A stretch of DNA of 57,190 bases from a virus. The notes beneath the pieces are model-generated. The model was not told the origin of the DNA, ran no database searches, and saw only the letters and a program-made list of their open reading frames with translations. Position numbers and translations under genes: made by a program. This document shows positions 1 through 57,190 of the stretch, piece by piece; position 1 is the stretch's first letter; every line of letters begins with the position of its first letter. The stretch is taken from the IMG/VR virus record IMGVR_UViG_3300033183_000017, positions 1 through 57,190 of that record. One strand, given 5' to 3'.

Positions 1-141
1 ACAAGGGTCACATATGTGGCCTCTGTATTCGCCTGTTTCGTGGTCGTGATCTAGCACTAGCTTACCCATACGTGTATCTTCTGCAGCTACCCCACAACAC
101 TCGCAATTACCATGAGCTTTATGTCCATGCTCTTTTTGTAA
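1..141. repeat. Terminal direct repeat copy 1 (141 nt, identical to 57050..57190); most likely a circular-assembly overlap
   Basis: Base-by-base comparison of the first and last 141 nt shows identity. The repeat is bounded exactly by the window ends and lies inside a coding sequence. Confidence 0.95.
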
Positions 142-357
142 ATGGCGTATTTGAAGTTTCTGTTCGTTAGCACAACACTTACACTTACTAGCATAATATA
201 CTACAGGGTCAAAGTTCTTAGGGTTACTAGTGTAGGATACATGAAAGTATTCCTCTGTTTCTGGAAACGTTTCTTTACATCCGTTACACTGGCGTACTCT
301 TTGTCCCGCTTCAAAAGTTACAATCTTTTTCTCAACCTCAAACAGTTCTAACTGCAT
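1..357 (-). CDS. Endonuclease VII-type nuclease, 5' part (the ORF wraps the window junction and ends at 56960)
   Basis: Own translation from ATG at 357: MQLELFEV..CNGCKETF..CKCCANEQ..GNCECCGV..LVLDHDHETGEYRGHICDPCN, continuing RGIGMLGD.. in 57049..56960. Cys pairs plus DHDH-TG-x-RG-x-C-x2-CN match the T4 endonuclease VII pattern. It is missing from the ORF track because the window edge splits it. Confidence 0.75.
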   Translation of the reverse strand, partial: MQLELFEVEKKIVTFEAGQRVRQCNGCKETFPETEEYFHVSYTSNPKNFDPVVYYASKCKCCANEQKLQIRHLQKEHGHKAHGNCECCGVAAEDTRMGKLVLDHDHETGEYRGHICDPC

Positions 358-545
358 TATATTCCCTTCGGTACTTCCGCACAGTATGCCACTACGTATG
401 CTTCTGGATTAGGTCTGGTAGCCATGTGACTATAGTAGATGTCATTAGCATCGTTCTGACACTTGTGAATATCTCGGTATGGGAAACCCTCTGCGTAAGA
501 GAACATCCCGGCACCATCAATCAATACGACTACCAGAACCCACAT
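357..545 (-). CDS. hypothetical protein (62 aa)
   Basis: Track ORF. Its stop shares a base with the downstream ATG, giving operon-style coupling. Confidence 0.5.
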   Translation of the reverse strand: MWVLVVVLIDGAGMFSYAEGFPYRDIHKCQNDANDIYYSHMATRPNPEAYVVAYCAEVPKGI

Positions 546-670
546 TAGTCTAGCTTCTCTTGTACGTATTCGTAACCTTGCATTACTTTAGGTTCTACGT
601 ATTTGTATGCGTCTGCTGTAGCCTCTGCTGCAGCGACGATAAAGAAAAAGCCAACGATAGTTTCGATCAT
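545..670 (-). CDS. small hydrophobic hypothetical protein (41 aa)
   Basis: Own translation MIETIVGFFFIVAAAEATADAYKYVEPKVMQGYEYVQEKLD. It has ATGA-type overlap with the glutaredoxin stop and shares a base with the next start. Confidence 0.4.
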   Translation of the reverse strand: MIETIVGFFFIVAAAEATADAYKYVEPKVMQGYEYVQEKLD

Positions 671-888
671 TCTAGATACTCCTTAAGTTCTGTGTACCCT
701 CCGATGTAATCACCGTTGTGAAATATCTGAGGTACTGTAGTTATACTGCTGCGCTTTAATAAGTACAGCAGCCATTTGCTTGATTGCGATTGTATATTGT
801 ACTCAGTGTACTGCAGGTTGGCTCCCTTTAAGAGAGCCTTTGCCTGATCGCAGAAGTTACACTGATCACGTGAGATAATTACATACAT
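667..888 (-). CDS. glutaredoxin/NrdH-like redoxin
   Basis: 73 aa with an N-terminal CNFC (CxxC) motif, TVPQIF and GG motifs. It lies immediately downstream of the RNR gene. Confidence 0.8.
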   Translation of the reverse strand: MYVIISRDQCNFCDQAKALLKGANLQYTEYNIQSQSSKWLLYLLKRSSITTVPQIFHNGDYIGGYTELKEYLE

Positions 889-2786
889 TAAGTTAGGTCC
901 ACAATTTCACATGCATCACCAGAGCAAGCCATTGTCTGCATCGCTACAGTGTTGTCTTCATGTTCATACTCTGAAAGCTTCGTCCAGTCAATGCGCTTGG
1001 GCATGAACTCTAGTAGCTCTAGATACTGACCCTCAGTACAATCCTGATAGGGTGCCTGTTGGTAAGTATGATCTGAGTGTGGCAAAAATGACACACCTGA
1101 CATCTCATCGAAGTGCTTGTACACGAATGCACCTACCTCTAGCCATTCATCATCTCGGACAGAGATAGTCACCGATGGTTTATGCTCACACCAGTGACGT
1201 TGATATGTTAGCCATGTCTCTAGCTGTTCGATAGCTGTCATATCATTACGTGTTACCGCATTCTCTGGTGACTTCTGAGGAAAGCTAAACACTGTTGTTG
1301 TGTCACCCTTGAACACGCACGGCTCAGAGGGAATACCCATATCAATCATGAACTTTGTCAGAGGGTCTTTATTGTCCCCACGGACAGTACGAATATAGTA
1401 GGGGCTATGGCGAGCATGAATACCACTAGCTGAGTCAACCAGTTGCGATACGGTACCTGATGGTTTAACGCATGTGATAGCAGCAGAGGCAGGGATACCA
1501 AGGCGTTCAGCCCACTCGTTATTAGTAGCCACAGCCACGGATCGTAGATGCTCAAGTGTTTTCTCCAGTCCTTTGTTCGCTGATGTCATAAGAGGATTGT
1601 CCATTATCCCTGTAAGAGACACGCCAAGCAACCTCTCTTCCTCAGTATTTTTCTGCCACACTTTTCGCAGATACGGGAACTTGGTGAAGCTTGATTGAAT
1701 CGTACCAAGGATCGTAGCCAACTTAACCTTTCGCTCCAAGTCGTCGATGCTATCAGTTGCACGAACAACACACTCCGTAAGGTTGCAGAACTGATAAGGA
1801 CGCAGAATGATTTCGCTGCAGGGATTAGTCCCAAACTCGTAATTACTATCACGTCTACCAAACTTCTCAGCTTGTTTCTTAGATGCTTCACGGTTGAATA
1901 CTCCACGCTCACCTGACTTAGATTCTACTAGCGCAGTCCACTCACGCATGAATGTCTCTACGTCTGGCTTCTCAGTGTACGACACAGAGTTGTTAGCTAG
2001 TGCGCGGTGCGCTGCAGTTTCCCACCACTGCCCTGACTTAGCGTGACGCATACGATCATCACTCAGGTTAGACAAAGAGATCATGGCAGAGCGACGAACA
2101 CCACCAACCACAACAATCTGACCGATAAAGCACATCAAGTCATGACATTCTAGTGATGATAGTTTACGTCCTTGCGCACCCTTGAATGTGGTAACAGCAA
2201 AGTTGAATAGCTCAACCAGTGGCGCGGGGCCAGAGGCACGTCCACCAAACGTTTTTAGTCTTGCACCTGCAGGGCGAACTTTGGTAACATCCCACTTAGG
2301 GATTTCCCCTGCCCACAATAGAGCAAGAACTTGACGGAAAGCTTTCGCCCATCCTTCCTTACTATCCTTCACGACGACTGTGGTATCACTCTCGAACAAC
2401 TCTGGTACTTCTGGGAGCTTAGCGATATGCTGACGCTCGACGCTGAACCCGACACCAGTACCACACAAGAGGATGTACATGGCCTCGTCGAAACTCTTCG
2501 GATCATCGACAGGCAGATATGAACAGTTGTATCCTGCTGTGTTGTCACGCTCTAGTGCAGGACCAGCAGTCATCATCGCTCGCATGGATGGCATGATGTC
2601 TAGGCTCAAGATCGCATCACGAATCTGGTTAATGTACGAGTCATCTCCTGCGACTTTACGCACAACGTTATCCATGTAACGCTCTACTGTTTCGTCCCAG
2701 TTCTCACGTCCTTTACCATCGTAGTACTTGGCGTAACGTGACTTGTGAATGAATGATTGATAATCTGTGGGTAGCAAATTGCTCAT
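888..2786 (-). CDS. nrdJ: ribonucleotide reductase, class II (B12-dependent) type
   Basis: 632 aa with an NPCSEI..FCNL active-site loop. The N-terminal KSRYAKY..RENWDETVERY resembles class II enzymes. The genome has no beta-subunit gene, so the class is inferred. Confidence 0.85.
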   Translation of the reverse strand: MSNLLPTDYQSFIHKSRYAKYYDGKGRENWDETVERYMDNVVRKVAGDDSYINQIRDAILSLDIMPSMRAMMTAGPALERDNTAGYNCSYLPVDDPKSFDEAMYILLCGTGVGFSVERQHIAKLPEVPELFESDTTVVVKDSKEGWAKAFRQVLALLWAGEIPKWDVTKVRPAGARLKTFGGRASGPAPLVELFNFAVTTFKGAQGRKLSSLECHDLMCFIGQIVVVGGVRRSAMISLSNLSDDRMRHAKSGQWWETAAHRALANNSVSYTEKPDVETFMREWTALVESKSGERGVFNREASKKQAEKFGRRDSNYEFGTNPCSEIILRPYQFCNLTECVVRATDSIDDLERKVKLATILGTIQSSFTKFPYLRKVWQKNTEEERLLGVSLTGIMDNPLMTSANKGLEKTLEHLRSVAVATNNEWAERLGIPASAAITCVKPSGTVSQLVDSASGIHARHSPYYIRTVRGDNKDPLTKFMIDMGIPSEPCVFKGDTTTVFSFPQKSPENAVTRNDMTAIEQLETWLTYQRHWCEHKPSVTISVRDDEWLEVGAFVYKHFDEMSGVSFLPHSDHTYQQAPYQDCTEGQYLELLEFMPKRIDWTKLSEYEHEDNTVAMQTMACSGDACEIVDLT

Positions 2787-3160
2787 CGGTTATCCCCGCT
2801 TCCTCTTAGTTTATTTCGTTTCTGTCTATCGTCTAGCTTCTGGATGTTAAGCTCAAGTACTTCTTGTAGCCCACGCCCATAGATGTTTGCTAGTGCAGTG
2901 GCATAGAATACCACATCACCTAGTTCCTTCATGATCTCTTCGTTAGCATACTTGTTGTTGTCGCGGATCAACTTCTTAATCTTCTCCGCAACCTCACCTG
3001 CTTCACCTACAAGACCAAGGGTGTTCTCAACCAAGCGATCCTGTCCCTCAGTTAAAATCTTCTTCTCAACCCAACCTGAATACAGGTCAGCCCAGTCTAC
3101 TTCATCTGTACCAAAGGCATCGAAGTAGCCCATGTTATCTAAATCTTTCTCGCTTATCAT
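2783..3160 (-). CDS. mazG: MazG-like nucleoside triphosphate pyrophosphohydrolase
   Basis: 125 aa with EAGEVAEKIKK and ELGDVVFY helices, typical of the MazG all-alpha NTP-PPase fold. Confidence 0.8.
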   Translation of the reverse strand: MISEKDLDNMGYFDAFGTDEVDWADLYSGWVEKKILTEGQDRLVENTLGLVGEAGEVAEKIKKLIRDNNKYANEEIMKELGDVVFYATALANIYGRGLQEVLELNIQKLDDRQKRNKLRGSGDNR

Positions 3161-3321
3161 TTCTTCTCCTTCACAGTTAAGCTCTCTATACTTACATCGT
3201 CTATGTCATACATGATACCACGTATTAGATCATAGACATCTTCCTCATGATCCTCCTCGTAAGCGGATAGGATATTGTTATCTTCATCTACGGTAAGAAC
3301 GTATGAGATACTGTATTTCAT
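3157..3321 (-). CDS. small acidic hypothetical protein (54 aa)
   Basis: Own translation MKYSISYVLTVDEDNNILSAYEEDHEEDVYDL... It has ATGA overlaps at both ends. Confidence 0.45.
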   Translation of the reverse strand: MKYSISYVLTVDEDNNILSAYEEDHEEDVYDLIRGIMYDIDDVSIESLTVKEKK

Positions 3322-3539
3322 TTATGCTTCTCTTGGTACACTTCTATTAGTTTGTTTAGATACCACTGTGCCTTTTGTAAATCCTCAAGGCCATTCTTAT
3401 AACGGTAACGCCAGATGTACTTCATGATGTTACCCTGTAGGTAACCCTCTGCTTGCTCATTAGTAGCAGCCATGATTGCTTCGATAGCTTCTATACCACC
3501 TGTGTTGTAGTGGACAGGTTTGTTGACTGGATCGTTCAT
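3318..3539 (-). CDS. DUF3310-like phage protein
   Basis: PVHYN..GIEAIEAI..GNIMKYIWRYRYKNG.EDLQKAQWYL matches my recollection of the DUF3310 pattern. Confidence 0.65.
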   Translation of the reverse strand: MNDPVNKPVHYNTGGIEAIEAIMAATNEQAEGYLQGNIMKYIWRYRYKNGLEDLQKAQWYLNKLIEVYQEKHK

Positions 3540-3901
3540 GCATTCCCCTGTGTCTTAGTCCATCTGTTAAGACGGATAACGTTGTCTTCTTTCTCATACC
3601 CTTCTTCAGCTTCTTGCTCTGCCATAGCTTGAGCATACTGATCGGGGAATATCTCTGCTAACATGTCGTGCTTATAATCGTCAAGCATGTCTAGCATATC
3701 TGGATAGTCTTGAATGTAAGCTAGGGCAGCAGCCATACTGATAGCAGCATCAAGCATGGCATGACCTGCTTCCCCAGTGTGCTTCTCTAACTCATTACCA
3801 AACGTGATACCTGTCTTTAGTTCGTAGGTCCACTTACCATCATCATCCAACACAGGTTTGATAACAACAGCTACCTCATCATCCTTAACTTTATACATCA
3901 C
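3536..3901 (-). CDS. hypothetical protein (121 aa, acidic)
   Basis: Track ORF with 4-nt overlaps on both sides. Confidence 0.55.
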   Translation of the reverse strand: MMYKVKDDEVAVVIKPVLDDDGKWTYELKTGITFGNELEKHTGEAGHAMLDAAISMAAALAYIQDYPDMLDMLDDYKHDMLAEIFPDQYAQAMAEQEAEEGYEKEDNVIRLNRWTKTQGNA

Positions 3902-4335
3902 GCTCTCCGTTTTACTTTAAGGCGTTGCTCTTTCATTCGCTTGCCTTTTTCTTTTAACCACTCTTCAGGTATAACACGGTGCGCCCACTTGAAGTTGTGC
4001 TTGTTACACCAATCTGAATAGCGAGACTTAGCGCCCTTGTAAAGCTTGGCGTTAGCATTACTAAACACAAAGCGAATGTCTAAGCTAGGATGCTGCTTGG
4101 CTATTTCAAGGTGCTTGCGTCTATCTGCAGCACTGAACAATCCTTTAGTTTCGATTATGATTCCGTTGTCCAACTCAAAGTCTGGCGTGTACGTGCGATA
4201 CTTCAAGTCTTCCCATTCTATCTTCAGCTTCTCATAAGCTACAATCTTTTGACGGGACTCTAAGAAAGCAGCGGCCTCTTGTTCGAGGCCACTACGATAA
4301 GTTCTTTTGTTGTGTCTACGCGGCAAGTCCATCAC
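3898..4335 (-). CDS. T7 endonuclease I-like Holliday junction resolvase
   Basis: YTPDF..NGIIIETKG....DRRKHL.I..QHP.LDIRFVF...NAKLYKG parallels T7 gp3 (YTPDF..NGIFVETKG..DRKKHLLIREQHPELDIRIVF). Confidence 0.85.
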   Translation of the reverse strand: MMDLPRRHNKRTYRSGLEQEAAAFLESRQKIVAYEKLKIEWEDLKYRTYTPDFELDNGIIIETKGLFSAADRRKHLEIAKQHPSLDIRFVFSNANAKLYKGAKSRYSDWCNKHNFKWAHRVIPEEWLKEKGKRMKEQRLKVKRRA

Positions 4336-5179
4336 CTACAAATACGTAATCAACATCTGGTGGGTTCGGTGACTTAGAGACACGGCTTGGCAGCGTCTGT
4401 AGTGTAGGGTGACACTTGTGTTTGAAGTCACAGAATCTACACTCCCCGGGTAGCACTAGGTTACCTGATGGTTTCTTGTAGTAAGTCTCAGGCACTGGCT
4501 CAAAGCAACGCTCGAAGGGTTCGTCGTTGTCAATGTAGTCCACTAGGTTTTGAATGTCCTGTAGTACCGCATCCTTGTCTACCTCAGATGCATCTACGTA
4601 CTTGAACTCACCGTTACCTTTGTTGACTACCCACCAACCACCAACATCTTTACCTGCTGCTGTGGCGTAGCCTACTAGCTGTGCAACATAACCAAAGCCA
4701 TCGCTCTTGCTTAGCTTGTGGAAGTTTTCAAACTTATTCTTGTAAGACCAAGGTGACGCAGACTTAACGTCATCAATCTTACCGTTCATCTCCATGTCGT
4801 ACTCGCCTTTGATCTCTCTACCGTTATCAAGCTTGAGTGTAACACTGTCGTTGTCTTTGAAGTCCTGTCCTGCTGCACGTAGTAGTCCCTTGAACACAGC
4901 CTCAACGATGTCGCCAAGGATCATGTTCATCAGGAAGTGGGGCGGGAACGGTGTTCTATCTTCAGGGTCATTCTTCTCAAACCACAACTGGCATTTAGGC
5001 TTACCAATATTAGACATGCGCAAGCGGAAGTCATCTCTAGGTCCAGAGTTGAACTGCTTATTCAGCGCATCCTTGACATCAGAGGCAACCATGTCGGCTA
5101 CCTCGTCAGTCATCTTGGCCTTACCATCCATGGCTAGTTGCAAGAAGCTATAGACCGCTAGTTCTGCGGGATGGTTCAT
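4316..5179 (-). CDS. PD-(D/E)XK exonuclease, Cas4/RecB-like
   Basis: 287 aa with a D..(D/E)xK core (GKIDDVKS). An N-terminal Cys (KPKCQLW) plus a C-terminal CRFCDFKHKC cluster resembles Cas4 Fe-S ligands. Confidence 0.7.
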   Translation of the reverse strand: MNHPAELAVYSFLQLAMDGKAKMTDEVADMVASDVKDALNKQFNSGPRDDFRLRMSNIGKPKCQLWFEKNDPEDRTPFPPHFLMNMILGDIVEAVFKGLLRAAGQDFKDNDSVTLKLDNGREIKGEYDMEMNGKIDDVKSASPWSYKNKFENFHKLSKSDGFGYVAQLVGYATAAGKDVGGWWVVNKGNGEFKYVDASEVDKDAVLQDIQNLVDYIDNDEPFERCFEPVPETYYKKPSGNLVLPGECRFCDFKHKCHPTLQTLPSRVSKSPNPPDVDYVFVGDGLAA

Positions 5180-6054
5180 CAGTCAACGTCCACGAAATCG
5201 TTGTTGATAATGTCTGACACCATCGCATCATCTGCAGGTGACATAGCTTTGTTGGAACGCTCATGGTGTAGATCAAGAATCTTACCGTTGCTGTACTCAA
5301 TCAATTCGATAAAGTCTTTCAGCATATCGTTGTCACCTTCAGAGATGTCAACACGATCACCTAGTGATGCTTTGATGTAACCAAACTTAGCACCACTTGC
5401 GATACTACCTTCTACTCCGTCAAGCTGAACAGTAGACATAATAGGCAGCATGTTCTTGCGCTGCAAAGAAGTAAGTACACCGTTGATAGACTTGATAGAG
5501 TCACGGTTCTTTACATCCATAACGAAGGGTACATCTACGTAGGAATCAGTAGGTAGTGCCTCACCCTTTTCGTTCATGGGCTTTAGCAGTGTGATTGTAC
5601 CGTAATAGATATTAACCTTCTTAACGCTACGAATGATAGCCTTTGTATCATCAGGCACAGAGTTCCAGTCTTCGATGTAACCAGATGGTCGGCCCAAGTT
5701 TAGCCCACCGATGTTATCCTTCAAGTCACCACTCAGGGTGTTAGCTTGTACAGACTTTTCCATCTCGCCTGTCTCGTCATTCCAACGCTGCCACTGTTGA
5801 CGCTGCGCAAAGATACGCACCTCTACACCATCACTGTAAATCTTTTCGTCACCCTTGGTCATGATGAAAGACCCGACAGATACTACCTCTGTCTTAATAG
5901 TCTTACCTGCAACATCCATCTCACCCATGATAGGTGCGTGTAGCATACCGATACGTGCGATTGAAGGTGTAGCTTCGCCGCCTGATGTTGATACACCCAT
6001 AAGCTCTGCCATAGATTGACCGCGTTCTGCTGCGATTGTTAGTTCATTACTCAT
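5179..6054 (-). CDS. putative ssDNA-binding/annealing protein (gp2.5-like position)
   Basis: 291 aa between the polymerase and exonuclease genes, with an acidic/aromatic C-terminal tail (DIINNDFVDVD). It has its own promoter and SD. Function is inferred from context only. Confidence 0.4.
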   Translation of the reverse strand: MSNELTIAAERGQSMAELMGVSTSGGEATPSIARIGMLHAPIMGEMDVAGKTIKTEVVSVGSFIMTKGDEKIYSDGVEVRIFAQRQQWQRWNDETGEMEKSVQANTLSGDLKDNIGGLNLGRPSGYIEDWNSVPDDTKAIIRSVKKVNIYYGTITLLKPMNEKGEALPTDSYVDVPFVMDVKNRDSIKSINGVLTSLQRKNMLPIMSTVQLDGVEGSIASGAKFGYIKASLGDRVDISEGDNDMLKDFIELIEYSNGKILDLHHERSNKAMSPADDAMVSDIINNDFVDVD

Positions 6055-6088
6055 TTCTATACCTTTCTATAGAGTCAAAGAGGACTAA

Positions 6089-6116
6089 GTTATAGCTCAA
6101 ACATCAACTGTGTCAA
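6089..6116 (-). promoter_or_regulatory. sigma70-like promoter TTGACA-N16-TATAAC (leftward)
   Basis: The reverse complement of 6111..6116 is TTGACA and of 6089..6094 is TATAAC. It sits at the 3' end of the pol gene, ~35 nt upstream of the 5179..6054 start. Confidence 0.5.
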
Positions 6117-8181
6117 GCCAGTTGGGACCAATTTTTGCTTCTAATAATAGTGGCACATTCATCTTGATCCCATATGTTTTCTCTACAAGATCGTTGATCC
6201 CGTTGTTAAGTAGTTGAACGATATGTAATACCTTCTGCTCTTCATCAGGGTGTACGTCCACAACCATACTGTCATGCACGGAGTTAACTACAACAGAATG
6301 TAGTGGCTGTAACAATTCGTGAAGTCTGTTGAGTACAACAGGTACCACGTCACCAGTAGCAAAACCCTGCACTGGGTAGTTCTTGATCATGGTGAAGTGA
6401 CTAGGTGAACCGTTGTCTCTGCGTTTACAATCTGGGAAAGCATACTGTCTGCCTGACACGTTAGTGATCTTCTGAAACCGTATGGCCTCATCACCTAGCG
6501 TCTTGTGCCATGCTGCTATTCCTCGGTACTTTTCGACGAAGTGATTGTAATAGGCGGCGACAGCTTTTGTACGTCCAAATCCAGTGGCTCCAAAGAGGGG
6601 AGCGAAGGTGTGCGCCTTTGCTTCTTGGCGGGACGTTTGTTCCCCTGCTTCAGTAATGACTTTCGCTGTGTACGAGTGTACGTCGAATCCTGTTGCAATT
6701 TCTTCCATCGCCGTTTCGTCCTGCGCGAGGAACGCTGCGGTTCTGAATTCAAGTTGGGCAAAGTCGGCCTCCATGATTTTCCCGTTGGGCCACCGTGATA
6801 CAAACACTTTCTTAACTGGGAATGTACCACCGCGTGGCATGTTCTGCATGTTAGGGTTACGCCCACTGAAACGCCCAGTGGCTGTAACGTGTTGGGTTAG
6901 ACCTACATGTAGGAACCCATCTGGTTTTGTAAAGTTTGATATACCCTCTACAAAAGAATTAAGGTAGCTACTAACAGCAGACAAGCGTTTGAGATCAGCA
7001 AGAAACTCTGCCGCATCATGCATCCCACGATTTTTAGCAGTCGCTTCCAACGACTCAAGGTTACCTTTGCTTGTACTAAAACCATTCTTGCTAACCCAAT
7101 CTTTACTTGGGGCTGTGAAATTGAGGCCCGCGACTTGAGATGTTTCTTCCAGTCTGAAGCCACGTGCTTCGCAGTCCTTACATTTGTTCGGTTTGGCATA
7201 CTTTGTTCCATCCTTCTTTACTTTATACGTTTTCCCTTGACCCTCACAGGTCGGACAGGTGTACGCTTTTGTCCTATAGATCGTCTGACTGTTGGCGTTG
7301 ACTGCTTCTTTAAATTCTTGAACAGTTTGCGTATGGTCAAAGAGGCCATCCCAGTCCTTCTTATTATTGATCCGTTTGGAGAATACCACCTGCGACATTT
7401 GCTCTGGCGAATTAAGATTGATAGGGGTGTCCCCCATAAGTTGCCTGACTTTCTTTTGCAGACGTGTTTCGATCTCGGCTTTCTCTTGTTCAAACTCATG
7501 TCTTACTCGCTCCAACTCTTGAAGATCGACTCTGATTCCTGACATGTACATTTGGGTAAGGGTTCGGCAGGTATCAAAGGTTGTATCTCTAATTGTGTGG
7601 AGAGAGGCGCTGTCTGGCTTGGCGTAGTCTGCTTCGATAGCATGGTACAACTCGCAAGTAGTAAGTAGATCGTGACGGAGATAAAAGCTAAGCTCCTTGA
7701 GAGGTATCTGTGAAGTTTTATATCCCTCTTTGAAGTATCGTTTAAGTGTATCATCTTTCTGTACCTTCAGTTGTCTACGCTCAGCACATGCCTCTAGGTT
7801 TAACGGTGTCCGTTGTCCACGATCTAGTACATACTCTGCTAACATGGTGTCATAGATAGCGCCATCATACTTGTATCCACATTCCCACAACCACATAAGA
7901 TCGTGCTGTGCGTTGTGCATGATAAGCAACGTAGTCATGTCTAGGATTTGCTGTACAAACGCACGTCCTTTACCTGTCGTATCCTTAGCTTCATCATGAT
8001 CTATATTAACAATCCAACGTTGACTAGGATCATCAGCATTAAGCATACCCACCTGCACTAGATAGTTGTCAGGCTCATACGGGTCCATGTGTTTCTTGCC
8101 ATCACGGACAAGGCTGTTGTTCTCTACGTCTAGTACTAGTCTCATGTCTACCTCACGCTGAATAGATAGAGCGTGACCCAT
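6097..8181 (-). CDS. family A DNA polymerase with 3'-5' exonuclease domain (likely true start ATG 8145)
   Basis: Exo motif LVLDVENN, motif A ADFAQLEFR, motif B RQEAKAHTFAPLFG, motif C VHDSMVVD. GAGG lies 5 nt upstream of the ATG at 8145. Confidence 0.95.
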   Translation of the reverse strand: MGHALSIQREVDMRLVLDVENNSLVRDGKKHMDPYEPDNYLVQVGMLNADDPSQRWIVNIDHDEAKDTTGKGRAFVQQILDMTTLLIMHNAQHDLMWLWECGYKYDGAIYDTMLAEYVLDRGQRTPLNLEACAERRQLKVQKDDTLKRYFKEGYKTSQIPLKELSFYLRHDLLTTCELYHAIEADYAKPDSASLHTIRDTTFDTCRTLTQMYMSGIRVDLQELERVRHEFEQEKAEIETRLQKKVRQLMGDTPINLNSPEQMSQVVFSKRINNKKDWDGLFDHTQTVQEFKEAVNANSQTIYRTKAYTCPTCEGQGKTYKVKKDGTKYAKPNKCKDCEARGFRLEETSQVAGLNFTAPSKDWVSKNGFSTSKGNLESLEATAKNRGMHDAAEFLADLKRLSAVSSYLNSFVEGISNFTKPDGFLHVGLTQHVTATGRFSGRNPNMQNMPRGGTFPVKKVFVSRWPNGKIMEADFAQLEFRTAAFLAQDETAMEEIATGFDVHSYTAKVITEAGEQTSRQEAKAHTFAPLFGATGFGRTKAVAAYYNHFVEKYRGIAAWHKTLGDEAIRFQKITNVSGRQYAFPDCKRRDNGSPSHFTMIKNYPVQGFATGDVVPVVLNRLHELLQPLHSVVVNSVHDSMVVDVHPDEEQKVLHIVQLLNNGINDLVEKTYGIKMNVPLLLEAKIGPNWLDTVDV

Positions 8182-9376
8182 CTAGCTGACAGGTAATCTT
8201 CCCTTGGAATCCATTCAGTTTATTCTTGGCAAGGTTCAGGTAACGAATGGGGTCTTCGTCTTCACCCTCTGCTTGCTGTGTCTTCCCAATCAGTATCATC
8301 AGGTCTGCTTCTGCAGCTTTCCCGGTTTTACTTCCTTCCATCATGGCTTGGTTTAGGTCAGCCTTACCTTCAGCTTCTGCTGATAGCTGCGACATCCAGA
8401 TCACACAACAGTCATACTGCTTAGCGATGTTACGTGCATGGATAGCAGCGGTCTTGAGTGTGATGTCGCTACGCTCACTACTAACATCCGCGAACTTGTC
8501 ACCCATGTCAAGCACTACGATGTCAGGCTTCTCTTGTTTTACCACAGCCTCAACCCACGCCATGTTCTTACCTGTACTATCCTTGAACATAACATTCTTA
8601 CGGATAGACTCATAACGTTTGTGTGCTAGTGCTTTGTTCTCACGTACCTCAGTCATAGTCATGTTGGCAGAGGCACTGATGTACCGTGCAGCCACACGTG
8701 TGTATGCTTCCTCGTTACACAACACGATACACTTGGCACCCTGATGTGCAAACCCTTCGGCCCCTGCTAGTAGAGAGGCATGGAAAGAAGTTTTACCAGT
8801 ATTGGGACGAGCGCCAACCAAGACAAGATGACCACCGCTAACGCCTTCAACCCGCCGCGCGAGTGACCCGATGTTAAACTTAAACCGCGATTCCAAAAGC
8901 GTTGCATCAAGTATTGTGTCAAGGCTATTGTCATCCCAGTCAACACGAAGGTTAGGAGTAAAGTCATCTTTGAAATCCTCTAGTAGTTTGCGCAGTGGTT
9001 CAAGACTGCTCTCTGTACCGTTCACAAAGTCGAAGCCAAGGTTAGCAACCTGATCACCGACATACTGTTGGAACATCTGAGATAAGGTGTCTTGTGCTAT
9101 CTCTTCTTTGATAGGCTCAACAATCTCTAGTCGCTTGAACAGATCGTCGTATGCACCACGTGTAGCTGTAGTCATGCTTGCGTTCATGCGATTGAACACA
9201 GCGTACAAGTCAGCAACGCTTAGGTCTACGTACTCATACGCTTCCATCGCTGCGTCAAGGGATTGCTTGATCTTACGAACATCCTTGGTAAAGATTTTGT
9301 CAGGACATTTGATGCCCTTGTGTCTGTCGTAAAAGTCACGATTCAGTAGCGTCTTAACTAGAGCTAGTTCCATCAT
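8153..9376 (-). CDS. DnaB/T7 gp4-like replicative helicase
   Basis: Walker A GARPNTGKTS and Walker B IVVLDMGD. It lies between the primase and polymerase genes. Confidence 0.9.
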   Translation of the reverse strand: MMELALVKTLLNRDFYDRHKGIKCPDKIFTKDVRKIKQSLDAAMEAYEYVDLSVADLYAVFNRMNASMTTATRGAYDDLFKRLEIVEPIKEEIAQDTLSQMFQQYVGDQVANLGFDFVNGTESSLEPLRKLLEDFKDDFTPNLRVDWDDNSLDTILDATLLESRFKFNIGSLARRVEGVSGGHLVLVGARPNTGKTSFHASLLAGAEGFAHQGAKCIVLCNEEAYTRVAARYISASANMTMTEVRENKALAHKRYESIRKNVMFKDSTGKNMAWVEAVVKQEKPDIVVLDMGDKFADVSSERSDITLKTAAIHARNIAKQYDCCVIWMSQLSAEAEGKADLNQAMMEGSKTGKAAEADLMILIGKTQQAEGEDEDPIRYLNLAKNKLNGFQGKITCQLDGSRSIYSA

Positions 9377-9551
9377 CGTCTTTGTCTCCTATTAGTATTC
9401 TGTAATAAACTTCCAACGCTGCCAAGGGCCACATCACTGCGAACCGCATGGGCGCACCTGTATCTTCCTCGTCTACAGGTGACGCTAAGTAGCGCAAGAA
9501 GGGTATCACAAACAAGTATGTAAATGCAACACCGTAAAAAAAGTTAATCAT
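9354..9551 (-). CDS. small membrane protein (65 aa)
   Basis: Hydrophobic N-terminus FFYGVAFTYLFVIPFL. Track ORF. Confidence 0.45.
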   Translation of the reverse strand: MINFFYGVAFTYLFVIPFLRYLASPVDEEDTGAPMRFAVMWPLAALEVYYRILIGDKDDDGTSSS

Positions 9552-9559
9552 GTTTTCCT

Positions 9560-10072
9560 CTATATGTATACACAGTTCACCACTGCTCTATACTTTGCGT
9601 TACTGCATGTGGTACCTGTGTGTTTCTCCATCGCATCGAATAGCACTAGCCTGTTAGATACAGACTCAACCTTCTCACCTGTCTCAAACTTGGTGTAACC
9701 ATCGTTGTCGTTAAGATAGAATAGTGAAGACTTAATCTTAACATCAGGTGGTACGTACAGAGAATCAGTGTGCCACCCGTTCTCAACTACATCAGATGTT
9801 CGATGCGTTATGTTTATCTTTAGACGCAGCATAACCCAAGGGTCTATTACACTTAGTATAGGCTGTAGTATCTGTACAGATGTAGGCTGCTGAACGTAAC
9901 CGTGTGCAACAATAGGATGTACAAACTGAAAGCTGTCTAGCTGATCCTCTTCTTGATCTTCAATCACTTCGTTTGAGATGAAGTAAGGTACCTCTGACTC
10001 GGAGTTTAGGAAGTGATGCTGTATGAATGCGAAGTCCGTTTCGTTGATCGCGTTATCAATTACCTTTACCAT
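9560..10072 (-). CDS. 2OG-Fe(II) oxygenase-like protein
   Basis: H-x-D (GWHTDS) and a distal His (MEKHTG) in a ~170 aa protein. The start is set at ATG 10072 (MVKVIDN), which overlaps the upstream gene end. The open frame extends to 10096. Confidence 0.55.
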   Translation of the reverse strand: MVKVIDNAINETDFAFIQHHFLNSESEVPYFISNEVIEDQEEDQLDSFQFVHPIVAHGYVQQPTSVQILQPILSVIDPWVMLRLKINITHRTSDVVENGWHTDSLYVPPDVKIKSSLFYLNDNDGYTKFETGEKVESVSNRLVLFDAMEKHTGTTCSNAKYRAVVNCVYI

Positions 10073-10379
10073 TTGCCTTTGCCCTTTCTGCTGCACGTTG
10101 ACGTTCCTCTTGAGTGAACGGCAGGATATGCTTTGTCTTGTAGTCTACCACTACCCCAGTGTTCCAACGTGAAGCTTCCTCTTCTGCTTTAGCTTTGTTG
10201 TTGAACAGCTTAGGCTTGGGATGATTCAAAAACCCGGATGTATTCTCAGGTACGTACATCCAGTCACCATCCACGTCAATCATTACTGCATACTGTGTCA
10301 TTGGTTTCTCCATCATGTTTGCTCTGTCAATGAACCACTCATCAGGTAGTGGCTTGCGTCCCTCTGGTAGCTTACTCAT
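10056..10379 (-). CDS. hypothetical protein
   Basis: Start ATG 10379 is preceded by AAGGAG and overlaps the upstream stop. The track ORF extends to 10397. Confidence 0.55.
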   Translation of the reverse strand: MSKLPEGRKPLPDEWFIDRANMMEKPMTQYAVMIDVDGDWMYVPENTSGFLNHPKPKLFNNKAKAEEEASRWNTGVVVDYKTKHILPFTQEERQRAAERAKANGKGN

Positions 10380-10539
10380 TCTGTTCTCCTTCTGCATCCT
10401 CTACAGCCTTAACGAACAACATCTGTAGGCCATACTCGAATATCTTTCTGTAGGATTCCTGTAGCATTTCTACCTCTACAGTAGCAGAACCATCTTCATG
10501 CTCTGTAATCTTGTTTATGTGGATCATGTCACTCTTCAT
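10372..10539 (-). CDS. hypothetical protein (55 aa)
   Basis: Start ATG 10539 (MKSDMIHINK) is preceded by GGAGGAG. The track ORF extends to 10611. Confidence 0.5.
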   Translation of the reverse strand: MKSDMIHINKITEHEDGSATVEVEMLQESYRKIFEYGLQMLFVKAVEDAEGEQNE

Positions 10540-10837
10540 TTCTATCTCCTCCGCACATTGGGCAGGGATTAATCCCCTTAATCTCCGCATAACCAACACC
10601 ATAGTCGTCATGCTTTACCTCTATGATGTCGTGGTTATTCAAGAGCCTGCCCATATCATTTCGCACTTTAGCGATAATCCAGTTTATATCTTCAGGCGTT
10701 TCGCCCCATAATTCTACAGGGCTAAATCCCCATGCGTCCCCTACTTCTTCTGTAGCAGGGTAAAACTCATGCACAGCGTAGTATGCTTCGCCTTTGGGGT
10801 AGATGTGCTTGATTAGTCGGTAATGCCATGTGCTCAT
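10529..10837 (-). CDS. hypothetical protein with C-terminal CPMCGG motif
   Basis: Start ATG 10837 (MSTWHYRL) forms an ATGA overlap with the thyX stop. The track ORF extends to 10864. Confidence 0.55.
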   Translation of the reverse strand: MSTWHYRLIKHIYPKGEAYYAVHEFYPATEEVGDAWGFSPVELWGETPEDINWIIAKVRNDMGRLLNNHDIIEVKHDDYGVGYAEIKGINPCPMCGGDRNEE

Positions 10838-11502
10838 TCTGCGTACATCCGTAATGCTTCCCAAGATACAGGGAATAGGTTCATCATCTGGTCTTCTACT
10901 AATTCAGCTACCTCACGTGTCTCTGCTTGTGTGTCAGGCTTACAGCGTAGGTGGCACATATCAGCAAACGCATCAAGCGATCCAGACCAGTACCACTCAG
11001 TCATCATAGACTGTGGCAATACCATACGTGCTTGTTCTGGGCAGACTCCAAGTTCAAGCATCTTCTGGTATGCTTCTAGCGCAATAGACTGAGAATCTTC
11101 AGGCCAAGAATTATAACCATCATCACCATCATACCACGCAACATTGATTGCAACTTCGGCATCAGACCCCTGCTTCTTGTCAGCACTACGCCCCCGCCAT
11201 ACAGGTGGTGTGTAGAACTCTGGTTCTTCATCTACATAACGGCGGCTGATCTCATTCCAACGTAGGAACTTATGTTTCACTAACTGCCGTGCCACAAAGA
11301 CTGGAGCGCGTACATGAAAAGAAGCAAAGCAATGCCCAAAAGGAGAAGTATGCCGATACCTTGCAAGGTAACGAATAAGTCTGCTATCTTTCTGAACATC
11401 GAAGCTCTCCTGTTTCTTACCAAACGATACACGGGCTGCGTTGACTACTGATAAGTCGCTGCCCATGTGGTTAATATATGTTACGTCAATCATCTGCCGC
11501 AA
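10834..11502 (-). CDS. thyX: flavin-dependent thymidylate synthase ThyX homolog (variant KHK motif)
   Basis: GSDLSVVNAARVSF and LIRYL..RHTSPFGH..FHVRAPVFVARQLVKHKFLRWNEISRRY align closely with canonical ThyX (..[28 protein letters not shown]). Confidence 0.85.
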   Translation of the reverse strand: MRQMIDVTYINHMGSDLSVVNAARVSFGKKQESFDVQKDSRLIRYLARYRHTSPFGHCFASFHVRAPVFVARQLVKHKFLRWNEISRRYVDEEPEFYTPPVWRGRSADKKQGSDAEVAINVAWYDGDDGYNSWPEDSQSIALEAYQKMLELGVCPEQARMVLPQSMMTEWYWSGSLDAFADMCHLRCKPDTQAETREVAELVEDQMMNLFPVSWEALRMYAE

Positions 11503-12290
11503 AGCTCCTGTAAGTTTTCCATATCCTCTGGCATACGGTATTTAATATCATCAGACAAACTCAGGGCTAAAGCTTGTTTGCCTGTCCACAGTTCTATCTC
11601 TCTGCGGTATTCAATCGTCTTGCCTGTAGCGTCAGGGTCAAGAGCAATAACTGATCGGTTAAAGTCACCAATCCTAGCGAAGTGTTTATGATTCATGGTG
11701 GTACCAAGGATAGCCATGCATGTCACGTTGGATAACTCTTGGTGTGCAACGATAGCAGACACAACATCCTCAACAATCAGCATCACATCACCGTTACCTA
11801 TAGTGTAGTAGTCAGCAGCACCAGTGTAGCGGTACCACTTGGGATGTTTCTTTTTACCTACTGCTCTACCAATAGCATCAATCATGGAACCCTTCTTGTT
11901 GTAGATAGGGAAGACGACACGCTCTTGCTGTACATCGTAGTAGGTACCACCGACGATACCCCAACGGCGCATGAACCTGTTGTGCTTGGTGTGTTGTGGC
12001 GTAGGTATAACTAACTGGGCGGGTAGCTCCATAGTCTCTGCCTCTTTAGGTTTGTTGTCGTTAGCAGCAGGGCGCATATGTCTACGTATCTCAGCAGCAG
12101 TCATGTCTGTATCGAACATACCACCCACATCGCAGCCTAGCTTGTAACAGTTATATTTCAGTTGACCTAATTCGCAAGTAGCAGAGAAAGTATTTTTTCC
12201 CTTACAGAAGGGGCAGTCTCCACGGTATGGACCGTTAGCTGATACAGACTCAGCGTACTCTCTGTGTAGTTTCCAGTTACTCTTCTTCAT
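11490..12290 (-). CDS. DNA primase (zinc finger + TOPRIM)
   Basis: The N-terminal CPFCKG..C..LGC zinc-binding motif and the TOPRIM acidic motifs IVEDVVSA and ALDPDATG. Confidence 0.85.
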   Translation of the reverse strand: MKKSNWKLHREYAESVSANGPYRGDCPFCKGKNTFSATCELGQLKYNCYKLGCDVGGMFDTDMTAAEIRRHMRPAANDNKPKEAETMELPAQLVIPTPQHTKHNRFMRRWGIVGGTYYDVQQERVVFPIYNKKGSMIDAIGRAVGKKKHPKWYRYTGAADYYTIGNGDVMLIVEDVVSAIVAHQELSNVTCMAILGTTMNHKHFARIGDFNRSVIALDPDATGKTIEYRREIELWTGKQALALSLSDDIKYRMPEDMENLQELCGR

Positions 12291-13188
12291 CGTTTCCTCT
12301 CGCTGCTAGTGCTTTAGTTGCACCGCTTAATGTGTTGACCATGTAGGGTTTTACTGACTGGATGTTCTTGTGTCCTGTCACCTGCATGATGTTAGCTAAG
12401 TCAACGCCACCTTCCATCATCTCAGTCACAGCAGTACGGCGTAAGTCCATGGCTGTAAGTTCATGTGGTAGATTAGCTTCGTCTAGTACCTCGTTGATAA
12501 GAGGTGATATTTCCTGTTTGTCATAAGGTGTATACGCACCCGCGCGTGGTCTAACACGGGGTGCTACGTAGTCTTGAAAGCCAAAGTCTTCCTTCTGTTG
12601 ACGCAGCATCTTGCACAACCCCGAAGAGATCGGCAAATGTACTTCAGCGTTGCGCTTTGATTGAGTTAGATCAAGTTGGCAAACATCCAAATCCAACCTG
12701 TCCCACTTAAGTACACGCATATCACCGATGCGTTGCGCCCAGTCATATGCCATGTGTACAATCAATCCGATGCTGCGCCAACGGAAGTCACTGTAAGCAG
12801 TCTCAAGGAATGTCGTGACATGTTCACGTTCCCACACAGTACGGCGCGGTTGGGAGGTAACCGTTTGTACAAGTGCAACCGGGTTGTGAATCATCACGTC
12901 ATGGCGCATCGCGTTTTTCCATGCGGCTGACAGCACGGACTTGCGATAGTTGGCAGTGCGATTACCGATAGTAAGCCACTGCTCATACGCTTGCGTCAGG
13001 TGACGCACCTTGAGATTCTTACAGCGATAATCCCCTAAGTCTTTGCCCTCAACCTTAGTGTCGAGTACTTCGTTTAGGTGAGACTCGTAGTCTTTCTGGC
13101 TTTGTGCGCTTAGTCTACGATATGCGGGGGAAAGGAAATAAAACCCGACGATCTCCGAAAGTTTGGCATTGGCCTTGGGGATATTCAT
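12277..13188 (-). CDS. int: tyrosine recombinase/integrase
   Basis: Catalytic-domain pattern ..AQRIGDM.., ..MDLRRTAVTE.., ..VTGHKNIQSVKPY. Start ATG 13188 is preceded by AAGGAGA. The track ORF extends to 13248. Confidence 0.8.
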   Translation of the reverse strand: MNIPKANAKLSEIVGFYFLSPAYRRLSAQSQKDYESHLNEVLDTKVEGKDLGDYRCKNLKVRHLTQAYEQWLTIGNRTANYRKSVLSAAWKNAMRHDVMIHNPVALVQTVTSQPRRTVWEREHVTTFLETAYSDFRWRSIGLIVHMAYDWAQRIGDMRVLKWDRLDLDVCQLDLTQSKRNAEVHLPISSGLCKMLRQQKEDFGFQDYVAPRVRPRAGAYTPYDKQEISPLINEVLDEANLPHELTAMDLRRTAVTEMMEGGVDLANIMQVTGHKNIQSVKPYMVNTLSGATKALAARGNDEEE

Positions 13189-13189
13189 G

Positions 13190-13453
13190 TTACCACTGTC
13201 TCCTTGTTTTCCAGTAGGACCAACACATATTGCAGTGGTCCCTACCAAATATTAAATCTATAAGCCATACGATGTTAGGCTTACTCTTCCTCTTCCACTC
13301 CCAGTTTCTTGCTGAGAATGTCTGGTTTAGACTGCCGCCTAGAATCACGTTTGTCAAGACGCTTAGTGCTATCGCTACTCGTCTTAGGTAGTTTCCCAAT
13401 CCAGTGCGTAACATCATCATGTACATCATCTCTTTCTGGCATGTCGGTACCAC
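13190..13453 (-). CDS. small membrane protein (87 aa)
   Basis: Hydrophobic segment VAIALSVLTNVILGG and a C-terminal HCNMCWSYW. Track ORF with a GTG start. Confidence 0.5.
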   Translation of the reverse strand: MVPTCQKEMMYMMMLRTGLGNYLRRVAIALSVLTNVILGGSLNQTFSARNWEWKRKSKPNIVWLIDLIFGRDHCNMCWSYWKTRRQW

Positions 13454-13470
13454 AAGTATAAAGCTCCTAC

Positions 13471-13506
13471 AAAATAAACACCTGCCAAAGTAAGTGGCAG
13501 TAGGTG
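13471..13506 (-). terminator. rho-independent terminator candidate on the minus strand
   Basis: Stem CTGCCA/TGGCAG (13482..13487 with 13495..13500) has flanking CACC/GGTG. In minus sense it is followed by TTTATTTTG. Confidence 0.45.
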
Positions 13507-13508
13507 CT

Positions 13509-13631
13509 TTAGAACATCGGATACCATACTTCGCCTCTGTCTATTGCTTCCTTAACTGGGACAGCCTCACGCTCTAGTCGCTTGCCTGTCTCGTTGTCAC
13601 CCTTCCAGTATGCATCATCAGCACACTTCAT
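13509..13631 (-). CDS. possible mini-ORF (40 aa)
   Basis: Own translation MKCADDAYWKGDNETGKRLEREAVPVKEAIDRGEVWYPMF. It has no clear SD. Confidence 0.3.
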   Translation of the reverse strand: MKCADDAYWKGDNETGKRLEREAVPVKEAIDRGEVWYPMF

Positions 13632-13638
13632 TAACCAG

Positions 13639-13839
13639 TCATAATGCTTCTGACTTGGTACCACTCTCTGGTCCTGACTTGCATACATAACTTACTATCT
13701 CCGTTCTAGCACGTGAAAACTTTGTGGTTTGATCTGACTGTCGTACTGCCATCTTGTAACTGTCGGCGGTGTGATAAGCAAAGAGCTTACCACTTTTGTT
13801 GTCGTAATAGTTTACCCTATACTTTATGATGTCTGCCAT
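13639..13839 (-). CDS. hypothetical protein (66 aa)
   Basis: Track ORF whose start shares a base with the upstream stop. Confidence 0.5.
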   Translation of the reverse strand: MADIIKYRVNYYDNKSGKLFAYHTADSYKMAVRQSDQTTKFSRARTEIVSYVCKSGPESGTKSEAL

Positions 13840-14222
13840 TAGTCCATCCGGGATATGAAGTAGCCATCCGTAGTAGGAATAGCGATCATGGCATAGGGGT
13901 AGATCAATACGACACCACCGTTGCTTAGTTGAACCTGACCGTATGGCTTGAGTGGTTCGTCTTCCTCGTAGGGTGACAGGTACTCTTGCGTATCAGGATC
14001 AACTGCACCCTTGAACTCGAAGAGATTACCGAAGCCGTAGCGTTCAGTCATATACTCTAGCAGAGTGAAAGGGTACGCAGGGTTACGGCGCTTGAGAATG
14101 TCCCACTCCATAACCCAGAAGGGTAGTAGGCCGCAAGCTTCTTGCAGCCATGACACATCAGTGTCGGGATAGTCTTTGGTGTTCGGTTTGAACTTAGGTT
14201 CTAGCAGTGCCATGTTATTCAT
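13839..14222 (-). CDS. hypothetical protein (127 aa)
   Basis: Track ORF, overlap-coupled in the operon. Confidence 0.55.
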   Translation of the reverse strand: MNNMALLEPKFKPNTKDYPDTDVSWLQEACGLLPFWVMEWDILKRRNPAYPFTLLEYMTERYGFGNLFEFKGAVDPDTQEYLSPYEEDEPLKPYGQVQLSNGGVVLIYPYAMIAIPTTDGYFISRMD

Positions 14223-14454
14223 CCTTTGCTACCACCCACAGGCGGCGTGTGTGTTGGTCGATCTTACGTGTTGTGATCTTAATGTTCATCTTCTTTGCGT
14301 AGTTGAAGAAGCTAGGCAGTGACTTGCGTGAGATAGCTACGCTGTCACCTACATTCATGCGGTTAAGTAGTTTGTCGTAACCCTTTGAAGGTGCGCCTAT
14401 TTTCTTACCTGCGTTTGAAGGTACTGGGATGTGTGATTCAATCATGTAAGCCAT
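14215..14454 (-). CDS. hypothetical protein (79 aa)
   Basis: Track ORF, overlap-coupled. Confidence 0.5.
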   Translation of the reverse strand: MAYMIESHIPVPSNAGKKIGAPSKGYDKLLNRMNVGDSVAISRKSLPSFFNYAKKMNIKITTRKIDQHTRRLWVVAKDE

Positions 14455-14762
14455 TATACTGTCTCCTCGTTTGATAGCTCAATTTTTACGTGATTACCGT
14501 GTGATGTTAGTGTTGCATTACCGTCTATGCATAGGCAGTAACCCTTAACAATTTCCTTTGTCAGTACGTGATAGCGTACGTAACGTTGACCTGTCACTGG
14601 GTGAGCTTTCATCTCACGTTTAAACTGAACTCCCCAGTCTTGTTCCAGATCGTTGATGCGGCGGGGTAGAGACATGATGTTGTACTCTACAATCGCTTCG
14701 CGGTTAGTGATGCTACCTGTTGTGTTCAGGTGCTTAAGGATAGTTTTAAGTTGTGGTTTCAT
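14454..14762 (-). CDS. winged-helix/HTH-like DNA-binding protein (putative regulator)
   Basis: LKHLNTTGSITNREAIVEYNIMSLPRRINDLE looks like an HTH. It is the first gene after an 80-nt gap that contains a promoter-like element. Confidence 0.45.
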   Translation of the reverse strand: MKPQLKTILKHLNTTGSITNREAIVEYNIMSLPRRINDLEQDWGVQFKREMKAHPVTGQRYVRYHVLTKEIVKGYCLCIDGNATLTSHGNHVKIELSNEETV

Positions 14763-14797
14763 CTTATGTCTCCTTTCTGATTTAATAAGATGTCGAA

Positions 14798-14826
14798 TAC
14801 TTATGTCGGTTTGATTTACGTATCAA
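14798..14826 (-). promoter_or_regulatory. weaker sigma70-like promoter candidate TTGATA-N17-TAAGTA (leftward)
   Basis: The reverse complement of 14821..14826 is TTGATA and of 14798..14803 is TAAGTA. It lies in the only intergenic gap of this part of the arm. Confidence 0.35.
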
Positions 14827-14842
14827 CCTTTTTATTTAGTAT

Positions 14843-15592
14843 TCAAGAAAGTGTTGCAGCTTCGCAACAGTTGAACTCATACACAGCACGGGCAAATCCA
14901 CGTGGCGTGGCTGAGCGAATGTCTTTGGTACGTTGTGACTTACCGCCTAGCTTTAGGTGTTGTGTGCTGTAGCCTGTGGGCTTGCACGTAGGTAGGCGGT
15001 GCGGCATACGGAAGTTGCCACCTGTCCAGAGGCATGTCTTTTTAGTGTATGCATCTTTAGGTGCGATGTAGTCAGGCCACCGTGGATGTTCTGCCTCTGC
15101 GTCAGGGATGTATTCGCCATACTCATATGGGTGGAACGTGTAGTTAGGCTTGCGCCACAGCGTGGATAGTCGGGACACTGGGTTCTCAATAAAGTATGGT
15201 ATCTCTAGTGCCTCGAACAGTGACGCACACCAACGTGCATGGTTGCTTGCTTTGATCTGAAACTCAGGGTCACGCTCTGCCTTACGCTTGAAGTGTGCAG
15301 CACCCGACACAGCTAGGTCTGTGCATACTGGAAATGCCATGCCGAATACCACGTTCTCATTCTTGAATGCTCTGCGTAGATGTTCGATGTTGTCGATGTC
15401 CCACAGGTCCATGTGTCTGTAGATTATGGAACCGCCACTCTCGTAGTGGTCTACATGAGAAGTGCCTTGTCCGTTTTGTCCTTTACCCTTGTGTTGTATG
15501 TCAAAGGCAAAGCTTTGATACCCTGCCTCTGCCCATGGCTTGAGTGCTTCGCCTGTGAAGTCATATAGTGATAGTACGATACCTTTAGTCAT
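14843..15592 (-). CDS. compact DNA (cytosine-5)-methyltransferase-like protein
   Basis: Order of motif-like segments: SLYDFTGE (I), FPVCTDLAVSG (IV, PC), FIENPVS (VI, ENV), SQRTKDIR / TPRGFARAV (VIII-X). At 249 aa there is little room for a target-recognition domain. Confidence 0.5.
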   Translation of the reverse strand: MTKGIVLSLYDFTGEALKPWAEAGYQSFAFDIQHKGKGQNGQGTSHVDHYESGGSIIYRHMDLWDIDNIEHLRRAFKNENVVFGMAFPVCTDLAVSGAAHFKRKAERDPEFQIKASNHARWCASLFEALEIPYFIENPVSRLSTLWRKPNYTFHPYEYGEYIPDAEAEHPRWPDYIAPKDAYTKKTCLWTGGNFRMPHRLPTCKPTGYSTQHLKLGGKSQRTKDIRSATPRGFARAVYEFNCCEAATLS

Positions 15593-15746
15593 AAGTTACC
15601 TCATTCTTTGGGACTGCAATACCTAGCAGTTCGCACAGTTCGTCATGTGTCTGCTGTCCTGAGCTAGACATGCGATCATATTCCCAACCCAAATCAGCGA
15701 CTAGTCGTAGTAGTTTGTCAATCTTTTCTTGTTGTACTTGTGCCAT
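15585..15746 (-). CDS. small hypothetical protein (53 aa)
   Basis: Own translation MAQVQQEKIDKLLRLVADLGWEYDRMSSSGQQTHDELCELLGIAVPKNEVTYD. It fills the gap between flanking genes with overlaps. Confidence 0.45.
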   Translation of the reverse strand: MAQVQQEKIDKLLRLVADLGWEYDRMSSSGQQTHDELCELLGIAVPKNEVTYD

Positions 15747-15749
15747 GTC

Positions 15750-16124
15750 TTATCCTTCCTGCGCAAACCAACGCTGCGCCTGTTCTGGTGTAATCTTGTA
15801 GCGGCGGTCAGTGCCTACCTCTTGCATGATGTAGGGATACTTGCGGTTCTTGGCGATGTATTCCACAAGTTCTACCACCTTGCCTTGCACATGCGCGGCC
15901 TTGTCTATGTCTAGCTTGAACATCTTAGCCATGATGCGCAGTTCTTTCTGTGCTGAACTCTCGGCCCCTTCAATCTGTAGCGTCAGCTTGAATGTCACCT
16001 CTGTGCTACCATATCGTGCATTGCCTACTGTGATGTTGAAATCTTTAAGCTTATCCGCACCTGCCAGTGCATCAGTTAGTTGTACTCGTAGTGCTTGTAC
16101 TTTTGTTTTAGTTAGTTCTTTCAT
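15750..16124 (-). CDS. hypothetical protein (124 aa)
   Basis: Track ORF with the SD GAAAGGAAAGAG upstream. Confidence 0.55.
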   Translation of the reverse strand: MKELTKTKVQALRVQLTDALAGADKLKDFNITVGNARYGSTEVTFKLTLQIEGAESSAQKELRIMAKMFKLDIDKAAHVQGKVVELVEYIAKNRKYPYIMQEVGTDRRYKITPEQAQRWFAQEG

Positions 16125-16136
16125 GTCTCTTTCCTT

Positions 16137-16313
16137 TCAGTCTTGGTAGTCGTCACCGAATAAGGTGCGCTTGGTGTATAGTTGTGAACATCCCGCTAAT
16201 AAAGCAAGGACTTCTATCGTAATGTTTGGATGTGTGTCATAATAGTCACGGATTTCATCGTCAGTCCATTGTCTGATGAATGGTTTGACTGTCGATGTTT
16301 GATAAAGTTTCAT
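16137..16313 (-). CDS. small hypothetical protein (58 aa) whose 5' end is tandemly duplicated
   Basis: Own translation MKLYQTSTVKPFIRQWTDDEIRDYYDTHPNITIEVLALLAGCSQLYTKRTLFGDDYQD. Confidence 0.45.
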   Translation of the reverse strand: MKLYQTSTVKPFIRQWTDDEIRDYYDTHPNITIEVLALLAGCSQLYTKRTLFGDDYQD

Positions 16314-16339
16314 ACTGTCGATGTTTGATAAAGTTTCAT
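16288..16339. repeat. perfect 26-bp tandem duplication (2 copies)
   Basis: ACTGTCGATGTTTGATAAAGTTTCAT occurs at 16288..16313 and again at 16314..16339. Confidence 0.95.
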
Positions 16340-16352
16340 GTCGTTTCCTTTC

Positions 16353-16946
16353 TTAATTGATGCCATGTTCTCTGCGCCATGTTGTCCATGTGATCGCTTG
16401 CAATTCATGCGGTTCAATACCCACGCGCTTAGCGGCACGGACATATGCAGCCTGTAATTCGCGGTATAGTCGTTTGCCGATGTTGGTTTGATCATCAGTC
16501 AAGTTGAAGCGTACACCCCGCGCGATGTTGAGTGCATGTCCGTCAATCGTCACCTCATCAAGGCCGCGAATGTTAGAGTAGAATGAGCGTGTTTTCTGTC
16601 CGTTCAGTCTGGTCAGTATGTCGTCATCGTCAATCAAGTTATCTTCAAGCATTGACCATGCCTTGAGCTTGTTGTTGCCATATGTGGATACCTTGAAGTC
16701 ATCAAGGTCACCGCCGTTGATCCATGCACGGCACATGTCTTGTGTGTTGCGTACGTTGATGTTCCACTTGTTGTTAGGTGACAGCGCAGCCATGACGCCA
16801 ATCACAGTGTTGATGTGTAGGCCAGTATCCTTGGCGATAATATATGAGATACGCTTAGCGCGGTCATACCATTCAACGCCATGCGCGGTGTCGTCAAGTG
16901 TTGCGCGGCGGTATACTTTTAGAATGTTGCGTACGTATTGTGTCAT
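16353..16946 (-). CDS. conserved-looking hypothetical protein (197 aa)
   Basis: Track ORF. The motif GVEWYDRA..VIGVMAALSPNNKW recalls a widespread phage family, which I cannot name with confidence. Confidence 0.6.
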   Translation of the reverse strand: MTQYVRNILKVYRRATLDDTAHGVEWYDRAKRISYIIAKDTGLHINTVIGVMAALSPNNKWNINVRNTQDMCRAWINGGDLDDFKVSTYGNNKLKAWSMLEDNLIDDDDILTRLNGQKTRSFYSNIRGLDEVTIDGHALNIARGVRFNLTDDQTNIGKRLYRELQAAYVRAAKRVGIEPHELQAITWTTWRREHGIN

Positions 16947-16950
16947 GGTG

Positions 16951-17085
16951 TTATACCTCTACCGTTCTGATTGTGCCACCACATTCGGCGGCGGTTTGTG
17001 ATGCGTCAAGGTGATTGTCATAATCAGCATATACGATATGCCTACCCTCATCCGCGTCATAGACTAGGACTAGATAAATTGTCAT
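16951..17085 (-). CDS. small hypothetical protein (44 aa)
   Basis: Own translation MTIYLVLVYDADEGRHIVYADYDNHLDASQTAAECGGTIRTVEV. Confidence 0.4.
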   Translation of the reverse strand: MTIYLVLVYDADEGRHIVYADYDNHLDASQTAAECGGTIRTVEV

Positions 17086-17089
17086 GTCA

Positions 17090-17260
17090 TTATTCCTTTT
17101 CAATTACTGTGACGTTCCATCCGTCAATCACTAGCATTTCGTTTTCGTCGTTGCACCAAGCTTTGAACCTGTCGTCAAAGCATGTGTTAGGGTCCACGTT
17201 TACGTCAAGCACATATGCGCCCGCGTCCAGTAGAATGTTTAGAGTGTAGTTATTTGGCAT
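17090..17260 (-). CDS. small hypothetical protein (56 aa)
   Basis: Own translation MPNNYTLNILLDAGAYVLDVNVDPNTCFDDRFKAWCNDENEMLVIDGWNVTVIEKE. Confidence 0.4.
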   Translation of the reverse strand: MPNNYTLNILLDAGAYVLDVNVDPNTCFDDRFKAWCNDENEMLVIDGWNVTVIEKE

Positions 17261-17263
17261 CAG

Positions 17264-17491
17264 TTATTGTCCATCCACTAGGTCAATCTTTCCGTCAGTT
17301 ACACGGACAACCATGGGTGCGCGTCCGTTCTCGTATGTGTCGGGGTCTAGGTCATACATGGTACCGTAGACATAAAAGCTGCATGTGTCGTCATGGTATT
17401 CCTCTTTGATTTCCGTGATGTCACGCAGCCCCTCTTTGGATGCTACTGTGATCGCTGTCATGCGTGCGAATGTGTATGTTAGTTTGTGCAT
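17264..17491 (-). CDS. hypothetical protein (75 aa)
   Basis: Start ATG 17491 (MHKLTYTF) is preceded by AAGGAAGGGGG. The track ORF extends to 17524. Confidence 0.5.
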   Translation of the reverse strand: MHKLTYTFARMTAITVASKEGLRDITEIKEEYHDDTCSFYVYGTMYDLDPDTYENGRAPMVVRVTDGKIDLVDGQ

Positions 17492-17505
17492 GATCGCCCC
17501 CTTCC

Positions 17506-17727
17506 TTAAACGTTTGACCAGCATTTACCGTGGAACTCGTTACTATCCACCCATCTATTAAACTCTTCCTGCGTCATTAGCTTTGACAATTCATCCTGTA
17601 ATGCGCCGTACATTCTACCCTCAAACTTAAAGCAGTGTTCACCTGATGCTAATTCCATCAGATAGTATGCCCGAATGAATGTTTTAATCAGCTTCACTCT
17701 TGTTTGCTCTTCCGTTTTCATTTTCAT
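17506..17727 (-). CDS. first gene of the leftward arm, hypothetical protein (71-73 aa)
   Basis: Track ORF. GAAAGGA lies upstream of ATGs at 17727 and 17721. Confidence 0.55.
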   Translation of the reverse strand: MKMKTEEQTRVKLIKTFIRAYYLMELASGEHCFKFEGRMYGALQDELSKLMTQEEFNRWVDSNEFHGKCWSNV

Positions 17728-18079
17728 ATCCTTTCAGATTGTCCATAAAGCGGGATAGTCTGAACGTATCCCACCAAAAGAAAATCTGTTGTCCGTGTTT
17801 TGCACTTTCGCTTGCGCTAAGTCTCATTTGCCACACGCCACCCTTTCAGCCATGGACGCCCATTGTGAGACTGCATGTATATCATGCCACGTCACGCCGT
17901 TTGCCGCCTATCGGTGCAAGGTAGTCGCAACCACCAAGGGAATGTTTTTGAATATTGTCGGTGCCACCATTCCGTAGAACCACCAAGGGGCCGAGGCCAA
18001 TTTCAAATAACGTGGGCGTTTTTTAAGTCGGTGTCCGATCCGCGTCCGATGCTTTGTTTTGTTTTCCTTTCGTGTTTTC

Positions 18080-18180
18080 GTTTTTGTTGAATTATTGATC
18101 GCAAATTAAAAAACGATTGTAAATAACTTTTTTCAACTATTTTATAAGTTATTGATTTTAAACGATTCTTTTTTTAAAAG
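18080..18180. other. AT-rich block with short direct repeats (candidate DNA-unwinding element)
   Basis: TTATTGAT occurs at 18092 and 18149, and AACGATT at 18112 and 18161. Runs of A/T are visibly richer than any flanking sequence. Confidence 0.4.
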
Positions 18181-18246
18181 TTCCTGTTTTGTTCTGCTTG
18201 TTCCTGATTCGTCGCTGATTCGTTTACGTTTTGTTCCCCATACTTG

Positions 18247-18400
18247 ACGCGGGGTGTGCGTAGGCGCGTTACGCGTGTGTGTGTGCGTACGCCTACGCGC
18301 AGCCGAGTGCGCCCGCGTCCGGGCGTGTGTGCGCATGTGCGCGGGTACGCGCGTGTGTGTGTGCGCCTGCGTGTATGCGCGCGAGGGTGTTCGCGTTATG
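18247..18400. repeat. GC-rich alternating purine/pyrimidine low-complexity tract, (GT)n/(GC)n-like
   Basis: Text such as CGCGTGTGTGTGTGCGTACGCCTACGCGC...GCGTGTGTGCGCATGTGCGCGGGTACGCGCGTGTGTGTGTGCGCC. Inverted repeat 18258..18266 / 18290..18298 has a (GT)5 loop. Confidence 0.85.
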
Positions 18401-18789
18401 TTCGCGCATGAGAACAAATGGTGAACAAATAGGGGGATTTTCGGGTACTGTTTTTTCATGGGGTGACATACCCGAAAAAGTGTTTGCGCACTGTGGACCC
18501 CCTTACAGACGCTCTCTGACGTTTTCACGTTTTGTTCCGCTACTTGTTCTTGCTTTGTTCCCCGACTCGAAAGCGTTACAACATTTTGACGGGGTGGCCT
18601 TTTTGGTAACGCTTTATGGGGGTGTGGTATTTGTGCATCACTCTTGCAAAAAGGACACACTGTTGCAAAATTACCACATTTCCCGGCCTTTTTTACGCTA
18701 GATTGACGCCATATCAGTAGGTAAACGCAATAAAAACAACAACTTAGCAGGTAAAACCCTCTGAAAAATACTAAAATGCCTTGCTTTGA

Positions 18790-18823
18790 GGGGGGCGGGC
18801 GAGGGCCACGCGGGGGTATGGGG
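18790..18823 (+). other. G-quadruplex-type motif
   Basis: GGGGGGCGGGCGAGGGCCACGCGGGGGTATGGGG has five G-runs of 3 or more with short spacers. Confidence 0.5.
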
Positions 18824-18950
18824 TTACGTGTATATGTACAAACACACAGAAGTGATTTTTAGAAGCGCAACCTATAGGTGTGTTGTATACAAAGTGGTGC
18901 AAATAGGCCACACTCTAGAGAAAAAACACAGAGTTATACGGAATAGGGGA

Positions 18951-18978
18951 TTGACTAGGGGTGTTTTGTGAATATAAC
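18951..18978 (+). promoter_or_regulatory. main rightward sigma70-like promoter TTGACT-N16-TATAAC
   Basis: TTGACT is at 18951..18956 and TATAAC at 18973..18978. It shares the extended context GTGAATA(C/T)AACT with the promoter at 34144. Confidence 0.55.
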
Positions 18979-18996
18979 TGCGGAGCAGGAGCAGCA

Positions 18997-19146
18997 CTGT
19001 TACACTCTAGTGTTACTACTCTTATAAAAGTATAACATATTAGAAAGTTAGACTTAGGATAGAGTTAAGACTTGTAAGTGTTACAGTGTTGCTGTATACT
19101 CTCAGGCAAGTAACACGAATAATAGTAACAAATAAAAGTGTTACAC
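18997..19146. repeat. cluster of (G)TGTTAC / GTAACA(C) motifs in the leader of the rightward arm
   Basis: Direct copies occur at 18998, 19010, 19078 and 19138. Inverted copies occur at 19110..19116 and 19125..19130. Confidence 0.8.
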
Positions 19147-19148
19147 TA

Positions 19149-19228
19149 CTGTACGTGACATATTTTGCGTGTGTCTCTTCCTCATGTCTCCCCTTCCGCA
19201 TGTAACTTGTGTCACGTACAGCCTTTTT
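19149..19228 (+). promoter_or_regulatory. attenuator-like element: perfect 12-bp inverted repeat followed by a T-run
   Basis: CTGTACGTGACA (19149..19160) pairs with TGTCACGTACAG (19210..19221), then CCTTTTT (19222..19228). It ends 14 nt before the GTG start at 19242. Confidence 0.4.
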
Positions 19229-19241
19229 GAGAGTTGTAACC

Positions 19242-19910
19242 GTGAAGCTGCCTTTCTTTAACCGTGAACGCTACGTTGTACTTAGTGCATACACCCCTGT
19301 GGAGTACTTAGTGGACCATGCGCCAGTGTGTTTAAGCTCTAAAGCTATACCAGAGTTTAACCGTACAGGTAAATACGACAGAAGTTTCAAGACATGTCAC
19401 GGATATATCGCATCTCTTAAACGTTCAGCTACTATCTTAGCTCCGTGTGACTTTGAAGTGACTGCTACTAGCGAATACTTTGAGTATCGTTGGCCTGAGC
19501 AGCACCATATGTCTGTACAAGAGCATAAAGACCCGCAATACCAGAGCCATACTGTACATGTTACGCAGTTAGGGCTACCCTTTGCTCTAAGATGCAACAA
19601 GAAAGACGTTAACTTTGTAGAGAGTAGGCACGTTCTTAACGATACGCACATGATTGTACCTTCCGGGGTAGCACCTTTTCCGTATGGCGTTAAGTACAAC
19701 CCGTTTAACTACATACCTAAAGCAGATGTGTCCTACACTGTGCCATTCAGGAAGCCTATCGTAGCGTTATACCCACTGTCTGACCTACCATTCCACGTTG
19801 AGTGTCACTTCGATCCAGATAAGTACCATCAGTATAGGGAATCTTGTACTAACCAGTCTAAGTTTAAGGGTTACTCCTACGCTCTAAGCAAAACAAAAGG
19901 TTTAGACTAG
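19242..19910 (+). CDS. paralog 1 of an unassigned three-member family
   Basis: The alignment with the paralog N-termini begins at GTG 19242 (VKLPFFNRERYVVLSAYT, compared with MKLKIPYLKRERYIVLKVYT). The open frame extends to 19209. Confidence 0.7.
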   Translation: MKLPFFNRERYVVLSAYTPVEYLVDHAPVCLSSKAIPEFNRTGKYDRSFKTCHGYIASLKRSATILAPCDFEVTATSEYFEYRWPEQHHMSVQEHKDPQYQSHTVHVTQLGLPFALRCNKKDVNFVESRHVLNDTHMIVPSGVAPFPYGVKYNPFNYIPKADVSYTVPFRKPIVALYPLSDLPFHVECHFDPDKYHQYRESCTNQSKFKGYSYALSKTKGLD

Positions 19911-19911
19911 G

Positions 19912-20583
19912 ATGAAACTCAAGATACCGTACCTAAAACGAGAACGCTACATAGTCCTCAAGGTATATACGTCTTTGCACTACCTAGCAGAGAAAGCACC
20001 TATAGTTGTATCTAAGAAAGCTGTACCTGCGTTCCCTGATATAGGGCCACGACAGTCAGGATTCCAAACGTGCTACGGATTTGTGGGGTCACTCAAAAGA
20101 TCGGCTACTATATTCTCGCCTTGTGACTTTCACATGACGTGTGACGGAGAGGATTACGTTTATACGTGGCCTCCTCAGATGGACTTTCACGTAATAAACC
20201 ATAATGATCAGCAGTGGTCACCCCGGGATATGTTTGTATCTAAGCTACGCATACCTTTTGCAGTAGAGTGTAACAAACCAGAGACACACTTTGTCATGGG
20301 TAGTCATATTCTGAATGACACAGAGATGCACATACCCACAGGCGTAATCACATTCGATCACATGGCTGATTGTAATATCTTTAACTATATCCCAAAGAAA
20401 CCACTAGAATACTTTGTACCCTTCAAGAAACCTCTAGCCCAGTTATATCCTCTATCAGACCTACCTCTTCATGTTGAATGTGAGTTCAACCTAGAAAAGT
20501 TTGAATCTTTGCGGAGACTTGGTGAAAGCAACTGCGCATTTAGAAACTCACACCTGAAGTTGATGAATACGAAAAAACTATAA
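19912..20583 (+). CDS. paralog 2 of the same family
   Basis: Shares FxTCxG...SLKRSATI, ILNDT.M..P.GV, NxFNYIPK, YPLSDLPxHVEC with paralog 1. Confidence 0.75.
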   Translation: MKLKIPYLKRERYIVLKVYTSLHYLAEKAPIVVSKKAVPAFPDIGPRQSGFQTCYGFVGSLKRSATIFSPCDFHMTCDGEDYVYTWPPQMDFHVINHNDQQWSPRDMFVSKLRIPFAVECNKPETHFVMGSHILNDTEMHIPTGVITFDHMADCNIFNYIPKKPLEYFVPFKKPLAQLYPLSDLPLHVECEFNLEKFESLRRLGESNCAFRNSHLKLMNTKKL

Positions 20584-20591
20584 AACAAAAC

Positions 20592-20619
20592 TTGACAATG
20601 CGAAACAAGCGAATACAAC
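20592..20619 (+). promoter_or_regulatory. sigma70-like promoter TTGACA-N16-TACAAC inside the paralog array
   Basis: TTGACAAT-N11-GAATACAACTATA here is nearly identical in layout to 34144..34176. Confidence 0.5.
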
Positions 20620-20879
20620 TATATGCATCTGATAACGTTATAGAAGAGTTCTACGATGCAATCGCAGCTAATGATAGTCGTAAGCTCCGAAGAATACACA
20701 TACCTAAGTCTGATGTTTTCTACGTTAGGGCTGCGATAGAAGCGGATACTGGTGTAAGGTACACTCTTGACCATGTAGAACGCGCGATGTATCTTGAAGG
20801 GCATCTGAAACGCACAGAAGTGCTAGACCCTGATAGAGAGCGTGAATATGAAATTGAAGGTACCGTTTCTAAACTTTAA
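20592..20879 (+). CDS. possible 95-aa ORF between paralogs 2 and 3 (doubtful)
   Basis: Track ORF with a TTG start. Its first 28 nt are the promoter-like element and no SD is seen. Confidence 0.3.
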   Translation: MTMRNKRIQLYASDNVIEEFYDAIAANDSRKLRRIHIPKSDVFYVRAAIEADTGVRYTLDHVERAMYLEGHLKRTEVLDPDREREYEIEGTVSKL

Positions 20880-21546
20880 GAACTATGTGGTGCTAAAGTG
20901 CTACACAGACAACGGGATGTTACACTCAGCGTTTCCTGTCACACTATCGGCAAGACAGAGTGTTATAAAGACAGACCCTGCTAGACCCTACGGTTTTAGA
21001 ACTTGTACAGGTCGCACAGCAACACTTAAGCGATCAGCTACTATACCCATGTGGGTAACTTACGATGTAGATGTCAGAGATGGTGATGCTTATGTGTTCA
21101 AAGCTGACGAACACCCAGACCTTTGTAAGTTAGATTGGGTACTAAACGGCGATGCCTACATGGGTTCCGATAAGCTAGATCACATGTTGATCATGAAGCT
21201 AGACTCACCGTGGTGGTTTGAAGAAGAAACAGGTGTAGACTTTCTGTATGCACCAAACATACACAATACGACTAGGTGGCATTCACCGTCAGGAATACTA
21301 AACTTTAAGTATCAACACGCAGTTAATCTGTTTAACTACATTCATGTAGCCAGTAATCACCAGTACAGAGTTATAGCAGGTACACCTGCAGTATCGTACT
21401 ACCCGCTGACAGACAAGAAACTGTATGTAGAATCTATCTACGATGTGGACAAAGTTAAGTACTTGAAAGACAAATGTACTACACGCCCTTTTTGGGGTAG
21501 TCACGCAGACAGAGTAAAACAAGCTATATGTAGTCATGCTAAGTAG
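20848..21546 (+). CDS. paralog 3 (more divergent) of the same family
   Basis: MKLKVPFLNFKNYVVLKCYT, FRTCTG..ATLKRSATI, NLFNYIH, YPLTDKKLYVES. ATG 20848 was chosen by alignment with paralog 2. Confidence 0.7.
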   Translation: MKLKVPFLNFKNYVVLKCYTDNGMLHSAFPVTLSARQSVIKTDPARPYGFRTCTGRTATLKRSATIPMWVTYDVDVRDGDAYVFKADEHPDLCKLDWVLNGDAYMGSDKLDHMLIMKLDSPWWFEEETGVDFLYAPNIHNTTRWHSPSGILNFKYQHAVNLFNYIHVASNHQYRVIAGTPAVSYYPLTDKKLYVESIYDVDKVKYLKDKCTTRPFWGSHADRVKQAICSHAK

Positions 21547-21745
21547 ACTGGGACTTGTACTAATACTAGCGGGTTGTAATACAGTAACATATACAGCATC
21601 GTGTCCTCTGGGTGATGACGTATGCCAGAGAAACCAAAATGCACAAACCCTTGCTATCATCGGACAAGAAGAAGCCGCACTGCAATTACTTTGTGAAGAT
21701 AGTACTATCAAGCGTACTCTTGGCGACAAGTGCAGTGGCGGGTGA
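21536..21745 (+). CDS. small Cys-rich lipoprotein
   Basis: MLSRLGLVLILAGC carries a canonical lipobox (L-A-G-C). The mature part has four more Cys. Confidence 0.65.
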   Translation: MLSRLGLVLILAGCNTVTYTASCPLGDDVCQRNQNAQTLAIIGQEEAALQLLCEDSTIKRTLGDKCSGG

Positions 21746-22394
21746 TGTAACAGGCGACTTCTCTACCAGTAACGAGAATAGCACTGTAGATAGCAACAAC
21801 GTATCTAATACGTATAATGGTGCAGGTAGCTCCCCGGGTTCACAGCCTGTTATGTCAGCAATAGCCCCAACGGTTATGGGCGGTGGCGGTAATGATAGCT
21901 GCTTAATACCAAAGTCTAACGGTATATCCTTAAATATAGTTGGACTATCTAACGGATACATGGAACAGGACGAACACTGTAACCGTAGAAAGAATGCCAG
22001 ACTACTAGGCGCACCACAAGCAGTAGGTGGACTAGGACTACAGGTATCAGCCATATCTGTGCTATGCCAAGACCCTACCGTGTTTCGTAGTATGATGTTA
22101 GCTAATACGCCTTGCCCAATTAGCGACACTACGACAGGAAGACTACTTATGGGCAAGAAAGCGATAAACAAATACCGTGAGAATCCAGAGCAATACATCG
22201 TAGGTTATGAACTGGACAAAGAATTTTGGGATGCCTTGTTAAAGGTAGAAGAGGAAGATTATGAAATACTCGAAGCTCTTGCAGACGACGAGCCTAAGCT
22301 TAGCCTTAGTGACCGCTTCCGTAGCAGCAAACGCAGAGATAAACCAGAGCTACGAAATGACGGGTCAGGAGAAGATCGAAGCTCTGATCAGTAG
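21639..22394 (+). CDS. secreted protein (signal peptide), unknown function
   Basis: ..KIVLSSVLLATSAVAG|DVTG is a signal-peptide-like segment. Start candidates are ATG 21639 and GTG 21693. There are conserved Cys pairs and a Gly/Ser-rich N-terminal part. Confidence 0.55.
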   Translation: MHKPLLSSDKKKPHCNYFVKIVLSSVLLATSAVAGDVTGDFSTSNENSTVDSNNVSNTYNGAGSSPGSQPVMSAIAPTVMGGGGNDSCLIPKSNGISLNIVGLSNGYMEQDEHCNRRKNARLLGAPQAVGGLGLQVSAISVLCQDPTVFRSMMLANTPCPISDTTTGRLLMGKKAINKYRENPEQYIVGYELDKEFWDALLKVEEEDYEILEALADDEPKLSLSDRFRSSKRRDKPELRNDGSGEDRSSDQ

Positions 22395-23097
22395 CATCAA
22401 CGATATTCAAGACCGTCTTGTAGATGGTACTATCCGTTCTGTAGGTGCTGTAGGTTATGCTGCTATTGGCGGCGTTATCGAAGATGGTGTGATGAATGAC
22501 TCGTATATCACATCAGAAGAGTTGAATGCGTACTTAAGCGCACGTGACGCTGTGTTGCAGCATGACTACGCTATCGCACAAACTGCAGAACAAATGTTTA
22601 TGCAGGAACACGCAGCGGCGATGAACAGTTTAGCACTAGCTGTAGATGATCTTACAGCAGCGACATCCGTAATTATGACTGCAGTAGAGGTAGCATCTGT
22701 AGCATCTGAGGCTGATACTAAGCCTGAACAAGTTGAGCTACAGGGTATGCTAGAGACAGATACCTACAGTATTGACGCAGCAGAGGTCAACGACTATAAT
22801 GAATCTGTAGCAGCAGTCGAAAACTTTGCCCAACAAGCAGGTGCTTTCATGGCGGCTGCTAATAATGATGAACTAACAGCTAGTATCGACAGCTACGCAT
22901 CTCAAGGCAACTTCTTGGTGGGCAGCTACACAGCTATTACGTACACACAGAGTGTAGACGAGTTTGTGATTACATGGGCTGACTCAGGCTTTGGTACTGG
23001 TTGGCAGGGTTACTTAGGTAACGACATGAAGACAGCAGCAGATGTCTACGGCGCAGGTGAGTACATCGAACAATATGGTGGGTACCCAACACAGTGA
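22261..23097 (+). CDS. secreted protein (signal peptide), unknown function
   Basis: MKYSKLLQTTSLSLALVTASVAANA|E is a classical Sec signal peptide. Confidence 0.65.
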   Translation: MKYSKLLQTTSLSLALVTASVAANAEINQSYEMTGQEKIEALISSINDIQDRLVDGTIRSVGAVGYAAIGGVIEDGVMNDSYITSEELNAYLSARDAVLQHDYAIAQTAEQMFMQEHAAAMNSLALAVDDLTAATSVIMTAVEVASVASEADTKPEQVELQGMLETDTYSIDAAEVNDYNESVAAVENFAQQAGAFMAAANNDELTASIDSYASQGNFLVGSYTAITYTQSVDEFVITWADSGFGTGWQGYLGNDMKTAADVYGAGEYIEQYGGYPTQ

Positions 23098-23639
23098 GCA
23101 TGGAATTCAGCATCGGTGGATATAATATCAAGGGATGGATGGTCGCTGTCGCTCTCCCTGTCCTATCCTCTGTTGCCGGGGGAGTGTGGTGGTCCTACGA
23201 CACCTTGCAGCGGTTCTACGGGGTTGAAGCTGGTATTCAAACTGTAGTAGCTAAGTCTGACGAGTTTGACAGACGTTCAAACGAACTAGAATCTTTACTT
23301 GTAGCAGCAGAGAATGATCTGAATGCAAAGGTGGTAGATGCTAGAAGTGTTGCAAAAGAGCAACAGTCTGCGTTAGAACAAAAGTTATTACTTCGTATTC
23401 AGACACTAGAGCAAGCTATACAAGATAACGATGTACGTGGTCTAAACCAAAAGCTTGCACAGCTAAGCACAAACATGACGCAGATACTTGAGCAGCAGAA
23501 AATCTTGCTAGATTTGCGGAGCCAAGTAGATAAAGCTACTACTGTTACAGATAGCTTGGATGACACACTTAAAACGCTACAGACTGAGATTGATGACATC
23601 TGGAAAGCGTATGACGAACTAGTAGATAATCCCTTATAG
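23094..23639 (+). CDS. type II membrane protein with long coiled coil (i-spanin-like architecture)
   Basis: An N-terminal TM segment GWMVAVALPVLSSVAGGVWW is followed by heptad-rich L/Q/E sequence. Confidence 0.6.
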   Translation: MSMEFSIGGYNIKGWMVAVALPVLSSVAGGVWWSYDTLQRFYGVEAGIQTVVAKSDEFDRRSNELESLLVAAENDLNAKVVDARSVAKEQQSALEQKLLLRIQTLEQAIQDNDVRGLNQKLAQLSTNMTQILEQQKILLDLRSQVDKATTVTDSLDDTLKTLQTEIDDIWKAYDELVDNPL

Positions 23640-23646
23640 GTGAGAC

Positions 23647-23913
23647 ATGGCTAAACCCGCAAAAGGCAAAATGTTTGCCAAGACAATAACAAACCCAAAG
23701 ACAGGACGTAAGAAAACTGTATCTTACGGTCAGGCAGGTAAAGCTAAAGATGGTGGTAAGCGTATTCGCCCCGGTACATCTAAAGGTGATTCTTACTGCG
23801 CACGTAGTGCAGGACAGATGAAGAAACATCCTAAAGCCGCTAAAAACCCTAACAGCCCTCTACGTCTGTCACGCGCTAAGTGGAAATGTAGTGGAACTAA
23901 AAGTCGTAAATAA
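23647..23913 (+). CDS. small lysine-rich basic protein
   Basis: 88 aa, K/R/G-rich, with ..VSYGQAGKAKDGG..KGDSYCARS..AKWKC. It recalls a small-protein family seen in marine phages and giant viruses, unverified. Confidence 0.6.
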   Translation: MAKPAKGKMFAKTITNPKTGRKKTVSYGQAGKAKDGGKRIRPGTSKGDSYCARSAGQMKKHPKAAKNPNSPLRLSRAKWKCSGTKSRK

Positions 23914-24499
23914 CTCACCTGTAGTAGTAGCCGATAACCTCTTCTCACAATTAGAATACAAGATGATGTTTGACGAGTTCAGACGAATCAAATCCAGAGG
24001 GTTACTGCTAAAAGGTGATGAGACAGGTGGTGCATCTTTAAATGGAGAACCTTTAAGTAACAACGCATCTAGGTTTTTAGATAGCTTATACTCAGAGCGT
24101 TCACTGTCTGATATGCTAACTATAAATCGTAGAATTTTTAGCGAGAGTGTAGTTGCAGGTTTAGCTAAGCTACACCCTTTCTACAAATATATGTATCACG
24201 TCAACGCAGATTCAACGCTTCTTAGTTACTACGATACTCACAACGAATATAAAGATCATCACGATGATGCAATCATCACATGTCTAACTTGGTTTTACGA
24301 AGAGCCTAAGAAGTTTATGGGTGGTGACTTTGTTATAGAGAACGATCTATCTATAGAGTGCAAAGCAAATAGAACTGTGTTTATGCCATCGTATATGATG
24401 CACAAAGTAGACAAAGTTAAGATAGGTCAACCTTATAAGAACAGAGGGTTTGGACGCTATACCATGACACAATTCACATACATCGTACCGAGCAATTAA
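23891..24499 (+). CDS. 2OG-Fe(II) oxygenase (prolyl/lysyl hydroxylase-like)
   Basis: KDHHDD (H-x-D) .. GGDFVIEN .. MMHKV (distal His) .. R. GTG start. Confidence 0.6.
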   Translation: MELKVVNNSPVVVADNLFSQLEYKMMFDEFRRIKSRGLLLKGDETGGASLNGEPLSNNASRFLDSLYSERSLSDMLTINRRIFSESVVAGLAKLHPFYKYMYHVNADSTLLSYYDTHNEYKDHHDDAIITCLTWFYEEPKKFMGGDFVIENDLSIECKANRTVFMPSYMMHKVDKVKIGQPYKNRGFGRYTMTQFTYIVPSN

Positions 24500-24500
24500 A

Positions 24501-24686
24501 ATGTCTAAACCTAAACCAAACAACATGAAACTGTACAACCAAAAGAAAGCAGAAGCTAAGAAGAAGTTTGACGTGTGGCCTAGTGCATATGGATCAGCTT
24601 GGTTGACAAAAGCTTATAAAGCAGCAGGGGGAACTTACAGTGGCACGACAAAGAACAAAGTCAAATCACGTTCTCGTAAGTCGTAG
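24501..24686 (+). CDS. small basic protein, N-terminal half of a normally fused family?
   Basis: Carries the motif FDVWPSAYGSAWLTKAYKAAGGTY. Confidence 0.55.
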   Translation: MSKPKPNNMKLYNQKKAEAKKKFDVWPSAYGSAWLTKAYKAAGGTYSGTTKNKVKSRSRKS

Positions 24687-24912
24687 AAGCTACGCCAAGG
24701 GCGGCTTAGGTAAGTGGTTCGGTGAGGAGTGGACAGATGTTAAAACAGGTAAAGAGTGTGGTAGGTCGTCTGCTAAAGATAGTAAAAGACCTTATCCAGC
24801 GTGTCGTCCCAAAGCGGTGGCGAGTAAGATAAGCAAAAAAGAAGCAGCAAAGAAGACTGGGCCTAAGAAAGTTAAGTGGTCTACAACAGCGTCAGGGAAG
24901 AAGAGAACATGA
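24640..24912 (+). CDS. small basic protein, C-terminal half of the same family? (+1 frame)
   Basis: GLGKWFGEEWTDVKTGKECGRS...YPACRP. A GTG start lies 7 nt after AGGGGGA. Confidence 0.5.
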   Translation: MARQRTKSNHVLVSRRSYAKGGLGKWFGEEWTDVKTGKECGRSSAKDSKRPYPACRPKAVASKISKKEAAKKTGPKKVKWSTTASGKKRT

Positions 24913-25157
24913 AACAGGTTCCAGCAGGAAACAAAGGTTTAGCGAAACTGCCTAAAGAGGTTCGCAATAAAATGGGTTACATGAACAAAGGTGGTATGAG
25001 CATGAAATGTACTTGTGGTAAAGGTGGGATGTGCAACTGCGGTAAGGGCAAAAAGATGGCTTACGGTGGCATGACAAAGAAACCAACTAAGATGAACAAA
25101 GGCGGCTACTGTGGTGCATCTAATCCTGCAGCACGTCCGATGAAAAAAGGTAAATAA
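24909..25157 (+). CDS. small Gly/Lys/Met/Cys-rich basic protein
   Basis: MKQVPAGNKGLAKLPKEVRNKMGYMNKGG... It has an ATGA overlap with the previous stop. The track ORF extends to 24876. Confidence 0.55.
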   Translation: MKQVPAGNKGLAKLPKEVRNKMGYMNKGGMSMKCTCGKGGMCNCGKGKKMAYGGMTKKPTKMNKGGYCGASNPAARPMKKGK

Positions 25158-25408
25158 TGCCCTTCTATAACAAATACAAAAAAGAGTTAGAGAAAGCTGG
25201 CTTTACTGTAGATGATGCAGGTAATGTGTGGGATGCAAGAGGCAACCATGCAGCTTGTGAAGATCGCTTCGGTAATGTCTATGCTAATGATCCTAACATT
25301 ACAGAAATCTGTACAAAAGCAGAAGCATCACTAGCCAATAAAACTAAGGCGGCTGTTAAAAAAGTGACAGCTAAAAAGAAGATCGAAACACTTGAGGATG
25401 GTGACTGA
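25157..25408 (+). CDS. hypothetical protein (83 aa)
   Basis: Track ORF, overlap-coupled. Confidence 0.5.
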   Translation: MPFYNKYKKELEKAGFTVDDAGNVWDARGNHAACEDRFGNVYANDPNITEICTKAEASLANKTKAAVKKVTAKKKIETLEDGD

Positions 25409-25767
25409 TGGCACTAGCTCAGCAGGGTAAACCCGCACGTGTTAAATCCGTTTATGGACATAACACAGGCACAACAGCAGAGACTGTATATACTTGCCCT
25501 GCTAATGCTGTGGCAGAGATTACATTCATTCATGTAGTAAACGGTGGTAGTTCTACTAACAGTGTTGAAGTAGAATGGTATGTAGATGAAGACAACTACA
25601 CATCACATTTCCTCAAAGGTAAATCTATCGGTGCTAGTGACTATGTGAGCTTCAGTAATATTGACCTAGTGCTACAGCCTAGTGACGAGATTCGTGTGAC
25701 ACCTACCAGCGCAGGACACATTGACACAATTCTTACAGTAACGGAAACCTTTGTACCTGTCGGGTAG
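25408..25767 (+). CDS. hypothetical protein (119 aa), beta-rich
   Basis: Track ORF with a TGATG junction to the upstream gene. Confidence 0.55.
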   Translation: MALAQQGKPARVKSVYGHNTGTTAETVYTCPANAVAEITFIHVVNGGSSTNSVEVEWYVDEDNYTSHFLKGKSIGASDYVSFSNIDLVLQPSDEIRVTPTSAGHIDTILTVTETFVPVG

Positions 25768-25845
25768 CGGGTATGCAATAATAGGTACTACTACCTGACC
25801 TACCTCTGAGTATAACTATCCTCCGCATACAACAAGGAGGACGTT

Positions 25846-26019
25846 ATGCTTAATTTAATCAAACGCGCATTTAAGGCTATCGAAGTAGCGCAACAAAAAC
25901 GAGCAGACTATAAACTACTGCAAATGCTAAATGATCGTGAACTACGTGATCTAGGTATTGGTCGCTCACAAATAAGAGAGATTATATATGGCGAGGAATC
26001 TAACAGAGAAGCAAGTTAA
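25846..26019 (+). CDS. DUF1127-type small protein (57 aa)
   Basis: Own translation MLNLIKRAFKAIEVAQQKRADYKLLQMLNDRELRDLGIGRSQIREIIYGEESNREAS. A strong SD AAGGAGG lies 5 nt upstream. L..L.DRELRDLGI.R..I is the DUF1127 signature as I recall it. Confidence 0.65.
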   Translation: MLNLIKRAFKAIEVAQQKRADYKLLQMLNDRELRDLGIGRSQIREIIYGEESNREAS

Positions 26020-26356
26020 GTTTCTTGAAGTATTATTTGATGAGGCTGGCGGTGATGTTGTTGCTGCTAAGAAACTGGCAGGTTACGCACCTGAGTCCAG
26101 CACTACAGCCATTGTGGAATCTTTAAAAGATGAGATTGCAGAAAAGACACGTACTTACTTTGCTCGTAGTGCGCCCAAGGCTGCTATGGCTATGGTTGGC
26201 GCTATATATGATCCTACTGAACTAGGTATCAAAGAGAAGATGGTTGCGGCAAAAGACTTGCTAGATCGTGCAGGTCTTGGTAAGGTAGATAAAGTGGATG
26301 TCACATCAAGTGGTGGCATCTTCTATCTTCCACCCAAAGAAGGTACAAACGAATAA
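25988..26356 (+). CDS. terminase small subunit-like HTH protein
   Basis: LTEKQVKFLEVL....GDVVAAKKLAGY is a TerS-type N-terminal HTH pattern. It sits upstream of TerL. Confidence 0.55.
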   Translation: MARNLTEKQVKFLEVLFDEAGGDVVAAKKLAGYAPESSTTAIVESLKDEIAEKTRTYFARSAPKAAMAMVGAIYDPTELGIKEKMVAAKDLLDRAGLGKVDKVDVTSSGGIFYLPPKEGTNE

Positions 26357-26391
26357 TACAACAACGAGATTTAGGTTATTGGCAGCTACCG

Positions 26392-26769
26392 TTGCCACCT
26401 AAGAACACAGATAAACAGTGGCACACAATAGTCAGGGTAACACCAAAGATACCTTGGGGCTACGAGTTACATCCAGAAAACGACAGGTTGCTTGTACCTG
26501 TTGAGCATGAACTAGAAGCGTTAGAGCTTGCAAAACGTCACCTCAAACAGTACAGTTACCGTGCGGTAGCGCAGTGGTTGAGTAAAGAAACAGGCCGTTA
26601 CATATCTCATATGGGCCTAAAGAAGAGAGTTGAAGTTGAGCAAAAACGTAGAAAAGCACTTGTCATTAAACGCAAGTTTGCCAAGTGGCTCGAAGAAACC
26701 CTTGAGGAAATCGAAAAGCTCGAAACCCAAGGGGTCGGGGCGTACGGAGAATACAACGACGACAGTTGA
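26392..26769 (+). CDS. DNA-binding-like protein (recombinase-domain/HTH-like), unknown role
   Basis: PWGYEL...VPVEHELEALELAKRHL..YSYRAVAQWLSKETG.YISHMGLKKRV. TTG start. Confidence 0.4.
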   Translation: MPPKNTDKQWHTIVRVTPKIPWGYELHPENDRLLVPVEHELEALELAKRHLKQYSYRAVAQWLSKETGRYISHMGLKKRVEVEQKRRKALVIKRKFAKWLEETLEEIEKLETQGVGAYGEYNDDS

Positions 26770-26848
26770 AACAGTCGCTACCCCCAGTGAGACTGTTCCT
26801 GCAAAAGCGGTTGCTCCTGACTTTGACGTGGATGTAGCACAGGATATT

Positions 26849-28231
26849 GTGTTCAAACCAAACCCCGGCCCCCAGACGTTTTTCCTGAGTGCGTCTGAAC
26901 GTGAAGTACTTTACGGTGGGGCAGCAGGTGGAGGCAAATCATATGCGATGCTTGCTGACCCTCTGCATGGCCTGAATGATCCTAACTTCTCTGGTCTACT
27001 TGTACGTCATACTACGGAAGAACTAAGAGAACTAATACAAAAGTCTCAGGAGCTATACCCACGTGCAGTACCCGGTATTAAATGGTCTGAAAGAAAGAGC
27101 CAGTGGACTAGCCCTAAAGGTGGCAGACTGTGGATGTCTTACTTGGATAAAGATACCGATGTTACCCGGTATCAGGGACAGGCTTTTAACTGGATCGGAT
27201 TCGACGAACTTACTCAGTGGTCTAGCCCGTATGCTTGGGATTACATGAGATCACGTTTACGTAGCTCAGCACATCACTTAGGTTTGTATATGAGAGCTAC
27301 TACCAACCCCGGTGGCGCAGGTCACTCATGGGTTAAGAAAATGTTTATTGATCCTGCACAAGCAGGTAAACCATTTTGGGCTACGAATATTGAAACAGGC
27401 GACACGATTACATTCCCTAAAGGACACAGTAAAGAAGGTCAGCCTCTATTTAAGCGTAGATTTATACCTGCGTCTTTGTTCGATAACCCCTACCTCGCGG
27501 ATGCTGGCGACTACGAAGCCATGCTCTTATCACTACCAGAGCATCAACGAAAGCAGTTGCTCGAAGGAAACTGGGACATCAACGAAGGTGCAGCCTTCCC
27601 AGAGTTTGACAGGAATAAGCATGTTATCGAAAGCTTTGACATACCTGAGAATTGGGTTAAGTTCAGGGCTTGTGATTATGGTTATGGTAGCTATACTGGC
27701 GTTTTATGGTTTGCTGTATCCCCTGATGAACAGCTAATCGTATATCGTGAGATGTATGTCTCTAAGGTTACGGCTACAGACTTAGCTGACATGATCTTAG
27801 ATGCAGAGCGTCATGACGGTGGAATGAGATACGGTGTGCTTGACTCATCTTTGTGGCACAACCGTGGCGATACGGGGCCAAGCCTCGCTGAGCAGATGAT
27901 CATGAAAGGTTGTCGTTGGCGTCCTTCAGATCGTTCTCGCGGCTCCCGCATCGCAGGTAAAAACGAAATACACAGACGTTTGCAGGTAGATGAGTTTACC
28001 GAAAAGCCACGTCTAGTATTCATGGACAACTGCACTAACACAATAGCGCAGATACCTAGCATCCCTCTGGATAAACGTAACCCAGAAGATGTAGACACAC
28101 ATGCAGAGGATCACTTGTACGATGCCTTGCGTTACGGTGTCATGACACGCCCACGCAGCAGCGTGTGGGATTTCAACACAGCAACACAACGCACAGGCTT
28201 TCAAGCTAGTGACTCAACATTTGGATATTAA
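26849..28231 (+). CDS. terL: terminase large subunit
   Basis: FKPNPGPQTFFL..LYGGAAGGGKS is Walker A and GFDELTQW is Walker B-like. Nuclease-domain acidic motifs lie toward the C-terminus. The frame is open from 26630, and I favour GTG 26849 (AGGA 4 nt upstream) or GTG 26828. Confidence 0.85.
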   Translation: MFKPNPGPQTFFLSASEREVLYGGAAGGGKSYAMLADPLHGLNDPNFSGLLVRHTTEELRELIQKSQELYPRAVPGIKWSERKSQWTSPKGGRLWMSYLDKDTDVTRYQGQAFNWIGFDELTQWSSPYAWDYMRSRLRSSAHHLGLYMRATTNPGGAGHSWVKKMFIDPAQAGKPFWATNIETGDTITFPKGHSKEGQPLFKRRFIPASLFDNPYLADAGDYEAMLLSLPEHQRKQLLEGNWDINEGAAFPEFDRNKHVIESFDIPENWVKFRACDYGYGSYTGVLWFAVSPDEQLIVYREMYVSKVTATDLADMILDAERHDGGMRYGVLDSSLWHNRGDTGPSLAEQMIMKGCRWRPSDRSRGSRIAGKNEIHRRLQVDEFTEKPRLVFMDNCTNTIAQIPSIPLDKRNPEDVDTHAEDHLYDALRYGVMTRPRSSVWDFNTATQRTGFQASDSTFGY

Positions 28232-28233
28232 GA

Positions 28234-30360
28234 ATGGCAGAACAAGAAGAGATGTTTGAAACAGATGAAGTCATAGCCGCAGAAGACGGTAACGATAGTA
28301 TCTTCAAAGAGAAGTCTAGCGTAGTAGGCTTTGTTCAAGAGCGTTACAAACGTGCTGAAGATGCGCGTTACGCAGATGAGCAACGTTGGCTACGTGCGTA
28401 TAGAAACTATCGCGGCATTTATGGTTCAGACGTACAGTTCACAGACGCAGAAAAGTCACGTGTATTTGTTAAGGTTACTAAGACTAAAACACTTGCAGCA
28501 TACGGACAGATCGTAGACGTACTGTTCGGCAACAACAAGTTTCCTCTATCTGTAAATCCTTCTGTATTACCTGATGGCGTGGCAGAAGCCATGCACATTA
28601 ACCTAGATAAGAATGCTCAAGCTGCAGGTGATGCACTAAACGCAGTCACAGAACAGAAACCTGCTACGCCGTATCTAATTGATGGCAACACAACTCTGCA
28701 GCCCGGTGAGACACTAGCAAGTCTACAGTCTCGTATGGCAGGGTTGAGCGCTAAAGTAGAACCTGTATCTGAAAAGATTGTAGAGGGTGAAGGTACTACC
28801 GCATCTACAGTTACATTCCATCCTGCCATGGTTGCAGCTAAGAAGATGGAAAAGAAGATTCACGATCAGCTACAAGAGAGTGGTGCATCTACACACCTAC
28901 GCTCTATGGCATTCGAGATGGCGCTTATGGGTACTGGTGTGATGAAAGGACCATTCGCACTAGATAAAGAGTATCCTAATTGGAACCAAGAAGGTGAGTA
29001 CGATCCTCTGATCAAAACGGTACCTGAGTGTAGCCATGTATCTGTATGGGACTTCTATCCTGATCCAGAAGCTAAGTCGATGAATGACGCTGAGTACGTA
29101 GTTGAACGTCACAAGATGTCACGTACACAATTACGCTCTTTGAAACAACGTCCTTACTTTATGGATGATGCTATCGAAGAAGCGGTACGTCAAGGTGCTG
29201 ACTATACAGACAAGCACTGGGAACTAACCATGCAGGACGACGACACGCAGCCTAACTCAGAGCGTTGGGAAGTGTTAGAGTTCTGGGGCTACGTAGATGT
29301 AGAACTACTAGAAGAACACGGTGTTAAAATACCGTCAGAACTAAAAGACTTAGACGAAGTAAATTGTAACGTTTGGACATGTAACGGAGAAGTACTACGT
29401 TTCGTACTTAACCCATTTAAACCTACACGCATCCCTTACTACGCAGTACCGTATGAACATAATCCATATAGCTTCTTTGGTGTAGGTATCGCAGAGAACA
29501 TGGATGATACTCAGACGTTGATGAATGGCTTCATGCGTATGGCTATCGACAACGCCGCATTATCAGGGAACTTGATTATTGAGGTGGACGAGACAAACTT
29601 GGTACCGGGTCAAGACTTATCTGTGTACCCCGGAAAGATTTTCCGCCGTCAGGGTGGCGCTCCGGGTCAGGCAATTTTTGGTACAAAGTTTCCTAATGTT
29701 GCAGGTGAAAACATGCAACTATTTGATAAGGCTCGTGTTTTGGCTGACGAGTCTACAGGTTTTCCTAGCTTTGCTCACGGACAGACGGGTGTATCAGGTG
29801 TGGGGCGTACTGCTTCTGGCATTAGTATGCTCATGTCTGCTGCTAATGGCAGCATTCGTACAGTGGTTAAGAATGTTGACGATTATTTGATTCGCCCTCT
29901 AGGTAAAGCATTCTTTGCGTTCAACATGCAGTTTGACTTCGACGAAAATATTCGCGGCGATCTTGAGGTACATGCATCTGGTACAGAAAGCTTAATGGCT
30001 AACGAAGTACGTTCACAACGCTTGATGCAATTCCTACAAGTTGCACAGAACCCAGTGCTTGCACCCTTTGCTAAAATGGATTATATTATCCGTGAGATTG
30101 CTAAGAGTATGGACCTTGATCCTGATAAGGTTACAAACTCTATGGCTGACGCGGCTATCCAAGCAGAGATTCTTAAAGGGTTCCAAGCTCCTGCACCTGA
30201 AGCACAGCAAGGTGTAGCAGGACCAGAGGGACAAAGGCCACAGGGTGTAGCAGATACATCAGGTGGAGGTGGATCGCAGATTGGCGTGGGTACTGCACCA
30301 ACACCGGGCGAACAAGGATTTACAGGTAATGAGCAACCACCTCAAGCAATGGGTCAATAA
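28234..30360 (+). CDS. portal protein
   Basis: 708 aa immediately after TerL. The call rests on size, position and a Gly/Gln-rich C-terminal tail, with no motif-level proof. Confidence 0.7.
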   Translation: MAEQEEMFETDEVIAAEDGNDSIFKEKSSVVGFVQERYKRAEDARYADEQRWLRAYRNYRGIYGSDVQFTDAEKSRVFVKVTKTKTLAAYGQIVDVLFGNNKFPLSVNPSVLPDGVAEAMHINLDKNAQAAGDALNAVTEQKPATPYLIDGNTTLQPGETLASLQSRMAGLSAKVEPVSEKIVEGEGTTASTVTFHPAMVAAKKMEKKIHDQLQESGASTHLRSMAFEMALMGTGVMKGPFALDKEYPNWNQEGEYDPLIKTVPECSHVSVWDFYPDPEAKSMNDAEYVVERHKMSRTQLRSLKQRPYFMDDAIEEAVRQGADYTDKHWELTMQDDDTQPNSERWEVLEFWGYVDVELLEEHGVKIPSELKDLDEVNCNVWTCNGEVLRFVLNPFKPTRIPYYAVPYEHNPYSFFGVGIAENMDDTQTLMNGFMRMAIDNAALSGNLIIEVDETNLVPGQDLSVYPGKIFRRQGGAPGQAIFGTKFPNVAGENMQLFDKARVLADESTGFPSFAHGQTGVSGVGRTASGISMLMSAANGSIRTVVKNVDDYLIRPLGKAFFAFNMQFDFDENIRGDLEVHASGTESLMANEVRSQRLMQFLQVAQNPVLAPFAKMDYIIREIAKSMDLDPDKVTNSMADAAIQAEILKGFQAPAPEAQQGVAGPEGQRPQGVADTSGGGGSQIGVGTAPTPGEQGFTGNEQPPQAMGQ

Positions 30361-30370
30361 CAAAGACTTT

Positions 30371-30532
30371 ATGGATGCGTTTAAGGAACACTTAGACGAC
30401 TTGATTTACCTACAACATAAACAGATGGAACAGGCAACAGAACCTGCCGTGTTCTACAGAGCGCAGGGGGCAGTGTCTACTCTGCGCAAACTAAAGTTAC
30501 TCAGGGAGACAGTAAATGGTGGACAAGCTTAA
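30371..30532 (+). CDS. small hypothetical protein (53 aa)
   Basis: MDAFKEHLDDLIYLQHKQ... begins 11 nt after the portal stop. The track ORF upstream of that overlaps portal. Confidence 0.4.
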   Translation: MDAFKEHLDDLIYLQHKQMEQATEPAVFYRAQGAVSTLRKLKLLRETVNGGQA

Positions 30533-33128
30533 AGAGGTCTACGAATCAGACCCTTTAGCGATGGCAAGCGCTTATGGCGTAGAGGCCGTCGATCCCGAAG
30601 AAACCGTGCAAGCGGTAAAAGATGTTGCGCAGTTTGGATGGGAAAGCTTACCCGGTGTCGGCACATATTATACCGTGCAAGATATTACTGAAGAGTTAGA
30701 ACAAGAAGCACCTAACTACATAAAGATTGGTCTTCTAGCGGGTACTGAAGTGATCGGCCTCATTCCCGGTATTGGCGATGCAGCCGCTAGTATGATCCGT
30801 AAGGGCGCAGACTTAGCTAAACCTGCACAAGAAGTAGTTGAAGTAACAAGCGATATACCTAAAGTACCACGCAAAGATACAGATGTACTACAAGCAGATG
30901 ACATTATTAAACAACCTCAAATGTCTAATGAGGAATATGATAGCTTATTCTTATCTTTAGACGAGGCAGATACACCCGAATCTTGGCAACAGGGTGCTAA
31001 AGCACTCATTAAGAAAGGCCGTGTAGCTGATCCTAGTATTAAAACACCTGAACTAGAAGACTCAACTAGGTTACTACTAGATAATAAAATCACTAGGGAA
31101 GAACACCTAGCTAACGTTGATAAGTATAAACCAGTTAACCCTTGGGATGCTCTACCGCGTGAACCTAGTGACAAAGCCCTTGTATTCGCTTTGGATTCTG
31201 GTAAGCGTACAGATGGGTTATTCGTACTAGACGATGCAACTACGGAAGCGTTAGGTGTAGCAAAGTCGCCTCTTTCAGTAGGTATGCGTTTTAATGGTCG
31301 CTTAGACATCCCAGCGTATAACTACCATGATACATGGATTGTATCAGGAACATCCCCAGCAGTGAAGACAGCAGACAATAAGGGTGTTACTACTTATGCC
31401 AAGGCTATTCACTATGTTGCTGATGGAGATAAACCTGTAAAGTTTGTAGCATCCCCAAAGATCAGTGAAGCGATTGGTACAGGTGAAAAGAACAAAACAG
31501 GTTACGCTACTGTATCTGGTATTGTTGGCGATCTTGATGTAGACGCTATTCGCGCTAAAGCAACGCAGTATTTAAACGATCCTGAGTGGACACAAGTGGG
31601 CTTTGACCCACGTAGACAAGGTGGCTTCTATGTCCGTGCGGGTGAAAACAAACATGTCCCAGTAAGGGAAGCTACCGAAGTAATACAGATTGGTCCACTA
31701 GTCTTAGCTCGTAACGCTAAGTTGGACTTCGAATATTCAGGATACAACGAGGGCGGTATGGCTATGGACGAACAAATGGATGCGGTATTTAAGTCAAGCC
31801 GCACTAACTTAGATGCAGTACCAGACAATACAGTGGGCATAGACCCTGAATCTGGTAACGAGATTCCACTAGGGTCACTACCTGAAGAGGTACGCGATGA
31901 CATTCCTGCGCAACTAAGTGAAGGCGAATACGTTGTACCTGCAGACGTTGTACGTTATTATGGCGTTAAGTTCTTTGAAGACTTACGTGCTGAAGCTAAG
32001 TTCGGCTATCAAGACATGGAAGAGAATGGTCGTATCGGCGGTGAACCTGCTGGCATGGAGACTGTAGAGCCTGAAGACGACATGATGTTTGATGAGTCAG
32101 AGCTTGAAGTCATGGAGATGAATGTGGGTGGTTACGCTCTAAATCCCGGTGACCCCGGTTATGACGAGATGGGTTCACTAGGTCTAGGCTCTGAAGGTAT
32201 AGGGTTAGGTACAGGAGAAGAGGGTGTTAACGCTGTAGAGATGGTAGCATATGTACACGAAGATGGTCGTGTTATTTATATTCTACATATCAACGGTGTA
32301 CCTCAAAACGAAGTACCTGCAGGATTCTACCCACGTACAGACGAAGAAAATACTGAAGAAGAGGATTCAACAGGCGAAGCAGCAGATGAATCACAGGTAG
32401 TTCAACAAGACAATGACCGTCCAGATTTTGCACCCACACCTGAAGCTATCGACTATAACAAGCTTACTCTTGACGAGATGCAAGAGATGATCAACGATCA
32501 GAAGTCACCTAAGATGAATATTGTTGCTGCAGGTCTAGGCGCTTTGAACCCGCTTATGGGTCTGTTCATGAAGGGTGCCATGATGCACCAAGCGAAACAA
32601 CTACAGAATGAGATGAACCGTAGGCTTGCAGGAGAGCTAACAACACAAGATAGAACCCGCCTAGAAGGTATGCTTAAAGAAGCACAAGAAGGTGGTGGTT
32701 TGATCAAGAAGATACTTGAAGGTTTCAAAGACGAAGAACCAGAAGCAACTGAACCATATACACCAGAGGTTGCAGCAGGTAGCGTGACTCTGCCGACTAC
32801 ACCTAAGCCAGAGGGTTTGTTAGAAACATCGACAGACGATCTAGTAAAAGCATTTGCTGCACCAGAAGCGTTTGCGATGGAAGAGTATAAGCGTAAGAAG
32901 ATGAAAGAGGCACAACAGAAAGTGGATAACCCACCTACTGTTGAATACTCACAGTCTGGTACAGATGATGTTATACAGGCTATGCAAGACAGAGATGCAC
33001 CACAAGCTGCTGTACAGGCAGCGCAACAAGAAGCAGAGAAAGTCGAAAGCGCAGTATCAGATATTAACAGAGGCATTCAGCGCGGCTTCAAGAAAGGTGG
33101 CTTAGCGTCTAAGAAGAAAAAGAAGTGA
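30516..33128 (+). CDS. large virion-associated protein of unknown function (870 aa)
   Basis: Located between portal and scaffold. It has acidic central tracts and a basic tail GFKKGGLASKKKKK. Confidence 0.6.
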   Translation: MVDKLKEVYESDPLAMASAYGVEAVDPEETVQAVKDVAQFGWESLPGVGTYYTVQDITEELEQEAPNYIKIGLLAGTEVIGLIPGIGDAAASMIRKGADLAKPAQEVVEVTSDIPKVPRKDTDVLQADDIIKQPQMSNEEYDSLFLSLDEADTPESWQQGAKALIKKGRVADPSIKTPELEDSTRLLLDNKITREEHLANVDKYKPVNPWDALPREPSDKALVFALDSGKRTDGLFVLDDATTEALGVAKSPLSVGMRFNGRLDIPAYNYHDTWIVSGTSPAVKTADNKGVTTYAKAIHYVADGDKPVKFVASPKISEAIGTGEKNKTGYATVSGIVGDLDVDAIRAKATQYLNDPEWTQVGFDPRRQGGFYVRAGENKHVPVREATEVIQIGPLVLARNAKLDFEYSGYNEGGMAMDEQMDAVFKSSRTNLDAVPDNTVGIDPESGNEIPLGSLPEEVRDDIPAQLSEGEYVVPADVVRYYGVKFFEDLRAEAKFGYQDMEENGRIGGEPAGMETVEPEDDMMFDESELEVMEMNVGGYALNPGDPGYDEMGSLGLGSEGIGLGTGEEGVNAVEMVAYVHEDGRVIYILHINGVPQNEVPAGFYPRTDEENTEEEDSTGEAADESQVVQQDNDRPDFAPTPEAIDYNKLTLDEMQEMINDQKSPKMNIVAAGLGALNPLMGLFMKGAMMHQAKQLQNEMNRRLAGELTTQDRTRLEGMLKEAQEGGGLIKKILEGFKDEEPEATEPYTPEVAAGSVTLPTTPKPEGLLETSTDDLVKAFAAPEAFAMEEYKRKKMKEAQQKVDNPPTVEYSQSGTDDVIQAMQDRDAPQAAVQAAQQEAEKVESAVSDINRGIQRGFKKGGLASKKKKK

Positions 33129-33201
33129 TCGGCCCCGATCCGATAATCATATAACTATAATGGCATACCCGCTTCGGCGGCCCCAACATAAGGAGAAATA
33201 A

Positions 33202-34143
33202 ATGTCGGAAGCCCAAGTAGAAGTAATCAGCGCAGCACCACATGCACGTAATGCTGCGCGTATTGCAGCAGACGAAGCTGAACTAGAAGCTCTAAAAAAG
33301 CAAATTCGTGGTGAAACTGATGAAGAAGAAACCAGTGATAGTGAACCCGATAGCGAAAGCGTTGAGGACACCCAAGTTCAGAATGAAAGTGTACCAGAAC
33401 AAAAAGCAGAAGCTGATGAATCAAAAGCCGAAGCACAAGAAGAAGATACTGGACTAAGCGCAGAAGAGAAAACTTTTAAGAAACGCTACGCTGACATTCG
33501 TAAACACATGCAGGACAAAGATGCAGAACATAAAGCTGCACTAGAAAAACTGCAAAAGCAACTAGAGGCAGCTACTAAAAACGAACTTGTACTACCTAAG
33601 TCGGAAGATGAAGTAGAAGCTTGGGCCAAGAAGTACCCAGATGTTGCAGGTATTATCGAAGCTATTGCTGACAAGAAAGCTAATGAACGTGCGTCAGACT
33701 TAGATGGACGCCTCAAAGAGATTGAGGAACTGCGTGTAACAGCTAAGCGTGAAAAGGCAGAAGCTGAACTAGCACAGATGCACCCAGACTTTAACAGCAT
33801 TCGTGAAGATGATGCATTCCACACTTGGGCAGAAGGACAGCCTCAGTGGATTCAGAATGCTTTGTACGAGAATACGGATGACGCTAAATCTGTGGCCCGT
33901 GTGATTGACCTTTACAAGACAGATAAGGGTATCACCACAAAGAAAGCTTCAAGCGCTGACAAGGACGCTGCAAGCTCTGTGAAGAGCAAACGTGCAGCAC
34001 CACCACAGACAGATGATCGCTCAACTTACCTACGTGAATCTCAAGTAGAGAAAATGAGCATCAAAGAATACGAGAAACGTGCTGAAGAAATCATGGAAGC
34101 ACAACGCTCAGGCAAGTTTATTTACGATATTACAAGAAAGTAA
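33202..34143 (+). CDS. scaffolding protein (putative)
   Basis: 313 aa, highly charged and helical (E/K/A-rich). It lies directly upstream of the capsid gene and has the SD AAGGAGA. Confidence 0.6.
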   Translation: MSEAQVEVISAAPHARNAARIAADEAELEALKKQIRGETDEEETSDSEPDSESVEDTQVQNESVPEQKAEADESKAEAQEEDTGLSAEEKTFKKRYADIRKHMQDKDAEHKAALEKLQKQLEAATKNELVLPKSEDEVEAWAKKYPDVAGIIEAIADKKANERASDLDGRLKEIEELRVTAKREKAEAELAQMHPDFNSIREDDAFHTWAEGQPQWIQNALYENTDDAKSVARVIDLYKTDKGITTKKASSADKDAASSVKSKRAAPPQTDDRSTYLRESQVEKMSIKEYEKRAEEIMEAQRSGKFIYDITRK

Positions 34144-34171
34144 TTGACAATCGTAACTTCGTGAATACAAC
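34144..34171 (+). promoter_or_regulatory. sigma70-like promoter TTGACA-N16-TACAAC upstream of the capsid gene
   Basis: TTGACA is at 34144..34149 and TACAAC at 34166..34171. The context matches the 20592 and 18951 elements. Confidence 0.55.
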
Positions 34172-34339
34172 TATAGCATATACACAACGCATAAGTGTGT
34201 ATGCTTTTCACTAAGCACTAAGCCACACAAAAAGACTTACCCATACAGAATCGGCCCCTTCTAGGACTACCCGAAGACGTTGGCCTCTTTAGTGGATATT
34301 GTGTTAATCGTAAACGCCATATCTATAAGGAGAATTATT

Positions 34340-35398
34340 ATGGCTATTGGTTCCGCATCAGGCGGTTTTGACGGAAACTGGTCCCCAGTTATCTATTCCA
34401 AACAGGCACAGATTGCACTTCGCAAAGCTGCTGTCACAAACGCAATCACAAACAACTCTTACTTCGGTGAGATCGCCAACCAAGGTGACGTTGTTCGTAT
34501 TCAAAAAGAACCAGATGTAACTGTAAACGCTCTACAGCGTCACACAGCTATTTCTGTTGAGAAGTTGAACGATGAAGACTTCTCTCTAACAATCGACAAA
34601 GCTAACTACTTCGCGTTCAAAATGGACGACATCGAAGACCAGTTCGCAAACGTTGATTACGTTAGCCTAGCTGCAGACCGTGCGGCATACAAAATGGCTG
34701 ACGCGATGGACGCAGACGTATTGTCTTACTTGTCTGGTCACACAACAGCAGGTGTTAAAATCACAACAACATCTGGTGATGCGCAGCACGACACTGCTGG
34801 TTCACTAACAGGTGAATTCTTGACAGCGAACCACTTGGACGCTCAAGACATCAACAACATCACAACAACTGAGTCTGCTTCATCAACAGGTGACTCTATC
34901 CCTCTAGCACCACGTCTACCGGGTGCAACAGCGTTGTCAACATCAACAGCATCACCTCTAGCGGTTATTGCTCGTATGGCACGTCAGATGGATACAGCAA
35001 ACGTTGACTCACGTGGTCGTTGGCTGGTAGTTGACCCAGTATTTATCGAACTGCTTAAAGACGAAGATTCACGTCTTCTAAACGCAGACTTCGGTGGCTC
35101 AGGTCTACAAAACGGTATCATGGCAAACAACATCCATGGCTTCCGTTTGTATGTATCTAACAACCTACCTTCAAAAGGCACAGGTCCGGGTACATCAGGC
35201 TCAACAGCGCAAGACGACAACTACGGTGTTATCGTTGCAGGTCAGGACGAAGCAGTAGCTTCAGCGGAGCAAATCAACAAAGTTGAGAACTACCGTGACC
35301 CTGATTCATTCGCAGACATCGTACGCGGTATGCACCTATATGGACGTAAGATTCTACGCCCAGAAGCACTAGTAACAGCGCGTTACAACGCTGCTTAA
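34340..35398 (+). CDS. major capsid protein
   Basis: ATG 34340 follows the strong SD AAGGAG. The gene has its own promoter upstream and a strong terminator downstream, and sits after the scaffold gene. The track ORF extends to 34280. Confidence 0.75.
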   Translation: MAIGSASGGFDGNWSPVIYSKQAQIALRKAAVTNAITNNSYFGEIANQGDVVRIQKEPDVTVNALQRHTAISVEKLNDEDFSLTIDKANYFAFKMDDIEDQFANVDYVSLAADRAAYKMADAMDADVLSYLSGHTTAGVKITTTSGDAQHDTAGSLTGEFLTANHLDAQDINNITTTESASSTGDSIPLAPRLPGATALSTSTASPLAVIARMARQMDTANVDSRGRWLVVDPVFIELLKDEDSRLLNADFGGSGLQNGIMANNIHGFRLYVSNNLPSKGTGPGTSGSTAQDDNYGVIVAGQDEAVASAEQINKVENYRDPDSFADIVRGMHLYGRKILRPEALVTARYNAA

Positions 35399-35411
35399 TT
35401 TAGGCTAATAG

Positions 35412-35446
35412 AGAGGCTGGCTACATGCTGGCCTCTTTGTGCTTTT
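35412..35446 (+). terminator. rho-independent terminator after the capsid gene
   Basis: AGAGGCTGGC / GCTGGCCTCT form a ~10-bp stem with two G-U pairs, followed by TTTGTGCTTTT. Confidence 0.65.
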
Positions 35447-35465
35447 AGACGAGAGGACATTCCCT

Positions 35466-35903
35466 ATGGCAATTACTACGGCAATGTGCAACAGCTTCAA
35501 GCAGGAATTGCTTGGGGGTACACATGACTTAGATACGGATACTCTTAAGATCGCCTTGATCAAAGATTCTCCGACAGGTACTTACGGTGCCGCTACAACA
35601 AACTACTCTGACGTTACAGGTAACTCTGACGAAGCGACAGGTACAAACTACACAGCAGGTGGTCAGGCTCTTGATTCTGCTACTATTTCTCTTTCAGGCT
35701 CAACAGCCTTTGTTGACTTTGCAGACGAGGTTTTCTCAGACCTAACTATTTCTGCTGACGGAGCTATTATTTATAACTCTTCACAGTCAAACAAAGCTAT
35801 CGCAGTATTCGACTTTGGCGGTACAGTTACTTCTACATCTGGTGACTTTACTGTTGTATTCCCAACTGCAGATAGTTCTAACGCTGTTATCCGAATCAGC
35901 TAA
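35466..35903 (+). CDS. virion structural protein (putative), 145 aa
   Basis: ATG 35466 follows GAGAGGA. The protein is Thr/Ser/Gly-rich and beta-like, and lies between the capsid and fibre genes. Confidence 0.5.
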   Translation: MAITTAMCNSFKQELLGGTHDLDTDTLKIALIKDSPTGTYGAATTNYSDVTGNSDEATGTNYTAGGQALDSATISLSGSTAFVDFADEVFSDLTISADGAIIYNSSQSNKAIAVFDFGGTVTSTSGDFTVVFPTADSSNAVIRIS

Positions 35904-35917
35904 TAAGGTAATACACA

Positions 35918-38900
35918 ATGGCATTAGTAATTAAAGATCGTGTTAAGGAAGGTACAACTACCACAGGTACTGGCGACATTAGCCTATCTGGGGCAGCAGC
36001 TACATTCAGCACCTTCCAGTCGCATATGTCAAATGCGGATACAACCTACTATGCCATTGTGCATACCTCTTCTGGTACGGATGAATGGGAAGTTGGGCTA
36101 GGTACGTGGAACACGGGTAACACCCTTACACGTACTACAGTCTATGATGGTTCTAGCGGTACATCTAAAGTAAACTTTAGCTCAGGTACCAAGAACGTAT
36201 TTATGGTATCACCTGCAGATAAGACTGTTCTTAAAGATTCATCAGGTGATGTTACTATTGACCTAACTGCTATTGATGACACTGTTATTGGTGGGACAAC
36301 AGCAGCGGCAGGTACATTTACAACACTTACAACAAGTGGCTCTACAGGTTATATTGACCTAGCATCTTTTTCTACTCACCCAGCGCACCAAGAAGGTCGT
36401 ATCTTTTACGACTCTACTCACGGCACACTAAACGTTTATAATGGTGAAGCTGATATTACACTAGAGATTGGGCAAGAGCAGTATGTTCGCGTCTACAACA
36501 ACTCTGGTGCTACTTTGGCTAATGGTAAGCCTGTGTACTTCACAGGTGCAAACGGCGAGGTTCCTACTGTTGCTTTGGCTAATGGTACAAGTTCGACTAA
36601 GTACAACGTACAAGGTTTGGCAACCCATGATATAGAGGATAGCTCTTACGGTTACATTACTATTCAGGGTATGGTACGTGGAATAGACACCTCTGGTCTA
36701 ACGGCAGGTCAAAACTTCTTCTTGGGTTTGACAGATGGTGCTTTAACAAACACACCACCTTCTTATCCTAACTTCCCTATGTGTATGGGTTATGTAGTCA
36801 AGTCTCACGCCTCAGATGGTGAGCTTCTTATTGCTACACAGGACCATACGGTTAACTCGTTCCGTGTTGTTAATGATACTTATGTAGGCGGTGATCTTAC
36901 TGTATCTGGTGACCTGACTGTTTCAGGTACACAGACGGTTGCATCATCTAATAACGTTTCTCTTGGTGCTTCTTTCCAGTACCTAAATTCTGGTGACACT
37001 ATCGGTGAATCTGGTACTATACAGTCTACAGGCTCTGGCCTAGATGATGCTACACTAACAGGACACTATACAGGTACAGCATCTAAAACGTTCTACGTTA
37101 AGATTGATGGCACAGGTACACCTGACACATTTAGTTGGTCAGACGATAACTTTGCTACAACAGAAGCTACAGGCGTATCTATTACAGGTAACGATCAAAC
37201 ACTGGCAGACGGTATCTCTGTTAAGTTTGCAGCTACTACGGGTCACACATCAGGCGACATCTGGTCAGGTACAGCAGCACCTGCTAACGTAGACACAGGT
37301 TTGTTCACTAACCGCAATACAGGTTCTTCTGGTGTTGGCTACACACACATGGGTTTGTTCTTTGATGCCTCTACTGAGAAGTGGACGCTACTAGATGAGT
37401 ATGATCCAGAGCCTAGCGGAACTATTAACCTAGCAGATAGCTCTGTATCTTATGCTACACTTAAAGCGGGTACTTTTGAGGGTGACCTAACTGGTGATGT
37501 TACAGGTGATGTTACAGGTAACGCATCTACTGCTACTGCACTAGAGACACCTCGTAATATAGGTGGCGTATCTTTTGATGGTTCAGCTAATATTAACCTG
37601 CCCGGTGTTAACACTACAGGTAACCAAAATACCACAGGCAGTGCAGCTACACTTACAACAGCACGTACTATTCAGCTAACAGGTGACGTAACAGGTAGTG
37701 CCACATTCGATGGTTCAGCTAATGCGTCTATCACAGCTACTGTTGTAGATGATTCACACTCACACGTTATCTCTAACGTAGATGGACTACAGACAGCACT
37801 AGATGGTAAAACAGCTACTACTCGTACTCTTACTGCAGGTAATGGTCTTACTGGCGGTGGAGACTTATCAGCTAATAGAACGTTTACTGTAGGCGCTGGT
37901 ACAGGCGTTACAGTTAACGCTAATGACGTTGCTATTGGTCAAGACGTTGCTACTACTGCAAGCCCTACTTTTGCAGGTGGTACCTTTACAGGCCATGTCA
38001 GCTTTGGTGACAATGATCAAATACAGATTGGTGATGGTAATGACCTAGTTTTATATCATGATGGAAGCAACAACGTTATTACTGCAGATACTGGTGACCT
38101 ATATGTACAAAATAACACTAATGACAAAGATGTTATTATACGTACAGACAATGGTAGTGGCGGCGTAGCAACTTATATTCTCTGTGATGGTAGTGATGGT
38201 GCAGTAAATCTGTACCACTACGGCACAAAGAAATTCAACACTAATAGTAGTGGTATTTCGGTAACTGGCGACATCGCAGTATCTGGCAACGTAGATGGTC
38301 GTGACATCAGTGGTATCACAGCGACTAACGCTGAGTTAAACTTGCTTGACGGTGCTACAGTTACGACAGCAGAGATCAACAAGCTTGATGGCTTTACAGG
38401 TGTAGTTGCTGATTTGAACTACGCTAAAGACCTACGTGCTACAGGGGTTACAACAGCAGAGTTTGACAAGCTAGACGGTCTGACAGCTACTACTGCAGAG
38501 TTGAACATCATGGATGGTGTTACTGCTACTACAGCAGAGCTAAACATTATGGATGGTGTAACAGCGACAACTGCAGAGTTAAATTATGTAGACGGTGTAA
38601 CGTCAAACATTCAGACACAGCTAGACGCTAAGTTAGAATCTCACCCAACTATTACAGCAGCATCGTCTTCTGATAACTCAGGGCGTACTTACATTCAGGA
38701 CATTACACTAGACAGTAATGGACACGTTACAGGTTTAGCAACAGCTACAGAAACTGTAACAGACACAACGTACACAGGTGGTGGAGACTACGGTATCACG
38801 ATCAGTGGCACGGAAATTCGCTTGGAAGATGACCGCCGCCGCAATTCAAGCACGGTTGACGTATATTCTGGTAACACGAACGATTATACGTTTTACGATG

Positions 38901-39307
38901 CTGACGTAGGCATTCGTTGGTATACTGCGAATGCAGAAGAGATGCGCCTTGAAGATGATGGAGACTTGCACGTTGATGGTAACGTAACTGCATACTCAAC
39001 AACCGTTTCAGATGAACGCCTAAAGACAGACATAGAACGTATTGAAGGTGCGTTAGACAAGGTTTGTGCTTTGTCTGGTTACACATTCACATACAAGCAT
39101 GATGGAAAGGCGTCAGCGGGTGTTATTGCGCAAGAGGTTGAGAAAGTCTTACCGTCAGCCGTTATCGAAAAAGAGTTGGCATTTCAAGGTGAAGCGGGAC
39201 AGGAATACAAAATCGTACAATACGATCAGCTTCACGGCTTGTTAATCGAAGCTATCAAAGAGTTGAAAGACGAGATCAAGGATTTAAGATCAGAACTAGG
39301 AGTGTAA
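35918..39307 (+). CDS. tail fibre protein 1 with C-terminal intramolecular chaperone (peptidase S74-like) domain
   Basis: The N-terminal KEGTTTTGTGDISLSGAA..EWEVGLGTW fibre-anchor pattern, TAELNxxDG repeats, and a C-terminal SDERLKTDI...GYTFTYK..AGVIAQEVEKVLP..V..YDQL..LLIEAIKEL. Confidence 0.85.
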   Translation: MALVIKDRVKEGTTTTGTGDISLSGAAATFSTFQSHMSNADTTYYAIVHTSSGTDEWEVGLGTWNTGNTLTRTTVYDGSSGTSKVNFSSGTKNVFMVSPADKTVLKDSSGDVTIDLTAIDDTVIGGTTAAAGTFTTLTTSGSTGYIDLASFSTHPAHQEGRIFYDSTHGTLNVYNGEADITLEIGQEQYVRVYNNSGATLANGKPVYFTGANGEVPTVALANGTSSTKYNVQGLATHDIEDSSYGYITIQGMVRGIDTSGLTAGQNFFLGLTDGALTNTPPSYPNFPMCMGYVVKSHASDGELLIATQDHTVNSFRVVNDTYVGGDLTVSGDLTVSGTQTVASSNNVSLGASFQYLNSGDTIGESGTIQSTGSGLDDATLTGHYTGTASKTFYVKIDGTGTPDTFSWSDDNFATTEATGVSITGNDQTLADGISVKFAATTGHTSGDIWSGTAAPANVDTGLFTNRNTGSSGVGYTHMGLFFDASTEKWTLLDEYDPEPSGTINLADSSVSYATLKAGTFEGDLTGDVTGDVTGNASTATALETPRNIGGVSFDGSANINLPGVNTTGNQNTTGSAATLTTARTIQLTGDVTGSATFDGSANASITATVVDDSHSHVISNVDGLQTALDGKTATTRTLTAGNGLTGGGDLSANRTFTVGAGTGVTVNANDVAIGQDVATTASPTFAGGTFTGHVSFGDNDQIQIGDGNDLVLYHDGSNNVITADTGDLYVQNNTNDKDVIIRTDNGSGGVATYILCDGSDGAVNLYHYGTKKFNTNSSGISVTGDIAVSGNVDGRDISGITATNAELNLLDGATVTTAEINKLDGFTGVVADLNYAKDLRATGVTTAEFDKLDGLTATTAELNIMDGVTATTAELNIMDGVTATTAELNYVDGVTSNIQTQLDAKLESHPTITAASSSDNSGRTYIQDITLDSNGHVTGLATATETVTDTTYTGGGDYGITISGTEIRLEDDRRRNSSTVDVYSGNTNDYTFYDADVGIRWYTANAEEMRLEDDGDLHVDGNVTAYSTTVSDERLKTDIERIEGALDKVCALSGYTFTYKHDGKASAGVIAQEVEKVLPSAVIEKELAFQGEAGQEYKIVQYDQLHGLLIEAIKELKDEIKDLRSELGV

Positions 39308-39308
39308 T

Positions 39309-40259
39309 ATGGCTCTACAAAACTCAGGTCAAATTTCTTTAAACGACATACACGTAGAAGCAGGTGGGTCTAGTGGCTCTGCAGTTTCTATTAACGACAG
39401 TGATGTTCGTGGGTTGATCGACAAAGGGTCTGCCGCACAGATGTCTTTCAGCGAATGGTACGGCGCACAGGCCGAGGTTGTTCTAAGCTCTGCAGGTACT
39501 ATCAACGGATATGGTAACCGTAAACAAATCACAGTATCTAGCTTTATCTCTTCTGGTGAGACATTACGCATCCCATCTAATATGTATGTGTGGTCTGATT
39601 CTACAGGTACACCTGCACTAACGGTAAACATTCCCTGTACTATTATCAACGAAGGTCGTATTATTGGTAAAGGCGGTAACGGAGGTAACAGCTACGGTTC
39701 TGGTGCAGGTGGTGGTATTGGCCTACGTATCACATCTAGTGGCGTAACTATTATCAACGAATCAGGTGGTTACATCGCTGGCGGCGGTGGAGGTGGCGGT
39801 GGAGGCCGTTACAACACAAACATCGCAGGTGGTGGCGGTGGCGCAGGTGGCGGCAACGGAGGCTACGGCGCATTCCCTTACACTTATAACATTACCTCTG
39901 GCGGTTCTGGTGGTGCTATCAACGGTACTTCTACAGGTTCAAACTCTGGTGCAGGTGCTGGCGGTGGAGGCGGCGGCGGTGGTTCTGCAGGTGGCGGCGG
40001 TGGCCGTATCCTACCGGGCGTTGGTAAAGCAGGTAACTGTGGTGGAACTAACTGCGGTGGTATCGGCGGCAGTGGCGGTAACGTAGGTGGTAACCACCGT
40101 ACAGGTCAACAAGGCGGTTCTGCTGCTGCAGGTGGCGGCGGTTGGGGAGCGCGAGGCGGTACTGGTGGTACAGGCGGTTATGGTAACGGCGGTGCTGCAA
40201 TCAGTAAAACAACTAGTTATAGCTTAACAAATAACGGTACAATATACGGGTCTACATAA
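39309..40259 (+). CDS. glycine-rich protein, paralog A (putative fibre-associated adhesin)
   Basis: 316 aa. The N-terminal ~115 aa and several Gly-rich blocks are shared with 45958..46950. Confidence 0.7.
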   Translation: MALQNSGQISLNDIHVEAGGSSGSAVSINDSDVRGLIDKGSAAQMSFSEWYGAQAEVVLSSAGTINGYGNRKQITVSSFISSGETLRIPSNMYVWSDSTGTPALTVNIPCTIINEGRIIGKGGNGGNSYGSGAGGGIGLRITSSGVTIINESGGYIAGGGGGGGGGRYNTNIAGGGGGAGGGNGGYGAFPYTYNITSGGSGGAINGTSTGSNSGAGAGGGGGGGGSAGGGGGRILPGVGKAGNCGGTNCGGIGGSGGNVGGNHRTGQQGGSAAAGGGGWGARGGTGGTGGYGNGGAAISKTTSYSLTNNGTIYGST

Positions 40260-40645
40260 TGTCTACTAAATGGTGGTATGGTCATAACGAGTACAATACT
40301 AGGGCAGAAGCTGATCAAGCAGTACTAGATATGAGAGACTTGCTAGATAGTCAGCCTAATGAATATGTTTCAGTAACTCCTGTTACACAAGCTGACAACG
40401 GCGGTTGGCTTATATCCGATGATGCCTACACAGATAGTGAAATACTAAACTTAGATACTTCAGGATACTACAACGTCACCAATCATTTTACAGGTGAAAC
40501 CTTTGTAGGTCTGGCAGGTACGGATGTAGGCGCTAAGATAAGCGAAGGTAAACGTATTTATGCTCAGCAATACGAAGTAACTCTTTTAAGGGAAATAAGA
40601 GATCACACCCCTACAAATGTAGATATGTCTGTCTACTTAGACTAA
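40259..40645 (+). CDS. hypothetical protein (128 aa)
   Basis: Track ORF with a TAATG junction. Confidence 0.55.
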   Translation: MSTKWWYGHNEYNTRAEADQAVLDMRDLLDSQPNEYVSVTPVTQADNGGWLISDDAYTDSEILNLDTSGYYNVTNHFTGETFVGLAGTDVGAKISEGKRIYAQQYEVTLLREIRDHTPTNVDMSVYLD

Positions 40646-40657
40646 GGAATATAGTTA

Positions 40658-41278
40658 ATGCTATCCTTTGCAGCGCTATCAGAAACAGCAATAGCAGAAT
40701 CCACTACGGTACTTGATGCTAGTGCCTATATGACAGGTGCCACATCTACGGCATCTGCAGGTACGCTTGGATATGACGCTAAGGCAAGCATTACTAATCC
40801 TGCAGCTACTGGTACTACATCTGCAGGTACACTAGATTATGATGCTAAGTCTAACACAACCCTACCTGCAGCTACAGCCACAACAAGCGCAGGTATTGTA
40901 GAAGCTAACCCACATGAAGACTTAGGTAGTGTATCAGCAGCCACATCTGCAGGTACTCTAAGCTATGACGCTAAGGCGAGTATTGTATTACCTGCAGCTA
41001 CAGCGACATTTGAGCTTGGTATCGAGTTTGACGCTAAAGCTAACATCACTCTTGATGCAGCTACAGCAGACGCAGACCTTACAGCAAATGACTTTGCAGA
41101 CGAAGACGCTCAAGCAAGTATAACTATAACAGGCGTATCCGCAGCCACAACAGCTAACTGGGACACCGACGATGGTATATACGCAGTGCAGGTTGTCTTT
41201 GCTGCTACAGACTTTGAAAGAAAGCGCTGTGTTAATATTGTGCCATACGGCAATTACAAAGTTTATGTTACACGATAG
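40658..41278 (+). CDS. structural-region protein with ~22-aa tandem repeats
   Basis: Repeats of the form TSAGTL.YDAKAS..LPAATAT. Confidence 0.6.
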   Translation: MLSFAALSETAIAESTTVLDASAYMTGATSTASAGTLGYDAKASITNPAATGTTSAGTLDYDAKSNTTLPAATATTSAGIVEANPHEDLGSVSAATSAGTLSYDAKASIVLPAATATFELGIEFDAKANITLDAATADADLTANDFADEDAQASITITGVSAATTANWDTDDGIYAVQVVFAATDFERKRCVNIVPYGNYKVYVTR

Positions 41279-41287
41279 GATATTATA

Positions 41288-41593
41288 ATGTCGTATAAAT
41301 GGCCTGACCTAGACCCAAACGAAGTACAAGCATACAGTGTTGATTGGTCACGTTTCCTAAATACAGGAGATACTATATCAAGTGTTGCATGGCTTGTTAA
41401 CGGTACTGTCACAGGTAGTTATGTCAACACAGATGGTCTAACGCTTCTGCAACCAACTAACACAAACACAGTAGCAACTGTACGTATTACAGGCGGTAAT
41501 GTGGGTACTAAGTATAAGATTAGCTGTCGAGTAACTACAGCCGATGGACTTGTGTATGAGCGTGGCATCTTCTTGACTATTAGGGAGCAATAA
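41288..41593 (+). CDS. hypothetical protein (101 aa)
   Basis: Track ORF. Confidence 0.55.
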   Translation: MSYKWPDLDPNEVQAYSVDWSRFLNTGDTISSVAWLVNGTVTGSYVNTDGLTLLQPTNTNTVATVRITGGNVGTKYKISCRVTTADGLVYERGIFLTIREQ

Positions 41594-41595
41594 TA

Positions 41596-42285
41596 ATGGC
41601 TTATGACTTTCTTGGTTTAGTCAACGATGTAAACAAACGACTTAACGAGGTTGAGCTTACTACAGCTAACTTTCCTAACACCACAGGTTATTACTCTTTT
41701 GTTAAGGAAGCGGTTAACTCTTCTATCCGTCACATCAATCAGGAAGAATATGAGTGGCCTTGGAATCACCGTGAAGAAGAGGTTACTCTTACTGTAGGTA
41801 TCTCTAAGTATCCTTACCCACTAGATGCTAAGACGTTGAACATGAACACGTTCCGCATCAAGCGCAGCGCTACTCACGGCAACTCAACAGTTAAGCTAAA
41901 GATACTACCTTACGAGGAATATCTTGACAAATATGTAGATAATGAGTATAACTCTGCAGCAAGTATTCGTAATGTTCCAGAGTATATTGTTAGAACACCT
42001 AGCAGAGAACTTATTTTAGTACCAACCCCAGATAAAGAATACGAACTTGTGTACGAGTATTTCCAACTAGGCTATGACCTAGAGTTACACAATGACGTAC
42101 CTACTCTCCCAGAACAATACAGAAATGTTATCGTAGATGGTGCCATGTATTATGTGTACCAGTTCCGTTCAGACACACAGATGGCAAGCCTATCACAACA
42201 GCGTTACGAAGATGGCATTAAGTATCTACGTAGCCAACATATAAATAGAACTAACTATATTCGTGACCGAAGAGTACACTTCTAA
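41596..42285 (+). CDS. tail tubular protein A (gp11)-like, putative
   Basis: Supported by its size (229 aa), its position before a ~600-aa protein, and an N-terminal LVNDVNKRLNEV...IRHINQEEYEWPWN layout reminiscent of T7 gp11. Confidence 0.45.
   Translation: MAYDFLGLVNDVNKRLNEVELTTANFPNTTGYYSFVKEAVNSSIRHINQEEYEWPWNHREEEVTLTVGISKYPYPLDAKTLNMNTFRIKRSATHGNSTVKLKILPYEEYLDKYVDNEYNSAASIRNVPEYIVRTPSRELILVPTPDKEYELVYEYFQLGYDLELHNDVPTLPEQYRNVIVDGAMYYVYQFRSDTQMASLSQQRYEDGIKYLRSQHINRTNYIRDRRVHF
41924..41952 (+). promoter_or_regulatory. intragenic promoter-like element TTGACA-N17-TATAAC
   Basis: TTGACA is at 41924..41929 and GAGTATAACT spans 41944..41953. Confidence 0.3.
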
Positions 42286-44132
42286 TGGCGACACAGTGGC
42301 AGACATACCCAGTAGAGTTTAGAGGCGGTTTGCTTTCTAACATGAGTTTACTGCAGCAGGGTACTAATGCTGTTGGTTCAGCTTCTGTTCTACAAAACTT
42401 TGAAGTAAACAAAGAAGGTGGGTACTCTAAGGTACGCGGCTTTGAAAAGTTTAGCGAAACAGAAATTCCCGGTACAGGTAATGTACTAGGACTAAAAGTT
42501 GTATCTTCAGGGCGTTACATCGCAGCACGTAAGGTAGATGCAGCAGCGGTTACAGCCTTATCAGATGTTACTGCAGATGTTAACGGTGCTGTCAGTGCAA
42601 GCACTAACGTAGTACTTGATGGTAACGATGGTACGATTGAAGTGGGTATGACTGTTACAGGTACAGGCATCTCAGGTACTGTAAAAGTAGACACAGTTAC
42701 AGACCAAAACAACATCGTACTAGACACAGCAGTTACAGTTGCAGATGATGTAGAACTTACGTTTGGTAAGATCGGTTCAGCAGATGTAAATAACACAGCA
42801 TACTACTACAGCACAGGTACTACTTGGAATTTCACTGCTGTAAGCGAGTCAGCAAACGGCGGTAATGTACGTCACGCAGAATATAACTTTGACGGTGATA
42901 ATAAGATTATATTCGTAGACGGTACTAACTATCCTAGTATCTATAACACGAATGGTAACACTCACACATTCTTAAGTGCATCTAGTAGTAACATTAACAC
43001 AGACGTACAGGGCGCAGAATTTGTAACTATCTTCAAGCGCACAGCCTTTTTTGCTAAAGACAACCTTCTTTTATTTACAGCCCCGTTTACTGTAGATAAT
43101 TTTAGTGTTGCTGATGGTGCAGGTAGCATTAGCCTAGCTCATGACATTACAGGTTTAGCTGTTTTCCGTGATCAACTTATTGTGTTTACTACAGACACCA
43201 TTAGTCGTCTTACAGGTAGCAGCCAAGCAGACTTCAGACTAGACCCTATCACAGAGAAAATTGGTTGCATCAACGGCGATACTATTCAAGAAGTTGGTGG
43301 CGACATCATGTACTTATCCGTTGATGGCATTCGTCAACTAAGTGCTACAGATCGTATTGGTGACTTTGCGTTGGACGTAGCGTCTGACAAGATCAAAAAA
43401 GACTTCACAGATTTTGTAGGTGGTTCTGCAACTTTTGCTTCTACTATATTTAGAAACAAATCACAGTATAGAATATTCAAGTTTAAGGCTAGTGAAAGAT
43501 TTACAGTAGCTAAAGGTTTGATCGCTACCAAAAAGACACCACAAGGTTCTGCGGGTATTGAGTGGTCTACACTAAAAGGGTTTAAGGTAAACGTTATTGA
43601 TAGTGTTTACTCAGGTACTGCAGAAGAGATAGGTTTTGCTAACAGTGATGGTTATGCATACACCATGGATGTTGGTAGTAATCTAGGTATTGCTGACGAG
43701 GGTACAGATTTTGAAGAAGAGATTCCTATTGAGGCTATCTTTGAGTCTGCGTATATGCCTATAGGTGACCCTCAAGTCAGAAAAACCCTGTACAAGTCTG
43801 TGTTCTATATAGACCCTACAGGTACTATTGACTTAGATTTAAACGTAAAGTTTGACTTTGAGTCTTCGTCACGTAACAACGTTGTTCAACCTAATAAAAT
43901 AGATATTACATCTACTGCAGGTGGTGTTGCTTTCTTTGGTGGCGGTTTAGCATTCGGAGCAACCGCAAGCTCTACTGTAGGTACCTTTGGTAGTACACTA
44001 GAAAAGATATATACTGTAAATATTATAGGCTCAGGTAATACTGTAGCGTTAAGAATAACAGACACAACAACAAATCCAACGTATACTCTGGACACTGCTG
44101 TTCTTGAGTACAAGACAAACGATAGACAGTAA
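42285..44132 (+). CDS. tail tubular protein B (gp12)/nozzle-like, putative
   Basis: 615 aa following the gp11-like gene with an ATGA-type junction. The call is positional. Confidence 0.45.
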   Translation: MATQWQTYPVEFRGGLLSNMSLLQQGTNAVGSASVLQNFEVNKEGGYSKVRGFEKFSETEIPGTGNVLGLKVVSSGRYIAARKVDAAAVTALSDVTADVNGAVSASTNVVLDGNDGTIEVGMTVTGTGISGTVKVDTVTDQNNIVLDTAVTVADDVELTFGKIGSADVNNTAYYYSTGTTWNFTAVSESANGGNVRHAEYNFDGDNKIIFVDGTNYPSIYNTNGNTHTFLSASSSNINTDVQGAEFVTIFKRTAFFAKDNLLLFTAPFTVDNFSVADGAGSISLAHDITGLAVFRDQLIVFTTDTISRLTGSSQADFRLDPITEKIGCINGDTIQEVGGDIMYLSVDGIRQLSATDRIGDFALDVASDKIKKDFTDFVGGSATFASTIFRNKSQYRIFKFKASERFTVAKGLIATKKTPQGSAGIEWSTLKGFKVNVIDSVYSGTAEEIGFANSDGYAYTMDVGSNLGIADEGTDFEEEIPIEAIFESAYMPIGDPQVRKTLYKSVFYIDPTGTIDLDLNVKFDFESSSRNNVVQPNKIDITSTAGGVAFFGGGLAFGATASSTVGTFGSTLEKIYTVNIIGSGNTVALRITDTTTNPTYTLDTAVLEYKTNDRQ

Positions 44133-44143
44133 GGACGTAACAC

Positions 44144-45958
44144 ATGGCAGGTTATCAGCGTCAAGATACAACAGGTCAATTAGCTAACGGCAATCCTATT
44201 GATGCCGACATCTTCAACGATGAGTATGATGCTATTGAATCCGCATTTAACGCATCGTCAGGACACACTCACGATGGTACTGCAGGTGGTGGTGCGCCTA
44301 TTGAGAGTATTGGCCCTAGTCAAGAACTAGAGGTCACAAGCGCTGCTGTGTTCCCAAAGAACAACAATCTTATTGATCACGGTAAAACAGCACTACGTTG
44401 GAAAGACGGCTACTACGGTGGTACTGTATACGCTGAAGACGCAGTGATCAACGATGATGCTTCTGTAGGTGGCGATCTTACTGTTACAGGAACAACTACA
44501 CTTAACGGTAATACTGTTGTAGGTGACGCTGCTACAGACACTGTTACAGTAAACGCGGATGTTGCGTCTAATCTTATACCAGATGCTACAGGTACTCGTA
44601 ACCTTGGTTCTAGCACGATGGAGTGGAATGACATATTCATCGACGGTACTGCCACCGTTGACACTCTTACTGTAGACGAGAACGCTACTGTAGCAGGAAC
44701 ACTAGATGTAACTGGCAATACAGGCATTGATGGTGACTTCGATATTGCCACAAACAAATTTACGGTGGCCTCTGCTACAGGTAATACTCTTGTAGCAGGT
44801 ACACTAGATGTCAATGGTGCCACTACTGTTGTTGGTGATGTAGATATTACAGGTGACACAGACATCACAGGTAATGGCCTAGTATCTGGTACCTTTGACG
44901 TAGGTGGTGCCACAGGTATTGACGGTAACTTTGACATTAACACAGACAAGTTTACCGTAGCGGCTATGACAGGTAATACAGTTATTGCTGGTACCTTAGA
45001 TGTCGGCGGTGCCTTTGGCATGGACGGTGACTTTGACGTAAATACAAACAAGTTCACTGTTGCTGCAGCTACAGGTAACACTGCTATTGCAGGTACCTTA
45101 GACGTTACTGGTAATCAGACAAACACAGGTGACCTAACTGTTAACGGCAATACTGTTTTGGGTGATGCTGCTACAGATACAGTTACGCTGAATGCAGATG
45201 TTGCATCTAACATCATCCCAGATACAACAAGTACGTACACAATCGGTGATTCGTCTAACTACTGGTCACACGGTTATATAGACGCTATCACTACTTCTGG
45301 TGATGTAGGTGTAGGCGGTGACGTAACAATCACAGGTGATCTAACAGTACAAGGTACAACAACTACAGTTAACTCTACTACTGTAGAGATCGCAGACTTG
45401 AACATCGAAGTTGCATCAAACGCAGCTACAGCAGCAGCGGCAAACGGTGGTGGCCTTACTGTAGGTGGTGCAGATGCCACTCTTACTTACGATTCCACTA
45501 CAGATCGTTGGGATATGAACAAAGACCTAGAGGTTGCAAACGTATATGCAGACCTTACAGGTGATGTTACAGGTAATGTTGACGGTATTATTGGCGGCAC
45601 TACACCTGCTGCAGTTACAGGTACAACAGTTCAGTTTAACACAGGTTTGACAGACGGTACCATTACGATTGATGGTTTTGTAGACGAAGATGATATGACA
45701 TCTGATAGTGATACAAAAGTACCAACACAACAATCGGTTAAGGCTTATGTAGACGCTGCAGTGGCAGGTGACGGCACAGGCGATATTGAGGTAGACACAG
45801 TTGATGCAACCACTATTGATTTAGGCGGTGGTACAGGTTGGACTATCACAGCCAACGGAACGACACTAGAGTTTAAATATAACGGCACAGTGCGATTTAA
45901 GATGACAAGCACTGGTACATTCCAAGCAGATGATGATGTAGAAGCAGAGGCATTCTAA
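44144..45958 (+). CDS. tail fibre protein 2
   Basis: The N-terminal IDADIFNDEYDAIESAFN..GHTHDGTAGGG pattern is common in phage fibres. There are multiple ~40-aa repeats (GNT..AGTLDV.G....DGDFD..TNKFTVA). Confidence 0.8.
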   Translation: MAGYQRQDTTGQLANGNPIDADIFNDEYDAIESAFNASSGHTHDGTAGGGAPIESIGPSQELEVTSAAVFPKNNNLIDHGKTALRWKDGYYGGTVYAEDAVINDDASVGGDLTVTGTTTLNGNTVVGDAATDTVTVNADVASNLIPDATGTRNLGSSTMEWNDIFIDGTATVDTLTVDENATVAGTLDVTGNTGIDGDFDIATNKFTVASATGNTLVAGTLDVNGATTVVGDVDITGDTDITGNGLVSGTFDVGGATGIDGNFDINTDKFTVAAMTGNTVIAGTLDVGGAFGMDGDFDVNTNKFTVAAATGNTAIAGTLDVTGNQTNTGDLTVNGNTVLGDAATDTVTLNADVASNIIPDTTSTYTIGDSSNYWSHGYIDAITTSGDVGVGGDVTITGDLTVQGTTTTVNSTTVEIADLNIEVASNAATAAAANGGGLTVGGADATLTYDSTTDRWDMNKDLEVANVYADLTGDVTGNVDGIIGGTTPAAVTGTTVQFNTGLTDGTITIDGFVDEDDMTSDSDTKVPTQQSVKAYVDAAVAGDGTGDIEVDTVDATTIDLGGGTGWTITANGTTLEFKYNGTVRFKMTSTGTFQADDDVEAEAF

Positions 45959-46950
45959 TGGCCCTACAGAACTCAGGTAAGATCACTTTAAAGGACATCC
46001 AAGGAGAGTTTGGCGGTACTGCCCCTCACTCTCTTAAGGAGTACTACGATGCTGCTAGTGGTGTACCTGCTAGTGGTACTATTAGTATTAAAGACTTTTA
46101 CGGAGTACAAGATACCACTGTTCTTACATCAGCAGCCTTGGTTAACGGTAAATCTAACCGTAAGCAAATTACTGCTTCTAGCTTTATTAGCGCGGGTGAA
46201 ATTCTTGAGATACCTGCTAACTTCTACGTCTGGTCTGATAGCACTTCAACAGCAGCCCTAACAGTAGACATACCTTGTACAATCCTTAACAAGGGCTTTA
46301 TTATTGGCAAGGGCGGTGCGGGTGCAGTTATCAGTGTATCCACCGCAGGTGGCGGTGGCCCTGCTATTAACGTTACGTCTACAGGAGTTACAATTACAAA
46401 CGAGTCAGGCGCTTACATCGCGGGTGGCGGTGGCGGCGGTGGCGCAGGTAACTGGCAAGGCGGCGGCGGTAACGAGTACGGTACAGGCAACCGTGCAGGT
46501 GGCGGCGGTGGTGCAGGAGGTGGTGCGGGCGGCACTGGCTCTTTCCCTAACTTTAACGACACTAGGGCGGGCGGCTCTGGTGGCGCTCTTGGAGCAGCAG
46601 GATCAGCAGGTCAGTCTGGTGGCGCTGGCGGTGGTGCTGGCGGCGGCGGTGGAGGCGGCGGTGGCGCAGGTGGGGGCGGTGGTCGCATCCTTCCCGGTAC
46701 TGGCGGTGCGGGTGGCTCTGGCACCAACGCAGGTGGTGTAGGTGGCGCTGCAGGTAACGTAGGTGGTAATCACAATTCTGGTAACGAGTGGTCATCTGCT
46801 GCAGGTGGCGGCGGTGGTTGGGGCGCACGTGGTGGCTCTGGCGGTAGTATTATTAGTGGTAGCTACGGTTCTTACGGTTCTGGTGGTGCTGCAATAACAG
46901 GAACATCTCGTACGCTTACTAACAACGGAACCATATACGGTACTACATAA
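45958..46950 (+). CDS. glycine-rich protein, paralog B (putative fibre-associated adhesin)
   Basis: 330 aa, a paralog of 39309..40259 (MALQNSG.I.L.DI, NRKQIT.SSFIS.GE.L.IP.N.YVWSDST, GGGGRILPG, GGGWGARGG, LTNNGTIYG). Confidence 0.7.
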   Translation: MALQNSGKITLKDIQGEFGGTAPHSLKEYYDAASGVPASGTISIKDFYGVQDTTVLTSAALVNGKSNRKQITASSFISAGEILEIPANFYVWSDSTSTAALTVDIPCTILNKGFIIGKGGAGAVISVSTAGGGGPAINVTSTGVTITNESGAYIAGGGGGGGAGNWQGGGGNEYGTGNRAGGGGGAGGGAGGTGSFPNFNDTRAGGSGGALGAAGSAGQSGGAGGGAGGGGGGGGGAGGGGGRILPGTGGAGGSGTNAGGVGGAAGNVGGNHNSGNEWSSAAGGGGGWGARGGSGGSIISGSYGSYGSGGAAITGTSRTLTNNGTIYGTT

Positions 46951-47084
46951 TGTCTAAGTTAGATATTTGTAAAGCTTGTGACAGATATAAAATGGGTATC
47001 TGTAAAGAGTGTGGCTGTATAGTAAGACTTAAAATACTAACCTCAGAAATAACTTGTCCTTTAGGTAAACACAATGTCGCTTAA
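46950..47084 (+). CDS. Cys-rich mini-protein (44 aa)
   Basis: Own translation MSKLDICKACDRYKMGICKECGCIVRLKILTSEITCPLGKHNVA, with a TAATG junction. Confidence 0.5.
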   Translation: MSKLDICKACDRYKMGICKECGCIVRLKILTSEITCPLGKHNVA

Positions 47085-47328
47085 CTTGACACCAGAAGAG
47101 CTAGAAGATATGCTAGATAGAGCAGCAAGGCGCGGTGCTAAAGAGGCACTTAAGTCTCTTGGGTTGTCTGATGATGATGCACCTAAAGACTTACATGAAT
47201 TGCGTAGCATACTTGAAGCATATCGTGACACAAAGAAGAGTATCTGGAATACTGCAGTAAGAATATCTACAGTAGCGCTGCTATCATTTATAGCTGCATC
47301 TGTGTGGATGCAAATAGGGAATAAATAA
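47074..47328 (+). CDS. small protein with C-terminal transmembrane helix
   Basis: 84 aa with VRISTVALLSFIAASVWMQI at the C-terminus. Confidence 0.55.
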   Translation: MSLNLTPEELEDMLDRAARRGAKEALKSLGLSDDDAPKDLHELRSILEAYRDTKKSIWNTAVRISTVALLSFIAASVWMQIGNK

Positions 47329-47330
47329 TT

Positions 47331-49139
47331 ATGGCTAAGAAGTTTGCAGGGTTTAAGCCTGAGACACTAACAAATAAGATTCTACCTGCGCTAGGATACA
47401 ACGGGCCTACTGATGATAAGTCTATCAACCAGTTCCTAGCATCTAACCCTGCGGCTGCAGCTAAGATGGGTAAGTACACACTAGCAGCTAGACGTGCCGT
47501 TGAGGGTAACCCTGTTAAAATGGCTGCAGGTGGTATGGGTAGTGCCTCTGCGATGACAAAGGCTATCACTGCTGATCCTAAGAAGCTCGTACAGAGAGCG
47601 CAAGTAACAGCAGATGATGGCGGTGCAGCAGCACAAGTAGACCCTATGGCAGGGCAAGCAGGTGCAGCACAACAAGCACAGGTAACTCAAGCTCAACCTG
47701 CGGCAGCAGCGGAAGCAGCGCCCGCTCAACCCGCAGCACAAGTTCAAGCCTCACAAGCAGCACCTGAAGTAGATAAAACACTACAGCAACAGCAAGCAGC
47801 ACAAGGTCAAGTAAGCCAAGATGCTCAGATGGAAGCTGCACAAGCTGATCCTACACAAGCCGCTTCTCTGCAGCTACAAGCAGCGCAAGGACAGGCTGCA
47901 CAGGTACAAGGTGCGCCAACACGTCAGTTAGAAACAGGTGAGCTTATTGACGGCTCTGCTGTAGATCAACAAAAAGTTCAAGACATCTACGGCGATGAGA
48001 AGCTAGAGGCAGCTACAGTCTCTGGTGAGCTAGAGAGCCTGATGGAAGACTTTGAGGGTGGCAAGACACCTCCTTGGGCAGCAGGGGCTATGCGTAACGC
48101 TAACGCCATGCTTGCAGCGCGTGGCATCGGTGCTTCGTCTATGGCAGGTATGGCTGTTGTACAAGCGGCTATGGAAGCTGCACTACCTATCGCACAGATG
48201 GATGCCAGCAATAAGCAACAGGTAGCCATGGAATCTGCCCGTCAACGTGCGCAGTTCCTAAACATGGAATTCACTCAAGAGTTCCAAACTAAAGTACAGA
48301 ACGCTGCTAAAATCAGCGAGATTGCTAACATGAACTTTACTGCTGACCAACAGGTGGCACTAGAGAATGCACGTATGGCACAGACCATGAACCTAGCTAA
48401 CTTGGATAATCGTCAAGCTAAGGTTATGGCTGATGCAGCAACCATGTCTCAGATGGATATGGCTAATCTAAACAACCGTCAGCAAGCACAAGTGCAAAAT
48501 GCTCAAGCATTCCTACAGATGGACATGACTAACCTGAGCAACGAACAGCAGATGAATATGTTCAAAGCACAAGAGCGTGTTAATGCTTTGATGTCAGACA
48601 CTGCAGCAGAGAATGCAGCTAAGCAGTTCAACGCTACATCTGAGAATCAGACTAACCAGTTCTTTGCATCACTACAGACACAGGTATCTCAGTTCAACAC
48701 AGAACAGAGCAACGCTATGTCTCGCTTTAACGCAGGTGAAGCTAACGCTCTAGGTCAGTTCAACGCAGCACAGGCAAACGCACGTGAACAGTTCAACGCT
48801 GCAAACCACCTTGTAGTAGCACAGGCTAATGCTCAGTGGGCGCAGTCTATTACTACAGCAGAGAATGCTGCAAACAACCAAGCTAACCGTGATGCTGCAT
48901 TAGCAGCAAACAACTTGACCATGACAGCGTACAACAATATTGTACAGCGTGAACGTGATACTCTTGCATGGGCTTGGCAGTCTGGTGAGAACGCAGCACA
49001 AAGGGATGCTAATATTGCTATCGCTAAGATTAACGCTGACAAGTCTGCTGGTGATACTGACGACATCGGCTTGTCAAGTGCCGCAGGTATCTTCTTGGGG
49101 CAAATCGCTATTAACGCCGCAGACCTATTATTTAACTAA
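47331..49139 (+). CDS. Gln/Ala/Asn-rich internal virion protein (putative)
   Basis: 602 aa with long low-complexity AQ/QA/NA tracts, located in the late cluster next to the muralytic protein. Confidence 0.6.
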   Translation: MAKKFAGFKPETLTNKILPALGYNGPTDDKSINQFLASNPAAAAKMGKYTLAARRAVEGNPVKMAAGGMGSASAMTKAITADPKKLVQRAQVTADDGGAAAQVDPMAGQAGAAQQAQVTQAQPAAAAEAAPAQPAAQVQASQAAPEVDKTLQQQQAAQGQVSQDAQMEAAQADPTQAASLQLQAAQGQAAQVQGAPTRQLETGELIDGSAVDQQKVQDIYGDEKLEAATVSGELESLMEDFEGGKTPPWAAGAMRNANAMLAARGIGASSMAGMAVVQAAMEAALPIAQMDASNKQQVAMESARQRAQFLNMEFTQEFQTKVQNAAKISEIANMNFTADQQVALENARMAQTMNLANLDNRQAKVMADAATMSQMDMANLNNRQQAQVQNAQAFLQMDMTNLSNEQQMNMFKAQERVNALMSDTAAENAAKQFNATSENQTNQFFASLQTQVSQFNTEQSNAMSRFNAGEANALGQFNAAQANAREQFNAANHLVVAQANAQWAQSITTAENAANNQANRDAALAANNLTMTAYNNIVQRERDTLAWAWQSGENAAQRDANIAIAKINADKSAGDTDDIGLSSAAGIFLGQIAINAADLLFN

Positions 49140-49152
49140 TACGGAAAACATT

Positions 49153-50805
49153 ATGGCAGACTATAATCCTTACACAGTAGGCTCATATCAACAAATGGCA
49201 GCGACTATGGCTCAGAGTGGCGGTGGTCGAAACATGAGTGGGCTTGGCGCTAGACCTAGTAACCAAACAGATACGCCAACAGGTACAGTAGACTTTACTA
49301 CTATTGATCCTACTACAGGGACGCAGATAGACGTAGCTACTATTGACTTCGGTGACGGTGGAGATAGCACACCTAATGTTATCTACGCTGCTGCTGCGAA
49401 TGCTGCCACACAAGCAGGTTCAGTCTTCGCACCACAAGGACCGATGGCTAATGCTATCAACCTGTACTCTATGCCTAACATGGTAGAGTCTGCATCAGAC
49501 TTTGTTTACCGTGCAGACCGTGACGATGCTATCACATCTGCTATCAGTGATGTACAAGCAGAAGAGCAAGAGCAAATCAACGCAGCTATTAGTTCTGTCA
49601 ACAGTGCTATCACCATGGGCAAGACAGATGCAGAGATTGCTGAAGCGTTCCTGAATGACATGGGTGGCTTTGGTAGTGATAAGCCTGACGAGACTGGTGG
49701 TTTCGGCGTACAAGGCACAACACTTAAAGATGTCACAGATACACAGCAAGGCTTAATGTCTAACCCGCAGCCTTTGTATGATTTCGCTGAAGAAATGGCT
49801 AACCCTAGCATCACTAAGTCAGAGTTACCACCTATGTCACCAGATGAACAGGCCGCACTAGGTGAAGCTATCCGTAAAGCAGCAGAAGATGGTACACTAT
49901 CTAGTAAGCTAAGTAACATCCAGTTTGTAAGTTTAGATGGTGATAGGACTGACCCCTCTTATTGGGATAGAGTGTTTGCGGGTGAGACTGACCCAGAGAC
50001 AGGACAAACAATTAAGTCTGCAGATGATGTAGCTAATGAGCGTATGTCTGAGATGGCATCACAAGGTTTGATGTCACGCCGTATGGATGGTAAAGACGGT
50101 GACTTGGCTGCGTCTGTTGCTCCTTTTAGCGTAAGCGAAGACGAGCTATACAACTTTGCTAAAGAGGCTTACCCTGACAATGATCTTGCAGCAGGTGCTT
50201 TACTAGCCACTATCGAAGCTGAAAGTGCAGGTGGTGACACTATGCTTGAGAGTGGTAACTATACTAAAGAAGCTGCACTTCGCGTTGCAAATCAAGGCGA
50301 GTTTAAAACAGCAAGAAAGAAAGAAGTAGAAAAGATTTTCAAAGACCCTGATCTTACCTATACAGATAGTAAGGGTAGAACACGCATGACAAAAGAAGGT
50401 CAAGTTAAGTTCTTTAATATATACTATAACGACAAGTACCGTGGCGAAAATTACAAACTAGGTAATACAGAAGAGGGGGATGGCTTTCGTTTCCGTGGAC
50501 GTGGGCCAATCCAACTCACAGGTAAAAACAACTACAAGAAGTATGGCGACATGATAGGGGTTGATCTAGTTCAAAACCCTCAACTAGTGGTCACTGATAA
50601 AGATGTAGCTCTTGCTGTCACTAAGGCGTTTATGAAGGACAAAGGCTTAGATAAGGTTAGCTCTGCTAAAGGATTGAGAGATATTGTAGGTCACGCGGAT
50701 GATGCCAAGCTAACTAAAGCAAAGGCACGTTGGAAGAGAGCGCAAGAAATAGAACGTCAGATTATGCGTGAAACTTCACCACGCCCCGTGCTAAGGCCAG
50801 AATAA
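49153..50805 (+). CDS. virion protein with C-terminal GH19 (chitinase-like) peptidoglycan hydrolase domain
   Basis: LLATIEAESAGG .. GDGFRFRGRGPIQLTGKNNYKKYG matches the GH19 catalytic-core pattern of phage lysins. ATG 49153 (MADYNPY). The track ORF extends to 48940. Confidence 0.75.
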   Translation: MADYNPYTVGSYQQMAATMAQSGGGRNMSGLGARPSNQTDTPTGTVDFTTIDPTTGTQIDVATIDFGDGGDSTPNVIYAAAANAATQAGSVFAPQGPMANAINLYSMPNMVESASDFVYRADRDDAITSAISDVQAEEQEQINAAISSVNSAITMGKTDAEIAEAFLNDMGGFGSDKPDETGGFGVQGTTLKDVTDTQQGLMSNPQPLYDFAEEMANPSITKSELPPMSPDEQAALGEAIRKAAEDGTLSSKLSNIQFVSLDGDRTDPSYWDRVFAGETDPETGQTIKSADDVANERMSEMASQGLMSRRMDGKDGDLAASVAPFSVSEDELYNFAKEAYPDNDLAAGALLATIEAESAGGDTMLESGNYTKEAALRVANQGEFKTARKKEVEKIFKDPDLTYTDSKGRTRMTKEGQVKFFNIYYNDKYRGENYKLGNTEEGDGFRFRGRGPIQLTGKNNYKKYGDMIGVDLVQNPQLVVTDKDVALAVTKAFMKDKGLDKVSSAKGLRDIVGHADDAKLTKAKARWKRAQEIERQIMRETSPRPVLRPE

Positions 50806-51251
50806 TGTTAGGATTACCCCTAGAACTCATCACCATGCTAGGCTCCACTGTATTAGGTGGGGTCATGAGCATTTGGGGCCAGAGTATAAAGGCCCGTCAA
50901 GCAGAGCAGAAGATGCTACTAGAACGTGCCAACGCTAATGCAGGGTTTGTACAGCAAGCACGTGAAGCAGGTAAGACAGATAAACACTTCGCATGGACAC
51001 GAAGACTTATTGCACTATCTGCTGTATTTGCTATTATTGTATTACCAAAACTAGTCGCTGTGTTTTACCCAGAAGTCGGCGTATACGTAGGATACACTGA
51101 GATTCAGACAGGGTTCTTCGACTTTATCTTTGGACCGGGTGAAGAAGTCATCAAGTGGAAATATGCACAAGGCTTCGTTATCACACCACTAGACACACAT
51201 ATTGTTTCAGCAATCGTAGGTTTGTACTTCGGTGCAGGATTTACTAAATAG
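50805..51251 (+). CDS. membrane protein (about 3 TM helices)
   Basis: Hydrophobic segments LITMLGSTVLGGVMSIW, LIALSAVFAIIVLPKLVAVF and IVSAIVGLYFGAGF. Confidence 0.6.
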   Translation: MLGLPLELITMLGSTVLGGVMSIWGQSIKARQAEQKMLLERANANAGFVQQAREAGKTDKHFAWTRRLIALSAVFAIIVLPKLVAVFYPEVGVYVGYTEIQTGFFDFIFGPGEEVIKWKYAQGFVITPLDTHIVSAIVGLYFGAGFTK

Positions 51252-51260
51252 GATACTACC

Positions 51261-51800
51261 ATGCCAATAGCAGGACCATTTGATAGACCAATTCCCGGCG
51301 AGTCACTGACAGGTGAACCCGGCAACAACCCGTGGGAACAACCCGCACAAATGTCAGACGCTAAAGAGGTAGCAGTATATTACCTAAAGCGTTTGAACAA
51401 CGATGATATTATCAACGACTTTGCTGCCATGCTTGAGGCAGGGGCAACGCTATCACCTATCGTAGAGACTGTATATCTACAGGGTGTTATGCGTGGGCTT
51501 CACTCACTAGACGCAGGACTCGTTGTAGCTCCTGTCATTCACCAGTTCTTGAAAGCAGCTATTGAAGACTTGGGCGTTACAGTTCGTGACACAGGCGACG
51601 ATCCTCAGAAGAAAGCTGAAGATGCAGAGATGCAGCGCTTCTTGATGGTTGCTAACTCCATGCTTGATAAAGAAACAACGGAAGCTCCTGATGCAGGAGA
51701 AGAGATGATGGAAGCGATGATTGCTACGCAGGAAGGAGAACCTGCAGAGGAAGAGGCACCGCAAGAAGATAAGCCAACGGGCTTGATGGCGAAAGGTTAA
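51261..51800 (+). CDS. acidic hypothetical/internal virion protein (179 aa)
   Basis: Track ORF. Confidence 0.55.
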   Translation: MPIAGPFDRPIPGESLTGEPGNNPWEQPAQMSDAKEVAVYYLKRLNNDDIINDFAAMLEAGATLSPIVETVYLQGVMRGLHSLDAGLVVAPVIHQFLKAAIEDLGVTVRDTGDDPQKKAEDAEMQRFLMVANSMLDKETTEAPDAGEEMMEAMIATQEGEPAEEEAPQEDKPTGLMAKG

Positions 51801-51804
51801 TATA

Positions 51805-53289
51805 ATGGCATTTGATCGTGAGGCATTTTTAGCGGGATTCTTAAACCAAGTATCTTCTGGTATAGCACAGAAGCGCGAAGAAGCAGAAGAGTACAAAGAG
51901 AAACAAGAAGCTGCGTTTGAACGTAACCAAAACCTTATCCGTACACGTAACGCACGTGCAAGTCAGGCTGTTAATCTAGGTCGTCAAGCACTAGAGTATT
52001 TACCAGAGGGTGGTAATTCTAAGGCGATGGTACGTACAGCCATGGCTTCTGGTATGACAGGCATACAAGAGTTTCGTGATAAACTAGCTAACGCACACGC
52101 TGAAGCAGGTCTTTCTGCAGGTGAGCGTCTATCTATCAACGATGTAGAAGCTATCATCAGTATGCCTAACATTCCTAGTATTGACCAGTCTCTGATTGAT
52201 ATGTCGTTAGAGCAGTTCGCTAAAGAGACATACGGTGTATCAGCTAAAGCAGCGCCAGTGACTGAAGATGAACCTAGCTTGATCGGTCAACTCTTTGGTG
52301 TTGGCGCTAAGGATCGTGTCAAGCGTGAGCTACGTGAAGAGCAAGCCTTTGAAGGTATGTCTATCGCTGATGTAAATGCTGCAGCACGGATGAATGAGTT
52401 CAATTCTCTTATTCCTAACGCTGTCATGTCATTCTCAGAGATGGAACGCTTCGGGCGCAATGACGGTATCAAGTTCTCACGTACTATCGCAGACGAGTAT
52501 GATACTGCAAAGGTAAGCAGAACAGCAGATGATGCAGCACTGAAAGCTAGAACTGCTGTGCTTGAAGCTTACGAAGCTCAACCCGGTGTCAACGCACCAG
52601 AAGAAGAACTAGAACGTGCAGAAGAGATGGCACGTACAGCTTACGCTCAAGGTGTTATCAAGCGTCTGATTGAAACAGAGGCGGGTATCTACGGTGAGAT
52701 GCTACTGAATAACAGTATAGCTGCAGCCCAAATCAAAGAGCTTATGGGTGAATCTTACTACTTTAATCTTTATGACGACTACAACCCTGTCACAGAAGAA
52801 GAGAAAGAAGCTGTAGGACTAGGGCTAGGACCATCAAGTAGAAGTGGTCGTCGAGGTATGAGAGAGCAAGAGGAAACTACTACTCCAGAAACAACAGAAG
52901 AAACCCCAACTACAGAAGAACCTGAAGTAGAACCTGAAGAACCTACTGTTACAGAGGATGAAACACCTGCTGCAGATGGGCGTTATCCGTCACAAACAAA
53001 AAAAGTTAAACCTATTAACTTGGATGAAGCTCCGGGTTTCTTCCCACTATCTGAATATCGTAAGTGGAAGAATGACAACGAAGGTAAGTATGACTTAGAG
53101 ACAGGTGATCCTATCTACGTAAGACCTAGACCCCCAGAAGGTGGGCCTAAGAAACGCTACCCATTATTCCCCGGCTCAACGTCATCACGTAAGACAGAGC
53201 CTATGACAGATGCAGAGTACTGGGATATGCAACATGCAGATACGCATGAAGCTACAGGTTATCCTAAAGGCGCAGAGTTTATAGAGTAA
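51805..53289 (+). CDS. internal virion protein (putative, 494 aa)
   Basis: Track ORF in the late cluster. It is charged and has an E/T/P-rich linker. Confidence 0.55.
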   Translation: MAFDREAFLAGFLNQVSSGIAQKREEAEEYKEKQEAAFERNQNLIRTRNARASQAVNLGRQALEYLPEGGNSKAMVRTAMASGMTGIQEFRDKLANAHAEAGLSAGERLSINDVEAIISMPNIPSIDQSLIDMSLEQFAKETYGVSAKAAPVTEDEPSLIGQLFGVGAKDRVKRELREEQAFEGMSIADVNAAARMNEFNSLIPNAVMSFSEMERFGRNDGIKFSRTIADEYDTAKVSRTADDAALKARTAVLEAYEAQPGVNAPEEELERAEEMARTAYAQGVIKRLIETEAGIYGEMLLNNSIAAAQIKELMGESYYFNLYDDYNPVTEEEKEAVGLGLGPSSRSGRRGMREQEETTTPETTEETPTTEEPEVEPEEPTVTEDETPAADGRYPSQTKKVKPINLDEAPGFFPLSEYRKWKNDNEGKYDLETGDPIYVRPRPPEGGPKKRYPLFPGSTSSRKTEPMTDAEYWDMQHADTHEATGYPKGAEFIE

Positions 53290-53298
53290 GGTATTTAG

Positions 53299-56200
53299 AT
53301 GGACTATTACGAAGTACAAAACTTCATGAACAACTTGGGTGTCTCAGAGCGTAAACCAGAAGAACCACTTACGTTTGACCCTGATGTGTCTCTTACTGTT
53401 GATGATCTTAAAAGTAACTACCAGTACGTTAACCCTATCCGTGAATACATGATTGCGCGTAAGGGTGTTGACTACAAGAATAAGTCAGACGAACAGGTTG
53501 TTGATGATTTCGTTAAGCAGATGCGTTACTTCAACGCTAACACTGTATCAACAGCAGGTGAGGTACGTTTCGTAAGTAAAGCTAGTGAACGCCAGAAAGA
53601 GGCCGCACGTAAAGCTTACCAAATCTACGATCAACTTGGTAACGTCTTTGTCAACGATGGCTTGATGGGTGCTGTGTCTGGTGTAGGTGACTACGTATTT
53701 GCTGCAGCTAAAGACCCTACTAACTATCTAGGTTTACTTACTGGTGGTATAGGACGTGCAGCAGCAGCAGGTGCGCAGGTAACAGGACGTACGGCTGTTA
53801 AGGCTGCAGTACAACGCGCAGGACGGGAAGCCCTTAAGAGTGGTGCAACTAGGAAAGCAGCACAAGACGCGGCACGTAAGGCAGGTAAAGAAGCAGCAGC
53901 ACGTGCAGCAGCGCAGGGTATGTCAACACGCCGTGTCAAAGGTGTGTACGACACTGTATATGGCAAGGTAGCAGAAGAAGCTAAACGTGCTATGGCTAAG
54001 GATGCCATGAAGTCTAAGCAGAAAGAGTTGTTCGAGACTGCAGCAACACGCTCACTGAAACAGACTGTAGCACTTGATGCTGTAGCGGCTGTGTATCAGG
54101 ATGTAGCAGCCCAACAAGTTCTCTTGGATGTAGGCGCACAAGAAGAATATAGCAAAGCACAGACCGCTTTCTCTGCTCTCTTAGGTGGTGTAGCAGGTGG
54201 CGCTCAACTAGCAGCACGTAAGTTTAATCCTGACTCTGGATTAGCAGACACTCGTACAGAAGTAGAGAAGCTTGCTGAGAAGACTATCGAAGAGTATGCA
54301 CCTATCCTAAAGAAGAAGGACACTCCTGCAGCAGCAAAGGCTATACGCAAGGCTGCAGACAAGTGGAACGCTAAGGTAGATAAAGGTCAGCTTGGTAAGG
54401 GTGTGATTGATGATTCTCAGCTAATCAAAGAGATCATGTTCGGTGATGAACCCGGGAAGATCGGTGGCCTTGCAGGACTCTTCAAAGAGAAGGGCTACAA
54501 GATTGGTAAAGAGATTCACATTTCTGATGTCATGACAAACGTAGCTAACTCACTTACACCCAAAGAACTTGAAGAGATCAACAAGGTTATGGGTAAGCAT
54601 ACAGGCTTCCAGTTCGGTGACCTTACAGGATCACGTGTTAAGCTTGGTGATCTTATGGCTGCACGTATGAGTGAAGCAGGTAAGACACTTAACGTTGCAT
54701 CTCAGATGCGTAAGCTACTTGATTCAGGGCTATTAGCTGCAGAATCTAAGATCAAAAAGCAAGCTGATTCGATTGACGAGGCTGAAGAGAAAGCAGCTAA
54801 GGCTGCATCACCTCTACGCTACGGTCAGTCAGTATGGAAACGCCTACTTGTTTCATCTCCTGCTACTACCGCTTTGAACGTTGCAGGTTTTGGTCAGTAT
54901 TACGTAGGTCAGACTATCGCTGACTTGTTTAGTTCTACTGCCTTGATGACACAGGGCTTGGCTCAGATGACTGTCAATCGTGCAGCAGCACAAGAGAGTT
55001 TCCGTCAAGCCCGTGCGCTGGGTACACTACAGGTGCAGAAGATTCGTAACCTACTAGACCCTTACACCACACACGATGCGTACATGAACTTCCTTAACGA
55101 TCCTGACAACGAGAAGGTACGCAAGATGTTGTTTGAAACCTTGTCAGGCGGTGTCGAGGCAGGTGCTAAGCGTAATGGCCTAGACCCTAACAACCCTGCA
55201 TTCCGTAACGTAGAAGCTTTCACAACAGCGATGAACCAGATCACAGGTGTACGTATTCAGGATACCTTTACTAAGTCACAGATGTTCATGAACGAGATGG
55301 ACAAGTACCTGCGACTCAAGAAAGGTACGACTCTGAAAGAAGCACTACTATCTGACGAAGCTTTTGATGAAGAGGTTATTCAAGGCGCACTAGATACAAC
55401 ACTCAAGTCTGTATTCTCTAAAGACTACACTACAGATGAACAGCCAGAGCTTGTACGCCAGTTAGCAGGTGGTGTTGAATACTTATCTAACCTACCGGGA
55501 TTTGGTACGATTCTACCCTTTGGTCGTTTCTTCAACAACGTTCTAGCTACAGCATACCAGTGGTCACCACTAGCTGCGCCAGAGCTACTGATGAAACCTT
55601 TCTACAAACGTGCAGTAAAAACAGAGCCTGATCTAACAGAGATGGAAGCTTACTCACGCATGGTGGTAGGTACTACTGCGCTTATATTAGCCATGGAGTA
55701 TGACACAGAGCGTAGAGAAAAAGGTTTAGGTGTATTTGATGTAGACGCAGGTGGCGGTACTATCATCGACGCTAAGAACACATACCCATTCTCAGCATTC
55801 CTTGCTGCAGGTCGTATCCTTAACATGAAGCGTAACGACGAGAACGTACCACCAGAGTTGCTACAGGAACTAGGTACACAGTTGGCTGTTGGTCAGCTTG
55901 CACGTGACGCACAGTTCGGTAACGACATGAACAATCTACTAGACGTGCTTATCAACGCAGACGAGGGCGCACGTGGTGCATCTATTGATGGCTTTGCTAG
56001 AGTGTTCGGTAACTTTGCTGCGGGTTTCACACGCCCACTAGACGCAATCAACAAGACAGTTGGTTTCGCCATGGGTACTGACACAGCAAAAGATGTACGT
56101 CAGGCTGATACCATGGGCTTGTTCACTCAGTCAGCTACTAAGTACTTCGACAATATCCTTGAGGCGTTCATCGACAAGACGGACACCATCACAGGTGAAG

Positions 56201-56739
56201 ACTTGCGCGTAGCTACAAGAGAGGGAGATGTCTACGATGCTAACCCGTTTGCTAGAATATTCGGTCTTACAATCAAGCAAGGGAGAACAGCCGCAGAAAC
56301 CGCATACTCCATGTCTGAAATGCAGCCTTGGACTGCCAACGAGCGCTCAAAACTTCCTGCGTATGATAGAGCCTTCAACGCCATGCTTGCGCCGTTGCTT
56401 GAAAGACAAACGCAACTTCTGTTAAACAGTGATGAGTTCCAGAAAGGTGACTTGACTGCTAGACGTGCCATGCTGAAGAACGTAATGCGTGGTGCTAAGA
56501 AGCAGATACGTGAACGCATGGACAAGGGCTACACCACAGGCGAGAACGTCAAGCTCCGCATGATTGCCAAGGCTAATAGGATAGGCGACAAAGAGATCAG
56601 ACGCGAAGCAGCCAAGGCCATGAAAGAAAAGTTTGGCATAGATGGTAGCTTAGACGACTACACATTCGCAGAGCTAGACCTGTTTATGGAATACGCAGAA
56701 TTTCTCAACGAAGCTTACAAAGAAGCATCAACATTCTAA
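53299..56739 (+). CDS. large internal virion/ejection protein (putative, 1146 aa)
   Basis: It is the largest ORF and the last gene of the rightward arm. This position and size are typical of podovirus core proteins, with no motif-level proof. Confidence 0.6.
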   Translation: MDYYEVQNFMNNLGVSERKPEEPLTFDPDVSLTVDDLKSNYQYVNPIREYMIARKGVDYKNKSDEQVVDDFVKQMRYFNANTVSTAGEVRFVSKASERQKEAARKAYQIYDQLGNVFVNDGLMGAVSGVGDYVFAAAKDPTNYLGLLTGGIGRAAAAGAQVTGRTAVKAAVQRAGREALKSGATRKAAQDAARKAGKEAAARAAAQGMSTRRVKGVYDTVYGKVAEEAKRAMAKDAMKSKQKELFETAATRSLKQTVALDAVAAVYQDVAAQQVLLDVGAQEEYSKAQTAFSALLGGVAGGAQLAARKFNPDSGLADTRTEVEKLAEKTIEEYAPILKKKDTPAAAKAIRKAADKWNAKVDKGQLGKGVIDDSQLIKEIMFGDEPGKIGGLAGLFKEKGYKIGKEIHISDVMTNVANSLTPKELEEINKVMGKHTGFQFGDLTGSRVKLGDLMAARMSEAGKTLNVASQMRKLLDSGLLAAESKIKKQADSIDEAEEKAAKAASPLRYGQSVWKRLLVSSPATTALNVAGFGQYYVGQTIADLFSSTALMTQGLAQMTVNRAAAQESFRQARALGTLQVQKIRNLLDPYTTHDAYMNFLNDPDNEKVRKMLFETLSGGVEAGAKRNGLDPNNPAFRNVEAFTTAMNQITGVRIQDTFTKSQMFMNEMDKYLRLKKGTTLKEALLSDEAFDEEVIQGALDTTLKSVFSKDYTTDEQPELVRQLAGGVEYLSNLPGFGTILPFGRFFNNVLATAYQWSPLAAPELLMKPFYKRAVKTEPDLTEMEAYSRMVVGTTALILAMEYDTERREKGLGVFDVDAGGGTIIDAKNTYPFSAFLAAGRILNMKRNDENVPPELLQELGTQLAVGQLARDAQFGNDMNNLLDVLINADEGARGASIDGFARVFGNFAAGFTRPLDAINKTVGFAMGTDTAKDVRQADTMGLFTQSATKYFDNILEAFIDKTDTITGEDLRVATREGDVYDANPFARIFGLTIKQGRTAAETAYSMSEMQPWTANERSKLPAYDRAFNAMLAPLLERQTQLLLNSDEFQKGDLTARRAMLKNVMRGAKKQIRERMDKGYTTGENVKLRMIAKANRIGDKEIRREAAKAMKEKFGIDGSLDDYTFAELDLFMEYAEFLNEAYKEASTF

Positions 56740-56745
56740 AGAAAG

Positions 56746-56773
56746 AGGGGCCGAATGGCCCCTTTACTTTTTT
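56746..56773. terminator. bidirectional rho-independent terminator where the two arms converge
   Basis: AGGGGCC-GAAT-GGCCCCT is followed by TTTACTTTTTT on the plus strand. It is preceded by AAAGAAAG, which gives a T-run on the minus strand. Confidence 0.75.
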
Positions 56774-56973
56774 ATACCGTGACTGTCTGCCGCTAACCTA
56801 GCCCACATCATAGCCTCTATAAGTCGCTCCCTTGCGTTCTCTCTTTGCTCACACTCATACAAGTTATCAAAGATGTAAGTGTCCAGATTATTTACTGCCT
56901 CACGTAGACCTGCGCTGAACTGCTTCTTCTTAGCTTCAACAAAGTCGTGCGCTTCTAGTTCAATCTTTTTCAC
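56764..56973 (-). CDS. last gene of the leftward arm, hypothetical protein (69 aa)
   Basis: Track ORF with a GTG start that overlaps the endonuclease VII-like stop. Confidence 0.5.
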   Translation of the reverse strand: MKKIELEAHDFVEAKKKQFSAGLREAVNNLDTYIFDNLYECEQRENARERLIEAMMWARLAADSHGIKK

Positions 56974-57190
56974 TCTTTACTTTCCTTAGATATTCTAGCG
57001 CCATGCTGACGCCTATTAGAGTATCCCCTAGCATTCCTATGCCTCTGTTACAAGGGTCACATATGTGGCCTCTGTATTCGCCTGTTTCGTGGTCGTGATC
57101 TAGCACTAGCTTACCCATACGTGTATCTTCTGCAGCTACCCCACAACACTCGCAATTACCATGAGCTTTATGTCCATGCTCTTTTTGTAA
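56960..57190 (-). CDS. Endonuclease VII-type nuclease, 3' part (57050..57190 duplicates 1..141)
   Basis: The same reading frame continues ..CDPCNRGIGMLGDTLIGVSMALEYLRKVKSEKD to a TGA stop at 56960..56962. It overlaps the GTG start of the next gene. Confidence 0.75.
   Translation of the reverse strand, partial: LQKEHGHKAHGNCECCGVAAEDTRMGKLVLDHDHETGEYRGHICDPCNRGIGMLGDTLIGVSMALEYLRKVKSEKD
57050..57190. repeat. Terminal direct repeat copy 2 (identical to 1..141)
   Basis: Same comparison as copy 1. Confidence 0.95.

Follow-up and report, generated by a model that had tools for sequence, protein, structure and literature searches.

The gap at 17728..19241 of the window (the whole stretch of 57,190 nucleotides that was analysed) is a real control region common to HMO-2011-type marine phages and consists of three modules. 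The first, of low conservation, is the leader of the leftward replication arm. The second is origin-like and combines the lowest-GC stretch of the genome, phased TTGTTC and TGATTCG iterons and a 156-nt alternating purine/pyrimidine tract. The third is a rightward control module that holds the sole G4 motif of the genome, a promoter P1, a series of AGT-N-ACT inverted repeats and a second promoter P2, and to judge from its covariation the DNA behind P2 specifies a previously undescribed, folded RNA on the plus strand. With moderate confidence, we contend that these parts form a central control region with a probable origin, tandem promoters, probable operators and a partly terminated RNA carrying an anti-Shine-Dalgarno-like loop. 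A conserved non-coding control region is thereby defined for the HMO-2011-type group, with coordinates for candidate promoters, operators and origin, and a covariation-supported RNA is added that is represented by 83 distinct metagenomic and isolate copies and belongs to no Rfam family.

A gene-free region between divergent arms

The source genome is that of an HMO-2011-type podophage assembled as a circle, and the first-pass annotation, made from the letters alone, had named this group correctly. Roseobacter phage CRP-207 is the closest isolate, and the cultured relatives infect Rhodobacteraceae. Phages of this type are among the dominant marine virus groups, and the source genome is covered there at the protein level only (PMC9038755). 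The published accounts that we found of HMO-2011-type phages stop at the protein-coding modules, and the gap receives no mention in them.

The first gene of the leftward replication arm has its ATG at 17727 on the minus strand, and the rightward arm begins with a GTG at 19242, which is in frame with the ORF 19209..19910 and agrees with the N-termini of paralogs. The non-coding region 17728..19241 between them is the largest gap among plausible genes of the genome (at least 1481 nt; the sizes of the next-largest gaps come from crude gene chaining), as had been claimed for a gene-free region of ~1.5 kb, and all the features listed for it were recovered at their positions. A counterpart gap of 0.9-1.5 kb is present in eight cultured relatives (CRP-207, CRP-2, CRP-603, CRP-9, CRP-13, CRP-1, CRP-345 and HMO-2011); it is unannotated in the seven CRP genomes, and in HMO-2011 two overlapping small ORFs are annotated there. 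Blastn against 92 related loci places the maximum of DNA conservation at 18600-19240, which is matched in 20-75 of them, and detects no DNA conservation in the neighbouring genes at 19250-20550 across the same loci; the right 640 nt of the gap are conserved at the DNA level above the flanking genes. The first-pass annotation had named a conserved protein-coding gene at this position in related phages as the finding that would contradict it; none is there, and the DNA is conserved.

The left part of the gap shows little conservation. A small hairpin (GGGATA/TATCCC, 6-bp stem; read directly from the sequence) lies at 17752..17772 on the minus strand, where 25 nt separate it from the first leftward gene downstream, and is followed by a conserved non-coding patch, TTTGCCACACGCCACCCTTTCAGCCATGG, at 17798..17860, that recurs in ~12 related loci at 84-97% identity. 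Further on, AACCACCAAGGG occurs twice on the plus strand as exact copies 49 nt apart (17929 and 17978, spanning 17929..17989), a pair seen only in this genome. The stretch 18438..18615 is a spacer specific to this genome, with no homolog in relatives, and carries hairpins with perfect 10-bp stems at 18438-18478 and 18570-18615 together with a third iteron set. Blastn returned no counterpart of the 17752-17772 hairpin or of the AACCACCAAGGG pair, and no match for the two spacer hairpins, in any of the related loci fetched; these elements are indeed present, but the significance attached to them is left without support. A search for a leftward sigma70-like promoter found none; the leftward member of the two divergent promoters presumed earlier was thus not recovered.

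An origin-like module at 18041-18600

The lowest-GC stretch of the genome is an AT-rich block at 18041..18180 (GC 0.257), a candidate DNA-unwinding element; the lowest-GC 156-nt window begins at 18081. Its core, 18115-18224, is kept in ~20 loci at 75-87% identity, and the block and the adjoining iterons are conserved together in ~20 loci. The first iteron set (18181..18244, plus strand) comprises TTGTTC at 18189, 18198 and 18231 and TGATTCG at 18205 and 18216, the latter two being 11 nt apart with GATTC within each; these motifs are also found in CRP-207 and in three related loci (L019, L044 and L084). A second set, at 18412..18428 on the minus strand, consists of two inverted TTGTTC copies 11 nt apart, and a third, with TTGTTC at 18532, 18544 and 18555 within the genome-specific spacer, is a diverged duplicate of the first. 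TTGTTC thus runs as three direct, two inverted and three direct copies on both sides of a GC/GT tract, at a spacing of 9-12 nt. Eight copies fall within the 372 nt of 18189-18560 versus 44 in the remaining ~56.8 kb, counting both strands, a local enrichment of ~27-fold. The GC values and motif counts confirm the earlier description of an AT-rich block and of TTGTTC iterons flanking a GC-rich tract.

The tract itself (18245..18400; GC 0.69) alternates between purine and pyrimidine at a value of 0.806, the genome maximum (genome mean 0.528, sd 0.052), and is Z-DNA-prone. A comparable GC/GT tract is present in CRP-207, in CRP-1 and in the related locus L051, and a short (TA)n occupies its place in L019, L044 and L084. 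The tract is also the source of two spurious ORFs, 18142..18660 on the minus strand and 18279..18701 on the plus strand, which have no PHROG match and whose DNA resembles that of relatives only via the low-complexity GC/GT sequence; the first-pass annotation had rightly taken them for mere translations of this tract.

An AT-rich element adjoining clustered, helically phased direct repeats is the hallmark of iteron origins, and this combination is found in the 18041-18600 module. Origin function, which had been proposed earlier for the region, is plausible given an AT minimum next to conserved, phased iterons, and the module would probably serve as the replication origin by placing the most easily melted DNA beside iterons bound by an initiator. 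No protein could be identified as the initiator; small early proteins without a type, DUF7178 and a winged-HTH protein at 14454-14762 come into question for this role. The GC-skew check that had been proposed gave a cumulative minimum at ~13-18 kb; the skew change is confounded with the change in gene orientation. Compared with other iteron-plus-AT-rich origins, such as lambda ori and those of iteron plasmids, the module likewise places the most AT-rich stretch beside short repeats about one helical turn apart, with strong rightward promoters close by and at the point where the divergent gene arms meet. It differs in that its repeats are just 6-7 bp long, of two kinds and in both orientations, in that it lies outside any gene, and in the long Z-DNA-prone tract inserted between the repeat sets. 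This tract lies upstream of the rightward promoters; should there be a leftward promoter on its other side, negative supercoils would build up in the tract as the two arms are transcribed away from it.

Tandem promoters and a structured RNA ahead of the rightward arm

The right module (18606-19241) is predicted to govern the rightward lysis-terminase-structural arm, with the host sigma70 RNA polymerase initiating at the tandem promoters P1 and P2. This arm is ~38 kb long and co-oriented, and its order is lysis, small and large terminase, portal and structural genes; an endolysin or lysozyme is annotated in relatives, and TerS, TerL and portal are encoded in this genome. The module opens with a conserved block at 18628..18670, made of TATTTGTGCATC and two copies of TTGCAAAA, that is also present in HMO-2011 itself and is flanked in relatives by TTTGTGATCACAAA palindromes. 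A G-run block on the plus strand follows at 18790..18860, in which a G4 (18790-18823, core GCGAGGGCCAC) is succeeded by the palindrome TACGTGTATATGTAC at 18825-18839, by ACACACAGAAGTG and then by a T-run. A scan of both strands of the genome for (G3+N1-7)x4 gave no motif other than this G4, which the first-pass annotation had already noted, and the block is kept in CRP-207, CRP-2, CRP-603, CRP-1, CRP-345, HMO-2011 and many contigs.

P1 (18951..18978, plus strand) reads TTGACT-16 nt-TATAAC with GGGG before it, and a promoter of this type is present in all relatives, including HMO-2011 (TTGACA-17-TATAAT). Its initial transcribed region contains a tandem purine-rich (NAG)n repeat, GGAGCAGGAGCAG, at 18982..18994, of which the variants GTAGCA x2, GTAGAA x2, GTAGTA x2-4 and (GA)n occur, so that N alone varies. 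P2 (19072..19100, plus strand) reads TTGTAA-17 nt-TATACT; across 77 distinct copies the -35 is TTGACA in 52, the spacing is 17 nt in 61, and the -10 is TATACT in 44, TACACT in 12 and TAAACT in 8. Conservation thus supports the promoter hub suggested at first, in the form of two conserved rightward sigma70-type promoters, P1 and P2. The interval between them (18995..19094) contains about six clade-specific AGT-N3-4-ACT inverted repeats, some of which lie over the -35 and spacer of P2 and whose motif core changes in concert between clades; these repeats probably act as operators to which a DNA-binding protein of the phage attaches. The idea that the interval has a conserved RNA fold was rejected, as RNAalifold returned almost no consensus (27 short and 18 long forms), nor did it on the raw 73-sequence alignment (A1), in which many rows were truncated; the interval of this genome taken alone folds well. 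The TTGACA-16-TA(T/C)AAC type recurs intergenically at 6116 on the minus strand, at 20592 and at 34144, and the strong promoters within the rightward arm are those at 20592, 34144 and 47086. The first of these, P3-like (TTGACA-16-TACAAC), lies outside the gap, in the part 20592..20879 of the plus strand, where it overlaps the start of a conserved gp76-like gene (ATG 20601).

A structured RNA of ~125 nt at 19105-19236 on the plus strand, composed of two hairpins and a U-rich tail, is strongly supported by covariation. Hairpin A (19110..19144) has a 7-bp stem, GUAACAC/GUGUUAC, with compensatory changes at all 7 pairs, and a loop of 21-22 nt that is 59% A. Hairpin B (19149..19221) has a long interrupted stem and a pyrimidine- and CUCC-rich loop, which spans 19174-19196 here and in the family has a median length of 28 nt and is 85% pyrimidine. 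Among 83 distinct copies the loop contains CUCC in 81, CCUCC in 60, CCUCCUCC in 24 and the exact CCUCCUCCC in 2. Directly 3' of hairpin B, the terminator-like tail CCUUUUUG occupies 19222..19229; a T-run of 3-6 is found in 77 of 80 distinct copies, with a median of 5 T among the first 10 nt.

RNAalifold on 22 sequences gave 26 pairs, 13 of them with compensatory changes, and 97.7% of the cells in this set are paired versus 88.5% after shuffling (0/500) and 14-58% in slid controls. In the set of 83 distinct copies, compensatory changes occur at 25 of the 26 pairs and 94.9% are paired versus 82.0% (0/500), where the alignment (A4) was fitted to the model and the pair counts are accordingly inflated. 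Stem sequences vary while pairing holds, as with GUUCAUAC/GUAUGAAC in the related locus L073. The copy in this genome folds at -39.6 kcal/mol (z = -4.76), and hairpins A and B together show 173 G-U/U-G versus 38 A-C/C-A combinations, an excess that favours a plus-strand RNA. In every case the element shares the strand of the genes, and its end falls ~25-35 nt short of the gp76-like gene, which in most relatives is directly 3' of the RNA and for which no Pfam, PHROG or PDB sequence match was obtained. CRP-1, CRP-345, CRP-9, CRP-13 and HMO-2011 lack the RNA, so it is clade-specific and not essential to the group. The search of Rfam gave chance-level matches only and no match for the RNA, and neither a tRNA nor a tmRNA was found. 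The structured ncRNA proposed earlier is strongly supported, and its place is what had been called a repeat-laden leader; the hairpins at 18438-18615 are not conserved.

The RNA, which heads the lysis-packaging-structural arm, is most likely a small RNA or a leader that undergoes termination. The P2 transcript would fold at once into hairpin A with its A-rich loop, hairpin B with an exposed ~28-nt CUCC-rich loop and the U-rich tail, and hairpin B and the tail would stop a fraction of the polymerases, giving an RNA of ~125 nt from P2 or ~245 nt from P1, with the downstream genes served by read-through or by P3. For a terminator, the loop of hairpin B is very long, the U-run of just 3-6 nt starts 2-3 nt past the stem, and a consensus terminator scan called no terminator. 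In this genome and in the related locus L004, two genes after the RNA have no promoter of their own, which means that termination cannot be complete. At the weakest step of the model, the pyrimidine-rich, anti-Shine-Dalgarno-like loop may pair with GGAG-type ribosome-binding sites or bind an RNA-binding protein. Its pairing with the ribosome-binding regions of the phage itself is no better than that of shuffled loops, and no clear difference in Shine-Dalgarno use appeared between the early and late arms. The CUCC loop was also considered as a pairing partner for GGAGCAGGAG, with which the P1 transcript starts; this was rejected, as the repeat there becomes GUAGCA, GUAGUA or GUAGAA without matching changes in the loop.

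Alternative readings and the DUF1127 gene

A late-gene switch in the style of lambda is unlikely, though not negligibly so. P1 and P2 would then be constitutive, hairpin B and its U tail a tR'-like terminator and the RNA a 6S-like by-product, and a phage protein acting near the promoter, at the NAG repeats or the AGT-N-ACT sites, would render the polymerase terminator-resistant. The gene order past the RNA fits the lambda late operon. The region shares with the PR'-6S RNA-tR' arrangement of lambda a strong host-type promoter and, behind it, a short structured transcript with a hairpin and U-rich tail before the first gene of the lysis-terminase-head-tail operon, and as in a Q cassette strong promoters (P1 and P2) stand directly upstream of the late genes. 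The initial transcribed region also holds a direct repeat, and the Q21 binding element is likewise a direct repeat of two subsites (10.1101/651190). However, no Q gene lies upstream of the promoter, where there is non-coding DNA and the divergent arm, and no Q family was listed among the ~30 ORFs scanned with Pfam (~50 with Pfam or PHROGs, a part of the ORFs of the genome). A -10-like sigma-dependent pause element is not recognisable either, the (NAG)n repeat standing in place of a TAnnnT-like hexamer, and the promoters here are two in tandem. The strong promoters within the rightward arm, extra relative to lambda, imply that read-through is not obligatory, and the large, strictly conserved pyrimidine-rich loop would be superfluous for a terminator.

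It is very unlikely that the RNA is a cis-acting element for processive antitermination like put of phage HK022, the hairpins of which would bind the polymerase and cause read-through of terminators along the rightward arm. Two covariation-supported hairpins a few nt past the P2 start, at the head of the ~38 kb arm, do recall the two adjacent stem-loops of put just downstream of a phage promoter, a likeness of position and architecture only, and no protein antiterminator was found, put RNA acting alone in HK022 (PMC9378689). The U-rich tail after hairpin B, a difference from put, nevertheless resembles a stop rather than an anti-stop signal, internal promoters exist, and sister phages whose arm is built in the same way do not have the element.

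Very unlikely indeed is a role of the inverted repeats as DNA, either as cruciforms or sites for dimeric proteins or because a packaging site or the genome ends lie here, with no functional RNA. The G-block and its palindrome are conserved, relatives contain perfect palindromes, TGTGATCACA among them, and the contig ends of 92 related assemblies cluster 0-700 nt upstream of P1, with very few downstream. Yet these ends do not fall at one position, and poly-G artefacts account for some of them, a pattern consistent with assemblies breaking off in G-rich or hypervariable sequence; fixed genome termini are thus left unsupported. The excess of G-U over A-C combinations is moreover expected of a plus-strand RNA and not of duplex DNA, and the L073 stem shows that its sequence changes freely while pairing is kept. 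A test for an attP or prophage junction was uninformative: an exact 21-mer had no match in 185,579 genomes, relatives of gp76 were seen only in MAG contigs resembling phage genomes, and the region has no tRNA T-arm-like motif. That the gap conceals small protein-coding genes is extremely unlikely: both strands do carry ORFs of 30-172 aa and HMO-2011 has its two annotated ones, but column entropy gives no sign of 3-nt periodicity over 18610-19235 (permutation p 0.44-0.78; phase means in the adjacent gp76-like gene 0.92/0.43/0.25), and hidden coding potential was rejected on this basis; indel lengths are arbitrary, PHROG and Pfam give no match and the seven CRP genomes carry no annotation there.

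Within the favoured reading of a terminated leader or small RNA, it can be speculated that the phage carries a counterpart of the CcsR/CcaF1 module of its host, made up of a promoter-proximal sRNA, whose exposed CUCC-rich loop would serve as anti-Shine-Dalgarno decoy or repressor, and a phage DUF1127 RNA-binding protein; we consider this decidedly unlikely. A small DUF1127 (CcaF1-family) protein gene is located at 25846..26019 on the plus strand (Pfam PF06568; score 30.4 bits, cutoff 23.3, E 3.2e-7). Such an ORF is present in 25 of the 27 RNA-positive contigs with enough downstream DNA, in the same arm and 2.2-6.9 kb downstream, and also in the RNA-negative CRP-1, CRP-345 and CRP-13. CcsR/cuckoo sRNAs (of the Rfam ar14 type) occur in Rhodobacteraceae and Rhizobiales with the DUF1127 partner CcaF1, may derive from a 5'-UTR or 3'-UTR, and are defined by two hairpins each with a CCUCCUCCC loop (PMC8034643). 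The phage RNA resembles them in exposing a CCUCC-type anti-Shine-Dalgarno-like sequence in a hairpin loop, in the Rhodobacteraceae hosts of its cultured relatives and in having a DUF1127 gene in the same direction and arm. It differs in having one pyrimidine-rich loop of ~28 nt in place of the short CCUCCUCCC loop, hairpin A having an A-rich one, and in a DUF1127 gene that lies 2-7 kb off and is present also without the RNA; no ar14/CcsR-type Rfam model matched 18960-19260, or 5400-5760 of the related locus L040, at E up to 10. If the analogy were true, sRNA and protein would together reprogram the translation of host or phage messages, or else RNase E-dependent RNA turnover, in the course of infection. 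The RNA and the co-encoded DUF1127 protein offer a testable handle on late-gene timing in a phage without its own RNA polymerase and possibly bear on interference with host translation in Rhodobacteraceae, for which cultured systems are available, such as CRP-207 on strain FZCC0040.

Conserved non-coding DNA between the divergent arms

The gap at 17728-19241, the largest in the genome, separates a leftward arm on the minus strand (up to 17727), encoding ribonucleotide reductase, a Cas4-like exonuclease, DNA polymerase, a DnaB-like helicase, thymidylate synthase, primase, a tyrosine integrase and a methyltransferase, from a rightward arm on the plus strand that opens at GTG 19242 with small unknown genes, followed by the small terminase, large terminase, portal and structural genes. 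The nearest isolate, Roseobacter phage CRP-207, is an HMO-2011-type phage (PMC9038755); it carries the same 1.48 kb unannotated stretch between divergent arms, its record being opened at gp01. In CRP-207, CRP-2, CRP-603, CRP-9, CRP-13, CRP-1, CRP-345 and HMO-2011 the start of the rightward arm is marked by the gene for a small protein, gp76-like (window 20601-20879, plus), and in all eight phages the 0.9-1.3 kb upstream of it are unannotated or only dubiously annotated. A gp76 relative is encoded by at least 577 viral contigs, and the exact 21-mer TATAACTGCGGAGCAGGAGCA (18973) is present in 92 IMG/VR contigs.

DNA similarity to related loci around the gap is limited to four places, namely 17798-17860 (about 12 loci), an AT block with the first iterons at 18115-18224 (about 20 loci), 18600-19240 (20-75 loci) and the gp76-like gene, while the protein-coding DNA at 19250-20550 gave zero DNA matches among these loci. 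Since the 92 loci were chosen by the 21-mer, conservation near it is partly by construction; that it extends over 640 nt is not. In 18610-19235 the substitutions lack 3-nt periodicity (p 0.44-0.78), as against phase means of 0.92/0.43/0.25 in the gp76 control. The gap is real and consists in part of conserved non-coding DNA that goes unmentioned in the published descriptions of HMO-2011-type phages consulted here. The first-pass annotation, made from the sequence alone, had proposed an origin/promoter hub or a structured ncRNA locus; all features it listed were found in place, and conserved promoters and a covarying RNA support the proposal. New and solid are the conserved control region of this abundant group of marine phages and, within it, an undescribed, covariation-supported RNA; the function of the RNA and the origin are putative.

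The left part of the gap (17728-18040) is poorly conserved; its hairpin at 17752 and its two AACCACCAAGGG copies are specific to the window. A search of the minus strand of 17600-19300 for a sigma70-like promoter of the leftward arm (first gene at 17727) found none. Contig ends of independent metagenome assemblies (L003-L094) cluster 0-700 nt upstream of the 21-mer, in or beside a G-rich block, some starting with artefact-like poly-G runs, and this region is an assembly break hot spot. The window ends are identical (1-141 = 57050-57190), giving a circularly closed assembly of ~57.05 kb; the exact 141-nt overlap is what an assembler run at k = 141 would leave on a circular contig and offers no evidence for a terminal repeat.

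Promoters and a structured RNA of the rightward module

The conserved blocks at 18606-18950 comprise TATTTGTGCATC with two copies of TTGCAAAA, bounded in relatives by two TTTGTGATCACAAA palindromes, and a G-run block (core GCGAGGGCCAC) followed by the palindrome TACGTrTATATGTAC and by ACACAGAAGTG, all three recognisable even in HMO-2011, CRP-1 and CRP-345. Loci L019, L044, L084 and L004 as well as CRP-1 and CRP-2 hold a conserved TTGTGCATC block between two copies of the perfect palindrome TTTGTGATCACAAA, both of which the window has lost (equivalent ~18600-18660). The sole canonical G4 motif of the genome lies at 18790-18823. Within locus L045 (IMGVR_UViG_3300025138_000366) C-runs replace the G-runs, the core keeping its orientation, so that the strand with G4 potential may change, or G:C tracts alone may be important.

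Two rightward sigma70-type promoters follow, and promoter-like hexamers at correct spacing are conserved. Downstream of P1 (18951-18978, plus) come a tandem purine repeat, (NAG)n, with N as the sole position that differs between clades, and then about six AGT-N3-4-ACT inverted repeats, some overlapping the -35 element and spacer of P2 (19072-19100, plus; conserved as TTGACA-17-TATACT). The core of these repeats is clade-dependent (GTTACAC, TTAAAC, TAATAC), all copies changing together. Because RNAalifold detects no common fold across the repeat interval, we read them as putative operator DNA; a winged helix-turn-helix protein of the early arm (14454-14762, minus; PF14090, E 1.5e-10) is a candidate regulator. 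A recurrent promoter type, TTGACA-16/17-TA(T/C)AAC, is also seen at 20592-20621, 34144, 6116(-) and 41924. Its copy at 20592 overlaps the gp76-like start codon, with cTTGACAATG kept across the group; CRP-9 and CRP-13 have the element upstream of the gp76-like ATG instead.

A structured RNA occupies 19105-19236. RNAalifold on 22 diverse copies predicted two hairpins, A with 7 bp and B with 11+1+3+4 bp, and 13 of the 26 pairs carry compensatory changes; 97.7% of cells were paired, compared with 88.5% in column shuffles (0/500 reaching the observed value) and 14-58% with slid partners. A covariance model derived from this alignment detects the RNA once in the window. It also detects it in full in every long-leader variant and in 57 of the 80 loci fetched independently via the gp76 protein; all copies are on the gene strand, most ending 25-35 nt before the gp76-like gene. 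Over 83 distinct copies, in an alignment that was fitted to the model and favours structure, compensatory changes affect 25/26 pairs, and pairing reaches 94.9% against 82.0% in shuffles. G-U/U-G pairs outnumber A-C/C-A pairs (173 vs 38), an argument for RNA from the plus strand and against both duplex DNA and the opposite strand. The fold is maintained by selection on the plus strand, and the copy in the window has a folding energy of -39.6 kcal/mol (z = -4.76). The loop of hairpin A has 22 nt (59% A); that of hairpin B, with a median of 28 nt, is 85% pyrimidine and contains CUCC in 81 and CCUCC in 60 of the 83 copies. After the stem, 77/80 copies have a T-run of 3-6.

Weak model matches (E 0.01-0.03) occur at the syntenic spot of CRP-603 and CRP-2, where inspection reveals the same architecture with other stem sequences. 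The RNA is absent from CRP-1, CRP-345, CRP-9, CRP-13 and HMO-2011, all of which retain P1, the G-block and palindrome-rich leaders, and a search of Rfam 15 gave no match.

Proposed working of the RNA and known systems

The P2 transcript would begin a few nucleotides before hairpin A, and hairpin B with its U-rich tail would stop part of the transcripts, releasing a discrete RNA of ~125 nt, or ~245 nt from P1. The promoter-like element P3 (TTGACA-16-TACAAC) of the CRP-207 clade overlaps the gp76 start codon and lies within ~15 nt of the RNA, which in this clade resembles a self-contained gene lying between P2 and P3. Other clades have the gp76-like gene, with a AAGGTAGGA ribosome-binding site, directly after the RNA, so that there it would also serve as a 5' leader. 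Two inserted paralogous genes lacking a promoter of their own follow in the window and L004, and termination must hence be partial. Three paralogs of ~225 aa each are present (19242-19910, 19912-20583 and 20842-21546), two matching phrog_7084 (unknown function) and the one at 19242-19910, which has no PHROG match, being grouped with them by N-terminal similarity. The first two are inserted between the RNA and the gp76-like gene; contig L004/L103 has this insertion as well, whereas most relatives lack it.

Loop conservation exceeds the need of a terminator. A pyrimidine-rich CCUCC-type loop is a hallmark of anti-Shine-Dalgarno small RNAs. The identity of the binding partner is the weakest step of this mechanism: no preferred target emerged among the phage's own ribosome-binding regions, and no clear difference in Shine-Dalgarno use was found between the arms.

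By analogy, the arrangement would work most like the lambda PR'-6S-tR' leader, in which a promoter, a short structured RNA and a terminator-like hairpin likewise precede the lysis-packaging-structural arm (10.1101/651190). Unlike that cassette, the window has no Q gene among the ORFs scanned, no pause element was found after its promoter, and extra promoters lie inside the rightward arm (20592, 34144, 47086); it is therefore no member of the lambda-type Q cassettes.

The loop also resembles those of CcsR/cuckoo small RNAs in Rhodobacteraceae; these RNAs carry CCUCCUCCC loops on two hairpins and are linked genetically to CcaF1, a DUF1127 protein (PMC8034643). A DUF1127 ORF of this family of small RNA-binding proteins (25846-26019, plus; 57 aa; Pfam E 3.2e-7, above the curated cutoff) lies just upstream of the small terminase and recurs in 25 of the 27 RNA-positive contigs with enough downstream sequence; among cultured phages, DUF1127 is confined to seven roseophages. 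Membership fails, however, as pyrimidines dominate in just one of the phage loops, few copies have the exact motif, Rfam gives no match, and the DUF1127 gene is kilobases away and also carried by RNA-negative relatives. That RNA and protein form a viral counterpart of the CcsR/CcaF1 module is improbable in our judgement; a full-text literature search returned no paper tying DUF1127 to phage-encoded RNAs.

An origin-like module and other features

An AT-rich block followed by three TTGTTC and two TGATTCG iterons, spaced 9-11 nt, spans 18041-18244, and the lowest-GC 156-nt window of the genome starts at 18081. TTGTTC occurs eight times in 18189-18560 and 44 times in the rest of the genome, counting both strands. 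Relatives carry the same AT block and iterons, in direct and inverted sets. An AT minimum next to iterons that are phased and conserved is the classical origin signature, and here the pair adjoins strong rightward promoters; no initiator protein was identified, and the cumulative GC skew minimum near 13-18 kb is confounded by gene orientation. We give the origin part of the first-pass proposal roughly even chances.

An alternating GC/GT tract follows (18245-18400), with purine/pyrimidine alternation of 0.80 from 18241 onward, the genome maximum (mean 0.528, sd 0.052); similar tracts are present in CRP-207, L051 and CRP-1, other relatives having short (TA)n there. The spacer at 18401-18605 is window-specific and holds both 10-bp hairpins together with a second, diverged copy of the iteron set. 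GANTC is depleted genome-wide (123 sites vs 181 +/- 13 expected), and three GATTC sites cluster at the iterons (18164-18221), two of them in TGATTCG repeats spaced 11 nt; in CRP-207, TGATTCG is present five times. A methyltransferase gene lies at 14843-15592.

Near the tyrosine integrase (12277-13248), 196 nt at 13443-13638 lack a gene-strand ORF of at least 40 aa; this stretch may be a better candidate for attP than the control region. For CRP-3, a relative, integration into a tRNA-Met gene has been reported (PMC6918029). Two glycine-rich GGN-repeat stretches (39660-40180 and 46420-46870) are related, with 128-nt segments 70% identical; they lie at the 3' ends of two rightward-arm genes, and the 3' ends of these genes are also alike.

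Follow-up and report, generated by a model that had tools for sequence, protein, structure and literature searches.

What three similar genes are doing at the head of one arm of a phage genome is the question that this locus raises. The window, that is, the whole stretch of 57,190 nucleotides that was analysed, is a complete circular assembly (141-bp exact terminal overlap) of an HMO-2011-type, podovirus-type marine phage. A divergent non-coding region of 1.3 kb (about 17,930-19,240) separates the leftward-running replication genes from copy 1, which heads the rightward arm, so that the preliminary description was right to call the three copies the first genes of that arm. The rightward gene string consists of lysis, packaging, and structural genes and is presumably late in infection. 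The features of the locus are collected in Table 1.

Table 1. Features around the start of the rightward arm and their positions in the window.
Feature	Position	Strand	Description
Inverted repeat CTGTACGTGAC ... GTCACGTACAG	19149..19221	none	directly 5ʹ of copy 1
Copy 1	19242..19910	+	ORF; 222 aa, GTG start; clade A
Copy 2	19912..20583	+	ORF; 223 aa; clade A
Small ORF between copies 2 and 3	20598..20879 (alternative start 20592)	+	93 aa from ATG (93-95 aa)
Copy 3	20848..21546	+	ORF; 232 aa; clade B
Small lipoprotein gene, o-spanin-like	21536..21745	+
2OG-Fe(II) oxygenase gene, PF13640	23891..24499	+	co-oriented with copies 1-3, in one gene string

The right arm of the inverted repeat was kept in the related contig L031 and partly in phage CRP-207, and the repeat may act in regulating the rightward arm. 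Promoter and terminator scans at the locus gave results no better than those for shuffles, and neither a tRNA nor a credible Rfam match was found near it. The genes had been described as a tandem array, but they are not strictly tandem: copies 2 and 3 are separated by a small ORF that is unrelated to the family and runs into the beginning of copy 3. This ORF is a conserved homologue of CRP-207 gp76, with no Pfam and no PHROG match.

The three proteins, which had been put at about 225 aa each, were readily aligned with one another. Copies 1 and 2 shared 45% identity (BLASTP E 6e-74) and were closer to each other than either was to copy 3, as had been proposed: copy 3 was 31% identical to copy 2 and 31% identical to copy 1 in local BLASTP (E 1e-20; 29% in the three-way alignment). 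With similarity so far above chance, the three genes are judged homologous from their sequences. The motifs KLxxP(F/Y), Y(V/I)VL..YT, F.TC.G...(S/T)LKRSATI, N.FNYI, and YPL(S/T)D...VE were all seen in the three-way alignment, in agreement with the preliminary description, but its '(R/K)NY' was present only in copy 3, copies 1 and 2 having RERY instead.

To what family do these proteins belong? A family profile search returned 33 matches in the first round and at least 1005 clusters (50% identity, E<=1e-3) from metagenomes in the second, and the family was found in marine and haloarchaeal viruses. The family HMM matched copies 1, 2, and 3 at E 1e-71, 1e-71, and 3e-68, respectively, Syn9 gp43 at E 4e-26, and the S-CREM1 homologue at E 1e-24. 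Aligning the family with Syn9 gp43 by hhalign gave a probability of 97.8% (E 1.1e-12, 188 columns), and PHROG 7084 was matched by copy 3 at E 2.7e-6, copy 2 at 1.1e-5, and copy 1 at 0.085. These profile matches place the three proteins in a very large, phage-restricted, and uncharacterised family, PHROG 7084 or Syn9 gp43-like. The earlier statement that no named family fits them held up, since nothing meaningful came up when the three proteins and their 33 relatives, along with Syn9 gp43 and the small ORF, were scanned against Pfam, NCBIfam, and PADLOC. Among cultured phages, relatives of the three copies and of the 2OG oxygenase of the window were found only in cyanomyoviruses; all four genes were absent from CRP-207 and from every cultured roseophage record searched, and tblastn of copy 2 and of the distant member P0100 against cultured phages gave no match. 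In a scan of species-representative cellular genomes with the close subfamily, no relative of that subfamily was found.

The fold was more informative than the sequence searches. Independent AlphaFold models of copy 2 (pLDDT 83) and copy 3 (pLDDT 85) both had the dUTPase/dCTP-deaminase fold. Upon searching the PDB with Foldseek, 50 of the 50 matches listed for copy 3 and 49 of the 50 listed for copy 2 were dUTPases or dCTP deaminases, with best E-values of 1.5e-3 and 3.1e-3 for the two models, probabilities of about 1, and target-normalised TM scores of 0.5-0.66. In BFVD, the top matches were uncharacterised phage proteins, followed by viral dUTPases and by inactive herpesvirus and adenovirus dUTPase derivatives. 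The predicted family fold is thus the trimeric-dUTPase/dCTP-deaminase beta-barrel, preceded by an N-terminal extension that carries an invariant Cys. A cupin-like DUF family of marine phages with a TC(P/H)G...CD motif had come to mind at first; the family is indeed widespread in marine phages and TC.G with its invariant Cys is a hallmark, but the predicted fold is dUTPase-like, not cupin. A cupin or 2OG double-stranded beta-helix was rejected, as there was no cupin or 2OG Pfam match, no cupin among the 50 fold matches listed for either model, and no conserved His-Asp-His pattern in the family that could correspond to the cupin H-x-D/E...H metal triad.

At the sequence level, the relationship to dUTPases was hardly detectable. 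A PDB profile search by sequence yielded only noise, with APH(2'') at E 0.27 and no dUTPase, and in Pfam neither PF00692 nor DCD was matched at E<=10 by the three proteins or the 33 relatives. An hhalign comparison of the family with a profile of six dUTPase sequences was not significant (probability 0.3-5%, pairwise E 0.007) and served motif mapping only, so that the positions below come from a statistically weak alignment (probability 5%). In this weak alignment, motif III (G-x-I-D-x-x-Y-x-G) fell on (S/T)G(V/I)..F.., with Gly144 kept and Tyr or His at position 150; the position of the catalytic Asp was Pro in copy 1, Thr in copy 2, and Asn in copy 3, and across the family Asn in 46% and Asp/Glu in 29%. 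The Arg of motif IV (R-I-A-Q) aligned equally weakly with Pro174 (151/168 members) and the Gln position was variable, while no Arg-Ser of motif II (P/G-R/K-S) was present at the position so aligned. Motif I (A-G-x-D-L/I, with the metal-coordinating Asp) was placed near H-x-x-D at residues 96-99, out of register and with low confidence. In place of motif V (R-G-x-x-G-F-G-S-T-G), the three proteins end in two predicted helices and have no G-F-G; a KCPFGFG tail was found only in the distant branch of the family. Motifs II-V therefore appear not to be conserved in the three proteins, as far as a weak profile alignment can tell.

What the family conserves instead is Cys54 in (T/S)-C-x-G, present in 168/168 aligned members, including all three window copies, and likewise invariant in a distant set of 93 sequences. 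Lys111 (161/168) and Gly144 (163/168) were also strongly conserved. Copy 2 is the only window copy with all family-wide polar residues, namely, Cys54, His97, Lys111, and Asp183; in copy 1 Lys111 (conserved in 96% of the family) is replaced by Gln, and copy 3 is without the family His and has a C-terminal Cys (..AICSHAK). One window copy is thus short of the family His and another of the family Lys, which leaves the three without any catalytic constellation in common.

Whether the genes diverge rapidly, as had been supposed, was assessed against 96%-identical strains. The dN/dS values were 0.02 for copy 1 (against L027), 0.00 for copy 2, and 0.02 for copy 3, all below those of the flanking genes (0.05-0.12). 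Hence the three genes are not diverging rapidly, and each copy is under strong purifying selection. In the tree, copies 1 and 2 fell in clade A and copy 3 in the distant clade B, which rules out a single recent triplication and leaves no room for copy 3 as a recent local duplicate; the three copies are best regarded as old paralogues from two clades.

The genes had also been taken to be accessory, and in this the comparison with relatives agreed. Close relatives carried 3, 2, 1, or 0 copies with clean gene-sized boundaries, and most related contigs had one. For instance, L033 has an orthologue of copy 1 (P0002, 94% identical) and is without copy 2, whose absence is precise, and without copy 3, with a chimeric 3ʹ end at the junction; such junctions are what ordinary recombination between the ends of paralogues could produce. 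CRP-207 is without copy 3, and the family gene is missing from CRP-207 and other cultured relatives. L031 has a 2OG-oxygenase-like gene in place of copy 3, as well as an allele of 56% identity between flanks that are 92-96% identical at the protein level. The gene-sized slots, one on each side of the conserved small ORF, are filled differently among close relatives, and the small ORF is a fixed anchor between these variable slots. The right boundary of the copy-3 cassette is the 5ʹ end of the lipoprotein gene, which codes for the signal peptide and varies among strains. By these sequence comparisons, the three genes are swappable accessory cassettes. The leading position does not characterise the family as a whole: in other HMO-2011-type phages its gene lies within the tail-fibre module or next to the gene for ribonucleotide reductase (RNR), and most family loci lie in structural or accessory regions.

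The neighbours of the family gene gave a further clue. Four cyanomyoviruses, which represent at least three genera (Syn9, S-CREM1, S-RIM44, and P-TIM40; 38-68% identity), have two halogenase genes, the family gene, and one or more 2OG oxygenase genes in this same conserved order. A Trp_halogenase gene (E 6e-32) directly follows the family gene in L022, and 2OG oxygenases were adjacent to or near it in L004/L013, L015, L021, and L031. In the window, the 2OG oxygenase gene lies 2.3 kb downstream of the copies, and its product is a candidate functional partner; the window genome has no halogenase. No oxygenase or halogenase neighbour was detected at L002, L009, L012, L014, L016-L020, L023-L025, and L036 with a seed set that may miss oxygenase families. 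The family thus recurs beside 2OG-Fe(II) oxygenases, and in cyanophages also beside flavin halogenases, an association that is recurrent and not universal.

We tentatively prefer, while holding it to be somewhat short of probable, that the three proteins are cysteine-dependent accessory partners of phage modification enzymes and not dUTPases. They may be accessory enzymes or substrate-holding subunits, and their partners would be phage 2OG-Fe(II) dioxygenases, here that of the window, and in cyanophages VirX1-type flavin halogenases. Together they could act late in infection on a peptide or a protein, such as those of the virion or fibres, or on a small molecule of aromatic or nucleotide-like character, and modify it chemically. 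The paralogues would supply different specificities, and which copies are present would fit the phage to certain hosts or conditions. Several observations do not sit easily with accessory partners: at many family loci neither an oxygenase nor a halogenase was detected nearby, and the window has no halogenase; the motif mapping comes from a weak hhalign alignment and the three copies have no catalytic constellation in common; the RNR-glutaredoxin setting of L034/L035, downstream of MazG, fits nucleotide metabolism better; and the family occupies several hypervariable sites, where a neighbourhood may reflect shared 'accessory islands' and not pathways.

In a rival reading, the proteins are divergent but active nucleotide enzymes that serve dNTP pools for DNA synthesis or modification, with paralogues differing in substrate. 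The dUTPase scaffold would then carry the activity of a pyrophosphatase or deaminase, or of a pyrimidine modifier with a Cys nucleophile. The predicted fold argues for such enzymes, as do the order MazG, RNR, family gene, glutaredoxin in L034/L035 and the absence of a canonical trimeric dUTPase from a complete genome that encodes RNR, thymidylate synthase, and a DNA methyltransferase. A partly recognisable motif III hairpin (G-V-I-x-F-K-Y against G-V-I-D-x-D-Y), the members with an acidic residue at its catalytic position, the likeness of the distant-branch KCPFGFG end to the GFG of motif V, and the name 'triphosphate nucleotidohydrolase' given to the S-CREM1 homologue by one annotator point the same way. 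Nevertheless, the position of the catalytic Asp is taken by P, T, and N in the three window proteins and that of the Arg of motif IV by Pro, and motif V is missing from them; a dUTPase or DCD Pfam match is wanting even at E<=10 in 33 members; CRP-207 and other cultured relatives get by without the gene; and the loci are mostly structural or accessory regions. We consider nucleotide enzymes rather unlikely.

The preliminary description had leaned towards host takeover or anti-defence, on which the proteins would be non-enzymatic dUTPase-fold binders, like Stl-binding Duts or the herpesvirus and adenovirus regulators, with paralogues hitting different host factors. Catalytic motifs have been lost here on a fold repeatedly co-opted by viruses, nearly identical strains differ by 0-3 copies and by an allele replacement (the 56%-identical one of L031), and in this genome the copies hold the first operon position beside a divergent control region, all of which would suit such binders. 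However, selection is very strongly purifying with no rapid divergence, the position varies in relatives (tail module, beside RNR), and PADLOC gave 0 matches, a weak test in that its models cover defence and not anti-defence. More than 1000 clusters share an invariant Cys and other conserved polar residues, which speaks for a conserved chemistry and not for diverse binding surfaces, and the rightward arm, with its lysis, packaging, and structural genes, is presumably late. That the proteins would turn out to have the fold of a known enzyme, or that relatives would keep one copy under purifying selection, had been named beforehand as outcomes speaking against takeover, and this is largely what was found. 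The reading has no direct support and nothing specific points to it, and we regard it as unlikely.

A bolder version of the accessory-partner reading, which we hold to be distinctly unlikely, would make the family a new cysteine-dependent enzyme class on the dUTPase scaffold, with a pocket at the trimer interface and an ancestral Cys-bearing C-terminal arm. It would be the missing partner or substrate carrier of 2OG-dioxygenases and VirX1-type halogenases, yielding a modified peptide, virion protein, or nucleotide-like molecule during infection. The three window paralogues might even form hetero-trimers with mixed active sites, and their gain and loss would set host specificity at the strain level.

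It is very unlikely that the proteins are virion-associated or act in tail-fibre assembly or decoration, their copy number varying as the adsorption apparatus adapts in host range. In several HMO-2011-type relatives, the family gene does lie inside the tail module, between genes for a GP38-like Gly-rich protein, a collagen-like fibre with an S74 chaperone, and a Laminin_G_3 protein, and the gene string of the window continues into packaging and structural genes; against this, the window copies are 18 kb from the fibre genes, the family also occurs beside RNR, and the proteins bear no likeness to known structural folds, the fold matches listed being enzymes. Selfish cassettes of no use to the phage, spreading as free-standing homing-endonuclease genes do, would account for the clean gene-sized presence or absence between 95%-identical genomes and for the several intergenic hot spots occupied, but are hardly credible, given that there is no nuclease motif or fold, that purifying selection is strong over the whole protein, that the family is huge, conserved, and constant in length, and that the junctions fit ordinary recombination between paralogue ends.

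The gain of this work is an improved annotation, comprising fold, family, selection regime, and cassette behaviour, and not a new mechanism. It matters for a family of more than 1000 clusters that in cyanophages lies beside VirX1-type halogenases and dioxygenase arrays. Moreover, near-identical strains differ in having 0, 1, 2, or 3 copies, and the window genome has just one oxygenase as candidate partner, which makes for a small natural experiment in which the chemistry of the family could be testable.

Among known systems, the closest are the Syn9 gp43-type proteins of cyanomyoviruses (PHROG 7084), which resemble the window proteins in the invariant Cys, the length class, and the predicted fold, and whose loci are likewise recurrently close to 2OG-Fe(II) oxygenases. 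However, identity between the two is only about 18-34%, and the WW/PxWWK motif and the C-terminal KCPFGFG of the Syn9 gp43 branch are not present in the window proteins. The settings differ as well: Syn9 gp43 is a single copy in a dioxygenase/halogenase array of a T4-like myovirus, with halogenase genes beside it, whereas the window has three copies heading the late arm of a podovirus-type genome that contains no halogenase.

The beta-barrel of homotrimeric dUTPase (EC 3.6.1.23, PF00692) and DCD is the best and nearly the sole structural match to the modelled proteins. Compared with dUTPase, the window family has about 70 extra N-terminal residues with their own invariant Cys and two C-terminal helices; there is no sequence-profile match to dUTPase or DCD, and in the weak alignment neither the catalytic Asp nor the Arg and Gln of motif IV nor the motif V arm is kept. 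A virus-encoded dUTPase fold that persists while the enzyme motifs disappear or turn secondary is likewise seen in inactive viral dUTPase derivatives, namely, the herpesvirus DURPs (pp65, pp71, UL31) and adenovirus E4 ORF1, which were among the weaker BFVD and PDB fold matches and have no detectable sequence relationship to the family. The Duts of staphylococcal phages are 'moonlighting' proteins that bind Stl repressors, and the dUTPase-type regulators of herpesviruses, adenoviruses, and staphylococcal phages are all protein-binding and belong to eukaryotic or Gram-positive systems. Unlike DURPs, E4 ORF1, and the Stl-binding Duts, the window family has an invariant Cys, which suggests chemistry beyond binding.

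The proteins encoded by copies 1–3 align with one another over their full lengths. Copies 1 and 2 share 45% identity (BLASTP, E = 6e-74), whereas copy 3 is 31% identical to copy 2 and to copy 1 (local BLASTP, E = 1e-20; 29% in the three-way alignment), and the distance tree agrees that copies 1 and 2 are the closest pair, as the preliminary description had it. The motifs that it listed as shared were present in the alignment of the three copies with minor deviations, and nucleotide-level remnants of the LKRSATI segment correspond to the direct repeats D2 and D3. Its account of three tandem paralogs held for homology but not for the array, which is split between copies 2 and 3 by an unrelated, conserved small ORF that overlaps the start of copy 3 and matches no assigned family. 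This ORF is a homologue of gp76 of the cultured Roseobacter phage CRP-207, is conserved at the nucleotide level in CRP-207, CRP-2, and CRP-603, and forms a fixed anchor flanked by variable gene slots. Genes at the locus are tightly packed, with stops and starts overlapping or abutting, and no internal promoter-like or terminator-like signals above shuffled expectation were found among them.

Features of the locus and its surroundings in the window
Feature	Coordinates	Strand	Description
GC-rich tract	18244-18400		alternating purine/pyrimidine
Inverted repeat	19149-19171 / 19199-19221		directly upstream of copy 1
Copy 1	19242-19910	+	ORF, 222 aa, GTG start
Copy 2	19912-20583	+	ORF, 223 aa
Small ORF	20592/20598-20879		between copies 2 and 3
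Copy 3	20848-21546	+	ORF, 232 aa
Small lipoprotein	21536-21745		o-spanin-like
Coiled-coil protein	23094-23639		N-terminal transmembrane segment, i-spanin-like
2OG-Fe(II) oxygenase	23891-24499		rightward arm; PF13640, E = 2.5e-7
Glycine-rich proteins	39309-40259; 45958-46950		paralogous

The window has an exact terminal overlap of 141 bp (1-141 = 57050-57190), indicating a complete circular assembly of ~57,049 bp. It represents an HMO-2011-type phage, whose nearest cultured relative is CRP-207 (PMC9038755). The leftward arm encodes RNR, a Cas4-like exonuclease, DNA polymerase, a DnaB-like helicase, thymidylate synthase, primase, integrase, and a methyltransferase. The copies were correctly described as the first genes of the rightward arm, since copy 1 opens it directly beyond a divergent region of 1.3 kb that is non-coding. 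Downstream of the copies come lipoprotein and coiled-coil (spanin-like) genes, the 2OG-Fe(II) oxygenase gene, and then the genes for terminase, portal, capsid, and tail; this arm serves lysis, packaging, and virion structure. Within the divergent region, the GC-rich tract (CGCGTGTGTGTGCG...), with degenerate repeats of ~29 nt, could represent an origin, an element prone to Z-DNA, or a feature of a genome end; it also occurs in contig L001 (~580-860), and a similar tract lies at the same place in CRP-207. The inverted repeat has an 11-bp perfect core (CTGTACGTGAC ... GTCACGTACAG) and possibly serves as an operator or forms a leader hairpin; its right arm is kept in the related contig L031 and partly in CRP-207. 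The small lipoprotein and the coiled-coil protein resemble an o-spanin/i-spanin pair. The CRP-207 homologue of the coiled-coil protein is labelled 'putative lysozyme', a label without Pfam domain support. The glycine-rich proteins (MALQNSG...TNNGTIYG), GP38-like in relatives, are encoded on either side of the tail-fibre region, and the second gene produces a local GC peak of 0.54 at 46–47 kb.

That the copies belong to no named family was borne out, with no Pfam, NCBIfam, or PADLOC match for copies 1–3 and 33 metagenomic relatives recovered by profile search. Weak matches led from the copies to PHROG 7084 (function unknown). When 1.84 billion cluster representatives were searched exhaustively, 1005 clusters matched at E ≤ 1e-3, 538 of them at E ≤ 1e-10; nearly all were 210–260 aa long. 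Among cultured phages, copy 3 matched cyanomyoviruses only, and Syn9 gp43 was a distant family member (hhalign 97.8%, E = 1e-12; family HMM, 4e-26). Homologues of gp43 are spread over several genera of cyanomyoviruses and also occur in tailed viruses of haloarchaea; therefore, the superfamily covers both bacterial and archaeal viruses. In Halorubrum virus Serpecor1 (Haloferacalesvirus), the distant homologue (28631-29461) lies between the RNR gene and tail genes. The close subfamily had no relatives in 185,579 species-representative cellular genomes.

AlphaFold models of copies 2 and 3 were built on the family alignment, with pLDDT of 83 and 85, respectively. Among the PDB matches listed, 49 of 50 for copy 2 and all 50 for copy 3 were of the trimeric dUTPase/dCTP deaminase fold; the best E-values were 1.5e-3 and 3e-3 (probability ~1), with the whole ~140-aa dUTPase core covered. 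The top BFVD matches were to uncharacterised proteins of phages, the lowest E-value being 1.6e-13; viral dUTPases and inactive herpesvirus and adenovirus dUTPase derivatives came next. Independent agreement on the fold came from Iyer et al. 2010, who remarked on family and fold in one sentence, and from the S-CREM1 record, where the homologue is labelled 'triphosphate nucleotidohydrolase'. A cupin-like protein, as had been guessed, was unsupported, the fold searches of both models giving dUTPase/dCTP deaminase almost exclusively.

No sequence-profile link between the family and dUTPases was found by PDB profile search or by Pfam on the copies and 33 relatives, and hhalign against six dUTPases gave 5% probability, in a register that was nonetheless plausible. 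In this weak alignment, motif III (G-V-I-D-x-D-Y) meets (S/T)-G-V-x-x-F-K-Y, the catalytic Asp being Pro, Thr, and Asn in copies 1, 2, and 3 (family-wide, Asn 46% and Asp/Glu 29%); motif IV (G-D-R-I-A-Q) meets x-x-P-L-x-x, its Arg becoming Pro174 (90% conserved); and two helices stand in place of the motif V C-terminal arm, with no G-F-G. Cys54 is invariant (168/168 sequences), followed by Gly144 (163/168), Lys111 (161/168), Pro115, Pro174, Pro180, and (S/T)-(D/E)182-183, and His96/97 is frequent. Only copy 2 among the window copies retains all family residues, Lys111 being Gln in copy 1 and the His missing from copy 3. About half of the family carries a further Cys near the C terminus, in a basic tail (KCPFGFG in the distant branch, AICSHAK in copy 3) that resembles the dUTPase motif V arm in its position and in the G-F-G. 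From models and motifs we conclude that the copies have a dUTPase fold but, as mapped by a weak alignment, lack the dUTPase motifs. Nucleotide enzymes that are still active would suit this fold, the RNR/MazG context of one lineage, and a window genome that encodes no canonical trimeric dUTPase; with the motifs lost, we consider them unlikely.

Selection was assessed against two strains (L027 and L028) with 96% nucleotide identity to the window and the same three-copy architecture. Copy 1 had one non-synonymous and 13 synonymous changes (dN/dS 0.02), copy 2 none and 12–14 (dN/dS 0), and copy 3 two and 25 (dN/dS 0.02), all below the downstream genes (0.05–0.12). Such strong conservation contradicts the 'rapidly diverging' genes and the fast-evolving leading-edge weapon suspected earlier. 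In the distance tree, copies 1 and 2 shared a clade, with separate orthologues of each elsewhere, and copy 3 fell in a distant clade with many proteins of other phages intervening, indicating that the paralogues are old and individually maintained. Non-enzymatic binders for host takeover or anti-defence would fit the copy-number polymorphism described below but are disfavoured by this conservation, and we regard them as rather unlikely.

Around the small ORF, same-sample and related contigs represented all configurations. Copies 1, 2, and 3 occur in the window, L027, and L028. L033 has copy 1 only, its 3' end chimeric with that of copy 2, and window 19906-20574 and 20846-21566 are cleanly absent between flanks that are 95% identical. 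L031 and L032, with flanks 92–96% identical (protein), have no copy 1, a copy-2 allele of 56% identity, and in the copy-3 slot an unrelated 226-aa 2OG-FeII_Oxy_5-like gene (2116-2796 in L031; E = 7e-5, below the Pfam cut-off). A single family gene occupies the copy-3 slot in L038 and L039, and CRP-207 has zero copies. On its right side, the copy-3 cassette ends inside the signal-peptide-coding part of the next lipoprotein gene. Across 18 IMG/VR loci, one copy was usual and two loci had two. Other HMO-2011-type contigs carry the family gene downstream of MazG, with RNR on one side and glutaredoxin on the other, or in the tail module, where it stands between a GP38-like Gly-rich protein and a Laminin_G_3 protein or beside a collagen-like fibre; a virion- or fibre-associated factor nevertheless seems improbable to us. 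Thus, the family acts as a mobile accessory gene landing at several variable sites. That the copies are a selfish cassette is very improbable.

In cyanomyoviruses, two flavin 'tryptophan' halogenase genes precede the family gene, which is followed, in some after a small ORF, by at least one 2OG oxygenase gene. The halogenase/family gene/2OG oxygenase order is kept in Syn9/Syn10, S-CREM1, S-RIM44, and P-TIM40, across at least three genera and at 38–68% identity. By position and size (530–531 aa), the Syn10 halogenase immediately upstream of the family gene is presumably VirX1. VirX1 is a characterised trimeric viral iodinase (PDB 6QGM), the natural substrate of which is unknown. The putative VirX1 gene and the family gene overlap in Syn9 (locus L007, 36054-36842) and Syn10, suggesting translational coupling. 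A Trp_halogenase gene (E = 6e-32) also lies directly 3' of the family gene in L022, an unrelated contig from IMG/VR, and 2OG oxygenases adjoin the family gene or lie nearby in four or more other independent contexts. The window oxygenase gene lies 2.3 kb downstream of the copies; no counterpart of it or of the three copies turned up in CRP-207 or among cultured roseophage records, and their sole cultured-phage relatives found were in cyanomyoviruses. As many family loci have no oxygenase or halogenase neighbour, the link to these enzymes is suggestive. Our best-supported but tentative reading is that the copies would be accessory partners, dependent on cysteine, in modification chemistry of the phage dioxygenase/halogenase type, and that the dUTPase scaffold on which they are built no longer hydrolyses dUTP.

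Neither the family nor its fold is new: both had been noted in one sentence in 2010, and the family exists as an unannotated PHROG, with the window contributing new members. New are the three-copy arrangement from two clades, the clean 0–3 copy polymorphism among near-identical strains, the variety of sites at which the gene is inserted in HMO-2011-type genomes, the selection regime of the copies, and a motif-level case against dUTPase activity. The three-copy finding is real and has some value as a way into a large, so far uncharacterised family. An accessory modification role would agree with what Iyer et al. 2010 predicted and take it further.

What the first reader, a model, noticed from the sequence alone, without database searches (positions are those of the whole stretch)
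39309..40259. Duplicated fibre + glycine-rich protein modules: candidate gp38-like polyglycine adhesins on a podovirus
Each of the two tail-fibre genes (35918..39307 and 44144..45958) is followed, with a 1-4 nt junction, by a ~320-aa paralog. These are 39309..40259 and 45958..46950.

The paralogs have a conserved N-terminal ~115 aa: MALQNSG.I.L.DI, NRKQIT.SSFIS.GE.L.IP.N.YVWSDST..ALTV.IPCTI.N.G.IIGKGG. The C-terminal two-thirds is made of oligo-Gly blocks (GGGGGGGG, GGGGRILPG, GGGWGARGG) separated by short variable segments. Both end in LTNNGTIYG.T.

Glycine-rich motifs alternating with variable segments are the architecture of T2/S16-type gp38 adhesins (polyglycine-II sandwich) that cap long tail fibres. 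A beta-helix with N.G.I.G turns is an alternative.

Two such modules would give dual receptor specificity.
Basis: partly seen in the sequence, partly recalled or inferred. Interest (0 to 1): 0.65.

Follow-up and report, generated by a model that had tools for sequence, protein, structure and literature searches.

The report
Gp38-like polyglycine adhesins capping podovirus fibres
A marine HMO-2011-type podovirus carries two paralogous genes, each directly behind its own tail-fibre gene, that encode distant relatives of the glycine-rich gp38 receptor-binding cap of T2/S16-type coliphages, so this "T-even" host-recognition device is widespread in uncultured ocean phages.

Summary
ORFs 39309..40259 (316 aa) and 45958..46950 (330 aa) are paralogs, about 31% glycine, each translationally coupled to an upstream fibre gene.

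The gp38 reading is supported.
- An AlphaFold2 model (pLDDT 87.9) matches only gp38 of PP01 and S16 in the PDB (E about 1e-5 to 1e-6).
- The topology is the same: a small beta-helix with two glycine-rich turn extensions.
- Conserved Gly motifs alternate with variable, indel-rich segments.
- 37 of 123 family representatives hit Pfam GP38, although the two window proteins do not.

New here:
- The fibre upstream of such an adhesin either ends in an S74 self-cleaving chaperone domain, as S16 gp37 does, or ends natively at the same roughly 45-aa "...GNVTAY" tip module.
- The adhesin's first ~55 aa are not the T-even attachment domain. They form a different, portable docking domain found on other receptor-binding domains in podo- and myoviruses.
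- The window holds two apparently orthogonal tip/dock pairs.
- A conserved 128-aa companion gene has no known fold.

Virion presence, stoichiometry and receptors are untested. Verdict: a new variant of a known kind, of moderate interest.

The parts
35918..39307 (+). Fibre 1 (1129 aa), the class I partner of adhesin A. The tip module is aa 988-1027 (nt 38879..38998). The predicted autocleavage Ser1031 lies in SDERLK (nt 39008..39025). The S74 intramolecular chaperone domain runs from aa 1031 to the C-terminus (nt 39008..39304).
   Evidence: Pfam Peptidase_S74 E=3.5e-16 at aa 1031-1082, plus tail-fibre PHROGs. An HMM built only from natively terminating tips hits aa 988-1027, i-E=5.9e-6, ending 3 residues before Ser1031. 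The sequence before the motif is ...MRLEDDGDLHVDGNVTAYSTTV|SDERLK.
39309..40259 (+). Adhesin A (316 aa). N-terminal docking domain aa 1-55 (39309..39473). Beta-helix core aa 56-119 (39474..39665). Glycine-rich extension 1 aa 120-138 (39666..39722). Beta strands aa 139-157 (39723..39779). Glycine-rich extension 2 aa 158-297 (39780..40199). Closing beta strands aa 298-316 (40200..40256).
   Evidence: ORF. AF2 pLDDT 87.9, pTM 0.83, with the strand pattern. Foldseek matches gp38 only. Conservation profile. A-type dock motif HVEAGG..ND.D.R.
40259..40645 (+). Conserved 128-aa companion gene, overlapping the stop codon of adhesin A by one base. Function unknown.
   Evidence: All 40 homologues in the fetched loci lie directly after an adhesin gene. 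It is present in 32/43 IMC-type modules and 5/26 native-tip modules. AF2 pLDDT 93.5. No PDB fold match. No Pfam, PHROG or PDB sequence hit.
44144..45958 (+). Fibre 2 (604 aa), the class II partner of adhesin B. It has no chaperone domain. The tip module is aa 556-604 (nt 45809..45955) and forms the native C-terminus, ...FKMTSTGTFQADDDVEAEAF.
   Evidence: Fibre-type PHROG hits. Tip HMM hits aa 556-604, i-E=1e-16. The N-terminal 122 aa are 52% identical to the CRP-207 tail fibre gp46.
45958..46950 (+). Adhesin B (330 aa), paralog of A with a B-type docking domain (EFGG...EYY...SGTISIKDFYG) and different variable segments.

Best explanation
Both genes encode stand-alone receptor-binding caps of the gp38 (T2/S16) type.

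Proposed sequence of events:
1. Each fibre trimerises. Fibre 1 does so with the help of its C-terminal S74 intramolecular chaperone, which then cuts itself off at Ser1031. Fibre 2 needs no cleavage.
2. Either way, a roughly 45-residue tip module becomes the free distal end (...GNVTAY-type in fibre 1, an ...AEAF variant in fibre 2).
3. The adhesin's N-terminal ~55-residue docking domain binds that tip.
4. A small beta-helix then projects a sandwich of polyglycine-II-like strands. Its glycine motifs form the rigid core, and its variable loops contact the host receptor.

The two modules use different tip and dock subtypes, so each cap should load only onto its own fibre, giving one virion two recognition specificities.

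Shown: gene structure, homology and fold, the pattern of glycine motifs (GRMs) and variable segments (HVSs), adjacency, and tip/dock covariation.

Inferred: cleavage, physical docking, stoichiometry, presence in the virion, and receptor binding.
For: Fold.
- AF2 with a 120-sequence alignment gives pLDDT 87.9.
- The only PDB matches are gp38 of PP01 and S16, probability 1.00.
- BFVD matches include proteins named Gp38-domain proteins.
- No other glycine-rich PDB structure appears among the matches with E<=10, so composition alone does not explain the hit.

Topology.
- Strands flank a 19-residue extension (120-138) and a 140-residue extension (158-297).
- S16 gp38 has 18- and 77-residue extensions of two beta-helix turns (PMC6851490).

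Sequence links.
- phmmer's best PDB hit is 6f45_D.
- hhalign against S16 gp38 gives E=2.7e-4.
- The family profile against Sinorhizobium phage phiM9 gp135 gives probability 96.5%, E=7e-10.
- phiM9 gp135 itself hits Pfam GP38 at E=9e-5 and aligns collinearly with S16 gp38.
- 37 of 123 family representatives hit Pfam GP38 at E<=0.01, best 6e-11.
- Precomputed Pfam lists PF05268 for all 120 listed homologues.

Variability.
- Mean pairwise identity is 68-74% in the beta core against 46% in the extensions.
- Insertions cluster in at least 8 variable segments.
- pLDDT dips coincide with those segments.

Context.
- In 81 cases where the gene upstream of an adhesin is not itself an adhesin, 50 end in an S74 domain and 27 end natively at the tip motif.
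- A tip HMM built only from native ends hits 39 of the 50 S74 fibres, always 0-5 residues before the cleavage Ser.
- S16 gp37 also carries S74, at aa 638-698, directly before gp38.
- T2/T6 gp37 is cleaved and then capped (PMC3157838).

Covariation.
- The AEAF tip pairs with the B-type dock in 2 of 2 cases.
- Loci whose fibre end is unrelated (L081, L083) have adhesins with no dock at all.

Portability of the dock.
- The same ~55 aa precede non-glycine domains behind S74 fibres in Alteromonas phage AD45-P1, Synechococcus phage S-CREM2, Xanthomonas phage Rb1 and Stenotrophomonas phage DLP_6.
- They precede glycine-rich domains in Lentibacter phage ICBM1, Ralstonia phage YL1 and Pseudomonas phage Dolphis.
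Against: - Neither window protein reaches any Pfam threshold, including GP38 and Gp38_N, even at E<=10.
- Direct sequence similarity to S16 gp38 is weak (E=1.7; hhalign probability only 41.7%).
AlphaFold was trained after 6F45 was released and may be drawn to that fold for Gly-rich sequences.
- TM-scores are moderate (0.45-0.61) and rmsd is 4.8-7.7 A.
- The two fibre C-termini show no significant pairwise similarity by BLASTP (E=0.15). The link rests on the profile.
- Dock subtype is not strictly tied to fibre class.
- Some dock-bearing proteins lack an adjacent fibre (Vibrio phages nt-1 and F86).
- There are no proteomic, imaging or adsorption data for any member.
Confidence: 0.75

Rival explanations
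1. The Gly-rich proteins are assembly chaperones or transient caps. They would help the fibre fold, or shield its tip, and would be absent from the mature virion, as T4 gp38, Pam3 gp25 or the Alteromonas A5/V22 chaperone caps are.
For: The position directly downstream of a fibre gene is also typical of fibre chaperones (PMC9608196; PMC10579305). No virion data exist for this family.
Against: - The fold matches the adhesin type of gp38, not T4 gp38, Tfa or IMC-like chaperones.
- There is no Pfam or PHROG chaperone hit.
- Fibre 1 already has its own intramolecular chaperone.
- Hypervariable loops on a conserved scaffold are expected of a receptor binder, not of a chaperone.
- Fused forms exist in which the beta-helix and glycine-rich part (profile positions ~53-322, without the dock) lies in the C-terminal half of 500-1177 aa proteins, at their very end in several.
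Confidence: 0.1
2. They are virion proteins but do not sit on the preceding fibres. They would be independent short appendages, or generic glycine "brush" domains that contact lipid or glycan surfaces non-specifically, like the brush domains of siphovirus hub proteins.
For: Polyglycine-rich brush domains occur on hub proteins of mycobacteriophages and of Alishewanella phage LSH1 (PMC13243795). In many loci the upstream protein is tiny (68-158 aa), little more than the tip module. Tandem adhesin genes occur.
Against: Adjacency to a gene ending in the tip module or an S74 domain holds in 77 of 81 cases, usually with 1-nt overlaps. The N-terminus changes when the fibre end changes. The variable segments argue for specific recognition.
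Confidence: 0.12
3. The glycine-rich ORFs are low-complexity or disordered sequence, or spurious ORFs, with no defined fold.
For: Glycine is 31-32% of residues, 43-44% after residue 120. BLAST's low-complexity filter masks most of the C-terminal part, so tblastn matches cover only the N-terminal part.
Against: Thousands of full-length homologues have invariant non-glycine positions such as W279, R233, L235, P236 and Y313. Model confidence is above 90 through most Gly motifs. The overlapping alternative-frame ORFs were not examined further.
Confidence: 0.01

Closest known systems
gp38 adhesin of T2/T6/S16/PP01-type Straboviridae (PDB 6F45 chain D, 9V85; Pfam PF05268 plus PF21721)
   Same: - A small protein encoded directly after the distal fibre gene.
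- In S16, and for module A here, that fibre carries a C-terminal S74 chaperone domain.
- A beta-helix core with one short and one long turn extension made of glycine-rich motifs that alternate with variable segments.
- A conserved closing motif: GGAAG.A..GT....N.G.I.G in S16 against GGAAI.GTSRTL.N.GTIYG here.
   Different: - The host phage is a ~55-kb marine podovirus, not a T4-like myovirus.
- The N-terminal attachment domain is unrelated in sequence (no Gp38_N hit; no Trp-tipped helices evident).
- The fibre tip it follows differs: the tip HMM does not hit S16 gp37.
- The long extension is 140 aa against 77 aa.
- Two modules occur per genome, tandem adhesin genes occur in relatives, and there is an extra conserved 128-aa gene.
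Sinorhizobium phage phiM9 gp135 and Rhizobium phage P10VF gp048/gp050 (read as "collagen-like" in 2015, PMC4621102)
   Same: The same N-terminal dock, the same closing motif, and a position behind an S74 fibre. P10VF is reported to have two fibre-plus-homologue pairs.
   Different: These are myoviruses of rhizobia. The middle part is longer and less glycine-rich. They were never interpreted as gp38-like caps.
RB43-type gp38 (T-even attachment domain joined to an unrelated specificity domain; PMC3157838)
   Same: The same modular logic: a ~50-aa portable attachment domain joined to interchangeable receptor-binding domains. Here the dock is joined to gp38-like, Gly_rich_2, FG-GAP or other domains.
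   Different: A different attachment domain family and a different phage range.
Glycine-rich domain of cyanophage Pam3 fibre gp24, and the "brush" domains of siphovirus hub proteins
   Same: Lattices of extended glycine-rich strands with variable distal tips used for host recognition.
   Different: Those domains are fused into trimeric fibre or hub proteins on a TNF-like or other scaffold. No such protein appears among the listed PDB matches of the model.
Gly_rich_2 (PF21722) fibre ends, e.g. Roseobacter phage CRP-207 gp54 and Lentibacter phage ICBM1 gp50
   Same: A glycine-rich distal domain at the equivalent fibre locus of the nearest cultured relatives.
   Different: A different Pfam family with a different closing motif (...GGSG.V.IRY). 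The window proteins do not hit it. In CRP-207 it is fused to the fibre.

Membership tests
gp38 adhesin (T2/S16 type; Pfam GP38 PF05268) | Match to the family's sequence model above its threshold | tested here: inconclusive
   The window proteins give no hit to the local PF05268.17 even at E<=10. However, 37 of 123 cluster representatives that match the window family profile at E<1e-33 hit it at E<=0.01, best 6e-11. phiM9 gp135 bridges the two. Precomputed PF05268.19 is listed for all 120 close homologues.
gp38 adhesin (T2/S16 type) | Central beta-helix whose two turn extensions (one short, one long) build the glycine-rich sandwich | tested here: met
   The AF2 strand pattern has extensions at aa 120-138 and 158-297. 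Foldseek finds only 9v85 and 6f45_D, E 6e-6 to 1.7e-5, TM 0.60-0.61 on the target. S16 description in PMC6851490.
gp38 adhesin (T2/S16 type) | Conserved glycine-rich motifs alternating with hypervariable segments | tested here: met
   Column conservation and indel positions over 120 homologues. Region-wise identity of 46% in the extensions against 68-74% in the core.
gp38 adhesin (T2/S16 type) | Polyglycine-II backbone geometry in a three-layer lattice | not testable with these tools
The only available indications are DSSP "coil" with pLDDT above 90 in the Gly motifs and the fold match.
gp38 adhesin (T2/S16 type) | N-terminal attachment domain Gp38_N (PF21721), a three-helix bundle with apex tryptophans | tested here: not met
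   S16 gp38 hits Gp38_N at E=1e-19. The window proteins do not hit it at E<=10. Instead they carry a different ~55-aa domain with three short predicted helices, shared with many other phage proteins.
gp38 adhesin (T2/S16 type) | Gene directly downstream of the distal fibre gene, whose product is C-terminally processed before capping | tested here: met
   Module A: the fibre has Peptidase_S74 (E=3.5e-16) and an SDERLK motif, and the adhesin starts 1 nt after the stop. S16 gp37 likewise has S74. Module B: the fibre has no S74 but ends at the homologous tip module. Cleavage itself was not tested.
gp38 adhesin (T2/S16 type) | Present in the virion as a monomer on the trimeric fibre tip, binding an outer-membrane receptor | not testable with these tools
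   No proteomics, structure or host data exist for this phage or its uncultured relatives.
Peptidase_S74 intramolecular-chaperone fibres (fibre 1) | C-terminal S74 domain with a Ser...Lys cleavage motif | tested here: met
   Pfam PF13884 at aa 1031-1082. S1031-D-E-R-L-K1036.
Gly_rich_2 (PF21722) glycine-rich fibre domain | Match to PF21722 | tested here: not met
   No hit for A or B, whereas CRP-207 gp54 and ICBM1 gp50 do hit.
Tail-fibre assembly chaperones (T4 gp38, Tfa/Mu-type) | Sequence or fold match to a chaperone family | tested here: not met
   No Pfam or PHROG chaperone family. No chaperone structure among the listed PDB matches.

The most novel reading that the evidence does not exclude
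The window may expose a general plug-and-socket system for phage host recognition. The socket is a ~45-residue fibre-tip module, either exposed by S74 self-cleavage or encoded as the native end, in some phages as a 68-aa mini-protein. The plug is a ~55-residue N-terminal docking domain with three similar helix-starting motifs that may match the trimer's symmetry.

The plug carries interchangeable receptor binders: gp38-like polyglycine sandwiches, Gly_rich_2, FG-GAP and others. It occurs across podoviruses (HMO-2011-type, N4-like, Zobellviridae, GP4-like) and myoviruses (Kyanoviridae, phiM9-like).

Subtypes of tip and dock would make orthogonal pairs, as in this window. Tandem adhesin genes that share one dock type would give mixed-cap virions. 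The 128-aa companion would be a new loading factor.
Probability: 0.4. Interest if true: 0.75.

Novelty: new variant of a known kind. Interest (0 to 1): 0.55.

Why it matters
Gp38 adhesins are usually described as a speciality of Straboviridae (for example the abstract of PMC12032242). Here the same device is the distal receptor binder of an abundant group of uncultured marine podoviruses, with its fibre-then-cap assembly logic intact but a different attachment domain and a polyglycine part almost twice as long.

The family is large: at least 2592 clusters at 50% identity.

This has three practical consequences:
- The variable loops are the natural place to look for host-specificity signals in viromes whose hosts are unknown.
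- The conserved tip and dock pair suggests a portable scaffold for retargeting phages.
- The existence of two orthogonal pairs in one genome, and of tandem caps in relatives, gives a concrete, testable model for how small podoviruses broaden or switch host range.

Tried and rejected
- DNA megablast of the whole fibre region against cultured phages found nothing.
- tblastn of A and B against 50,697 phage records found only the N-terminal ~50-85 aa. BLAST's low-complexity filter masks the glycine part, so absence of the full protein from cultured phages is not fully proven.
- A profile of 120 homologues against PDB sequences returned only glycine linkers of fusion constructs. These were rejected as compositional.
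- Direct BLASTP of the two fibre C-termini was not significant. The link needed a profile.
- A regex test for a threefold internal repeat in the dock showed enrichment at positions ~9, ~26 and ~45 over shuffles, but only 25 of 72 N-termini had two or more matches. It is kept as a hypothesis only.
- The companion protein gave no match in the PDB sequence profile search, PHROGs or Foldseek.
- The promoter and terminator scan of 33-48 kb was no better than shuffles.
- The "transient chaperone cap" paper on Alteromonas phages concerns a different, IMC-like chaperone, not the dock-bearing proteins.
- No virion proteomics for any dock-bearing protein was found in the papers searched.
Full report
**What is there**

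The window is a phage genome of the HMO-2011 type.
- Its major capsid protein is 87-88% identical to those of the Roseobacter phages CRP-207, CRP-2 and CRP-603, and 59% identical to that of Puniceispirillum phage HMO-2011.
- It has an SU10-type portal and adaptor and a GP4-type fibre-tail adaptor.

In the late operon there are two fibre genes: 35918..39307 (1129 aa) and 44144..45958 (604 aa). Each is followed by a ~320-aa ORF: A at 39309..40259 and B at 45958..46950. The junctions are TAA-t-ATG and an overlapping TAATG, each with a Shine-Dalgarno-like GGAG or GAGG upstream. A and B are clear paralogs (E=3e-46).

**Family**

A word-indexed search returned 1420 relatives at E<=1e-3. The 120 best are nearly all 300-350 aa, come from marine metagenomes, and all have a precomputed Pfam GP38 hit. 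An exhaustive profile search of 1.84 billion cluster representatives gave 2592 matches at E<=1e-3 and 1408 at E<=1e-10.

Some matches are 500-1177 aa proteins that carry only the beta-helix and glycine part, in their C-terminal half (at the very end in several). These are fused versions without the N-terminal domain.

My own Pfam scan found nothing for A or B, even at E<=10. Even so, 37 of 123 representatives of the same family hit Pfam GP38 at E<=0.01, best 6e-11. So A and B lie in a divergent branch of a family that is continuous with GP38.

**Fold**

AlphaFold2 with the 120-sequence alignment gave pLDDT 87.9 and pTM 0.83.
- Residues 1-55 form three short helices at lower confidence.
- Residues 56-157 and 298-316 form short beta strands.
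- A 19-residue stretch (120-138) and a 140-residue stretch (158-297) have no DSSP helix or strand but mostly very high confidence.

Foldseek against the PDB returned three significant hits, all gp38: PP01 9v85 chains A and C, and S16 6f45_D (E 6e-6 to 1.7e-5, probability 1.00). Everything else had E>2. In BFVD the best hits include proteins named Gp38-domain proteins from Rhizobium and Agrobacterium phages.

According to its authors, S16 gp38 consists of an N-terminal helical attachment domain and a five-ringed beta-helix. Two turns of that helix, of 18 and 77 residues, extend into a sandwich of ten polyglycine-II helices joined by hypervariable loops (PMC6851490). The model here has the same plan with a long extension almost twice that size. 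I could not inspect coordinates, so PGII geometry and layer number are untested.

**Sequence links**

- phmmer's only PDB hit is 6f45_D, at E=1.7.
- hhalign of the family profile against S16 gp38 aligns TIiN.GKIIGkGG...SGVTI.N.SGAYIAGGGGGG with the corresponding S16 stretch (E=2.7e-4, probability 42%).
- A cultured-phage protein bridges the gap. phiM9 gp135 matches the family profile at 96.5% probability and hits Pfam GP38 at E=9e-5. It also aligns with S16 gp38 at two collinear motifs, including the closing one.

**Variability**

Across 120 homologues the glycine motifs are nearly invariant. At least eight intervening segments are variable and hold most of the insertions. In A's numbering these are roughly aa 127-134, 164-173, 186-198, 209-213, 222-226, 241-250, 261-273 and 285-290.

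Mean pairwise identity is 68-74% in the beta core and 46% in the two extensions. Between A and B, only 27 of 76 aligned positions that are not glycine in both are identical in the long extension, and there are 23 gap columns. This is the pattern of glycine motifs (GRMs) and hypervariable segments (HVSs) that defines gp38 (PMC3157838).

**Which fibre end do the adhesins go with?**

I fetched 79 IMG/VR loci and four further contigs, and found 88 adhesin ORFs in them. In 81 cases the gene upstream of an adhesin is not itself an adhesin. These upstream genes fall into two classes:
- 50 end in an S74 intramolecular chaperone domain preceded by ...MRLE.DGDLHVDGNVTAYSTTV|SDERLK.
- 27 end natively at ...MKLDASGNLTVTGNVTAYGSV.

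An HMM built only from the native ends, with the window excluded, hits 39 of the 50 S74 fibres. The hit always ends 0-5 residues before the cleavage serine. In the window it hits fibre 1 at aa 988-1027 (5.9e-6) and fibre 2 at its very end, aa 556-604 (1e-16). After self-cleavage, both classes would therefore present the same module as the free distal end.

S16 gp37 also ends in an S74 domain directly before gp38. T2/T6 gp37 is known to be cleaved and then capped. Module A thus reproduces the T-even arrangement, and module B is a cleavage-free version of it.

**The N-terminal domain**

The first ~55 aa (MALQ.SG.ISL.DI...) are not Gp38_N. The same domain occurs on many other phage proteins. Among the cultured phages I examined:
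- Alteromonas N4-like AD45-P1: fibre ...GNVTAYGSA|SDITLK with an IMC, then dock plus a non-glycine domain.
- Lentibacter phage ICBM1: a 68-aa protein that is essentially only the tip module, then dock plus Gly_rich_2.
- Ralstonia phage YL1 and Pseudomonas phage Dolphis: an S74 fibre, then dock plus a glycine-rich domain.
- Synechococcus myovirus S-CREM2: an S74 long tail fibre, then dock plus another domain.
- Xanthomonas phage Rb1 and Stenotrophomonas phage DLP_6: an S74 fibre, one intervening gene, then a dock protein.
- Vibrio phages nt-1 and F86 carry the dock without an adjacent fibre.

The tip HMM hits the fibres of AD45, ICBM1, YL1, S-CREM2 and Dolphis in the right place. It does not hit S16 gp37 or the CRP-207 fibres.

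Within the adhesin family there are two dock subtypes:
- The A type (HVEAGG..ND.D.R) goes mostly with ...TAY tips.
- The B type (EFGG...EYY) goes with the ...AEAF tip variant in both cases where that variant occurs, the window and L084.
- Adhesins behind an unrelated fibre end (L081, L083) lack the dock altogether.

This covariation, together with near-obligate adjacency, is the main indirect evidence that the dock binds the tip. In the window the two pairs differ in both partners, so they are probably orthogonal.

**Other module features**

- Six loci have two adhesin genes in tandem, both with the A-type dock. Two loci have them split, as the window does.
- A ~125-165-aa gene (window 40259..40645) follows the last adhesin in 40 loci and was never found elsewhere in those loci. 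It is enriched in S74-type modules, 32/43 against 5/26.
- That gene's model is confident (pLDDT 93.5) but matches nothing in the PDB, Pfam or PHROGs. Its role is open.
- The nearest cultured relative, CRP-207, has no such adhesin. Its fibre-1 orthologue ends in a fused Gly_rich_2 domain, and its other fibres end in collar-type domains with a Tfa chaperone. The locus is therefore a hotspot for exchanging receptor-binding ends.
- About a third to a half of the adhesin-bearing loci share the window's adaptor, nozzle or fibre-2 N-terminus (28-39 of 83). The adhesin is thus common in uncultured HMO-2011-type phages.

**Comparison with what is known**

Glycine-rich lattices are also known in Pam3 gp24 (12 motifs in four layers, in a trimeric fibre) and in siphovirus hub "brush" domains. 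The domain type is therefore not confined to T-even phages. I found no paper describing stand-alone gp38-like caps in marine podoviruses, the tip/dock pairing, or the companion gene. In 2015 phiM9 gp135 was read as collagen-like.

**Verdict**

This is a divergent, enlarged gp38-type adhesin with a different attachment system, present twice. Physical capping, virion presence, stoichiometry and dual specificity remain inferences.

Noticed in passing
window 40259..40645: A 128-aa gene overlaps the stop codon of adhesin A. It belongs to a conserved family found only directly after gp38-like adhesin genes (40 of 40 occurrences). The AF2 model is confident (pLDDT 93.5) but has no PDB fold match and no Pfam or PHROG hit.
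   Followed up: yes
window 46950..47084 and 47074..47328: A 44-aa cysteine-rich ORF (Pfam DUF6171, E=2.8e-6) is wedged between adhesin B and a DUF6127 small membrane protein. The membrane protein is 87% identical to CRP-207 gp45 and lies downstream of the adhesin in 30 related loci.
   Followed up: partly
L001 (Roseobacter phage CRP-207) 16285..19296, 19730..21580, 25033..26883: The closest cultured relative uses other fibre ends at the same loci: a fused Gly_rich_2 (PF21722) domain on gp54, and collar-type ends on gp52 and gp46 with a Tfa-like chaperone gp51. The locus is a hotspot for swapping receptor-binding ends.
   Followed up: partly
L018, L019, L024, L031, L038, L070 (IMG/VR loci): Two gp38-like adhesin genes lie in tandem with a 1-nt overlap, both carrying the same dock subtype. 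Two different caps might therefore compete for one fibre tip.
   Followed up: partly
L087 3283..3489 (Lentibacter phage ICBM1 gp51): A 68-aa protein consists of little more than the fibre-tip module (tip HMM E=5e-25). It is followed by a protein with the dock plus a Gly_rich_2 domain, which suggests the tip module is an autonomous unit.
   Followed up: partly
window 49150..50805: A large late protein with a Glyco_hydro_19 (lysozyme/chitinase-like) domain at aa 386-496. It is probably a virion-borne cell-wall-degrading internal protein.
   Followed up: no
window 40658..41278: A 206-aa protein with repeated SAGTL.YDAKA-like units, about 32% identical to CRP-207 gp50. Function unknown.
   Followed up: no
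P0152, P0159, P0175, P0241, P0298 (representative proteins): Proteins of 587-1177 aa carry the gp38-like beta-helix and glycine part in their C-terminal half (at the very end in P0152, P0241 and P0298), without the dock. These are fused rather than separate adhesins.
   Followed up: no
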